From NCBI GenBank assembly GCA_050084985.1, contig JBITNC010000001.1, positions 82,956,001 to 83,020,000 on the forward strand: a DNA stretch of 64,000 nucleotides. Reading direction: 5' to 3'. The stretch comes from Nageia nagi (lineage: Eukaryota > Plantae > Pinophyta). Under the pieces are notes generated by a model. The model was not told where the DNA came from. It made no database searches and was given only the letters and a program-made list of their open reading frames with translations. Both the position numbers and the translations under genes were made by a program. This document shows, one piece after another, positions 1-64,000 of this stretch (positions are counted from its first letter, which is position 1; each line of letters starts with the position of its first letter).

Positions 1-323
1 TTTATATTGTGAAAAAGAGACATGAGAAACATGAAATTTTTCTAAGCAATTTGGTCATACAAAATAATGATTCCACTTGCCTTAGGAGGAAAAAGAGTGA
101 TGCCCTAGTTTAAAGGTTGAAAGTCAACTTATATAAGCAAATTTTCAAAAAAAAAAGTCATTTTAACTTTTTCAATAACTAGAATTTGAGCATTCTAGTC
201 CTCTAGCCCCTCAAGTAATAATGTGCTACCAAATTCTTAATTTCCAATTTCTCATGTAGGTTGAGTTTGTACTATTATTTTACTTTTCAGAGATATTATG
301 TGATTGATTTTGATTCTTTTACT

Positions 324-2380
324 ATGGTAAATGGAAATTAGAGAAAAATTGGGTACCCAATTACTAGAAGATGCAGTTACATTATAGAGTTACTATGATT
401 CCTTCCTTATGACCACACAGTGAGTTATTTTTAATTATGTAGTTTTACTTTTTTTTTTTAATTTAATTTACAATTTTGGAATTTTTGCTTTTCCAAATGA
501 ACTCAACTTTTCATTTTTTTCCTTGTAGGAGTGCAAGTTTCTCATGAGAGGAGGTCCTATGATGATAGCTACACTTAAGAAAGTGCAAACATGGCCAAGG
601 ATACCACATATCGATAATATCTTATATAGGTGTGGTCTTACAGATTTGGGTAATAGGATTTACCTCTTCTAATAATGCTAGCAGAGTGATGGGATCCTAA
701 ATATTGCACACTTCACCTACCCCCAAGTGAAATTTAAGTGACCTTACTTGATGTATACCATATCTAGGGTATCCTCATCAGGAGGAATTTGGTGCATCAC
801 CAAGAGCTTGTAGAAAATAATGTGTGTTAGCAAGAGGCTCTATGGCTCATGGGTGGGGTGGATCATGATTGGGAGCATCAAGTTGCCCATCTTGCAGATG
901 TGTGCCAATTTATACCAGCATGGTATCATCATTGGCTATATATTGTAGCTATCATAGCCATGTACTTATATCTAGATAAGAGTAGTTCAACTTTTTTAAT
1001 TGACCTAGTATGGATTGTTAGGCAGATTTGTGAGAGAGGGACTCAATTTTCTTGAGACCAATGGTTTTATCCTATTTGTATAGAAATTTATATGACTTAA
1101 TGAATGTTTACAAGATCAATATCATGATCGCACATGCAAGCCTACTACACCTTTGGGCCTATGATCACATAGATGTTATGCAGCTTGTAGGATTAAAAAG
1201 AGCTAGGGAGGATTTGAGTGACATAGCTCTTATGTGCTAGACCTCATGTGCTAATGGATATAGATACTCACATTCCCTATAGGCTCAAAGGAGGGATATT
1301 AATGGATTGTAGGTAAGGGAGCTTTCTTGGGTGTGTTTTTAAGATTTTGTATGGCATTTAAATGCACATCAACTTGCATGGGTTTGATAGAATTGCTTTC
1401 TCTAGAAATGAAGAAAGATTATAGAGCCCTACCATCTTGGTCATATTTTGTGATAATTTGGGATTCAATAAGATATCCCACTTGTACCCACAACATACAA
1501 GTGATATTTAGTGGAGAGGGACTTGCAAATAAGATCATAGATGATTATTGTGTGGAGGGATTCTTGGGAGGAGCCCAAGCAATGGATGCGATTATACATG
1601 AGTTGATGGCTCCCTAAGTTATCCTCAATTATGTTGCATGGTAGGTAGGTGTGCACCCAAGTGATATTGGCTTGGGTGAGGATGATAGCAATGATGGGGT
1701 GGCTACTAGTGAGGGATCAAAGGAGGATGATCCTTATTAGATTAATTATCTAATCCATGATGTATCTACCTAGGAGGATAAGGGAGTAAGAGGTTTAGCC
1801 ACTCTTTCCATAGCTACCCTAGCACCAGATAAAATGATAAGTTAGCTTATTGGTTTTTATATTTCATGTATAATTAGAAAGTGACTAATCTAATTTTTTT
1901 ATGGAATAGGAGCTCCAGATGCTAGGAATTCCTCTTTGGAGGTAGAGGTAGTGAGATTACAACCTTTAGAGATTGAGATTACTAGGTTATGACCTATGGA
2001 AGCCCAAATCACCACATTGTAGGCTAATTTGATAGCCAAGGATGTACATATTACCACATTGGAATAATCTATGAAAAGATTAAAGGAGCACTTGACTATG
2101 CCTTCACTAGATCAATAATGGTCCTTTATCTAAGGCTAGATTGATAAGATCAAGACCCAGGATAAAGAGATTGTTGCTTTGAAGGTGAAGTATGGTCAAG
2201 AATAGACCCTTTATGGAGCAATGGTTTATTATTGAGTGGTTAGACTTCATCCTCAAGGGCTGGTAGAAGCAACAACCATAAGGTCAAGTCTAGGATAGAT
2301 ATGATCAGTAGTGGTGGGAATGCCCACCTAGAATTATAGGGATGAGGCCCATTTTGTACCCTATGTATCATTTTTGTTAG
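324..2380 (+). pseudogene. Decayed 3-exon Plant Mobile Domain (PMD, MAIN/MAIL-like) + acidic + coiled-coil gene, copy 1
   Basis: Translates as LAE*WDPKYCTLHLPPSEI*VTLLDVYHI*GI...YLYLDKSSS...PMVLSYLYRNL...LLHLWAYDHI, matching PMD motifs. Intron 420-528 (GTGAGT..TTGTAG) splices in frame. Intron 1829-1909 has a G>A-decayed donor. 3' end is approximate. Confidence 0.85.
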
Positions 2381-3049
2381 TTATATATATTATATTTTTT
2401 TAATTTTTGGACTCAAGGACTTGTGTCAATGCAATAGTTTCTAGTTGGTTGCTTATTGTGAGTGGTTTTATCTTTCTATTGCTATTTGCTTAATACTAAA
2501 GGCACATGAGTTTGCAATCTACTTCATGAACCTAATATGAATTTTTAGCCTAAGATATATATTAAGGGAAATGAACCTATTATGAATCCTTCACTCACAA
2601 ACATGGAACAAGCAATCACAATGAAATATATATGCAATATGATCAATAATGATACAAAATAACCTAACCTAAGTGAATTAGATTCCATAGTAAAAAAGGG
2701 ATCCAAATGAAAAAGTGTGAGTTTTTTCTAGTAGATGACATGACATATAGCTTGAGACCAATTCATTATGTTCAACAATGTGTTTGGAATCTACAAATAT
2801 TTTCCTTGAAGATTCTATCCTTGGAAATGCACACTATTAGCAGCATAAAATAGGCCTTGCACATTGTTGGAAGCATATTCAAAAATAACCTAGTTCAAGG
2901 AGGAAAGGAAAAATATAGGAACATATGAAAATAGAATAGACCATGCACTGTATACATGTAAACAACTACTTAGAATGCATGAAAACACAAAAATATCTTA
3001 CCTAACTAAGATACACTATCTACAAATATGACAAAACTTAAGTAATTAA

Positions 3050-4628
3050 TTTACATACTTGGGAAGATTTTTCTACCCAAATACAGTTTGTAGAGATAGA
3101 GACAAAAAGAGGCACATTTGGTTTAGCAATTTTCATGTTGTTGGTATCATACAAATAGTGTTGGATGCCATCAACAACATTCAATTTGACTCTATTTCTA
3201 ATTCTATTGCAAGGATCATGCTTGTATCAATGATTATTGGTAAAATAATGACATAATTTATTGAAAATACACCATACTAATTCAACGTATTGGTTTTGAA
3301 GTAGGTAGAGGATTAATGAAGACCCCTACTTGTTCATTATTAAGATGTATAGGTCCTACTTGCTTAGTTAGCTTAGCATCCATCTTGATAGCACCCTTGT
3401 CAATGAAATCCTATATAATATGCTTTAGAGACCTACAATTGTGTGTTTGATGTCCAGGTACCCTATGATAATTACCAAATTCTTCATAGTAAAAATGCTT
3501 AGGCACACCATTAGGCAACTTGGGCTCAATAATAGGAGGCAACTCAATAAGTTCTTCATCCAAGAAAATATTAAGAATATTATCAATAGTATCGATCAAA
3601 GTAAACTATCATCTAGGTTTAGGGGTAGTTTTGTATTTATGAGTAACATTGTTTGCTTCAATCCTACTTGTATTTTTAGGGATTGATTTCTGACAGTGAG
3701 TGTTATCATTGTTCTTCATAGTATACAATTTTTTGATACATGGCTTTTTCTTGATAACTATGTCTATCATATCTCCTAGTGACATATCATGGTTAGAGAT
3801 GAGGAATAGTTTATATATAGGAAAGTGAACATTTGCAAAAGCATCATTTAGATCTTGTTCAATCATAGGGATTCTATTAGCCATTCATTTCCATACTTTT
3901 ACAAATTCCTTGAGAGATTGATTAGGTAATTGCCTAATTTTGCACAAATCCTTAAAATAGATTTTCTTAGCAATATTATATCTAAATTTTTGTAGGAATA
4001 ATGAATTAAATGTTCATACCTATCAATGCTATTTTTAGGAAGTTGAAAATACCATTTGAGAGCATAATCTTTTAGACTATGAGAGAATAATTTAGCTAAC
4101 AAGTCTCTATCATGTATAGATTCAATACCTTCTTCTTGGAACTTCCTAACATGCATCTTAGGATCTTGCATACCATCAAATTTAGTAAATTTGACACTCT
4201 TTTTCCTAGGAATGTTCTTAGGAAGAATTTTATTAGTTAGAGGCCTTTTGAGACAAGACAAGAAATCATCTTCATCAACTAAGATATTTTAAGGTGCTAA
4301 ATTGCCAATATTGGTTGAGTTCAATTTTGGGGATGGTGGTGTGGTTTGAGGATGATTATGAGGTGGGATATGAGGTGTACTATGAGGTTGTCTATGAGGT
4401 TTTATCTTGTGTATTTTTAAGTTTAGCCTCCTTCAAGGTAATAAATGGACCTATGCGGTTAACCCTCTCATGCTCTAACTTGTTCAAAATTTTAGCTAGT
4501 ATTTTTAACTATTGTTGCAGAGGTTCTTTGTACCAATTAGTATTATCTTGAAGTTCAAGAAGGATAGTAGTTTTAATATGATGTACTTATAATTTCCAAT
4601 TGGGTTGTAATTTGTAAGTCTCATTAAT
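3050..4628 (-). pseudogene. Ty3 gag remnant (capsid + CHHC-type zinc knuckle), 5'-deleted
   Basis: KFDGMQDPKMHVRKF..LFSHSLKDYALKWYFQLP and GNYHRVPGHQTHNC. Joined directly to the PBS by a ~0.9-kb deletion relative to element C. No protease or RT follows. Confidence 0.85.
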
Positions 4629-4644
4629 CATGTTAGGTTCACCA
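4629..4644 (-). promoter_or_regulatory. Primer binding site, tRNA-Trp
   Basis: CATGTTAGGTTCACCA is a CpG-decayed copy of the plant tRNA-Trp 3' end CACGTCGGGTTCACCA, 3 nt from the LTR. Confidence 0.8.
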
Positions 4645-4647
4645 AAA

Positions 4648-5346
4648 TGTAGACCCAAAATAATACAATTAATTATTTATGGGGGTTAATTAATGCACTT
4701 TTGGTCTACTTTATTTTATTGATATATATCTAAAATATGGTAAATATGTTTAACTGGCATACATGTTCATTTTATCCTAATTACATATTCAATCAATTAA
4801 CAACATCATACATCAAAAACAAATATGCATTCATACATTAACATGCCATTAGCAATGTAAATGAGGTACATTGCTAATGGCATGGAATAAGTAAAATTAG
4901 AAGTGTGATAAGAAATATAAGATGTTTGAATGATCAATTAATCATATAATAAATATGAAATAGTAATAAGAAATTATGTTTGTTTAATTATAGACTTGAT
5001 ATTTGTAAGGGTCTTCCTTGAGACCATGTCGTTCTTCTTCATTTGTCTTTTGGTCTTGCTATGGCTTCTATAATATCCTATAGCTTGGTTATGATCTTTT
5101 ATCTAATCTTCAATTGATAGGGCCTACCACCTTCAGATCCTATGGATTCCCATCCTTTCTTTGGTTGTTTTTTATGTATTTATATAGCAACACTTGTACT
5201 ATAAGATTTGACCCGTAGGTCATGATATAATGGTCCATTACATTAAATACATTACTTTGGGTATTTTTAACTCTTTTTTACATAATAAATCATTGAGGCT
5301 CTAAAATGAATTGTTTAATAAAATAATTTATTTTTAGGTGTCTACA
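4648..5346 (-). repeat. LTR L1 (shared 5' LTR of A and 3' LTR of B)
   Basis: TGTAGACCC...GTGTCTACA termini; PBS on the left, PPT on the right; homologous to 8917-9533, 9545-10250 and 19802-20092. Confidence 0.9.
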
Positions 5347-5875
5347 TTTTCTCCTATTTGGATGTGTGATTGAAGCAATGAAATTACATGTTCGAAGAAT
5401 AAGTGTAGAAGAAATATTTTTGAGAATTTTGAAATCTTTGTTTGCATTGCCCCTTATTGTTGTTGTTGTTGATGATGATGAGGGTCTCTTGCTATCCCCT
5501 TTTGAATTGGATGCCCTAGGAAAGATCCTTGAATGATGCAATGAATGCAAAATATAATGAAGAGTCTCTCTATAGGAATGATGCTATGAAGGTGATGGAA
5601 ATTACTATGCTATTAGGTAGCTGTATAGTTCCATATCCAATGTTGGAGATGGAAGATGTTTTTTTTCCCCTTGTACTACATCAACCATGAATCTAGTTAT
5701 TCCTTTGATTATGATGCCCAAGAACCATTTTTTCTTATGTATATGCCTTGAAATAGAGAGGATATACTTTGAATAAGATGGAATGGTGATGAAGTGGATG
5801 TTGGTGGTGGTGTAGGGAATAATGTACACACTACTGATGGCATGACATTCTTTGTATTTTGTTTTTCTCTTTAGG
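5347..5875 (+). pseudogene. Unknown antisense ORF in element 3'UTR, copy 1
   Basis: DDDEGLLLSPFELDALGKILE...YEGDGNYYAIR*LYSSISNVGDGRC...IRWNGDEVDVGGG; frame conserved with 10251-10856 apart from two 1-nt indels. Confidence 0.55.
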
Positions 5876-5934
5876 ATGTAGAAACCTGCAATGAAGTATT
5901 AGTCATAAAAATGGGGTGTATGTACAATGAATTT

Positions 5935-6360
5935 CATCTTCCATTGATGATATGTCAATGTTAACAATCTACTTATAGTTGCATTTCCAATTTATCTTTT
6001 AAGTGAGTGAACTCTCACTAGCCATATTAATGGCCATCTACGATCATATGTTTTATGTCTATGATCTGAAAAAATTATGCTTTGAATTGGTTCAAAGAAA
6101 AAACTATATGGATACACATCAAGTTACATCATCCATTGGAGATGATCCAATGTCAACATCTTACTCATGGCTACATTACCAATTTATCTTTTAAGTAATT
6201 GAACTCTCACTAACCATGTCATAGGCCATTAATGATCATACATTTTATGTCTATGATTTGAAGACATTATGCTTTGAATTGGTTCATAGAAAAAATCATG
6301 TGGATACATAGCAAAATGCATAATCCATTAGAGATGATACAATGTCAACATCTTGCTCAC
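5935..6360. repeat. ~192-bp tandem repeat (about 2.3 units) in element 3'UTR
   Basis: GAACTCTCACTA at 6009 and 6201; same unit at 10845-11370 and, reverse-complemented, at 50866-51215. Confidence 0.9.
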
Positions 6361-7049
6361 CAACCATGAACTAGGTATGAACTAGCAATATTTGACCATA
6401 TATTCAATTTATCTATTCAATGATGATATAACTCAAGAGAGAGAATCTACTCAATTAGAATTGAAAATAATAATTCAGATATTCAATACAATGCAATATT
6501 TTATAGACAATACTATGATGCTATATTATACTAGATTTTCAAGGATATAATGGCATTAAATTTCATTAGTAAAACATGCATTTTATTTGAAAAAGCAATC
6601 ATAAGAATAGCATATGCAATGTTCACTTTTTATACTAGATAATTAGAGAAAATATAATGGTCTTAACTCATCAATGATAATTTTGCAATGAAGAGCATAA
6701 ATAATAGTAAAACATGTGAGATGAGATACCTTACTTTTACTTATCTTTATACCCATGTATGGGCAATTTTTTGCACTATGCAATTATGAATTATGAATTT
6801 TGGCCTTTTGATTTTTAATATTTAGTTTCCATCATGTCCCTAGCTAAAATTGAAATTGCCCGTAGTTGAAATTGAGTTTCCACCAACTAAGGCTATATCC
6901 ACTTTTTGTTGATTTTATATGTATATATATTTTTTAATGAAATGTGGCTAATATGAGATGCAATGACTACACCCATGATATGCAACCTACATGAAATGCA
7001 CCTTATATGATATGCATCATATATGATATGAAAAATTTAAAAACTATAA

Positions 7050-8369
7050 TACATTAGGGGGTGGTGGAACCTCCATTAGTTTAGCACATTTTGCTAAGAA
7101 AAATAGATTTTCTTTGCTTAGATTATCCTCTGCATTTTCTATACCTTGGGCTACTACTCTCTCAAGAAGATTAATAAATTCAATTTGTACCTCTGGAGGT
7201 AATGTATTGTGTTGTTGTAAATGATTATTAAGGAGTAAAATCTTGAATAGATACTTGTCAAAAGGTCAATCTTTCTATTTTATATATTCTTATAACTGAA
7301 ACTCAATTGAATCTAGCTGAACTTAAATTTTTCCTAAGTTTTCTTATCTAGCTAGATGTGCAAAATAAGAACCAGTACTTCCATTATTATTTTCACATCA
7401 TTAGTGATCTTCATGCAGTATGGCACATTGCTGATGGTATGCTTCCTCATCATATTTGTTTTGAAATTTCACAATTTAATTTTCAATCCCTAAATTTGAA
7501 GCATGCTGAGGGAGCTAATATTTACCTTATGAAATCATGTCTAAAATTATAAGTTTCAAATCGTGCAAAGAATCTGTAGCATGATCCTTTCATTGATGAT
7601 AAATGTAATAAGCATCCTCATATTCCATTGGATTATCACTATCTTGTGTGCTTCTTTCTAAAAATATTAATAAACCTCTTTTCATTAGATCCCTTATAAT
7701 TAGCCTTTGTTGATGTCCACTAAGTATCTCAAAGTTGGGGGCCTCTTGATTAGGTGGTAGGGAACAATTGTGGGCATCTTGTGTTTTCAAATTTTCTTAA
7801 GATGTTACTCTTTGTCAAAATTATTTTGGTTTTGGTTGTGGTTGAGAAGATATTTGATTTTGTTTTTTTTTTTGCATATTTTTATTCTCAAACTTTTGCA
7901 TACAATATTGTATAGCATATGGATCTAACAATTTATCTAATTCTTTCCTTAGAGATGCATGATATTTTTCTTTTAATTCAAGATCATTATAAATTCCAAT
8001 CATCAAAGAAGGATTAACTAACATATGTGCTTTCATTTTTTAAAATTGATCTTTAAGTGTTAATTTTTCAAATGCAATATCATTCACTTAAAACTTATCC
8101 ATAGCATCCAAATTTAAATGTGCATCACAATCAAATTTAGCCATATAATCATCATCAATAACATTATCATGCACTTGATTTTCTATAACATTTGGCATAT
8201 CATCATTTGCAAAATTCAAGCATGAATTTGATAAACTTAATTCATCAAAAGATTTCCTATTATGCATAACATCCATAATTTTATCCATTTATTGTTTAGG
8301 ATGAGGTGCAAATAAATCACTTATCACATTCAAAAATTGAAACAAACTAGTTTTAAATGCCCTATCCAT
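7050..8369 (-). pseudogene. Decayed ~440-codon extra ORF (Ogre ORF1-like position) with zinc-knuckle-like segments
   Basis: ORF-track pieces 8088-8288, 7821-8036 and 7590-7790 continue as YIYHQ*KDHATDSLHDLK..I.DMI..GK (gag NC-like) and YHQQCAILHEDH**C. Confidence 0.55.
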
Positions 8370-8916
8370 TAAAGAATGTAAGAAGATGGAAACAAAACAT
8401 TTTTATATGAAAATTTTTATAAATATTAATAAAAATGCATGCAAAATGCTAAAAGTATTCTCCAAAAGTTCCCTACTATGATGACCAAAGGGGTTTAGCA
8501 AGTTTTTAGCATAAAACAAGTCACCAAATAGTTACAAAATGCCTTCAAAATGTATGATTTTTCAAGGTGACGTTTTCTACAAAAATAATTTCAACATCAC
8601 TCAAAATATGCAAATTTAGACCTATAAAAATTAGAAAAACTTCCCAATTATATTTATCTATTGTTTAGAAAATGTTTTCTAATGCTAGATCTCACCAAAT
8701 TTAAGAAAATGACCTTCAAAACTAGGGTTTTTTAGAGTGATATTTTTCAAGAAAATAATTTTATTTGAAGTAATAAAAGTTTCCAAATTGAAGAAAAGTT
8801 AATTTAACCAAAAAATAAAACAAAACCAAGGGTTTATAATGCAACACTCCTAAAAAAAGTTGACACCCTAAAATAAAAATTCTAGGGTTTGTAAGAATAG
8901 TCAAGGTTCACCAATA

Positions 8917-9533
8917 CGTAGATCCAAAATAATGCATGTAATTATTAATGGGGATTAATTAATGCACTATTATGACTACTTAGTTTTATTGATATATATC
9001 AGGAATATAGAAATAATAATTAAAGGGCATACATGTTAATTTTATCCTAATTACATGTTCAGTAAATTAATGATATCATACACTAAAAACAAATATGCAT
9101 TCATACAATTGCACACTACTGGTGGCCTAAATGAGGCACATCAATAACAACATGGAATAAGTAAAATTACAACTGCAATAAAAGAATACGAAGATGAATG
9201 AATGAAAGATATGCATATAAGATATATTTCAAAAAAAATGTTTGCATATAACAAAGTTATATTACATTTACTAAAGTCTCTCTTTGATCCTCCTTTTCAT
9301 TCTCCTATTCGTCCATCCCTAACCTCCTTCGAAGATGATCCTCTTTTGGTTACTTTTGATGTCTTTATATAGCAACACTTATATTATAAGATTTGACCCC
9401 TAGGTCATAATATAATGGTCCATTACATGAATTACATAGCTTTGGGTATTGTTAATCCCTTTTTACATAATTCATCATTGAAGCTCTAAAATAAATTATT
9501 TAATAAATAATAATCTATTTTTAGGTGTCTATG
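8917..9533 (-). repeat. LTR L2 (variant, 617 bp)
   Basis: Ends match L1 and L3; the middle (9180-9350) differs. Confidence 0.85.
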
Positions 9534-9544
9534 TTTCACCAAAA

Positions 9545-10250
9545 TGTAGATCCAAAATAATGCAATTAATTATTTATGGGGGTTAATTAATGCACTATTG
9601 GTCTACTTTATTTTATTGATATATATCTGAAATATGACAAAGATGTTTAATTAGCATACACATTCATTTTATCCTAATCATATATTCAATCAATTAACAA
9701 CATCATACATTAAAAATAAACATGAATTCATACATTAACATGCCATTAGTAGTTTAAATGAGGTATGTTGCTAATGGCATGGAAAAAGTAAAATTGGAAG
9801 TGTGATAAGAAATATAGGATTCTTGAATAATTAATTAATCATATAATAAATATGCAATAATAATTAGAAATGATGTTTGTTTAATTACAGACTTGATATT
9901 TGTAAGGGTCTTCCTTGAGACCTACACATCGTTCTTCTTCATTTTTCCTTTGGTATTACCATGGTTTCTATAATATCATGTAGCCTAGTTCTAATCTTCT
10001 ATCTAATCTTCAACTAATAGATCTTACCACCTTCAGATTCTATGGATGCCCCCCACCTTTCTTTGGTTGCTTTTGATGTCTTTATATAATAACAATTGTA
10101 CTATAAGATTTGACCCCTAGGTCATGATATAATGGTCTATTACATGAAATACATTGCTTTGTGTATTTTTAACCCCTTTTTACATAATACATCATTAAGG
10201 ATCTAGAATGAATTATTTAATAAATAATAATTCATTTTTAGACATCTACA
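9545..10250 (-). repeat. LTR L3 (3' LTR of element C)
   Basis: TGTAGATCC...ACATCTACA followed by PPT complement TTTGCCCCTCTTTGG. Confidence 0.9.
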
Positions 10251-10856
10251 TTTGCCCCTCTTTGGAGGTGTGATCAAAGCAATGAAATTACATGTCCAAA
10301 AAATAAGTATAGAAGAAATTATTTTGAGAACTTTGAACTCTTTGTTGGATTGCCCCTTGTTGTTGTTAATGATGATGATGATGATGATGAGGGTCCCTTG
10401 CTACCCCCTTTTGACTTGGATAACCTAGGAAAGATCCTTGAATGGTGCAACCAAGGCAAAATTTGATGAAGAGTCTCTATCCAAGAATGCTGCTATGAAG
10501 ATGATGGAAATTACTATGCTATTAGGTAGCTGTATAGTTCCATATCCAATGTTGGAGATGGAAGATGTATTTTTTCCCCTTTGTACTGTTCTAACTAGGA
10601 ATCTATCCATTCATTTTATTTTTATGACTAGGAACCATTCACAATTATGTCTATACCTTGAAATAGAGAGGATCTGATTTGAATAAGATGGAATGGTGAT
10701 GAAGCAGACATTGCTGGTGGTGTAGGGAATAGTGTACATGTCATTGATAGCATGAAATTATTTGTATTTTCTTCTACTCTTTAGGATGTAGAAACCTATA
10801 ATGAAGTATTAATCATAAAATGGGGTGGATGTATAATGAGTTTCATATTCCATTGA
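10251..10856 (+). pseudogene. Unknown antisense ORF in element 3'UTR, copy 2
   Basis: One frame without indels: FAPLWRCDQSNEITCPKNKYRRNYFENFELFVGLPLVVVNDDDDDDEGPLLPPFDLDNLGKILEWCNQGKI**RVSIQECCYEDDGNYYAIR*LYSS...; stops are only TGA/TAG. Confidence 0.6.
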
Positions 10857-11370
10857 TGATGAGTCAATATTAGCAATCTACTTATGATTCCATTACCAGT
10901 TTGTCTTTTGAGTGAGTGAACTCTCACTAACCATATCGATAGTCATTGATGATCATACATTTTATGTCTATGATTTGAAGATATTATGATTTAGATTGGT
11001 TCAAAGAAAAAATCATGTGGATACACAAGTTGCATTATCCATTAGAGATGATCCAATGTTAATATCTTTCTTATGATTGTATCATCGATTTATCTTTTAA
11101 TTGAGTAAACTCTCACTAATCATGTCATAGGCCATTGATGATCATACATATTATATCTATGATCCAAAGATATTATGCTTTGGATTGGTTTAAAGCAAAA
11201 ACCATGTGGATACATAATAAGTTACATAATCAATTGGAGATGATACAATGTTAGCATCCTTCTCAATGCTACATCATTAGTTTATCTTTTAATTCAGTGA
11301 ACTCTCACTAGTCATGTCGTTGGCCATTGATGGTCATACATTTTAATTTCTATGACCTAAATATATTATG
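10845..11370. repeat. ~190-bp tandem repeat (about 2.8 units)
   Basis: (G/A)AACTCTCACTA at about 10918, 11107 and 11299. Confidence 0.9.
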
Positions 11371-13963
11371 CTATATGAAAAGGATGAAATAAATATAATA
11401 TTATCCTGTAAGAGATACAATATTTGCTCATGGAGGACCATGGCTACAAAAATGATCCTTAGTTTTTCAAGGAAATCTAGTTCAAATCTATCATTCATAT
11501 GATCATCAATAAAGAACATAATGAAATTCATGAGAAAATACTTGAGTTTCAACTATGTAGTAGTCTTGGAACATAATTTGCACAAATTTTTAAAGAAGAT
11601 TGATGCTACTGGTGGCATGAAATATGCCAAATTTGCTAATCCTATCTTCAACAATAGTGATCATTAACCTAAAAATATGTCATTTCCATAAAGAGAATAG
11701 AAAATAACATCAAAACATGATGAAATATTGACATCCCCTACTTTTATATATTTGTAGTAATTTTAGGCCATGGTAGCATAGAATTGCCTATTTTGTATGT
11801 AGGATTTTGGAAGGCCTATAGCAACCATAGTTTTGTATCATTGCAATGTATGGATGCAACAAAATAAGTTTGGAGATTGAAAAAATAAATTTTGGAACAT
11901 GCCCCAAGTAGCTATAGGTAGATGTGTCTAGAATCCCTCATTTCAATGTTCATAATATTCCTTTCACAACTACATAGAACTATTAGATAGACATAATGGA
12001 AGAAATTATTTGAAAGTTTATTTAAATTACCTTTTTCCATGCCCTTGATGGTGTATTTTTAATACAAATTTAATAAAAAATGATAATTTCTTTGTTTACA
12101 TTTTTTGGATAGGTAGGTGATATTTGAAGGAACTTCCTAAATTATTTTGAGAGATTTTCATTTAATTGCATGCATAATTCATCAAAATCCATGCTACTAG
12201 CAATGTGAAAATCACACTTTTATACCATCAAAAAGAGACATGAGAAACATGAAATTTTTCTAAGCAATTTGATCATGCAAAATAATGATTTCACTTACCC
12301 TAGGTGAAAAAAGAGCGATACCCTAGTTTCAAGGTTGAAAGTCAACTTATATAATCAAATTTTTTTAAAAAATAGTCATTTTGACTTTTTCATCAACCAA
12401 AATTTGAGCATTGTGGTCCTCCATCACTTTGAGTATTGAAGTGGTTCCAAATTCTTGATTTCTTACCAATTTCTTGCATGGGTTGAGTTTGTACTATTAT
12501 TTTAGTGTTTGGAGCCATTATGTGACTAATTTTGATTCTTTTACCATGGTAGATGATGATTGGAGGACAATTGGCTACCTAATTACTAGAAAATGTGGTC
12601 ACATTACGAAGTTACTATGGTTCCTTTCTTTATGGCCACATGGTGAGTTATTTTTGATTGTGCAATTTTGGTTTTTTTTTTTGAATTTTTAATTTTGGAG
12701 TTCTACTTTTCCAGATAGACTCAGCTTTTTATTTTTTTACCTTGTAGGAGTGTAAGGTCCTCATGAGAGGAGGTCCTATGATAGTAACTAAGCTAGAGAA
12801 AGTATGGATGTGGCCAAGGATCCCTCATATGAATAATATCTTAGATAGGTGTGGTCTTACATATTTAGCTATTATTGGACATATCCAACAAGATTTACCT
12901 ATTGATAGTGCTAGCAAAGCACTAGAATCCTAACTATTACATATTTCACCTACCCTTAGGTGAAATTTCAATGACCTTAATGTATACCATATATAGGGTA
13001 TCCCCATAAGAGAGAATTTGGTGCATCAAAGATAGCTTATAGATAATAATGTCCATGAGAAAGAGGCTCTATGGATCATAGGTGAGGTAGATCATGAATG
13101 GGAGCATTGAGCTACCTATCTTGTAGAGGTGTACCAATTTGCAATACTAGGGCACCATCTTTGGTTATTATATTACAGCTATCATAGTCATGTACATATG
13201 TTTGGACAAGAGCAGTTCAATTTTTTTCTCATATAGTATGGATTATTGGGCAAATTTGTAAGTTAGGGACTTAGTTTGCTTGGGGGAAAGTGGTTTTAGC
13301 CTAGTTTAACAAAGATTTATACAACTTTGTGAGTGTTGACAAGATAAATATCATGATTGCACACAAGGGCATACAATAGGTTTGGGCCTATGAGCACATA
13401 GCTATTGTGTGGTCCATAGGATTACAAAGAGCTTGGAAGGATCCAAGCAACATAGCTCTTGTGTGTTAGACCTCACATACGAATGGATATAGATATCCAC
13501 ATTCTTTAGAGGTTCAAAGGAGGGATATTGATAGATTTCAGGTGGGGGATCTTACTTGGGTGTATTTTTAGGATTTTATATGGCATTTGGATCCACATCA
13601 ACTTGCATGGGTTTAAAAGCATTACTTTCTCTAGAAACAAAGAAAGATTGTGGAGCCCTAGCATCCTAGTCATGTTTTGCAATAATTTGGGATTCAGTAG
13701 GACATCCTACCCATGCCCATAACATACAAGTAGTATTTAGTGGAGAGGGACTTGCTAGTAGGATCATAGATGATTCCTACATGGAGGGGTCCTTGGGAGG
13801 AGCCCCAAGTAATGGATGCAATAGCACATGTGTTCATGGCTCCCAAGGTTGCCCTCGGTTATGCTGCATGGTGGGTAGGAGTGTGCCTAGGTGATATTGG
13901 CATAGGTGAGGATGATAGTAGTGATGAGGTAGCTTCTAGTGAGGGATTGGAGGAGGATGACCC

Positions 13964-15952
13964 CAAGGAAAATGTTAGCAATGAATCCATAGCTAAATGG
14001 TTAAAATTCAAGATTTCAAATTTCAAATTTGGCTATTAAAGTAGGTTTTGCTTCCGACATGTACACCTTTATTTTATTTATTTATTTTATTTATTGGAAA
14101 AAATTGTTGGTATTTAGAACATGTTTGACTTGTTATATGCCCTAAAATTATAAATTAAAAAATATCACCCATATAGTCACCCAATATATATATATACTCA
14201 CCATGTTCAATTAGACGGTTTATGTTTCTATGGTGGATTTGCATGGATCAATATAAAATTAATGGTGGATATTGAATTTCATTAAGTAGGAAGCGAATTC
14301 AAAATTCATGGGCACTCCTATTAAATCATCTATTAAGTTTTGTATTTCACATAGTTAGCTACACCTAAACCATCTCTTTGTGTTTGATTATTTCAATTTG
14401 ATATATGAAAATGTTGGCACAACATCATACATACCCCATTATCATGTTTTTGGATTCATACTTGTTTGTACTTTCCAATTATATGATAGAATTGGTTATG
14501 AATTTGTCTTTTAACCAATTTTTAACATGAAGTATTATACATATGTTCATAGATTTCCATTTTACTCTTGGTTATACATTTGGTATACTTACACATATTT
14601 TGGTAAAATAAAATAAATATAAATATAAATATAAATATACTAATTTATACTATAGATCCATAGATTGTGCATATATATTGTAGAACTTGATTATTATTTA
14701 TGGAAATATATTGAAATAAACTCCTCTAGGTGAGGATGTAGGGAGAGAAGAGCACACAAAGGGTGAGGGTTTCAAAATTTTTTGGTGGTGAATTAGCCTT
14801 GATAGTACGATAAGAGCTTATTGGCAGCATGCTAAAAAGAGCTAATTGGCAATACGCCAAAAAGAGATTGGCAACACACCAACATGTGATGGAATAGGAT
14901 ATTGGTGGCACATCAAGGGTTTTGGGATGCCATAGGATATATTTATGTCCCATGTTATGGCTATGTATTCCCTATTAGTGATGTGTGCAAAATGTGGAAG
15001 AATACATAATGACCTGGGAACTATATGGTAAGATGCATCCAATAGACATAGTTAGTAGGTTGCAAAGAGAGCAACATATATACACAAAATGGATACAATT
15101 ACCATAGGCATGACTTGGCTTGATAGGTGTTGACACTTTTTCATTAAATGAATAACATAAAAAGTCTGATCACACCAATTCATCTCCCCAATACCCTCAT
15201 AGCATTCACCAAATTAGAAGATGTGTAACAAGTTTGATAAATATGATAGATACTTTTTAAAAGTGTGTTATGTGTTTGTGAAAGCCTGGTAGACATATAC
15301 ACATAATGTGGAAGCATGAATAAGGCCCAAGAATTAATTGGAAAAATGCATTCACTAGAGGTTTATAGAGATAGGATGCTAAAGATACTAGAAACCACCA
15401 TTGAGACTCAATGGTACCCTTTGTTCAACTTATAGATCTTAGAGTTAGGGTTTATTTATTTTGGACTATGACTTGGAGTTTTTTATAGTTCAAAGTTTTG
15501 TAGGGATCATTAGGCATATTGATTTCAAATTTTTATAGGGTTAATTTTTTATATTTAATTTTTTATTTAAATTTAAATTTTAAAGTTAAATTTTATATTT
15601 TAACTTTAAATTTTTATATTTAATTTTTTTATTTAAACTTAAAAGTGAGGAGAAGTATTTGTTTAATGGTTTTTGTTTTAGTTAGTTTAATATTTAAAAA
15701 CAATTATTAGATATACATAAATATATGTCTTTTATTATCCTTAAAAAGTTTGTAGGATCTAATATTTATCAAAATTTGTTTACATAAGAAAATAAAATAT
15801 ATCATTTAAGTATTTTAATTAATTGCTCCTTTTTTTTAACAAGTATAACACAATTCAAAATTAATCACCTTGTTTTCTAATATATTTCAAGATTGATCAT
15901 CCTTTTATTAAAATTCACTTTTAAGGGGGGGGGGGTATTTAAATTTTCCCTA
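13964..15952. mobile_element. Non-autonomous hAT element (1989 bp)
   Basis: Absent from PMD copy 1. 8-bp TSD GATGACCC (13956-13963) / GATGACCT (15953-15960). TIRs CAAGGAAAAT / ATTTTCCCTA. Confidence 0.85.
14820..15355 (+). pseudogene. Captured PLS-class PPR gene fragment
   Basis: ELIGNTPKRD..WNRILVA; SLLVMCAKCGRIHN/WELYGKMHPIDIVS; LVDIYT*CGSMNKAQELIGKM, matching the ALVDMYAKCGS.E.A.ELFDKM PPR consensus. Confidence 0.75.
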
Positions 15953-17279
15953 GATGACCTTTATTAGATTAATAATTTGATCCATGATGTACCTTCCTAG
16001 GAGGGTGAGGGAGTAGGGGGTTTACCCATTCTTGTCGTAGCTATCCCAGTACCAGGTAAAATGCTAAGTCAGCTTATTGGTTTTCATGTTTAATGTATAA
16101 TTAGAAACTGAGTAATCTAATTTTTTTTGTGCAATAAGAGTTGCAAATGCTAGGATTACCTCTTTAGAGGTAGAGGTAGCAAGATTATAACCTTTGGAGG
16201 TTGAGATTACTAGGTTGTGACCCATGGAGGCCCAACTCATAACACTGCAAGCCATTTTGATGGATAAGGATGCACAAATTGCCACATTGGAGTAATATAT
16301 GAAGAGATTGTAGGAGCCCTTAACTATGCCTCCACCAAATTAGCAATGGTCCTTTAGCCAAGGTTAGATCGATAATATCGAGACCAATGATAAAGATATC
16401 ATTACTTTAAAGGTGAAGTATGGTCAAGCAAAGACCCTTTTGTAGAGCCATGATTTATCATTGAGTGGCCAAACATCATCCTTAGAGGCTAATGGTAGCA
16501 GTAGTTGTAGGGTTAGGCCTAGGCTAGATATGATTCAAAGTGGTGGGAGTACCCACCCAGGATTGTAGGGCTAAGGTCCATTTTATACCATTTGCATCAT
16601 TTTTGACAATTATATATATATATTATAGTTTTTTTTTGGACTCAAAGACTTGTGCCAATGCAATAGTTTCTAGTTTGTTACTTGTTATGAATGGTTTTAT
16701 ATTTCTATTGCTAATTGCTTAATACTAAAGACACATGAGTTTGCAATCTACTTCATGAGCCTAATAATGCAGTTTTAGCCTAATACATATAATAAGGGAA
16801 ATGAACCTATTATGAATCCTTCACTCATAAACATGGAACAAGCAATCACAATGAAATATATATGTAATATGATCAATAATGATACCAAACAACCTAACCT
16901 AAGTGAATCAAATTACATAGTACCAAAGGGATCCAAATGAAAAAGTGCAAGTTTCTTCTAGTAGATGATATGACATCTAGCCTAATACCAATTCATTATG
17001 TTCAACAATGTGTCTAGAATTTGGAAATACTATCCTTGAAGATTCTATCCTAGGAAATGCACATTGTTAGCAATGTAAAACATGCCTTACACACCATTGG
17101 TGGCATATTTAGAAATGACCTAGGCCAGGTAGAAAAGGAAAAACATAATAACACACAAAAATAGGATAGAGAACACATTGTACACATGTAAAAAAACTAC
17201 TTAAAATGCATGAAAATGCAAAAATATCTTACCTAAATAATATACACTATCTGCAAAGATGAGGAAACTTAAGCAATTA

Positions 17280-19735
17280 CTTTATGTACCTAGGAAGAGT
17301 TTTCTACCCAAATACACTTCACATAGGCAAAGACAAAAAGAGACACCTTTGGTTAAGTAATTTCCACATCATTGGCATTGTGCAAATAGTGTTGGATGCC
17401 ATAAATAATGCTAATTTTAAATCCATTTCCAATTCTTTTGTGAGGAAAATGTTTGTATCCATGATTGTTAGAAAATTAATGACATAATTTATTGGAAACA
17501 CTCATTGTACTGATACAACCTCTTGGTTGTGAAGTAGGTATAGTATTAGTGAAGATCCCTAGTTGTTTGTTATCAGGGTGTATAGGTCCTACTTGCTTAG
17601 TTGGCTTAGCATCCATCTTGATAGCTCCCTTATCAATGAAATCCTATATAATATGCTTTAGAGACATACAACTATGTGTTATATGTCTAATTACCCTATG
17701 ATAATTACAAAATTCTTCATAGTAAAAATGCTCAGGCATACCATTAGGGAACTTAGGCTCAATAATAGGAGGCAACTCAATAAGTTCTTCATCCTAAAAA
17801 ATATTAAGAATATTATCAAAAGTATCAATCAAAGGAGTAAAATATCACTTAAATTTAGGGGTGGATTTGCATTTATGAGTAACATTGTTTGCTTCAATCT
17901 TACTTGTATTTTTAGGGATTGATTTCTAATGATGAGTGTTATCATTGTTCTTCATAGCATACAATTTTTTGATACATGGATCTTTCTTGATAACTATGTC
18001 TATAATATATCCTAGTGACATATCATGGTTAGGGATGAGGAATAGTTTATATATATGCAAGATACCATTTGCAAAAGCATATTTTAGATCTTGTTCAGGC
18101 ATAGTGATTTTATGAGCCCTTTGTTTCCATACTTTTACAAAGTCCTTGAGAGATTGATTAGGCAATTGATTAATTTTATACAAATACTTAAAATAGAATT
18201 TCTTAGCAATATTATACCTAAAGTTTTACAAGAATAAATGAATCAAATCTTTATACCTATAAATGATATTTTCAAGAAGCTAAAAATACCATTTTAGAGC
18301 ATCATCTTTTAAACTATGAGAGAATAATTTAGCTAACAAGTCACTATCATGCATATATTCAATAGTTTCTTCTTAGAACTTCCTAACATGAATCTTAGGA
18401 TCTTGAATACCATAAAATTTAGTAAAATTGATACTCTTTTTTCTAGGAATGATCTTAGCAATAATTCTATCAGTTAGAGGCCTTTTGAGACAAGATAAGA
18501 AATCATCTTCATCAACCAAGATATTTTGAGGTTCTAAATTGCTAATATTGGTTGAGTTAAATTTTGGGGATGGTGGTGGGACTTGAGGTGGGATATGAGA
18601 TGGAATATGAGGTTCGCTATGAGGTGGGATATGAGGTTTATCTTGTGTCTTTTTAAGTTCAACCTCCTTCAAGGCAACAAGTGGACCTATGTGGTTAATC
18701 CTCTCATGCTCTAACTTATCCAAAATTTTAGCTAGTATTTCTAACTATTGTTGCGAAGGTTCTTTATACCAATTGGTAGTATCTTGAAGTTCAATAAGGA
18801 TACTAGTTTTTATGTGATGTTCTTCTATAGTCCAATTAGGTTGTAAGTTGTAAGCCTCATTAACCATTTTATTTAATTATTGGTTGATAAGAATTTTAGG
18901 ATATTCTTCTTGTACAATATTCTTATCTTTAGGATTTTTACCTTTTTTGAAGTGATTAGGCTTGAGGATAAGGTGGATATAGTATTCATTAGATTCATCA
19001 TGTAGATCATCCTTTTGATCATAATCATCATTAATATTCTCCTCTAGTGATTATTCATCCTCTGCATTGGTCTCTAGAATTGAGTTTATCTTAATTATTT
19101 CTACATTATTGGTAGCATGGTCACAATCTAGTATGTTGCTAGCAACATTCCCTTTATTGGAAATCTTCTCAAGCTTCTTGCTACTTGTTACCTCATATGA
19201 AAATAGTCTATCCTCTAAATTTGAGTCAATATAATGTTCATCAATCAATTCATAATTAGTCAAAATATTAATAAACAAAAGGAGCATTATTTGTGATATA
19301 ATATTCTAATCTTTTTCTATCAGAGAAGATCTCTTGAATAGATCAAGCATAACAAGGGATCCTATCTAATTTAAGGATTTTATCTTCATTATCTACACTA
19401 TTAGAGTGATTTTCTAGGTTTTCAAACTCAAAAGGATCAATGGTAGCATATCTCCTAGGAGTTTCATTGATGATACAAATTTTCTTGCTAGAGTGTGAGG
19501 ATTTAGTGTCACTATGAGCATTAGGAAGAGGTATTTGGATAGATAAATTAGGGTTTTTTTGAACACTCCTCCTAACATCAATAAATTGTACTTTTAATTT
19601 GGAAACTTTAGGATTTTTCATATTAAGGTCCATCTTTGGGATATAGAAAGAACAAACCCTAGTTTTATCATTCTCTTTGGTTACTATTCGAAGAGCTTCA
19701 TCTAAAGGAATGAATAGTAACAAAAATGGATTCAT
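17280..19735 (-). pseudogene. Long Ty3 gag (N-terminal extension, capsid, zinc knuckle), no pol
   Basis: ATG ~50 nt after the PBS; KFYGIQDPKIHVRKF, HSLKDDALKWYF, FCNYHRV..H..N/SC; ends without a protease motif. Confidence 0.85.
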
Positions 19736-19801
19736 GACTTCTCAAAAGAAATTTTCCCTAGATGCATAACTAGGTGTGTAAGAATATTGGGTTCACCAAA
19801 A

Positions 19802-20092
19802 TGTAACCTAAAATAATGTCATTAATTATTTATGGGGGTTAATTAATGCACTATTGGTCTAATTTGCTTTATTGATATATATCTAAAATATGACAAAGAT
19901 GTTTAACTAGCATACATATTCATTTTATCCTAATTGCATATTCAATCAATTAATAGCATCATACATCATAAATAAACATGCATTCATACATTAACATACC
20001 ATTAGCATCCTAAATGGGGTATGCTACTAATGATGTGGAATAAGTAAAATTGGAAGAGTAGCAAGAAATATAGGATGCTCAAATGATCAAGT
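19802..20092 (-). repeat. LTR L4 (truncated 5' LTR of C); tRNA-Trp PBS at 19783-19798
   Basis: Matches the first ~290 bp of L1/L3, then switches abruptly to element G. Confidence 0.85.
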
Positions 20093-20199
20093 AATAATAA
20101 ATGAGCCTTTTTGCTATTGTTTTAGAGAGCCTTTTATAGATAATTTAGGAGGTTATGGTTTAGTTATGTGAGGTGGAAGATGATTTTTATTTTGCTTAT

Positions 20200-22748
20200 T
20201 ATTTATCATGCCATTTTGTCTCCCTTGTATCTTTTGTGCTCTTGTAGCAACATTGATCATGCCTATGAAATTTGAATCATCTTGGCTCCATTTATGTTTT
20301 TCACTTGAATGTAATGAAATGCTATTAGCTAGATGTTATGGAAGTGGATTTTGGTAAATTCCAAAATTTTGTTTAGGAATTGCAACAAGACTATGCACCT
20401 CTAACTTCCCATTATCAATTAAGTCTTGGACTATGTTTTTTAAGGTTTGATATTTATTTGTATCATAACCTTTCTGATGATGAAAATGACAAAATTCTTC
20501 TTCAGTATACCATTTGCTTTCCTTACTTATAGGGTTTTCTTGCCTTATTTCAAGCAAAGTAATTATTTTATGATCACATAATTTTCTCAAAATATCACAA
20601 AGAGGTCTTGATAGAGGTGTATATTTTCTTCTAGGCTTAAAATCTCTTTTGATCTTTTGAGATGATGATTTTTCCACATCTTTTACAATTAAAACTTTAT
20701 TTATCGATAATTATTTATTTTCTTGTTTTGTTTGATTTTTATTCTTAATATAACCTTCTTGATTCTTATTATTTATCTCTCCATCTTGGATTTTAACTCT
20801 TTCAATAATGATTGCTTGAGAGATAGCTTCTTCAAAGGTGTAATGTTGTTGAATCAATAATGTACTAGCAATAGATCTTAAGCAACTTTGACTGAATAAC
20901 TTGACTAGTTAATCTTAATGTAAAGTGTAAAGTATACTCATAAACACCACCCTCCATCATCCAATGAAATATGTAACAAATTCATATAAAAATTATTGTA
21001 ATATTGTGAGATCAGTGATGGAGGTCTTATCTTTGATGTTGATTTTGAAATGTTCTAGAAATACATTTTCTAACTGAAAGTATGAAATGATACTATGTTT
21101 TGGTAAGTTGTTGTACCAATCCATTGGTTTTATAAAAAGGATAATGGAAAAGATACATAACATTAATGCATCATCATTAGAAATCAAGTAACTTGAATAT
21201 TTGAATTTCCTCAAATGTTCCTTAGGATCTTCTTTTCCTTTAAATGGTTCATTTTTTGGTATTTCAAACTTATAAGGAATTTATTTCTTTGGAACACTAG
21301 GATGAATTGGTTCATTAAAAATTGTCTAATAAGATATTTTTTTATTTATCTTGCATAGATAACCTTGTTTGTACTTATTTTAATCATTTGTATAAATCAT
21401 CATCCTTTTTTGTTATCTTCTCCATTGGTTGATTATGTGAATAGTCAAGATATTATTCATATCTTGGATATGCTTTTTATTTAGGATATTTTACTTCTTC
21501 ATATCCTTGACCAAGTTCATATCAATGTTATAAGGGAATACTTGCCTCATAATAACCTTCACTATATGGTGGTGGAGGTTGACAAGGTGGTCTAGAAGGT
21601 AACTGATATCCTTGTTTCGTATCTTATGGTGGAGGGAGATGATATCTTTGAAGTTCATATTGTTACTTTTTGAATGATATTTCTTTCTTTTTAGATAAGT
21701 AGGGGATTGATATCTATACACTCCATGATTTTGAGGAGATAATGATTATGCCCTAGATGGTGGTTTACTACTCACCTTAAAATCTTGACCAATTGTAACT
21801 TGACCTTGGTGTTGAATATTTGGCATATTCATATTTTGAGGTATATTAGTAACCAATTGAGTTTGTACATGGTAATGATGTTTAATAATTAGTGTATTCC
21901 TATTTTGAAGTATATTAGGCACTGATTAGGCTTGCACCTAATGGTGTTTGGTAAATTTTATTGGTTTCCCTACTTGTTGACTAGAATGACCCAATACTTG
22001 TTGTTGTTGTTCCATATTTTGTTGTTGTACAATCTCTTGTTGATGCATATTTATTTGAGGTGTAGGTTCTTTTTTACAAGGATAGGGAGGTATTTCTTGC
22101 AACTTGAACCTTGGTAACTTTGGCTAAATTAGTTTTACTTGTGTGATTTGTTGAATTCTTACCAAAGGAGATGGGGTATTTGATCTTAATATATTATAAG
22201 GATTATCATATACCTTAAAGGTATTTATTATTTGGGGTATAGGAGTTGTTGTATGTATAGATATCCTATCATCAAAATATTCCATTTTTATTAATATTGT
22301 AGAGGGTGAATAATATTCTCTTCTTAAGTAAGATTGAACTAAATTCCCATATGGCAAGTATCATGTAACATGATGAAACTTAGGCCTAAAAGGACCCCTT
22401 TTGAATTATTGTATTAGTTGATTGTTCTCTTGAAGGAGATGCCTTTGTTTCTTCATCATTAGGTGGTTCCTTCACTATTTATAGTGTATCTTCTCTCAAA
22501 TGTATTCCATATGGAGAAAGACTTTGTATATGAGGTGAAGATGGAGGTATCCTTAGTTGTGTTATATGTTGTATAACATATTATAAATAATTGTCAAAAG
22601 CATCTACTTGTACCTTAGGGTTTTCATCTTGAGGTGTTTCTTTTGTAGAAATAGCCCAAATAAATCTAAGGTCTCCTTTTTGTTCTAAGTCATATTCATC
22701 TTGAGGCTCTTATTCTTGAAAAGCTCTTTGAAAATGAGTTTGAACCAT
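20200..22748 (-). pseudogene. Ty3 gag remnant of element G
   Basis: MVQT start; FKGKEDPKEHLRKF; DWYNNLPKHSI; CHFHHQKGYDTNKY knuckle. Confidence 0.8.
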
Positions 22749-22920
22749 TATTTATGTTATATATTTTATATATTTTTAATAAGTAATAAGAAACATACAA
22801 AACATCATATATATCAATTATTTTTTATCTTTTTTTATTTTATGTTGACAAGAAGATAATTTAATGCACAAACATCTTATATGAGCATTTATTTTTTACT
22901 ATGTGTTTACCTTCTTTATG

Positions 22921-22930
22921 TATATATATA

Positions 22931-22963
<33 letters not shown>
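22921..22963. repeat. (TA)n microsatellite
   Basis: Direct reading. Confidence 0.9.
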
Positions 22964-22969
<6 letters not shown>

Positions 22970-24929
22970 CTTATCTTTATTATGTGAACGATAGGAATTG
23001 TGTGTTTTATTCTTCTTAGTTTTCCTAACCTTGTTTTGTCTAGTCAGGTATTTAATCAAGGTAGGCTAGTAATCCTAAGAGTCTAACTATGGTTAAGTCA
23101 TGACTTGGTATTTAAAATGGTCCTCTTAGTGCAATGGGGATTAGAGAATGCTATTTATATCTATCTTGGTGATTAAATCCAAGTATAGTCCCTTTTTTAT
23201 AGTCATCCGAGGGGAAGTAACGACTTCTAACATATGAACCTAGTTTTCATATCCAAGTTTTGGATATAAGGCTTATTGTATTTTGTTAGTGAATGCATAA
23301 GAATGTAAGAATCAATGGATGGTAATAATATCCAACTCATTGATGTTCATTTTATAAGACTTAATGATCATGTAATTAATAAACCAAAATACATATGAAT
23401 GCAAACTCTAACCCTCCCAATCATACATGTCCATTAATTAGACATTCTAATATGATTCAAATAATGTTTTAATTATTATGTGTTAATCAAATTAACCCAT
23501 GAAATTCAACACCAAATTAATGAGGTTATTTTACTCTTCCAGATGTGGAAGCAATGATCTCTACCCAATAAATAAGTAAATTTAAACCTTAAATCTTAAT
23601 TAATGATATTATTAAATGCATTTCTATATTTAACAATATCCATCCTTTCTTGAATGCAATTTGATCAAAGGGATCATATACAGAAGGTTCATTCATGTTT
23701 TCATCTTAGATTCCTACATTGTGCTTGTTGTATTAACAAAAATTAGGGATCTTACCTTTGTTTAACAAATGCTAGCATTCTATTCCAATCATTGGTGTCC
23801 CAAGCCAATCATTAACATCTTCTATCAAATTGCTATCGATTCTATAAATAATCATAAAAAGGAATAGAACAACCAAAAAATGTTAATCAAAAGCTAAAAC
23901 CACAAGATACAAAATAAACATAAGATTGTAAAAAGAACCAAGAACCCCTTGTGCTCAATCACTGCTTGTTAGTATGAAGGGACTTCCTTCTAGTGTCAAA
24001 ATGTTGACCCAAAAAGGTAACCAATTAGAAAATAATATAAATACATATTAAATACCAATAAGTATTTTATTACTCTCTTGAGTGACCTCAAATGTTACAA
24101 AATTAATCACTAGATTTGTAGCCTTGCTTAAAGGGCCTTTACAAAATTATTTTTTAGAGCTTCCTTGGGCTTTAATAGAGTCATCGATGATTAGGATGTA
24201 GTCATTGGCATCTAGCTTCAATCATTGGTGTTCAAGCTCAATCACTATCATTTCTGATAGTGGAGTTGACTCTGAATGAATCTTCTCTTTTGCTTCATTT
24301 CATCTTTAATTTTTAATTTTTGCTAGTTCTTGATGTAATTTTCCTTCAACACTCTTTGTATTAGCACATGTGGACCCTGCACACATGCCTAAAATAACAA
24401 ATCAAGCATACCTATTCACATAAAAGGCATCATATATTGAATCAAAAATACATGAATGAGTATATAATAGAAGTACTTAACTCTTCAAAAGCTTTAAATG
24501 AAATCCTATTGAGTAATTTTACTTCAATTAGGTCCCTTCCTTCATTAACAAATATTTAATTTATAGCCTTTTGAGTTTGTTTAATTTTCAAAGGGCTAAC
24601 AACTTGACTAAAAAAGTCATCCAAGTATAGAATATCCATGATTTTATTCGTGCAACTGCCAAACCAACAATAACTCACTCATAACCAAATAATTTTTGTG
24701 AACAAATTAGTTCAAGAACGTATTTATTTTTGGTCTAACTAAGTATTGGGTCATTGAAAATTGGGTATAGGATGCTGATGATTGGTTTGAGTCTCTAGCG
24801 ATAAGGGTGAATTACTAGTGATTTGTCATTTAGTATAACTTTTATAATACATGTTAATTTTAATCCCTTTCCATTTGATTTTCAAATGAGGGTCATTTTT
24901 GGGTGTCTACATTATTAGTTATTTTATTA

Positions 24930-26009
24930 TCCTCTTTTCATATTATTTAGTAAATCTCATAAATAAATGGATTTCAAATGTATCAAAATCTAACATTGAA
25001 TTAGGAGCTAAGACTTGGATGCAAATCCTTACATGTTCTACTAGGCTTTCATGAAATTGTCTCAAAGTAATTTCTCCATTTTCAACCTTAAAAAGATTCA
25101 TGGTCTCATAAACATATTACATATGCTCTTCAATAATTTCACCTAAGTATCCATGAAATTCATTTATTCTCTTATGGATTTTAAGAGGGAACTTTGTTTA
25201 AAATGCCAGGTTTCTAAAATTTAACACATAGTACCTAGAATCCAATTATTTATATATGAGACTTCCTCTCCTAGTATTTTATTATATATTTTTTCCTTTA
25301 ATTTCCCCTAATTATTCATCATTAATACATTAATCATTCACACATTTTAGGTTTGAATCAATGATCACTTTTGAAATATTATCTTTGTGTGAAAAATATT
25401 GTTCAATGATTACACTTCTAGGTTAGCTCATAACTTCTAGAGTAGATTTATTTTAATTTCCATTTTTAACATAATTTGTTGATAGAATATAATAACCAAA
25501 TGTTTGTGGGTCATGATACATGTCATAGGTTGGATAGTAATATGTTAAATTTTGCATTGGCTAACATAAGGTTGATTTATATAAGTAACAACTTTCTCAT
25601 TAGGGTTTTCTTTTAAACAAGGTAATACCCCACCTTCTTTATTAAGCCTTTTTTTTTCTTTAAGAGGTATACAATCCTTAACCTAAAACTTAAGAATGAA
25701 AGCCTCTTATACTTGGTAAAAAAGTTTTAAACTTATTGTAGGTAAGTTGTTAATCCATATTTTTACCTCTCCAACTAAAGAATCATAAAATAGTCTCATA
25801 ACCATATCCTCATCCTTTATCTCATAAAAATTAGCCATTTTTATGAAATCATCATAATGTTCTTGACATGATTGATCATATCCCCCTTAAAAATTTGGTA
25901 GACTATCTAGTATTTCATCTGGTATAAGCTTGATAAATACAAATTCATTAACGTTTAAAGCTTTATACATATCAACCATCCGTTTTCTAGAGCCCACTTT
26001 GTATACCAT
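24930..26009 (-). pseudogene. Ty3 gag remnant with two tandem capsid-like domains (element H)
   Basis: LPNF*GGYDQSCQEHYDDF..EDMVMRLFYDSLVGEVKIWINNLP (25680-25900) and KFHGYLGEIIEEH..ITLRQFHESLVEHVRI..LAPNSMLDFDTFE (24940-25165). Possible PBS/LTR start near 26310-26332. Confidence 0.7.
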
Positions 26010-26717
26010 AATAACAACATTTGAAAAATTCAACTCTATATATTCAAACTAAAATAATAACTAAATTAGTGACCAATACAAGAAAATTACCATGCTTCCT
26101 TATGTTATATCTTTTAATCCATGCAACAATAGTCTAAAATGCAAATTTTTCCACAAGAGAAATAAATTAAAGTTTCACCTTCTCTTGTATTTTTGTAGAA
26201 TTACTAGTACCAAAGATAGTATTATAATATTTTTTGAGTTCTTTCCTTAGTAGAGTGATTAATATATCATATATTTGCAATAGGGTATAGCTCTACAAGC
26301 TATCTCTCTCCATAGAAATGACATCAAAAACTATTTTGATAAAGATTAACACCCCTTTTAACAATGCTTTCAAATAAATGTCACTAAGTGCTAATCCTCG
26401 TAGGTATCAATAGGTATATATCTTTATCCATTTATAACCTCCATTTTAGGTAGTATAAATAATATGATAATGAAACTAGACCTATTGATCTATCAATCAG
26501 CTTGGGATTGTAACCCCTATTCGATCTCCATAGAATACAACATTTTAAGCTTTAAGATCATTAGTTTTTATTCAACCTAAAAGGGAAAGAATTATTTCTT
26601 AAAGAGAGAATGACTTGATACCTCTGACCAACATAAACCAAATAATATATTGATGCCTTATCCATTATATCACAAATTTTAACAAATATTAATAGAGAAT
26701 GAAGAATAACCAAAACA

Positions 26718-27863
26718 TACTATGAAATTCATGTACTAAACAATGTAGAAGAAATGGTCATTCACTATTTGATACTTATAATAATAAGTAAAGCACATAT
26801 AACAACATATCACATATGCTCAAATAAATATAACAAAGGAAATTACCTTGAAATATTATAACCAAACATCATAAAATATTACATAAAATCTTAATACAAC
26901 ATTCGATATCTTCTTTGATTACAATTGTAGTAGATTACCCAAATAATGTGATAACCTCTATAAAAAATACTTCTACATCACCTACACTACTTGAGAGCTG
27001 GGTGCAAGATGAACTTGATCATTCTTCTATTGAATATTTCCTCAAAGTCCATATGATATATGCTTTATAAATAGTGGAGAAAAATACAAGGAAAAAATTG
27101 AACAAACTCAGAAAAATCCTAGACTAGATACCAAACAATTTAGCTAGCTTGACATATTGGTAAAAGATCTAGATCATTGCTTACTCCTCCTTCATATAGA
27201 TATTGCTGAGAAAATAATGATGAATATAAAGAACTACTTTGATTCCATTTATTACATTGACAAGTTATCTTGAATTAGTTTGATTTTTTTTACTATGAAA
27301 TTCATGTACTGAACAATGTAGAAGAAATGGTCATTCACTATTTGATACTTATAATAATAAGTAAAGCACATATAACAACATATCACATATGCTCAAATAA
27401 ATATAACAAAGGAAATTGCCTTGAAATATTATAACCAAACATCATAAAATATTACATAAAATCTTAATACAACATTCGATATCTTCTTTGATTACAATTG
27501 TAGTAGATTACCCAAATAATGTGATAACCTCTATAAAAAATACTTCTACATCACCTACACTACTTGAGAGCTGGGTGCAAGATGAACTTGATCATTCTTC
27601 TATTGAATATTTCCTAAAAGTCCTTATGATATATGCTTTATAAATAGTGGAGAAAAATACAAGGAAAAAATTGAACAAACTCAGAAAAATCCTAGACTAG
27701 ATACCAAACAATTTAGCTAGCTTGACATATTGGTAAAAGATCTAGATCATTGGTTACTCCTCCTTCATATAGATATTGCTGAGAAAATAATGATGAATAT
27801 AAAGAACTACTTTGATTCCATTTATTACATTGACAAGTTATCTTGAATTAGTTTGATTTTTTT
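26718..27863. repeat. 573-bp tandem duplication, ~99% identical
   Basis: Units start at 26718 and 27291; five mismatches seen by eye. Confidence 0.95.
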
Positions 27864-28829
27864 TAAAGTAGTGGGAGTCGAGAAGATTAATCTGGGTAGA
27901 AACATATGTGATTTTTCTCAAATATCTCTTATTATTAGATGCCAATTATCATTCAAAATCATTCTTATTATAAATATACTACATGTATCAAATAATATGC
28001 ACTTTTATTAATAACTAACTTAATTACCCACTAATTTCATGTCTATCCTATATGAAAAGTATTTACCCAATGATTAACAATACCATCTAACATAAAGCAA
28101 CTTTACCTGACAAAAAAATAATGCTATTTGATAGAAACAAGTCTTACATGACAAATATTAATGTTATTAGATGGTAGAAAGACTTATAAAATAGTGTTGA
28201 ATTTTATCTGACATATATCAACCTTAATTGATGAGTTAAAGTCCTATTCGATGGCATGTATTCTTACCCAATAGCAAATGAACTTATCTAATAAAGATAA
28301 ACCTTATTTGATGAGTGTTAGTATTAATTGATGAGAGCTTAACCAACATCATTTACAAACTTCTAAGGATAAAATATTTCACCTTATTATTTGATCATTA
28401 ATGGGAAAAATATTTTTGGGTAAAGAAAACAAGATGAGTATGATCTTTTTTCATAAGGCTCATCTTATTAGCTTCCCTCTATACTTTGAGAATATCTACT
28501 TTATTTTATTTGTAACAAATAACTTTTAATTCTAAGTTTGATTGATTGATTTATGCATGAATTGAAGTACTTAATCTCTCAAAATTCTTACTTGATATAA
28601 AAAATCTTTTTCTAATATGAAAGGAGTGTATCCAATGATGTAACTACTTATCTAACCAATGAAACTTTTATCTAATACTTTTAACTCTTATTTGATACTT
28701 TAGAAACTATTCCATCCCATGATTGGATTATCTAACTTAATTTTACTTATTTGGATGCTCTAAAGTTTTTGTAGTATATAGCTAATATAAAAACCTTTTT
28801 GATGCTTCAAAAATAAGAAAAAATAGATC

Positions 28830-29830
28830 AATATTTTAAAAGATACAACTTTTTGAAGTTGACTGATTGGGTAAGCCTCTTCTACATAGGGTAAGCTATA
28901 TCTAACCACAAACATTTTAACTAGTATACTTTTGCTATCTGAAATACTTTGAAATTTATATAGTATATTATTTGCTTCAATCTTTACCCTTTTAAAAGAA
29001 TTAGGTTATACAGACTCATATTTTAGGAGATATTATGTTTTGAAGTTGACTATACAAAATAACTCTGAATCCCATTGAATAAGCATTATTTATATTAGGT
29101 AAGCATTTTTAGTAATCAATATATTGCTAAATAAATTGAAAATTGGAATACATATTCTTTACTAAATTATTAACCATTTATAAAAAGAATGAACTAATTT
29201 GAAATTATATTTTTGTAGATATATCTGTCTAAAGTTGAATATACAAAATAACATCTAAATCCCATGGGGTAAGCATCATTTGTGTCAGGTAATCATTTCT
29301 AGTGGGTTAAAATACAACAAAAGAGCTAAAAATTGGACCACATTATTTACTTCATATTTAACAATATACAAAGAGAATCATGTCAAATGGAGTTGTATTT
29401 TGGAAGATATGACCATCTAAAGTTGAATATGTAAACTAACAACTCAATCCTATCAAGTAAGTATCATCTCTGTTGGGTAAGAATTTTCAATGGGTTAAAC
29501 TACTCCAAATGAGCTAATAATTGAATCAGATATTCTTTAATTTATTATAAATCATTTGCAAAAAGAATCAGGTCAAATAAAGTTGTAGTCTAGGAGATAC
29601 AACATTTTGAATTTGATTGAATTAAGTTATATCATCTAATCCATGCAAAAGTTATCCAACCAAACTTATCAAAACTACTCCAAATTGATTGAAATTTATA
29701 TTAAACATTGTAAAGGCCAATACCAAACCATGGTACAAATTTAAGATCATTCTAGTTTATGAATTAAGAGATATAATCATTTAAAATTGATTGAATTTTA
29801 CATAAAAATCAACTTCAACCCTACTAAGTA
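28830..29830 (+). repeat. Degenerate ~188-bp tandem repeat (5-6 units), probably a retroelement 3'UTR
   Basis: AGATA..(G/A)AAGTTGA(C/A)T..GTAAGCAT motif recurring near 28840, 29025, 29215, 29400, 29595 and 29765. Confidence 0.7.
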
Positions 29831-30036
29831 AACTTTGATCTTGTTAAGAAAATCTAAGCTGATATAATAAACCATTTCTATATGAATTAATAGTTTAACC
29901 ATAATTATTTGATATCATCATACAGTTTCTTCATTCAATTTGATACTTAGGCTTACTCATTCTCTCCAAACATGAGTTGATCATTTATAACCAAGGGAAT
30001 AATCAAGTAATAACCTCTTATGACATACTTTTTCTT

Positions 30037-30830
30037 TGAAAAATTAGGGGGGGGGGGGGTATAGTTGGGTTCCAAAAGTCACATGGCTCAGGATAAAAAT
30101 TTATAGTACAATTATCATATTGGTTAGATCTATTCTTATTTTTTCTAGATTTGAATTCTTGTTTTATCTAGATTCAATATTAGTTTCATTTTAAATATAT
30201 AGCTTTTAGATTATTCAATCATTTATTTGATGAAGGTAAAATAAGATTTTCTTATCTTGCTCATTCATTACTTTTTGATGATCATATTATGATTTTAGTA
30301 TTCGTAATTCAAATTCATATGTAAGTCAACCTTAAACCACTAAAGATAATTTATTATACTTATCCTTGAAGGATGTATGATTATATTATGATAATTCTAA
30401 TAATATTATGATTATTCTAGTCCTTATGGTACTTGTATGAAGAATACCCATCATGGGGATTCCATGATAATTTTTCAAACCTTATAGTATCTAGGTAATA
30501 AAGAGTATTCTTCATGGAGATCCCATGATTATTATCTAAATATTATAATATTAAGTACTCAATTTTTCCATCCCTTTTATACTTGGTGCATTAAGTGCTC
30601 AATAGTTCTTTTGATTATTATAACCCTTTTTGTAGTTGGGGAAATAAGTACTTGATTATTCTTACAAATGATACATATTCTTTTGGAATATGGCTTATGA
30701 ATAATAGAGAATAAAGATATTTATTATCAATCCTTTAAGGGAGATATTTCCATATTTTACATTTTGATGGTTTTATATGTTAGCAAAATAACCTTGATAA
30801 TCTCTTGGTTAATAGAGCTTGTTGTTATCA
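30037..30830 (+). mobile_element. Probable PPT (GAAAAATTAG + G13 run) and following 3' LTR remnant
   Basis: Purine tract directly after the repeat array; LTR boundaries inferred, with no second copy in the window. Confidence 0.35.

Positions 30831-30833
<3 letters not shown>

Positions 30834-30924
<91 letters not shown>
30834..30924. repeat. (AC)~45 microsatellite
   Basis: Perfect dinucleotide run. Confidence 0.98.
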
Positions 30925-30927
<3 letters not shown>

Positions 30928-33601
30928 TTGGTTGAAATTCATTCCAAGCTTTAATATGATGATTACTATATGTATTTCATAGCACTAACCTTTTTTAAAA
31001 CTCATACTAAATATTATTATATACTTCAAAATAAATTTTATATGATGTTATCTTTGTGAAATTCATATGAAGCTTTATTATGTCAATTTTATCTTTGAGC
31101 TAATAATGATATATCATATATGATTCTTTGTATGAATATAGTTATTTTATGCCTATTGTAGGAATTCCTTGATGATCCTAAAGAGTAGGATATATTCTTA
31201 TTGATCCTCCTTGATAGGGAAAGCATATTCTTTTCCCTATTTGTTTCCATTTGGTGATGTCTTCATTACCAAAACCAAAAAGAGGGCTCAAGAAATCATT
31301 TATTACAAAAATATGGAACTCCAAGCTTAAATCACTATGTTGGTTAGTTAAAGGAGTATTATTTTCATTCTTTATCATTTCAATTGGATTATATAGTTAG
31401 TTCCACCATAACATACAAAAAGGAGGACATTTGTAAACACCTAAATTTGATTTTTGATTTATTAAAAATTATATTTTAGGTATCTAAAATAAATTATTGA
31501 TTAATGTACTTTATGAATAGATTTGAGAGATTATTGTATTTATTAGATTAATATAATTTGTTATCTCACTCCTTGATCTATTTTATGATGTGAGGTCCAA
31601 GGACCACTAACTGAGGTATCTTATCCAAGTAGGGAACTCAAATATATAAAGAAGAATATAATATTGAGATAACTATCAAATATTAATAGTCCATACTATA
31701 TACATTATGTAATTCTCATTATTGGATATGAACAATAGTTCTTACCACTATTTATAAATTTTGAATTTGTACCCTATTACTATTACCACCTTCATACCTT
31801 CAAATTCATAGCTAGATTAGGTCTTATTATAGGTGAATTTTGTAACTAATATCTAGTTTGGATCTTATTCCTTTGACTACATTGTGAGATATCACATTAT
31901 CTCTAATTTTCATATCATATAGATCTATACCATTCACATGAAGAATGATGGTTCAAAATTTAAAACAACAGCATTATTACCCTCTTCAAGCTATATTTAA
32001 CTTATGTTTTATAAAATAGGTAAGAATGAAATTTTTGTATATCTATTTTGAATTAGGATTTGATAGTGTTCAAGGTTTGATCTAGTAGGTAGGCTGCATT
32101 GTTAATTATTTTCAATTTTCTTTATGCCCTAGTTGTTATTTAATTATGTTATTATTTTTTATATTATATATTATTTTATTAATTTAAATATAATATTTTA
32201 TTTAAGTAAAATCAATTTCTAATATTTATAATTTTTATTGTAATTATAAATGAGAAGAATATATGATTCAAGATGAATGTACTTATGGCTTTATAACTAG
32301 TCAATACAAATCAACCATTCAATATTAGGGTTTATACTTAATTATTGTTATTAACCTTAATTTATATTCTATATAAAATCTTATATTCATCATTACAGTT
32401 TGCTAGTTTTATGCAATGCATTGAATCAATTTCCATGAAAAATGAAGATCTAGATATGGTTATCAAATTTCTAAAGGTGTTAATTATAAGATTTATATTT
32501 AGAATGGTACTATTTTGATAGATAATTCTCTAACTTTAATAACTATTAGATTCAATAACTTTGTAATAAAATAAATGATATACTTCAAATATTAATATAT
32601 TTATTACCTTTACGAATAATAATTTTACTAAGAAGATTAATGAGGACTCAGTAAAAAAAATTATAACATTAGCACAAATATTTGAATCAAGATTTATGAG
32701 GTGATCAAATCACTCCTAGGGAGATAGAGATACTTCTGCTTATATATTGATAATGGAAAATAAGTATTATTATATAGTCATTTAGGGCTTTTAACTATGT
32801 AACTCTTATGTAATATGAGATGCTTGAACCTATATCAATGAAATATAAAATAAATAAACTCCTTTACTTCGAAGAATAAAGATAAAAATATTTTAATATA
32901 TTTTGAATACACTAAGATATTATGTAAAGATAGTTTTCTAGGAAATAAATTATACCCCAATCTAGTTGATAATATGCTATCTAGTGTTCAAATAGGATAA
33001 AGATAAATAAAACCTAGAAAATAATTAAAAAATAACTCATTTTATAGTAGTCTACTTAAAATCATTTCATGTTAGGAGAACAACTCATATATGTTAATAG
33101 CCATTAATTATTGAACATTATCTCTTCTTTTCAATAGATAACATGTTAGAATATTTTCTTGGATTGTAGATAACTAAGTAAAATCTATATCATATGTATA
33201 TAAGACATTACTTTCTATGTATATACAAGAAAAAGAGAAAGTATAACATAAAAGAGGGCAATATAAATTTTAAAATTATGATTGTTTGATACGGCAAAGA
33301 TCTATGAAAAACATCTAAACTATGTTGATATGAAATATAACTATGTGTGTTAATATATGCTATTGATGAAATGTTAAAAATAATAAACAATAATATAGTT
33401 AAATTCAAATATTTGAATTTGGAAGAAAAATCATTAATATAATAACTCATTTATAAAAATCAAGCATATATCCAAGTTGATAGCAAAATCCATCTTGATA
33501 TCTAAATAAAAGATTACTTAATTGGAATGGATCATAATGAAAAGTAAATTAAATAAAATAATAAATCATTTATTTATGAATAAACAAGTACCCTATTCCT
33601 T

Positions 33602-34674
33602 CACTATTACCAAAAGGCTGATTTGCATCCTTTTTGGGTCTTCAAATATGAAAAAAGAAAATTGATATTAATTTGGGTTGTCCCATGTCGACAAGCATCG
33701 TTTTAATTTTTTTTTCACTTTTTTCAAGGTAAAAATTGATGTAAATTCTAATGCAAAATTTGCATTGCATTTTACTAATAGAAAATAAAATACATTTTAC
33801 CTATTCATAAATTGACCAATTGATGACTCATATTCATTTCATCCTCCATCCATACCAAAAGTGATTATTCAATACTCAAATACCCTCTCCTATCTATATA
33901 TTTCAACAAACCCTCCCTATAATCCCCGCATTTCATAAACTTTAGCTAATTTTTTTCCTTACATTTTAGGTTTTGATTGTAGCTATTGTGCCCAAAGCAA
34001 AGAAGAAGCCCATAGAGAATAAGCCCATAAAAAACAAGCTGCAGAGAAATTTGTAGTTTTAAAAAAGAAAACTCCTTCAAAGGCTGACAAAGATGCAAGC
34101 AACAATAACATTAAAAACCTTGTTGTATTATTTAGAAAAAATATATACAATAAATTTAAATTTTTAAAACATAAACACTAACCCCATTCTTGAATTGGTT
34201 TAATGGACCTATGTCATTTCCCTAAAGACCTAATAAAAATGATGTATCTTGAAGAGGTTGTAACTTTTGATTTGGATATCATTTTGAGTTCATTTTTTTA
34301 AAAATTGCATAGGATTAAAAGATATACAATTCTATGATATTTTCTTTTGAAAATTGATGCAAAAACTAATGCAAAATCTGACTCAAAATCCAATGCAAAA
34401 TTTAAAATTTAGACGTAAAAATAGATGCAAATTTTAAAATTTTGACATAAAAATCGATGCAAAAAGGATGTAAATTCTAAAAAAATTGATACAAAAACCA
34501 ATGTAAAATTTGCAATCCAATGCAAATTTTGCTGCAAAAATCCAATGCAATAAAGGATGCAAAAATTTCTATGTTGGTTGCATCGAAATTTATGTCAATT
34601 TTTGATGTTGAAGTTAAAAAAAAATATATATTTGAATGCAAAAAAGGATGCAAATTAGGATTTATTTAGTAGTG
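33602..34674. mobile_element. Non-autonomous CACTA element (1073 bp)
   Basis: CACTA...TAGTG ends, 3-bp TSD CTT/CTT, many subterminal (G/A)ATGCAAA / TTTGCAT repeats. Confidence 0.92.
33985..34110 (+). pseudogene. Captured histone H2B N-terminal fragment
   Basis: att gtg ccc aaa gca aag aag aag ccc ata gag aat aag ccc ata...gca gag aaa reads as decayed MAPKAEKKPAEKKPA(E)KKPAEK; TATA-like CTATATA near 33895. Confidence 0.7.
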
Positions 34675-35276
34675 CTTATATAATGAAAGAAGTAGCTTGA
34701 AAGTTTTCCTTCTTGCTACACTTAAATAATTCAAAAGCACTTTAGAATTTCTAGTAATTGAAAACTTTGATTATTTAGAGAGTTATTTGAGCATCATTTA
34801 TCTAAACCTTAAGAATATTTGAAGAATTAAAATTATATTTATGAATATATAACCAACTCTAATATCCATCTCTCTCTCACTCATTACAAACTAAATCCTC
34901 TAGAGTTTTAATATAAGTTTCATAATAGGAATACTTAAAAAAAAATCATCTAGAATAATGAGTGAAGTAGATGATATTGAATAGAAAAGAAGAACCAAAT
35001 ATTGTTTTTAATATTTGATAAAAGGATAAGAAGCTATACGTATCTAAAAGCATCTTATCAAAAGCACCATCTCATGAAAAAAGAGAATTCAATTCTTTAA
35101 AAAATTAAGTACTCATGATCCACATGAGTTTTATATAGCTAAAAGGTAAAGTATAGTTAAAGATATTGAAAAATCATACATTTAATATATATCAATGTTC
35201 ATATTTAGAAATCTCAAGTTATTTCAAATATGCATGATACTTGTATTAGAGATACTTTATTTTTTATTTTTCTAGG

Positions 35277-35930
35277 TAAATTTTAAGTTAGATTTTTTAG
35301 CTTACAATAACTTAAAACTATGCTATGGAAGATCATAAATAAGATTATTCAAGATATGCAAACTCTTAGTGTTTATCCTTATTGTGAAATTTTATAAACA
35401 TCTTTATAAAATGATTACTATTTAACCTCTTCAATATATGTGGATAAAAATTGAATATGATTATAGACATTTTTATCTTTTACTTTTGATTATTTTTAAT
35501 ATTGAAGTTAATATGTACTCTTTATGTTGATTCTAGTTATAAATATATAATTATGTCGATTAAACTTATTTCCCTTAATTGTTGTTTATGATTTATTTAG
35601 AGGTTGATAATTATCTAAGATTAAATTAACATTGAAGTATCTTTTGAGATAAATTAAACTCCAAAAGATCATTTCCATTTTTTGAGATAAATTTTAAGAT
35701 AATTTAGAATTTTTAACTTACAATAACTTAAAAGTATGCTATAGAAGAACATAATAAAACTATTGAAGAGGTCCAAACTCTTAAAAGTTTATCCTGCAAT
35801 TTAATAAACATCTTTAAGAAGAGGTTACTATTTGACCTCTTCAATATCTATGGATGGGATTTGAAGATGATTACGAATAGTATTTACCTTTTACTTTTGA
35901 TTGTTTTTAAATTGAAGTTAATATGATATT
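35277..35930. repeat. ~250-bp diverged direct repeat upstream of RPN8
   Basis: 35277-35530 vs 35686-35930 (CTTACAATAACTTAAAA..TATGCTAT..CCTCTTCAATAT..TTTTACTTTTGATT). Confidence 0.8.
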
Positions 35931-36433
35931 ATTGTTCATTTACAATCATTTATTACCATGACAGTTGCTTAATTGAGGTTATTAGTAACGGATAGTCATT
36001 TGCCTAACTAATTCAACATCCCCTCTTCTGCGAGGGGAATACTTCAACTCTTGTCTTTAAAACCGCTTTCGAGGGCTAGAACTTTATAGAACGATGGGAC
36101 TTTCAAAATTTAGTTACAGTCTTGGTGAGCACATAATTTCGTATGGGGCATTAAATCAGTAACAGTAATGATCTCCTAGGGTTAAATTCTATTTTATAAA
36201 ATGCAATAACTACTTCAACATAGTGGTTTCAATTTGAGTATCTTCTTTCAACTGCTTCTTGTAGAAATCTGTATAGGAATAGAAGTTATTCATGGAAGTT
36301 GTTTTCAAACAATAGAATGAACCGTTTTGTTTCACCCCAAGATATAAAGCTCATGAAACCAGATTTTAGTCTAAAAGAATATCAAAGCAACGGTCCACAT
36401 TCAAAGAGGCCCAAAAGCTTTTAAACACAGATA

Positions 36434-38715
36434 ATGGATGTCATAATGACACAACAGGCTACAACTGTGAGGCCCGCAGAAAAGGTGATAGTTCATCCAC
36501 TGGTGTTGTTGAGTGTGGTTGATCATTATAACAGGGTCGCCAGGGATTCTAACAGAAGAGCTGTGGGAGTTTTGCTAGGCACAAAAAAAAGGGCTACTTT
36601 CCATGTTACCAACAGCTATGCAGGTCTCCACTCTTTTAACACTATTGTTTTAAGTTCAATTTTCTTTTGGTTTTTTATGAGAATTCCTTGATTTGAATGA
36701 ATCTAATGTGAGGCTCTAAGGTTATGGTTTGCAGTTCCTTTTGAGGAGGATGACAAGAATCCAAGCATATGGTTTTTGGATAAAAATTTCCTGGAAGCAA
36801 TGTTTGACATGTTTAGCAGGGTCAATGGTAGAGTTACATAATTTTGTTTTTCTGCATGTAGGATGTTTTTTCTTTTTGTATAAAAGGTGTTTTGTGAATG
36901 TAGAATATTGTATAAAACAGACATGATATAATGGGTATGGATTTCAGCAAAGGAACGTGTGGTGGGATGGTATAGCACTGGCCCCAAGCTTAGGAAGAAT
37001 GACTTAGATGTCCATGAATCATTTTATGAGTATGTGCTATCAGTTCAGATCTCTTTATTTATATTTATTTATTTTTATTGCAGTAGTACCATGTATAGGA
37101 TCTGGAATTCTTGTAAATAAGTTTTATTAACTGCCTAATTGGGAAAATTTACTGATGTTAAAATAAAAATAGATTCCTCAATTATTTTCTAAATGGGTTT
37201 GCTTAGTTTGAGTTATTGAACAATCTATGTTGGTGTTCTGGAATTGATTTGTTGGATAATCTATCTTGGTGTTATAAGTTTGGTTATTGGTTTGTTGACT
37301 TTCTAGTTGATGTAGTTATCTGGCCAACCCACTGCTGGTGATTATTAATGTGGAACCAAATGAGAAAGTGATTCCCACAAAGGCCTATTATGCTGTTGAG
37401 GAAGTCAAAGAGGTTGTGGAATATCTTTTCAATTTCCAAAATGTTGGTGAGTAATTTTCACCAACTATCATGAGCACTTAGACTATTTTGTATTGGATTT
37501 GCCTTCAGATTGCAACACAGAAAAGCCAAAAAGTGTTTGTCCACCTGCCATCAGAGATTGCTGCTCATGAAGCTGAAGAAATAGGTATATTACTATTTCA
37601 TGTGTTTTTCGGAGGTGTGTTTGAACGGGAACAAGAATATAAGAAAATGTCCAAAGGATAGATTGAAGTGCAATTTCAAATAGTACCATATTATCAATTC
37701 AAGCTTTACATTTGTCTTGATTTTAACCTCTTACATATGCACAATTTCATCAACCTATTCTGAAAGACCTGTTTATGGGCAATCATGCTTTTTCCTATTG
37801 ACAATAGAAATTCTAAATAAATGGTATTCAAGCATTCTTTAATAGCATAATATAATTTGGCATTGCTTTGTTTTGAGACAGAACTTGCAACTTTTTTTTT
37901 GTAGGTGTAGAACATCTCCTAAGAGATGTCAAGGATACCACTATTAGTACCCTTTCAACAGAGGTCTTAATGTGGCTTTCAATTGGCTTGTTTTCTAAAT
38001 TTAGTGTCTTATTTAGTTATTAAGGCTTCTCTTTCACATCCTAAAATATCTATATTTGCGAAAATTAGGTGAGTGCAAAGTTGACATCCTTGGTTGGTCT
38101 GGAAGGTCGATTAAAAGAAATAAGAGGCTATTTGGATCTTGTTGTGGAAGGGAAACTCCCACTTAACAATGAAATATTATACAATCTGCAGGTACAAAAA
38201 ATTTACAAGGGCTACAATGGATCTAAAAGTAATGGCTCTTTTGGATGTTTCATTTTATCGTAGAGATTTAAATTTGTAATGCTTCATGAATTTGTTATAA
38301 TAATGATAAATTATAATTCTTTCAGGATGTACTCAATCTATTGCCAAACTTGAATACCAATGACTTAGGAAAGGCTTTAAAAGGTGTATTTCTATTTAGT
38401 ATTTACCATTGTCAACTGTATTAACTAACTGCATATTAAAGGCTTTTGTCCATAGATGAGTTTCTTTTCAAGTGTGAATTAATATCAATGAAGTGTTATA
38501 ATTAAATGCAGTGAAATCAAATGACATGATGCTAGTTATGTACCTGTCCTCTCTTGTTCGGAATGTCACTGCTCTGCATAATCTCATCAACAACAAGGTG
38601 ATGTAAAGAACCATGTTTTAGTTTTCTGGTATTTGATTTAACTCACGTTTCTATTTTGTTACCCAAAATCTTCATTTTCTTTCAGATAAAAAACAAGGAG
38701 GAGGAAAGTCTTTGA
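36434..38715 (+). CDS. RPN8: 26S proteasome non-ATPase regulatory subunit 7 (RPN8/PSMD7), divergent, 297 aa, 10 exons
   Basis: Exons 36434-36623, 36735-36827, 36948-37029, 37316-37412, 37509-37584, 37905-37963, 38069-38191, 38326-38383, 38512-38597, 38686-38715; all introns GT-AG; 894 nt open. Motifs [64 protein letters not shown]. Confidence 0.97.
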
Positions 38716-41700
38716 GATGCCACCTCATCTTAATTCATAACGACTGATGACTCTAAGAGACAAAAGTCCGTTTTGGTGCTCTTTAGATGAATTTATGTAG
38801 CGTTTAATGAACTGATTTTATAATTTGAAACCCATTTGATAGTCATTGCAGGCGAGTTCAGGTTTGATCATCTTGAATGTCGACGCAAATTTTCCGAGTA
38901 GCGTCAATCTCCTTTGTTAACTGCTTTCTGTCTCCTATTCAACATAATTATACATTGCAGGAACTGTATTAGGGCTTATGGGAGGATGAAGTAATGCTTA
39001 CACAATATAGTATAGTAAGCTAATAACTAATTTTTAAAAAAATTTATAAAGAAATAGAAAATAAAAATGTTATAATTCCTATTTGTGTTTAATTTGGTTT
39101 TAAAAAAATAAAATTAATTAGAGTTAAAGCATCTTATAGTTAAATTTGAATTTTTATTATTTATATCTTCATTATTGATTATTTAAATATTATTTAGATA
39201 TTTGATATAATATTATATAATTAGTATTAATAAAAATATAATAAATTATAAAATTGTAAATGAAAATCAAAATAATATTTAGATATTTTGGTTCATTTAA
39301 TACTTATAGAAGTTATTCAATATTCATTTATATTTTTCAATAAATTTTATTCATTAAATGTTATAGCTATAATTAAGTATATTTGTGTTAATTTTTTTCT
39401 TTTCTTTTATATTTATTATCTTTTCTATACTTTTAATATAGTATTTGGTGGTCTTTGGATATCAAAGATATCTTATTTTAATTATATGGTACTACTAGTT
39501 CAAGATTAATCATGAACTTAAAATAAATAAAATTGTAAGATCAAATGAAAGTTTGAAGGAGTAATCATTGTTATATGCCATTCCAAGGTCATGCATTATC
39601 ATATACAAAGGAGGTTGAATTTATAGGTATTGGGTATTGTATATGGTTATATATATATGCACATATGATCAACATGAAGTGTTAGATTTAACAACAAAGT
39701 GGTATATTTATTACGAGTTAGGATATTTATGATTTAGATACCTTAGTAATTATGCTTTGATATTTTTTGTTTTATTTTTTCATTAATGAAGTTTATTTCC
39801 CTATGCCATAATTATACTCATATTATTAAAGATCTATTGGGTAAATAAAGAGTTTAATTTTTATTTAAATAAAATCTCTAGATCCTATTTTTAAAATCAA
39901 TAATCCCTTTTCAAGATCTTTTGGAGGAATTTTATCCTTTTTAATTATTATTTTTTAATTATATGGTAAAGGTAAAGAATATTAACATCTACAAGAGACC
40001 AACCGGTCTATGGGACGAACAATTGTAATAGGCTATTACACAACATGTATGTCTCATAGTGAGAATCAAACACGAGATGCAAATCATAACAAGATCAACA
40101 CATGAATAACTCAACCAATAATCAAGACATACATAATAATCATTTCCCTAGGGCTAATCCTTCTTCATTGATAGCATGTAAATATATGCCATAGTATAAG
40201 CTTTCCTTTGAATGATAATATTCTAATAATCATGCAAGATAAAGTTACTTAAACTATGTAATACAAGCACACACATAGAAAGATAAAGAAATTTTCCTAT
40301 GGATCCTTCTCCATTGATAACATCATAAATTTATCCTAATGATAATGGTCAAATAATTAAAATATTTAAAACAAGCATGATAAATTCATAGCCATGATAA
40401 CATTTTTTTAATGCAAAGCATGTGAAAATGGATTTATATTTATAATGAATAATAGAAAAATATATCATATTAAATACACTTCAAAGATTCTATTATAGAA
40501 CACACATCTCTTGCATAATCTCTCTCTATAAACAAATCATTAAGTAAAAAGTTTTCCTTTTCTAAACATAAATATGTTGAAGTTAAAAGAACATTAATAT
40601 AGAGAAAGAATACATAACCTTTTATGTAAAAAGTAATTTTCCTCCATATTACTTACATAAACTATTATAACTAAAATAATAATAATTAGGGTTATTTATA
40701 GAATATTCAATTTAACCAATTAATAATGAAATAATAGAAAATCGATGATATAAAAGATGATAATGACCTAATTGACCTTAGCCTATAAAACTAGAGTTAC
40801 TAAAGATACAAACTTGTACTTTACCTGTGATGATGAATGAAGATGATATCTAATTGAAAAGGGATAAACAATGAGCATATTTGAAGAATGGAGCTATGAA
40901 TCCAACCTCAACCCAACACTGATGCTAAGAACCCAATGGTGCTGCCCGATTACTATTCTAGAATACCACACCCTTTTGCTCGATATCATTGTATCACCTC
41001 TATGCACAAGATATCACTCATGAATAAATGAAATATTACAAGAATGTAGAGCTCAAAGTATAACAAAAGCCAAAAGTGATAAGTTACATTAAAAAATATA
41101 GATCAAGAATGATACAAGTATATTACCACCTATCAAGGATTTAGGATTATGTCATGTCACGTCATACCTTTGATCATTCACAACCCTTCCACTTTTATAG
41201 GTAATAGGTCTAGTACTAAGCCTTCTCCTTAGGCTTATTGTGAGCTCAAGATGATATGTTATCATAAAACATAAAGGTAGATGAGAGTGAACATTGATAA
41301 GAGGATTTATTTAATAAATTAAATAAATTATTTTGAATACCTAAAAGGGTATTTTAATTAAATTAAAATTCTTTTTAGGTGTTAATAGATGCCCCACTTT
41401 GAATATGGTTTAATTCTTTTAGGATAAAATATAATCAAAGCATAAATACAAAGTATAACAAGAAAATAAAGAAAGTACTCCTTGAAAAGTTGTCTCACAG
41501 TGGCAACTTTGAATACCCCAATTTTTTGTTTATATTATACCCCCTATTTGACTTGGTTTCAACATAATGGATCTCTCATCATAGGAGCAATCCAAGGCAA
41601 AGATAAAGGGACCTAAAAAGATCTTAAATAAAAAATATTTTTACATAATATATCTCAAATATAGATATTAAACATCATGATATAGAAAGTATGCAAGTGA

Positions 41701-44513
41701 TAAGAAATCAAACCTATACTTAGTGACCTACCCACCAAGAGCATGAAGATAGATTTCCAATTTAAGTGATTAGTTTGGTTTTCCAAGCCACAATGTTGCT
41801 ATGGATTTTTGATAAGAATGATCCTTCCTTAAAAAATATGCCAAATGAATAAAATGATCCTTCCTTACAAAGGCATTAAATGATAAGACCAATAATATGA
41901 TATGAAAATCATTTTTAACATATAATATGATTTTATATGATAAACATCATTTATGATAAGCATATAATATGATATGAATACAACATTTTAAATCAATTAA
42001 TCATGATAAGCATGATAAGATAAACATTTTATTAAAAGCATGATATGAGAAAACATTTTAGGAAAAATGTTATATGAATTTAACACTTAATCCATGAAGC
42101 TGAGATTTTTTCATTACATTTTTGCAAGTTTAGCTAAAATGAATAGAAAAGAAACTCATAATGTGAAAATGATGGAATATTCATAATGCATATATAAACA
42201 TTAAACATATTTCCCTAATTAAGAGGACTTACTTTTACCACATTTATTTATATCATTCATTTCTTCAATAACCAAAGAATAAGGAATAACCAAATATTAC
42301 TTGTAGTTACCTATTGAAAGTCATCATAATTTTACAAAACAATGTCATTCTACCTTGAGGGAATAAAGAATCATCACTAGGAATGAAGTGGTTCCACTCA
42401 CATCACCACAAAGAAAATTACTTGCATTTATTATAAAATAATAAAATTTTTCACATACATATATATCTCATATAAAAAAATGTTAGCTCATCATATCATA
42501 GGATTACCACATAACTAGTAAAGCATAAGAATAAATTTAGAAGGATCATCATAAAAGAGAATCATCATGGTACTTATTGCCTCAAGTGCCCAAAGGATGA
42601 GAATCATCTAGTACTTATTGCCCCAAGTACCCAAGGGAAGGATAATCAAATTAATTACAAAGATCAAGTTGGAGAATAATACTTGAATTTACCTTTGGAT
42701 TGGGGGACCTTTTGCACCCAAGAATTAGAGAAGAGTATTAATATACTTGAATAGAAGAGTGATAGGATTACTCTTTTACATACAATCTAAACTTGCCATA
42801 GTAATCTCTGCAAAATTATCTTTACCTTTTTTTGCACACTATATTATTTTCTTGTTATTGTTTATTCATCTTTTATATTCATCTTACACTTTAACTTCTT
42901 AGGAAATTTTAAAAATGCTACAACTGATTCTAGTAATATCGACTCATTTTTTTCATTTATCTCCATATATCTAACCTTTTGAACATTTTTTATTTCATAA
43001 TTGACTTCATTTTGGAGTGACATTGTTGGGTTTTGTCCTCTTTCAAGCAACTTTGCTCAATTTAATTCAAAAAAAATAGACTATATGGATTTTGTCAACA
43101 ACATGGGAATTATATCATGAAATAAGTCATCAAATAGTTTTAAAATATTTTCAAAATTTAGGGATTTTTAATATGATATTTTTCTATAAAAATTTCTCTA
43201 TATTTTCCAAAATATGAAATTCTAAGGCTTGAAAAGGTACCAAAATTTCCCACTTATATTTATTTATGGTTTGGAAACAATTTTGCAATACTATATCTCA
43301 CAAAAATGACCAAAATGAGCTTCAAAATTAAGGATTTTCTTCAAAAATGAAATTCACCAAAAATAATTTTTTTTCAAATCCAACAATTTTTAGATAATAA
43401 AAAATTAAAAAATTATCACAATCAAAGAGAAAATAAAAACTAAAGTTTTCAATGCAAGACTTCATAGAAAACTCGATACCCTAAAAAAAAAATTTCTAGG
43501 ATTTGCAAGATATTTCAAGTTCACCAATAATTATAACTAAAATAATAATAATTAGGGTTTTTATAGAATATTCAATTTAACCTATTTACTATGAAATAAT
43601 AGAAAATTGATGATATGAAAGATGATAATGAACTAATTGACCTTGACCTATCAAACTAGATTTACAAAAGATACAAACTTTTACTTTACCTATGATGACA
43701 AAAGAAGATGATATTAGATCAAAAGAGGATGAATGATGAGCTCCTTTGGACAACAAAGCCATGAATCTAATAACCCAACATTGATGCTAGGAACCCAATG
43801 GTACCACTCAATTACGATTCCTATAGAAACTTAAAAATTAATTCTTATTAATAATTTATTTTTATAGCATAAAGAGATATTTTTTGTAAATAAGGGGGTT
43901 AAAATATACCCAAGATATTGTATTTAATATAATAGGATCACAAAAAAATGTCAGTGGTATCAAATGCCCATAAAGATACCATTGATTATGTAATTATGAT
44001 GATACCAAGATATGGAGAAGATCCAAATGTGGCTATAAAATAATATCAAAGACAAAAATTGACATATGAGTAGATCATCACCAATGGGATAAGATACTCC
44101 ATGCCTATCATACTTTTGAATAATAAAGGTATTTTGTAACACCACCTATTGGTTTTTATGTTATTATCCCTTCATTGTATTTCTTTTATTATTTTCTACT
44201 TATCTAATTCTTAGTGATTTGCATCATCATTAACATGCTAGAGTAAAGGACATCAATGTCATTCATATGATGATTATTCTTTAAACAATTATATGTAGGT
44301 GCAATACATGATACAAACTATTAGATCTAATAAGGTATATTATTTTACTATTACGATAACTAGTATATTTCAAGTGCATACTACAATATTTAGATTATAG
44401 AGAAATAGTATCTTATTTATTGCATTATGCATTATTTCCTATCTAAATTTTGGTGAACCTACTATTTTGATTGATCTTCATCCTCTTAGCTAAGATCTAG
44501 GAAAAAATTTGAT

Positions 44514-47500
44514 ATGGATCAAGCTTCATCCATGTCATGCTTATCTGAGTGTGAGGCATCAATACCGTAATGGATCAAGATTTACCTAATATGATATTGA
44601 ACCTAACTAAGGTGATCATAACCTTGACTCAAAATTCAGCTTAATTTATTCTAAATCTATAGGAAATAATAACCAATAATCAAAAGGTTACACCTAAATT
44701 ATAAAATTGGAAAAAAGTAGATCTCAGAATAGTAATGAAGACTATGATGGTGTGTTCACTACATCCTTATTAACATATATCCATATTTATCCCTTACCAC
44801 AATATATGAAGGAACCCAAATTTGAGATGTTCAATGGTGAGCAAGACCCAAAGCATCATCTTATTGGATTTTAGGAGGAGTGCTTGTTGAAATTAAGATT
44901 TGAGAAGAAATTGATGATGAAATTCTTCCCAATAAGTTTGAAAGGTGAAACTAGTCAATGGTTCTATAATCTACTTGAAGGATCTATTGATTCATTCCAA
45001 TCATTGGTAAAAACATTTATGAATCAGTACAAGCATAATGTTAAAGGATAAAGTACAATTACAGAGTTGTGTGTAGTGCACCAAGGAAATTATCAAATGT
45101 TAGAGAAGTATATCCCAAGGCTTAAAAAGGTATAGCAAACCATTCATATTCATTTGGATGAAAGAGAAATTCATGGTATTTTTTCTAAATCTTTGCTTTT
45201 AGTTCTAAAGCAACATGCTCTTGATTATACTAAATTAGGTTTTGAAGTCATGACTAGAAAAGCAATTTTGAAAGAAAAGGTATTGATTGAATTATGAACA
45301 CTAAAATAGGCAAGTACATTATGGAATAAAGAAAATAAAAAATTATATATGAAAAAAGAAGAAAAGAATGTTAATATGGATGATAAATTGACTCTTACAT
45401 GATCTAATACAACAAGGAGCTACACATTTACCTTCTTGATTCCTCCCAACCTTATTTTATAGGAATTGATTAAGAAAGGCTTATTAAGGCCATTGGAAAG
45501 AATAGAAAAAGATGAAAATATCTTTATGGAGAACTTATATTCTTATTATTCATATCATCAAATAAAAGGATATGTAATGAATAGCTATAAAACCCTTGAA
45601 GATTATATACTAGATCTGATTGCTCTAGGAAAATATGAAAGCAATGAAAATATTCCAAATTCATATCATACCGTGAATGCCATAATAGTGGCTAAGGAGA
45701 TTTTTGTTTCATTTAGAAGAGGATATCCAATATCCAATCCACCTACACAACAAAATTAAAACTAGGATAAAAATGAACATGTAAGTCTCCCACTAAATCC
45801 AAGAGCTTATAGCATGATTGAATAGTTAAAAATCACTCCTACTTAGCTTGTTTGATTTCATTAGTACATATAAGATATGTAGAGAATTATTATATAATTT
45901 TTTCAAAAAAGGAATGATTCCTAACAATATTTTTACTACTATGTTTTCTAAAAACCTTTAGTCCATTAAAGATTATGATGATATCTCATTCTTTAGATTT
46001 GAAAAACTTGGCAAGGAACTAATAGCTAAATGCTTAGCACTTTTTATTACCCTTATGATACATGATTTAGAAATTAAAAATAGCATTGATAGATCTTAGT
46101 TCAACTATTAATGTTTGTTCCCAAAAATTCTTGCAACAATTAAAAAGTAATGATGTAACTATCCCACCCCTAAAAGAGCCAACTTTTAGAATAAGGGCAT
46201 ATGATAATTCAACTAAAAAACCATTTGGTTTAGTTACACTTGAGATCACATTAGGTGTTAGGAGTATCAAAATAAGTTTTCATGTTATGAATAAAAAGGT
46301 TTCATATAACCTTCTCTTAGGAAGACCTTGGTTACGTGATATGGATGTAGTACCTTCTACACTTCATGGTTGTTTAAAATTTGAGTATGAAGGAAAAATA
46401 CATATAGTAATAAAGGATCTAGAACCATATGCATTATGTAATCTAGCAGATCTCTATATTGAAGGATTGGGTTTACATTTTCCTAAGTTTCAAATAGTTC
46501 CATTAGAGGTAGAGTCAATATTGATAAAAGTAGAAAAAGAGGTAAAGGTTGTAGAATCAAGCATGCAAATGTATAAAATTGAGAATTTTGATCCATTAGC
46601 TTCTATAAAAGACTTGGTTTGTCTAAAAATTATAAGTGAATCAGGGTGTGCATGCCATGTTGAAGGTGATATAGGTCACATATGCTATGAAAATGAAGGA
46701 AAAGTGGGTGGTTCTTATTCAACATCATCTTTATCTCCAAACCCTATTCAATAAAATGATAAAATGGAAAATAAGAATGCATGCAATTATTTTTCATTTT
46801 CCTTTTTACATAAATACATGGTTGAAAATTGTAAATATAAAGGGGAAGGATTAGGAAAATCAGAATAAGGAATGCCTTCTTTTCCTATTAATTTAGGAGC
46901 TCAAAAAGAGAAGAAGTAATTAGGTAGTGATTATAATATAAAATAAACTACAAGGCCTATTAATTTTATTTTAGAATGCAATATGATAGAATTATATGAT
47001 GAAATTAATAATAAAAAAATAGATAGATGATACTATACCACTTGAGTTTGATTGCTTTACTAATGATAACATATTAGAATACATGGGGGCACATTCAGAA
47101 TTTCCCAAATTAAATTCAAAAAGATAATCAAATGATTTCTTTAGTCAATATGGATATTTTGGATAAGAGATAGATTTTAATGAATTGTTTTAGGTACAAC
47201 AAGCTAATGAAGATGATATTAATAGATAAGAAATACTAGGATTGGAAGAGTTACCTTCATTATTGCAAAGAAAAGATGAATCTACATTTATTTATAGAAG
47301 AGTTGGCAAAGGTTAACATTGTTACAAGTGATAAATACAAGTCAATAAAAATTGGAGCTACTCTTTCAATACCATCCCAAGAAAGGTACTAAAATAAGTT
47401 CATTGAATGTAATAATTTTTTTTGCTTAGTCTTACACTAATATGCTTGGTTTAGAAACATCTTTTTTCATACATAGATTACCATTTAAAAAGATAAAAAA

Positions 47501-50500
47501 TTTGTCAAGAAAAAGTCAAAGAATATGCACCCCATCAAAAGCTTTGTTAGTTAAAAAATAAATTAAAAAATATTTAAATATTGGTTTTATTAGGCCTATA
47601 GATTATTCATAATGGATGGCTAATATTGTTCTTATTGCTAAATGAACTAGAGAGATAAGGATTTGTACTAACTTTAGAGATATCAATAGTGCATGCCCAA
47701 AAGATGATTTTCCTTTACCAAATATTGATATGATTATGGGTAGCATTACTAGCCATGACACGTTATCTTTTATGGATGGTTTCTCTAGTTACAATCAAAT
47801 TTTAATTAATCTAGCTGATCAATATAAAATGACCTTTATGACATAATGGGAAAATATTTGTTAGAAAGTTATACAATTTGAACTAAAAATGCAGATGGAA
47901 CTTATCAACATGTAATGGTTACTATCTTTCATGAACAAATTCATAAATCTATAGAAGTTTATGTTGATGATATATTGGTAAATTATAAATAAGGATAAGA
48001 TCATATAAAACCCCTTGAAGAGGTATTTTACATCCTAAATAAATATAAGCTTATATTATAATCATAAAAAGTATGCCTTTTGTGTTACTTCAAGAAAGGT
48101 ATTAGGGTTTGTGGTGTCTAGAAGAGGTATTAAGGTGGATCCAAAGAAGGTAAATGCAATTGTAAGTATGAAACCTCCCAAAACTTTGATGCAATTAAGG
48201 AGCTTGCAAGGTAAGATAAATTTGGTAAGGAGATTTATTTCATAGCTTGGTAATAAATGTTTACCTTTTACTCATTTGTTGAAAAAAGATATCAAGTTTA
48301 TATGGGAGGATAAATGCCAAAAAGCATTTGAGGATATAATGTAATATTTACTTAATCCTTCTATTTTAGTACCCATGGATTTCAACAAGGAAGCATATCT
48401 CTATATCTTAGCCAAAATGGTTGCCTTGGGTGTAATGTTATGTTAGCAAGATGATGCAAAGAAATAAAGAGTAAAATATTACCTTAGTAAAATTTTCATA
48501 GACTATGAAATAAGGTACACTCCTATGGAAAAACTCTATTTTACTAGAGTTTTTTCAATAGAAAAGTTAACACATTATCTATTATATTGTACTACATATG
48601 TTGTTAGTCTAGTAAATCCATTGAAATATCTTATAACTAAACAACATTTATCAAGAAGATTAGCCAAATGGTTAATATTGTTACAAGAATTTGATATCAA
48701 TGTAGTAAAGAAAAAGTCAATGAAGGGTCAATCAATAATATATTTTATGGTAGAGTTTCCTCAAAATGATGGGGTAGTGGTACATGAAGAGTTCCTATAT
48801 GATTATGATTAGTATGTGCCTCCATTACAATGTGAACGATGTGATGGTGCATGTACATGTCATTATGGCAATCAATGGAAGATCCCTAATGAATTTTTTT
48901 ATTACACAAAGGATGGAATAAATATTTAGATGTTATATTTTGATGGTTCAAAATGTACACACAGGGCAAGAGTAGGTATTGTACTGGTATCTCCAACCAA
49001 TGATGTAATTTCAATGGCATAAACTTGGGTTTGAGTGTACAAATAATATGATATATTATGAACTATTACTATTGGGATTAAGGGAAGATACAATGTTAAA
49101 AATAATATAATTAAAAATATATGGGCATTTAAAGCTTATAGTCAATCATGTTAAGGATTTCTATAATACAAATGATGAAAATATTAAACCATATAAAGAG
49201 GTAGTTGCTGATATCTTAAATCATTTTGACAAGTATACAATTAAAACTATTCCAAGGATAAATAATAGATATGCCAATGTAATGGCACTATTGCTACTTT
49301 AATATTTATTCATATAGATTGTGAAGAAATAATTCTTAAAACCAATAAATTAGGACAACCATATTGTTCATATAAAATAGTATAGGTGGAGGTTTATTAT
49401 GTTTCATAGGAAGGGATTACTCCAAAATGGTAAGAGGATGTTTATAATTATCTCAAAGATTAGATTATTTTAGAGAAATTTGACAAAAATGAAAAAGTAA
49501 AGTTAAAAAGGACAATGCTTAAGTGTGTCCTTATTAAAGATATATTTTATAGAATATCATTTGATGGAGCTCTCTTAATATGCCTATCACATCATGAAAT
49601 AGAAGTAGCACTATAGCAGGGACACAAAGGTATATGTAGGGGGCATTTTTATGCAAAGGAATTATATAAAAAACTTCTATTAATAGGGTATTATTAGCCT
49701 ATAATGAAACAATATTGCAAGGGTCATGTTAATACTTTCTTAGAATGCTAAAAACATGTAAATATTAAAAAATAGCCAATACAAGAGTTCCACTTAATAC
49801 TGTCACCATGGCCATTTGTAATTTGGGGTATTAACTTAATAGGATATATAAATCAACATTCTAGAGATGGACACAAATTTATCATCACATCAATTTAATA
49901 TATGATAAAATGGGTAGAGACAATACCAATGGAGTCATTAACACAATAAAATATTATAAAGTTCTTGATTGAGAAAATTATAACACAATTTGTTGTCCCA
50001 CGACAACTAATTATGGATAATGGGTCAAAATTTAAAGGAAAAGATATGAAAGCTTTTTACAAAAAGTTTCATATTGATAGAAAGTTTTGTTTAGTTTATT
50101 ACTCATAAGGAAATGGACAAGCAAAGGTATCAAATAAAATAATTAAGAGTATATTTTCAAAGACATGGAAAAGATACAAAAAGATTGATATGAATAGTTA
50201 CCATATGCATTATGGGAATATAGAATAAGTGTTAAAAAAATTATAGGGGCAACTCCATTCTCATTAGTTTAAGATAATGAAGTAGTTGTACCATTAGAGC
50301 ATAAAATTACATCTTTAAGGATATGATTACAATGGGATATACAAGATGAGGATGCTCAAAAAGCAAGATTGCAATAGGTAGAAGCTCTTGATGAAAAAAA
50401 ATCATGCTATTGAACACCAAAAAGCATATCATGCAAGGCTAAAAAGGGCCTTCACCAAAAAGATTAATCCAAAGATGTTTCAAGTGGGAGAATTAGTACT

Positions 50501-50683
50501 AAAAGAAAACATCAACAAGATTGCTACAAATGATGAAGTAAAAGGAAAATTTAAACCAAATTGGTTGGGACCTTTTATTGTTGTGGAAGCTATAGGATCA
50601 AGTGAATACAAATTATCTTTGATGCATAGAAAAGAAGAACAAAAAACCTTCAATTATACCCATATTAAATAGTTTTATACATA
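44514..50683 (+). pseudogene. gag-pol: GAG-PR-G-patch-RT-RH-aRH-INT with many stops and frameshifts
   Basis: FNGEQDPKHH; ALIDLSSTINV..LLGRPW; YKGEGLGK G-patch; CPKDDFPLPNID, MDGFSSYNQI, YVDD; KWLILLQEFD; YFDGS..CTNN (aRH); H..C..H zinc motif, MDNG, GNGQA, PNWLGPF (INT). Confidence 0.93.
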
Positions 50684-50865
50684 AATAGCATGTGTTTGTA
50701 CCTCAAAATCAATGATGAATCTTAATGAGGTATGTGTATGTTATATTTCATTTCAATTTCAAGTTCTATTTTTCATTTTTAAATGATGTTGATGCCATAT
50801 TTTTGCTTGTTAATTACCAATTCCATAAATTTTATAAAGATAAAAATATAAAAAAATGACAAGTA

Positions 50866-51215
50866 CAATGTCTTCAAATCAAGGACATAAAATGCTTGAT
50901 CGTTGATGACCAATGATATGGTTAGTGAGAGTTCACTTACTTAAATATAAACTGGTGATGGAACCATAAGTAAGGATGTGGACATTGGTTCATATCAAAT
51001 GGATGACACACCTTATTATGTATTCAAAATAGTTATTCTTAAAACCTTAAAATCATAATGTCTTTAGATTAAGAATATAAAATTCTTGATTATCGATGAT
51101 CAATAATATGACTAGTGAGAGTTCACTCACTTAAACGTAAATCATTGATGCAAATGTAAGTGAAAATATTGATATTGTCTCATACTCAATGAATGATGTA
51201 TTTTAATGTGTATCC
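50866..51215. repeat. ~190-bp tandem repeat (about 2 units) after integrase
   Basis: TAGTGAGAGTTCACT at 50923 and 51113, the reverse complement of the B/C unit. Confidence 0.85.
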
Positions 51216-53889
51216 ATAAATGATAAAATATTTATAATAAGGTATTTTCTAATCTAGTTTTCATCTAGAAGTAAAAAACAAAATTCAAAAGATTCAAAGA
51301 TTCCATGTTGTGAGAGTAGATATGATATGTTATCAACACCATTTTTTATGCCTGAAAAGAGTTAGAATACTAAAATGATCCTCTTATGTATCCAAATATG
51401 GAAATTAATATATCAAAAATAATAAATAAAGAAGTAGTTCAAACCATACTAAAGTATAACAAGGGGCAAACTATTAAGTTATTTTGTCTTGGCTGCACTA
51501 TTAAAGAAGACTATTCTTGGGGTAACCAAACCAAAGGGGAAGAGAAGAAGCCTAATTGAGAAGATCATATGGATAAGTAAAGAGTTCAAATTTCTCAAAA
51601 TATTTCTTATACTATTCTTCTTTGGATATGTAACTCAATGTATTTCATTACACCTCTAAATAAGGACAAAATGTAGACACTTAAAAATGAATTATTATTA
51701 ATAATTCATTTTTATAGCATCTAGATATATATGCTATAAATAAGGGGATTAAAATATACCAAATATGTTGTATTTAATGTAATAGGAATAGTAAATAATG
51801 TAAGTGCTATCAAATTCCCATAAAGGCACCATTGACTATGTAATGTATGATGATACCCAAATAAGGAGAAGATCCATATGTAGCTATAAAAGCATATCAA
51901 AGATAAAGATTGAGATATGAGTAGATGATCACCACCTAGAGTAAGGGAAATTGACATCATTCATATTATGATTATGATTTAAACAATTATGTGAAGGTGA
52001 AGTATATAATTCAAACTATCAGATTTGATAAGGTACATTAATTTACTATTACAATAACTGGTATATTTTGCATGCATACTACAGTATTTGGATTGTAAGG
52101 AAATAGTGCCTTGTTTATTGCATTGTATATTATTTACTATCTATAGTTACAAAATACCTTTTCCATTTTATTGATATCATTTTTCACCTTTTATGCACAA
52201 GATATCACTCATGAATGGATGAAAGCATGTAGGAATGCATAACTCATAGTATAACAAAAGTCAAAAATGATAGGTAGCATTAAAAAACACCAATCAAGAA
52301 TGACCCAAGTATATTTTCACCTATCAAGGATTAAATATTATATTATTTCATCTCATATATTTTATCATGCACAACCCCTCCACCTTTATAGGTAACAAGT
52401 CTAGTGCTAAGGATCCTCCTTAAGCTTATTATGATGTCGAACTGACTTGTTATCATAAAACATAAATGTAGATGAGAGTGCATATTGATAAGAGATTTTA
52501 TTTAATAAATTAAATAAATTATTTTGAATACCTAAAAGGGTATTTTAATTGAATTAAAATACCTTTTTAGGTGTTAACATAAACTTTCCCTTTTATTTAA
52601 CCCATAAACTTGTGCATCATAAATTTGTTGGACTTTTCTCATGGTATTTATCACCTCTTTTTTTATTTCATTTACAAGGATGAGAATATTATGTAATAAG
52701 TAATACTTAATTTATATTTTATCCCTTATATATCAAAATAATTTTATATAAATAATAATCATAGTGGTATTATATGTACTTAGCACATAAACTTAAATGT
52801 CATATTCAAATAACTAATATCAAGTGAAGGTTGAAAGAATCAAATTCCATAATCAATTGAATAGATTTTTCATATTTATTTTCTTTTTCAACCATTATAT
52901 AATATATTCATCATAAATAATTAATTATACTTTATCTTTAAATTTAATACTTGTAGATTTTATTTCCCTAAATAATAGTCTGGATGTAATACCATCAACT
53001 TAGAATGTTATATTTAGACATTGAGTCATTAATGATGATATGCAAAGATAATAGTATTGCTACATAGATAAATAGGAGAAAATATCATAAGGTTTGTAAA
53101 TGTTTAGTTTATTAAAATGTTTAAATGTTATAATATTTCTCAAATAATTCCTATACTTGTAACATTTAGAATTTTTTTTATAAATGCTTATTTTGGCAAT
53201 ATTATAATGCTACAATTTAAATTTTTGCAAATTGATATATTCAAAAGAAAATGCATGTATTAAACCAAAAATCTTACAAAAGATCTCAAAATACCTCACA
53301 ATGTATGGTATTTCTTTTTTAATTCCATGCTACAAATCATCCACCAATATACATGGAAATACACTCATATATAGGAAAAATACCTTTCAAATATAACTTC
53401 TTTTAGGTGTTATTTCAATCATTCATCTATAACAAATTAATTTTTACTAATAATATATTCCTTTCAAGAAAGTGCTTTTTGAAAACAAAATGAGTCTAAA
53501 ATCTTCCTTAAATCCTTATTATCTTCTATTAATATTGTTCAAAGGCACCATACTAGCATGTCCTTATCCTGCATTTTCCATAATGCACCTCCATGCAATC
53601 GACTAGGAAGGCATTCAACTACTATCAATTTCATCTAATTTACTTGTAATTTATCTCCATTCCCACATTTTTCATCATATAAAATTAAGGAAGATCCTAT
53701 CCTCTAGCCAAATTCCCATATATATTTTTGACATATATCAAAAATAATAGTAGGCATATATCAGTTCCACCACTGCTACCTTCGCCCGATTGCATCGCTT
53801 AACTTTTGATATATTTGGGCCTATATAAAAACTAATATGATAGGAATATGTTTAAGTATGCAACTCAATTACCTTCCAATGATACTACT

Positions 53890-54590
53890 CCACCCAAATA
53901 TATCATGGGCATATAGTGAAGCTACATAATGGGTGTATATCAAGAGCCTCTAGAAAAAAATTCATTGGTTTGATGAGATATATGATGGACATATATTAGA
54001 ACTATATCATGGATGTATAATGAGAAATTAAAAAAATTTAGATTTTTTTGAATAGATATATCATGAGCATATCTTAAATATATCATGGGAGTATAGCAAG
54101 AAACATAAAACACCTAGAAATGTTGAAACTAGACATATGATGGGTGTATATCACTTAACATAACATGGGTGTATAACGATAATTAAGAAATTTTTTTTTT
54201 CAATTTTTGAACAAGATATATTATAGATGTATATAGAATATACATGGGGCATATATCGAGAACTAAGAATAGAAATATATTATATTTTTTAATGAGATAT
54301 ATTACAAGTGTATAACAGTTATAAGAGGGGCATATAGAGAGAACTAAGAATGGACAATTTTTAAATTTTTGAATGCAGATATATTATAGGCATATAGAGG
54401 TTATAATATGGGAGTATAACAAGAAGTAAATTTTTTTAAAATTTTTGAATGATATATATTGTAGGTGTATACCAATTATATTATGGGTGTATAGAAAAAA
54501 TTTTAGTTTTAAAACAAGCATATAGTGCACCTATCATGGGTGTATAACAATATATATAAATATAAAGTTCAATTTTTGGGTGTGTATCCA
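53890..54590 (+). repeat. Array of ATATATCATGGG(CA/TG)TATA motifs
   Basis: More than 12 degenerate copies; GGGCAT and GGGTGT variants imply ancestral GGGCGT. Confidence 0.85.
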
Positions 54591-54998
54591 CCACTAATAT
54601 TTTCTTGGACATTTAGAAGAAGAAAATACGATCTTTTCCTAAAACATTTGCAGACCATCTTAGATTGTGCTACCAAGATGAGCTCTCATAGTGGTAGTCA
54701 TATGCTTGTATCCTTTTCTAATTATTTTTCTTCTTTGAATGCATTTTTCATTTGTTTGTTTCCTTTTTTATTCATTAGATAAAAAATCCTAACCAAATCC
54801 ATGAAATTGTAGAGCATTCTATATGGTAACATTGCATGGAGCTTTCTACTAGTAGGGGCATGGTGACCATCTTGGTATGCATTCTTATTAAATTTGTTTG
54901 GCTAGGTTTTTTCCTCATCGATTCTCTACATATGGTTTTTTTTATTATGTTATTTCTTATGATTTTATTATGATAGAAATATGCTTGTAAAGACAAAT

Positions 54999-55240
54999 CA
55001 ATTTAAAAATAAACCTTGTTTCAAATTTCTCAATTTTGAGATTATTTGGTAATGTGTAGGGTTCAAGGTTTAGGGTTTGATAACTATACAAATTCATAGT
55101 TAGGGTTTTTTTTCCATTTATAACCATCAATTTAATAACAAACCTATTTCAAATTTTCCAATTTGGGGTATTATTTGATAATATGTAGGGTTTAAAGTTT
55201 AGGGTTTGATAATTGTATAGATTCATAGTTAGGTTATTTT
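54999..55240. repeat. ~125-bp tandem duplication with TTTAGGGTTT boxes
   Basis: 54999-55110 vs 55128-55240. Confidence 0.8.
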
Positions 55241-55569
55241 TTCTAGTTAGAACCATATTTCTTATGAGAATAACAAATAAATGTATAGGAAATACTCTTT
55301 TAATTAGTGTTTGATGTATTTATAAACCATGTTACAAATTTCCCACTTTTGGGCATTGTATTGAAATTTTTGGGAAAGCGGAATTGATAATGTTATTCTT
55401 CTAGAATTAACTTCAATATAAGTAAAACCAAGTTTCTTTCTTATTCCTCAATCTCTCATTAATTTCCTTACTCCATTTACCATCTTGTGAACTTAAATTC
55501 AACTACATCCACTTTTCTTTTTTATCCATCATCTAGTTTAGGATCTTGCATTGGGTTCCTAATCATAGA

Positions 55570-58500
55570 GAGGCATTTGCAGATTCTATTATGGGAGAAT
55601 GGATAGCCACCAAGAAGGGTGATAAAATTCAATATTTTTACTTTTTTAGGAATTGTGTTTTGATAAATGGTGTTTAAAAGGGTTAAAGGAAGAGGTTAGA
55701 CCAACATAGGATCTGATATCATGAAGGTGCACCACCAATTCCTCCTTTGCTATGAGGTAGGAGGCCAGCCAATGGTATTAAAAAATCATCATCCTATAAC
55801 CAAAATAAATATATAGCAGATAGGTAGGATATAAATAAGATGATGATGATATAATTTAAAAGTAAGCATTATAGAGTGTCAGGTAGTATTTTTTTTTTCA
55901 TTATAATGTCAAAGATAGAAAAATATTGCCAAAACTAGCCTTTGCTAAAATGTAAATAAAATTAGAAGAGTATAATTCTAAGGATAGAAAGAAAAAGAGA
56001 AAATTGGCTCATTATAAATATGAATTTAGTAAGGCGCATGTGTAATTTATCATATAATGGAAGGTAATTAAACAACATTTCAATAAGAACTTAAAAACTA
56101 AAATTCAAAAAATATGTTGTTATTAGATATTTGTATAAATATACAATATTATTCATTATTGATATCACAAAATTATTGATAGGATTCACCACATATTGAA
56201 GGGTCTTCACATGTGATTGACTTTTTGTCTATAGAAAATGCTCAATGTGTTGATGATGAGGTGAATGTTGGTGATAAGGTGAATGTACATAATGAGGTTA
56301 ATTTTGATAATGAGGTGAATGCTCAGGTAACTCCATTTTCTTGTAATTATTTGTAGCTAAATTTTATATTTTCATATTCAATTGAGGCTCTATAAAGCAT
56401 CATTGTTTGACATGTAGGTAATACATGATAATATTTTTCCATTTGCTACCAAAAAGGGTCAAAAGGTGCATATCCTTGACCCTCTTGGTAATATAGTGGG
56501 GTTTGGAAATATGCACAATGATGATCTTGCTAGCACATACCACAGTAGCACCATTGGTGAAGGGCATATTTCAATAAAGGTGACAATAATTAATTTCATA
56601 GGTTATAAGCTACCCATACCCAATTGGGTGCTATAAAATTGGGAGAATCTTTTTGGGGCTTTATGTTATGGGACACTAACTTAATTTATATCAAACATTT
56701 ATGCAATTAATGATATTTATGTTTCATAATAATTATGTTTTTTAATTAACTATTGAATTCATTTTGCATACTAGAAAATGTTGGTCCACAACCACAAGAA
56801 TGTGTAAATAATGGATCATTTACCACTAGAAAGGGTCAAAAGGTGAATCTCCTTGATCCTCTTAGTAATATAGTGGGGTTTGGCAATGTGCATAATGATG
56901 ATCATGCTGACACATACCATAGTAGCACTATCGAAGAGGGGAACATTTCCATAGAGGTGACATCATGTAATTTTAGTGATTGCATGCTACCCATACCCAA
57001 TGGGGATGCTACTACTTAGGGAGAATATATTTAGGGCTTTGTGTTATAGGAAACTAAATCACTACAACTTGATTTCCAACCTCCTATTATAACCCAACAA
57101 GTATAATTATTCCTTATTTTATATCAAATGTTTACTATTCATTTTGTAACAAGTATATTTTTAAATTAACTTTTGATTTCATCATTTTTGTTTATGATAT
57201 AGTATAACATGCATAAATTAATGGAGCAAAAGGAGTATGTAAATGAAGGATAAGGTTGTGAAGAGCTAAGGTTACAAGAACAACATGTTGAATATGCTGC
57301 AATGTGGACCCAACACATTACACAATGCACACAAGATGCCACAAATGGCACACAATAAGTATTCTTCATTCCAAAAATAGCACAATTTAGTCAAAGTTGA
57401 AAAAACTAGTTTGAAAGTAGTGTTCACAAATGCATAATTTTCTTTATGATATATGATAACATGCATAAAGGAATGGAGCAAAATGAGGATGCAAATAAAG
57501 GAATGGAAAAGAATTAAGATATAAATGAAGGAAAATACAATGAAGAGGTAGGGTTCCTATAAAAGCATGTTGTAGATGTTGCAAAGTGGATTGAATCCAT
57601 TACATAAGAAATACAGGATGCCAAAAATGACATAATGTAGGTATTCTTCATGCTATTTGTAGGGAATATTTTCCATGTTTGTACATATTTTTTGCATACA
57701 TGTACACTAATGTAGGCCCTTTTTTGAAAACCCATGTGCATATCCTATGATCAAAGTACTCTTTGATGAATGTCCATTCCTTTCTCCACAACCCCTTATA
57801 TTTGGTGGCATATGCGTGGAGAATGTTGGTAAGGTTGCCTACAAGTATTTAGGGCCTTGTTTTGAAAATCCATGCACTAAACCTAAGAAAGGTTTGACTA
57901 AAGCCATGTAATATTGTGTTGCATTATTCATGACATCACCAAATTTAAATAATACTTCTACATGTACTTCAAATCCATGTCAAAAATTGTGCTTTCCCAT
58001 GTACCAAAAAACTTGGGTCCCATAGAACTGTAGGTTGTTAATTCTTAATTGTGTGTTCATTAGGGTAACATGTACATAGCCATGAATTACTACATGAACA
58101 TAATATTGTACATATTTTAGTCAATGATTGTGTTTGAGTTTAAGGGCATCATAATATGCTTTATCATGCATAACAACAGGATAATGAGGAATTACATGTA
58201 GAAGAAGAAGATGGCAATGTAGTGATGATGTTATGGCCACATGGAAAGATTTTTGTTTATGGAACATGAATGAGGAACTTATTTTAAAATCTTAAATATA
58301 TTTTTTCTTGATAGACCAACAAGTTGGTGGAGGGTTAGGTGCTTATTTTTTTTGTTGTGTACTCCTCATAGGTTGGTTACGTACACATCCTACTATTTTT
58401 CCTAGCCAAAAATAACTTGATGCACTAATATAAGATGCATGTTTAGAATGGAACAAGCTAAAATAGATTTCATCCTTAAAAGATAACTATCTAGATGGAC

Positions 58501-60011
58501 ATTTTGATTTAGATTTCATTATAGAGTAGAAGTTGAATTTTGTGACTATTGACTTTATATATTCCAAGTAGGGCTTACTTAAGCTAAAGGGTGCAATGTC
58601 AAAGTTCAAAATACTACAGGATAAAACTATTAATACAACATTGAATTCCATTTTAGAAACTCCTAAAATTTACATTGTTACATGGGCTGATCATTTTTTC
58701 ATTTTGATGGTTGAGGAACATGCATGTTACATTTTTGATACTCTTGGTCATAGAATAGAAGAGTCTTGTAAAGAAGGATATGTTATGAAGTTTGATGAAT
58801 ATATAGAAGCATGGGAGAAGGCAAAAGGGGAAAAAAGGAGGATGAGTACACTCTATTAAAATAGGGTAAGGATTGCTACTAAGATAACTATGCTACATTT
58901 TTAACAAAAAAATGTGTGCATGGCTAGATTGTTGACTTCAAAGCTAGGGCATTAAATAATATCAATCTAACCATGAATTTGATGGTGGAATTCAATCTCA
59001 TAAAAGTGGATGATGATGAAAATAGGTGGATATTGGCATTAATATTTTAAGTTTTTTTTACTTATGTTTTAGGAATTTAGTAACCTCAACCTAAAAATGT
59101 TGTTTTAGGCCTTCTACCATGCAAGGAATTGATGACGAAAACATACTAAAAGATAACAAAGGATTACTTAGGAAGAAACTAGGTCTTAGGTCTAGATCTG
59201 GATCTAGACCAACCATTGAGATAACTCCTCCTGCTATGAAAAGGGATGAAGGTAAGAGAGATGCTTGGTATAATTCCAAGGTTTCTCTCAAAGGGAAAAA
59301 AACCATCTATGACTTGTACCTTGCTAGAAATAAGGTAAAAAAAAGGACCAAGTCATTTCAAAAGGTGACATTTCAAACAATCATGTGTAAAATCAAACAT
59401 ATGATATTTTTTGTACTTCAAAACTATTCTGCATCTACTAGGATAATAGGTTACAACATAAATCAACAAGTATTTGTTTATGTAAATAAAAACTATATAG
59501 TAAGATTGAGTAATGTAGTTTTATTTTTTTTGAAGATTCCTAATATATAAATTTGTATGATGTTGGGTATGATTTTCTATACACTATACTTTATTTTACT
59601 TTTGATGTGGCAACTTATAGATTTTGAATTTTATGGCACATAACCCTAGGAGTAGATAGTGAAGACATTAAGGAATCGATCAAAATAAAGAGATTTAAAT
59701 ATAAATCCATTAGAATGCCCCAATACAAGTATCTACATGACAAAATGCTTATGGAGGTAGATAATTATTAGGGAAAACACTTGCCAATATTTGAAACCAT
59801 CCCACTACATGGGAATAATAGGGAGTAGTGGAAATCATGGAGGAACATATACAAAAAGTTTTACAAGCATGGCTACAACAATATGTATTTTGATGTTAAA
59901 GAGAATGCAGATGAAAAAGATCCATTCATGCATGAACTAGATGTGAGCTTATTCCTACACAATAGAAAAATATTCTTTGTTCCCACCCCATTGTCCATGT
60001 ATGATCCTTGA
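55570..60011 (+). pseudogene. Decayed multi-exon MULE cargo gene: two TNP1/DUF8039-like domains, Cys-rich segment, papain-like domain, basic C-terminus
   Basis: Duplicated KGQKV.LLDP..NIVGFG..H..TI.EG.ISI.V....LPIP...TLGE..GF.LW (56440-56680, 56818-57060). Exon 58180-59025 reads IDQQVGGGLGAY..GW..LDALI*DACLEW..GHFDLD..IYIVTWADHFFIL.VE..CYIFDTLGHRIEESCKEGYVMKFD. Confidence 0.7.
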
Positions 60012-60599
60012 TAAGACTTTGTAATTGTAATTGTGATTATATATTTGACTTTTTATATTTTGGCCATCAAAGTGTTTATAACCATAAGATTTGAGATACA
60101 ATATATATTTGATACGTATAGTTTATGGTGAATATTTGATTATGTATATGCCTATATAATTGACTATGTTTATGAAAGCCCTTTTTGTACAAATATAATT
60201 GATTGTATACAAATCGTACGTGCAATAGTTATGCTAAATTTAGAATTTGCTATATTATTTAATGTAGAATTTGCAATGATTGTGCTACATTCTTAATTAT
60301 GAATAAATCATACAAGTCATACATAATTCAAGATAAATCATACATGCAATAGTTATATTGAATTCATAACTATCAAATAATGCAATAGAAATCATATGAT
60401 AAACAACGTAAGATTAATGTAGAAATCTAGCTCCAAATCATATATAATTCAATACAAATAATATGATAAAAAACTAAAGAGTAATGTAGAAATATAGGCC
60501 CAAAACATACATAATTCAATACAAATCATATGATAAATAACTTAAAATAAATGTTGAAATCTAGGCCCAACTCATTTTATAAACAATTTAACATTGTGT

Positions 60600-61020
60600 A
60601 GGTATATCATGGGCATATATATAAATATATTATGGGTGTATATCAAGATATATTTTGAGCATATATCAAATATATGGTGGGCATATATAGAGAACATCAC
60701 TACTATTGGTTACTTTCAAAGATATCAAGATATATGTTGGATATGTATCAAATATATGATGGGCATATATAGCAAACACCATTAATGTTGCTTATTTCAA
60801 AGATATCAAGATATATGGTGGGCATATATCAAGTATATGTTGGGCATATATTAAGATATATGTTGGGTGCATATCAAATATATGGTCGACATAAATAACT
60901 AATATCACTACTATTGCTTACTTTTAAATATATATGATGTGCATATATAATGATAATATATGGATGTATATAATATGGATCTTCAAATATGTTGGGGTTC
61001 ATGAACAATGGTATATATTA
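60600..61020 (+). repeat. Second ATATAT.(A/G)TGGGCATATAT motif array
   Basis: About 12 copies, same orientation as 53890-54590. Confidence 0.85.
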
Positions 61021-62079
61021 GGGTTCATGATTAATGTTAGCTCCATCTTTTGATATGAAATTGAGTAAGTATATAAGCCAAGATCATGGTTACCAAGACT
61101 TCCATTGTAAAATAATGATCTTGGTTCCTATGCTTTTTCAATCTCAATCACACTAGGGAGATAAAGGGTACCATATCCTTTAATGACTTTGAAGTTGCTC
61201 TATGTATAGGATATTTTGAAGATTTATTACCTACTTCTATGGCTCCATTTATAATTTTTTAAATATCTTATTTCCTTTTTTGGTAGGACTTTCAAACATA
61301 CAATTCTAAGGATTCTATTTATTTTTCATGTTTCTTGTATTTAATTTAACCATGCACAAGTAGGACATTTAGACATGTAACCATGTCTTATTTATTATAG
61401 GCTTATGTGCCTCCTTTCCACATTTTTTTTATGTCTTGTTTCCTTTTCTCATAATGTCAATGATATTTTCATTCCTAAAATCATTCATGCATCTTTTACT
61501 AAGGACATTTTCTTTACTACTCTAATTTATTAGGTATAATTTTCTTAGGAAATTCTCATAGATATTATGATGCCAATAAGTTAGATACATTCATAGGACA
61601 TGCACAACTTATGAGATACACAACTCAGGATATACACAACTTAGATATTTTTTTGCCAATAACATAGATATTATGATGCCAATAACTAAGATCCATACAT
61701 AAGGACACACATAAATCAGATTAAATACAATACATTTTATAATATTGTAAATCCATATTGAGGATATAAACAACTTAATTGGTAGTTAAGGTATTCCTTC
61801 ACCATTATTTTACAAATAATATACAATGGTAATTATCAAAATTATGAAAAATATTAATGTATTTATTGTAAAGTTTAACATCGATCTTGATGCCTATGCC
61901 CAATATTCTATTTTTGACTTTCCCCTACATTAGATTGCTTAGTTATGGTCAAGAATAATAAATACCTATGTGTTGATTCAAATTTGGCATGATCATCTAC
62001 AAGAAAGAGTATGAGTAGTACTCAAATTAGATTTTTTGAAAAATGATTTCTAGGAATGAAGTTAAATTAAACCATAAAG

Positions 62080-64000
62080 TGTTTACCTTGAAATTGTGTT
62101 ATCTTAGGTTGATCACACTTTTTTAATCTTGGTAAGAATTAAGTAGGAGTTTGTTGGGTATCAACAATTAAATCACATTATTTCATCTCTTGAGTCCCAC
62201 TTTTCTTTTTACTTGAAGGACTCATGTAACTCTTTATTATTCTTTCAGACATTTCAGTTATATTAGAATCTTATGGGAATTAAAACTAGTGGTACCTAGC
62301 TTGTATATCCACAACCAAACTTGCAAAATACCTCTTACTTTTAGGAGTATCATATAATTTATCTAACAATGATTTTAACCATGAATTTCCATCATCTACA
62401 TCTAATATCTTGGGAGATGAATGATCAACCTAATATTCTTGACCTTAAGAGATGTTAACATGAGGTGAGGATGTTGGTAGGAGGAATGAGGTGTATTAGG
62501 TGCATGTATCATTGTACAGTTAGGAAAATTAATAGTTTCAATTGACATGTTAATGATTTTAAATACATGCTTGCATGTGTTACTTATATGGCCCCACTTG
62601 CAAATGCATGTGTAATAGTTCACCTTGAAGGTAATAAGATATTATTTTGACACATCTTGACTCCTTACCTAGTATGAGCCAATGACATCTTCATGAGGGA
62701 CACAATGAGAATCAAGTATCATATAAGACTTCTATATTGCACTCTCTACACTCTTTTCTTTCTTGTAATTGTTTCAAAATCTTAGTGTATTCAATTTAAC
62801 CAAATTCACATAATATTGAAAAACTAGTTCAAAAAGCATGTAAAGTAATAAATCCATTCTTCTAACACATTTTCTAGCCTTTTAATATAGAAATCTAGTT
62901 TTCAAAGTACAAGTATATGACTTTATAGCTAAATTTATTTCTTAGTTAGAATGGGAAAAATTTCTATGGCATTTCACCTACATACTTGCAACAAAAAATG
63001 TAGAATAAAAATCAAAATGCTTGAAAAAATAAAATTAATAATAAAAAATATTTAGTTTGTTATGATTTTACTTATGAATTCTATTAGCATGAAACCAATT
63101 ACCAATCAAGTAATCTATAAAATCCTTCTCATTATGGAAATTGACATAAAACCTAGATACAAATAATTTTATAGATACATCATCCTTGCATTTGTACATT
63201 ATTTCATCTAATATTGCAAACATTCTTCTTCCTACATCTTTACTTGATGCCTTCTTGTAGACATTGTTTAAACAATCCCATTTCACATGCCAAACACACA
63301 ACAAATGCCTACAACTAGACACTTTCTTGGACATGCATGCAACAACATAAATAAATTTACCAAATGAACAAGATAAAAGAACACTCATACAATTTAAAAC
63401 ATTTTTAGGTTTATGCTTATTTTGTATATTTTTTGAAATAAAATACAATTCACAAACTTGATGGCTTGGATTTTTGCAGTAGCATCATTAGTAAGAAAAA
63501 CATTCACATGCCAACTTGGTTGACATTCTAGATAATGCTATTTCAATATTTCAAGCCACTTAATTATGTCATCAATACCATTTTTGTATATGAAAACCTA
63601 ATCTATAGATAGATCACTTTGTTGGGAATCAAATGCAAGCAATGTTTAAAATTGGTATCACAATACACCAAAGTTTAGCAATGCATAAAAATTTAGATAT
63701 GGACAACATCATTAATGTAAAAATAAACAACTATGTAAAAAGTTAGCAATACTTACACCATAAAAATTTGTATTGAAGCTTGAATCCATTGAAATTATGT
63801 TATTGTGGGATAATTCCACCATCTTATCCAACATCCATTATATTTGAATAATGATAACAAATTTTTCAATTTCATGGTTAGGTTTATTATATATAAAAAA
63901 CTTTTCCCTGTTGACCCATCGGTTTGTACTAGTGGCATCATATTTAGCCTTCTACACCTTCCCCCTCATCAATCTATTATATATGTTTTGAACATCCCTC
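62080..64000 (-). pseudogene. MULE transposase (DDE + SWIM zinc finger), intron-containing, 5' part outside window
   Basis: ISMDSSFNTN; FLTNDATAKIQAI; HLLCVWHVK; FIDYLIGNW; SWIM YTCICKWGHISNTCKHV. Confidence 0.88.

Follow-up and report, generated by a model that had tools for sequence, protein, structure and literature searches.

Results

The window, i.e., the whole 64-kb stretch of Nageia nagi DNA analyzed here, contains a decayed exon for a deubiquitinase-type catalytic domain, coding-like modules and tandem arrays around it, and a decayed gene for a predicted transposase in the opposite orientation. The exon resembles the DUC enzymes, a plant-specific class of deubiquitinases reported in late 2025 with a C2 membrane anchor in every land-plant member (10.64898/2025.12.04.692294). 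The features are:

53700..54560, no strand: ~80-bp units repeated in tandem, on the left side of the DUC gene (repeat analysis)
56418..57016, + strand: upstream coding-like module, tandemly duplicated (56440-56679 and 56817-57057, 80% identical)
58180..59025, + strand: decayed exon covering the entire catalytic domain of a DUC-type deubiquitinase (papain fold) but no C2 (tblastn, flanking AG/GT)
58293..58927, + strand: nine in-frame stops and a frameshift near 58826-58842 (frame reading)
58344..58346, + strand: TAT (Tyr) in the column of the catalytic Cys (AtDUC1 Cys-318; tblastn alignment, triad from the preprint)
58692..58697, + strand: CAT TTT, the catalytic His and the aromatic gatekeeper Phe, both retained (ADHFF aligns with NDHFF)
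58737..58739, + strand: GAT, the catalytic Asp, retained (FDTLG; alignment to host DUCs)
59109..59334, + strand: ORF with exon-like features, no stops, and many basic residues; its phase fits the end of the DUC exon (AG/GT edges, phase)
60600..60970, no strand: related ~80-bp units repeated in tandem and in direct orientation, in the interval that separates the DUC gene and the transposase (repeat analysis)
61871..64000, − strand: decayed, putatively Mutator-like transposase, in convergent orientation to the DUC gene and continuing past the window end (motif order, protein atlas, weak SWIM match)

The exon shares ancestry with the catalytic domain of plant DUC enzymes

Several lines of sequence evidence identify the exon as homologous to the catalytic domain of plant DUC enzymes. 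First, in tblastn searches with the host proteins P0002, P0003, and P0005, window positions 58206-58850 (+ strand, frame 3) are colinear with the C-terminal domain of plant NT-C2 proteins (E 1e-24 to 1e-26, identity ~30%); in these three proteins, the motif series reads IDQRSERAAGESAC..HFDLE..YIVSWNDHFF..IDTLGERL..LQIEF. Second, the 95-aa stop-free piece 58572-58856 matched 144 proteins in a phmmer search of 1.8 billion proteins (best E 6e-14). Third, the catalytic domains of AtDUC1 (At2g25460), AtDUC2 (At3g11760), and AtDUC3 (At5g04860) are homologous to the exon over their full length, and plant DUCs and the exon have in common the motifs IDQ, HFDL, W-x-DHFF, IDTLG-R, and a C-terminal CK-Y/FL..EF, as well as the His, the gatekeeper Phe, and the Asp. 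By these E values, the match to the NT-C2 C-terminal domain is far above chance, and the motif-by-motif likeness that an earlier, sequence-only reading of this DNA had proposed is real. That reading's translation was also reproduced, in frame 3 from 58182, and the exon borders that it had placed at 58180 and 59025 are flanked by a splice-like AG (58178-79) and GT (59026-27). The ~300-residue domain is present in whole between these borders. Because the body is read in frame 3 but the tail (GKDCY..ATFLT..LMVEF) in frame 2, a frameshift is placed in the A-rich run at ~58826-58842. Stops and frameshift were bridged by X in local scripts; for exon joining, splice phase alone was computed. The N-terminal half was aligned from tblastn; mafft --add misaligned that half. 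Pfam returned zero families for the stop-free pieces, whether from the exon or from neighboring sequence, a silence that we attribute to the short pieces and to DUC having no Pfam model.

The window copy is a pseudogene

The window copy has lost its reading frame and its nucleophile and encodes no enzyme. Examined for the Cys-His-Asp triad and the gatekeeper, it has the His, Phe, and Asp, and it has Tyr in the Cys column, as the sequence-only reading had proposed for the TAT at 58344. The Cys column was placed by gap-free alignment of the helix that follows it (GESACTALVAVIADW / GLGAYFFCCVLLIGW; tblastn), and the His and Asp columns are invariant in alignment A1. The exon is interrupted by stops in frame 3 (58293, 58413, 58431, 58464, 58527, and 58569) and in frame 2 (58862, 58880, and 58925) and contains at least one frameshift, probably two. 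The replacement of Cys by Tyr and the broken frame set the window copy apart from plant DUCs. A single C>T or G>A change separates each of the nine stops from a Gln or Trp codon, and methylation-type decay may have converted these codons to stops.

Flanking modules differ from those of host DUC genes

The N-terminal NT-C2 domain is absent: full-length DUC queries matched only 58.2-58.9 kb of the 64 kb in tblastn, and Pfam found no NT-C2 in the upstream ORFs. The duplicated upstream module (56418..57016) had zero matches in Pfam or the protein atlas, and the basic ORF at 59109..59334 had none in Pfam; related contigs bridge 58824-59483, connecting the DUC exon to this downstream ORF. The two tandem arrays, at 53.7-54.6 and 60.6-61.0 kb, have units in common.

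A convergent gene resembles Mutator-like transposases

Based on motif order, protein-atlas neighbors, and a weak SWIM match, we infer that the convergent gene encodes a Mutator-like element (MULE) transposase. MDSSFNTNFYG, FLTNDATAKIQAI, LLCVWHV, and a CxC..CxH SWIM-like finger (window 62405-62641) follow one another in MULE order. The atlas neighbors are MULE PF10551 clusters at 0.91 (17 of the 30 matches), although few features, 138 of 256, are in common. Two metagenome contigs, L001 and L002, are 83% identical to the transposase and end before the DUC side; the L001 piece homologous to the finger matches SWIM (PF04434) too weakly to pass the cut-off (E 0.011), and Pfam searches for the MULE domain (PF10551) were negative for all stop-free pieces of the window and L001. 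A word-indexed protein search with the transposase ORF returned a single unannotated 86-aa fragment. Pfam detected no Ulp1 or VANC similarity in the window pieces, and the absence of C48 from every piece bears out the earlier claim of a non-Ulp1 domain. The same reading had envisaged a protease fused to transposon domains; in the window, the predicted transposase gene stands on its own, 3 kb from the exon and convergent with it. Neither terminal inverted repeats nor a target duplication was found, and there is no notable inverted repeat in 50-64 kb; the right end lies beyond the window.

The locus lies in a high-copy repeat

The region 58.0-64.0 kb is a high-copy repeat with many copies in related genomes. 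In four sequencing runs, all 30 bins of 58000-63999 are covered by related contigs (1,400-9,500 per run, 80-99% alike). Related copies and the window show 2,589 differences, the 40 best supported of which are listed.

The window copy belongs to a divergent lineage

In a phylogenetic tree, the window copy groups with the database fragment P0001 (support 99). Over the 106 columns of P0001, the median identity of P0001 to host proteins is 38%, versus 53% among host proteins; all land-plant sequences compared score higher, and the alga Tetraselmis alone has a similarly low value. Across comparisons, the identity of the lineage to host DUCs is ~28-38%, versus 49-53% between hosts. Identity over common columns was used in place of the long stem of the first tree (1.82), which was set aside as a number because P0001 spans only one third of the columns. 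P0001 retains 17 of 22 near-invariant host residues, and it retains the His, Phe, and Asp. Judged by tree and identity, the window copy and P0001 form a divergent lineage that is farther from land-plant DUCs than these are from one another. A recent host-gene capture, which the sequence-only reading had considered, therefore does not account for the exon if the source is to be a canonical host gene. The window gene also differs from plant DUCs by lacking the N-terminal C2, by its other flanking exons, and by its high copy number. In protein databases, the lineage is represented by short fragments only: no intact full-length member was found in 5.8 or 1.8 billion proteins, word-indexed protein searches, for which the 95-aa piece and P0001 served as queries, returned nothing except P0001, and scans of metagenome and prokaryote-genome collections for the lineage gave no match.

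Discussion

Here, we describe a DUC-class domain in repeated DNA of high copy number, next to a decayed, apparently Mutator-like transposase, a setting that has not been reported for DUC enzymes. The host domain, called uncharacterized in the sequence-only reading, has by now been characterized as DUC, a K63-specific deubiquitinase with a Cys-His-Asp triad and a gatekeeper Phe, and VTDs are its closest structural relatives (10.64898/2025.12.04.692294). The proposal of a papain fold with herpesvirus C76/VTD proteins as nearest structures is thus supported, but the kinship is at the level of the fold only. VTD/C76 peptidases (PDB 8ADD, 8ADC, 2J7Q; PMC9741609) have the triad Cys-Asp-His without a gatekeeper, whereas DUC has Cys-His-Asp plus Phe and the window exon (Cys)-His-Phe...Asp. 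Sequence similarity between these peptidases and the exon is undetectable, with no match to VTD chains in the PDB, and the likeness is one of fold only. YopT/AvrPphB (C58) proteins, which are effectors of bacteria, have no ubiquitin-cleaving activity and, unlike DUC, lack the gatekeeper aromatic residue. A PDB sequence match to SseL (clan CE; E 0.41) was rejected as chance, since neither the order of the triad nor the fold search agrees with it.

We suggest that the exon at 58180-59025 probably belongs to a gene for a DUC-type domain lacking C2, dead in this copy; the gene would have been carried by a Mutator-like transposon and would have served as an accessory gene in intact founders. In this model, the DUC gene would travel on a Mutator-like DNA transposon, of which the convergent transposase at 61.9-64.0 kb would be the decayed remnant, and the plasma-membrane C2 anchor would have been swapped for other exons, a basic tail among them. 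The enzyme would then deubiquitinate proteins of the transposon, or host proteins on the chromatin side, in place of endocytic cargo. Intact founder copies would have held a real accessory gene with a role like that of Ulp1 in Kaonashi (KIU) and VANDAL MULEs and of VTD and OTU domains in Helitrons. Kaonashi and VANDAL elements, like the element proposed here, have a host-derived protease for ubiquitin-like modifiers as a separate accessory gene and arrays of short motifs in their non-coding parts. However, their cargo is a transduplicated, SUMO-cleaving Ulp1 (C48) of clan CE, whereas the window domain is of another clan with another predicted substrate, and their carriers are flowering plants, whereas the carrier here is a gymnosperm. 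Compared to VTDs, which are carried by Helitrons, the DUC domain in the window probably has a MULE as its carrier.

It is rather unlikely, although it merits serious consideration, that the domain is a passive passenger, i.e., a host DUC fragment transduplicated once in the manner of a Pack-MULE, amplified dead, and never of use to the transposon. Most gene fragments that plant transposons have picked up are non-functional (PMC13317346), and the dead window copy and the lack of an intact family member in the databases conform to such a history. By contrast, a fragment captured once would not readily explain a domain that is entire, has splice-like edges, and is followed by a phase-compatible exon. 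Moreover, the distance of the lineage from land-plant DUCs, together with the residues that P0001 retains, gives a pattern that fits divergence under constraint.

No read or contig linking the DUC gene with the transposase was found, and runs X4 and X5 would fit a boundary between them: related contigs nearly vanish at 60200-60600 (depth 3-20), and the transposase bins are several-fold deeper than the DUC bins. Given this loss and the array at 60600-60970, the DUC gene and the transposase could be neighboring, unrelated repeats, with the DUC repeat (~53.7-61.0 kb) bounded by the ~80-bp arrays and their common units and the transposase merely adjacent or nested. In runs X1 and X2, however, depth varies no more than about tenfold across the 6 kb, without a dip at 60200-60600, and we regard two separate repeats as unlikely. 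That the exon is an ordinary decayed host DUC paralogue, a duplicate or pseudogene without transposon involvement, is highly improbable despite the existence of C2-less or re-fused host gene models (Cryptomeria P0003, with WRC, and Cannabis P0016 and P0073), given the thousands of related contigs that cover exon and flanks in four runs, the absence of a C2 nearby, and the separate, divergent lineage.

Returning to the transposon accessory gene, a more specific and doubtful extension is that the deubiquitinase encoded by intact founders is active and of DUC type, that other exons, including a basic, possibly nuclear tail, replace its C2, and that the transposon makes use of it. The transposon might benefit, for example, by protection of its transposase or by blunting of ubiquitin-dependent silencing. 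If so, the YopT/VTD/DUC fold cluster, with VTDs on Helitrons, would represent a recurrent transposon accessory module, and the question would arise of a transposon-borne past common to host DUC genes and the transposon gene.

VTDs spread on transposons, yet they have been reported to be missing from plants (PMC9741609). A C2-less DUC lineage in a DNA-transposon-like repeat would lengthen the list of transposon-carried ubiquitin-family proteases (Ulp1, OTU, VTD) and would supply a data set of hundreds of copies on the capture, retargeting, and loss of such domains. The window copy itself is a fossil, and its worth is that of one dated specimen of this C2-less DUC family.

Results

The following features of the window make up the region around the DUC exon:

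56418-57016, + strand, upstream coding-like module, tandemly duplicated (80% identical)
58180-59025, + strand, DUC exon, a copy of the DUC-type deubiquitinase catalytic domain
59109-59334, + strand, downstream exon-like ORF (226 nt, stop-free, AG at 59107-59108 before it and GT after it)
61.9-64.0 kb, - strand, decayed, probably Mutator-like transposase, recognized by motif order, protein-atlas neighbors and a weak SWIM match

Searched against 1.8 billion proteins, a 95-aa stop-free piece of the exon (58572-58856) matches 144. Its best relative is P0001, a 106-aa database fragment (E 5e-28, 60% identical); the other matches lie near the C-termini of plant proteins of 550-950 residues (E ~1e-13), in which Pfam NT-C2 sits N-terminally. 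The motifs that a sequence-only reading had assigned to NT-C2 proteins do occur in these plant proteins. That reading called the domain uncharacterized; it is now characterized, Lachmayer et al. having named the family DUC and shown K63-specific deubiquitinase activity (bioRxiv 10.64898/2025.12.04.692294). The solved structure of AtDUC1 has a papain fold with Cys-318, His-441, Asp-456 and the gatekeeper Phe-442 (bioRxiv 10.64898/2025.12.04.692294). In tblastn, full-length members give a single colinear alignment at 58206-58850 (E 1e-24 to 1e-26, ~30% identity), and no match outside it across the whole 64 kb. Judged from these alignments, the catalytic domain is complete in the window and the C2 domain is absent.

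The proposed likeness to C76 peptidases holds at the level of the fold, because an AlphaFold model of a host DUC domain (P0020, modeled together with 39 relatives; pLDDT 85 on average; the host domain, not the window copy, was the query) matches the VTD deubiquitinases 8ADC, 8ADD and 8ADB in a Foldseek search of the PDB (E 6e-6 to 4e-4). It fails in the order of the triad: DUC shares Cys-His-Asp with Phe with YopT, whereas the order in C76 and VTD is different. In the window copy, His-Phe is retained at 58692-58697 and Asp at 58737-58739. No gaps are needed to align the helix beginning at the nucleophile (host CTALVAVIADW, window YFFCCVLLIGW), and TAT (Tyr) at 58344 therefore falls on the Cys column, as the sequence-only reading had predicted. 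Compared to host DUC, the loop preceding this helix has a two-residue deletion.

The peptide originally quoted was reproduced on the + strand in frame 3 from 58182, its end portion (GKDCY..ATFLT..LMVEF) being read in frame 2, and the exon edges are likewise present as AG at 58178-58179 and GT at 59026-59027. Frame 3 contains six stops (58293 to 58569), the frame-2 tail three more (58862, 58880, 58925), and a frameshift lies within an A-rich run near 58826-58842. A second frameshift is probable near 58225-58235, because the overhanging ends of related contigs encode ..NVVTMVTWE.. in the exon-start frame. Given nine stops and the frameshifts, this copy is unable to encode an enzyme; the locus is a fossil copy. 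Each of the nine stops could arise from a Gln or Trp codon by one C>T or G>A change, and these two changes are also the commonest differences between this stretch and related contigs, a pattern that fits decay of methylated DNA.

The DUC exon terminates two bases into a codon, and the frame of 59109-59334 matches this phase (splice phase alone was computed); related contigs span the junction region. This ORF is Lys- and Arg-rich, whereas host DUCs finish soon after LQIEF without such a tail. The module at 56418-57016 reads KKGQKVxLLDPLxNIVGFGNxHNDD..TYHSSTIxEGxISIxVT..LPIPN; it matches nothing in Pfam or the Atlas and is a candidate upstream exon of the DUC gene. More coding-like pieces without a family match lie at 59610-60010 (+), including ..WKSWRNIYKKFYKHGYNNMYFDVKENADEKDPFMHELDVSLFLHNRKIFFVPTPLS...

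Contigs from four public runs were compared with 58000-63999 at a likeness of at least 80%. Each run contributed between 1,400 and 9,500 short contigs, most of them 80-95% alike, and all bins were covered. The DUC exon, its flanks and the neighboring gene are therefore all high-copy repeat. The neighboring transposase pieces contain, in order, MDSSFNTNFYG, FLTNDATAKIQAI, LLCVWHV and a CxC..CxH finger. The protein-atlas neighbors of a 138-aa ORF are MULE PF10551 clusters (0.91; 17 of 30 matches), two metagenome contigs (L001 and L002) are 83% identical to 61871-63791, and the finger of one of them matches SWIM at E 0.011; Pfam detected no MULE domain in any transposase piece. The transposase is likely, though not proven, to be Mutator. 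Likeness to the metagenome contigs ends abruptly at 63791 (L001:3238, L002:68), inside the first DDE motif region. In one lineage, an inserted or rearranged segment or the edge of an intron could account for this.

Rather than being fused to transposon domains, as had been proposed, the protease lies apart from the transposase, a separate, convergent gene ~3 kb from the DUC gene end. Over the 6 kb, depth in X1 and X2 varies by no more than about one order of magnitude and shows no dip at 60200-60600, and this evenness favors one element carrying both genes. In X4 and X5, related-contig depth is almost nil at 60200-60600. The DUC gene region is flanked by two tandem arrays of related ~80-bp units in direct orientation (60600-60970 and 53700-54560), and no element ends were found around the two genes within the window. 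A separate 67-bp array (60377-60575) lies inside the 60200-60600 segment, which related contigs of X1 and X2 cover and those of X4 and X5 all but lack.

When 98 DUC domains were placed in a tree, the window copy and P0001 grouped together (support 99) outside the well-supported host groups, with an unreliable stem length as P0001 spans only one third of the columns. Over the 106 columns covered by P0001, its identity to hosts has a median of 38% and a maximum of 47%, compared to 53% between hosts; no land-plant sequence in the set is as low, and only the alga Tetraselmis is similar. P0001 nevertheless retains 17 of 22 near-invariant host residues, and where it disagrees with the window at such columns, the conserved residue is usually that of P0001. 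Low identity with conserved residues kept argues against the exon having been captured once, recently, from a canonical host DUC gene; it fits a lineage that would have diverged under constraint before decaying in the window copy.

Elsewhere in the window, two direct repeats resemble the LTRs of a Ty3-type element:

40982-41385 / 52173-52577, direct repeat pair (406 bp, 83.7% identical), LTR-like

A retropepsin-like ORF lies between the repeats (46086-46754), and the right repeat stops ~1 kb ahead of the ~80-bp arrays. A 575-bp segment occurs twice in tandem at 26718-27865 (99% identity).

Discussion

Among protease domains, Ulp1 is known from plant MULEs, in Kaonashi/VANDAL (PMC13317346); by contrast, the probably Mutator-like repeat described here carries a C2-less DUC. 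VTDs, the structural sisters of DUC, are carried by Helitrons in animals and reported absent from plants. All land-plant DUCs are described as having a C2 domain, and transposons are unmentioned (bioRxiv 10.64898/2025.12.04.692294). What is newly seen here is thus a C2-less DUC lineage within a high-copy, probably Mutator-like repeat. The interest lies in the family, which may serve a plant DNA transposon as an accessory deubiquitinase.

Host gene models that break the "C2 + DUB" rule are found among the database proteins P0003, P0016, P0073 and P0019. In Cryptomeria japonica XP_057856916, a coiled coil and WRC precede the DUC domain, Cannabis sativa has DUC paralogues without C2, and a Protea gene model adds an MBD domain to a DUC protein.
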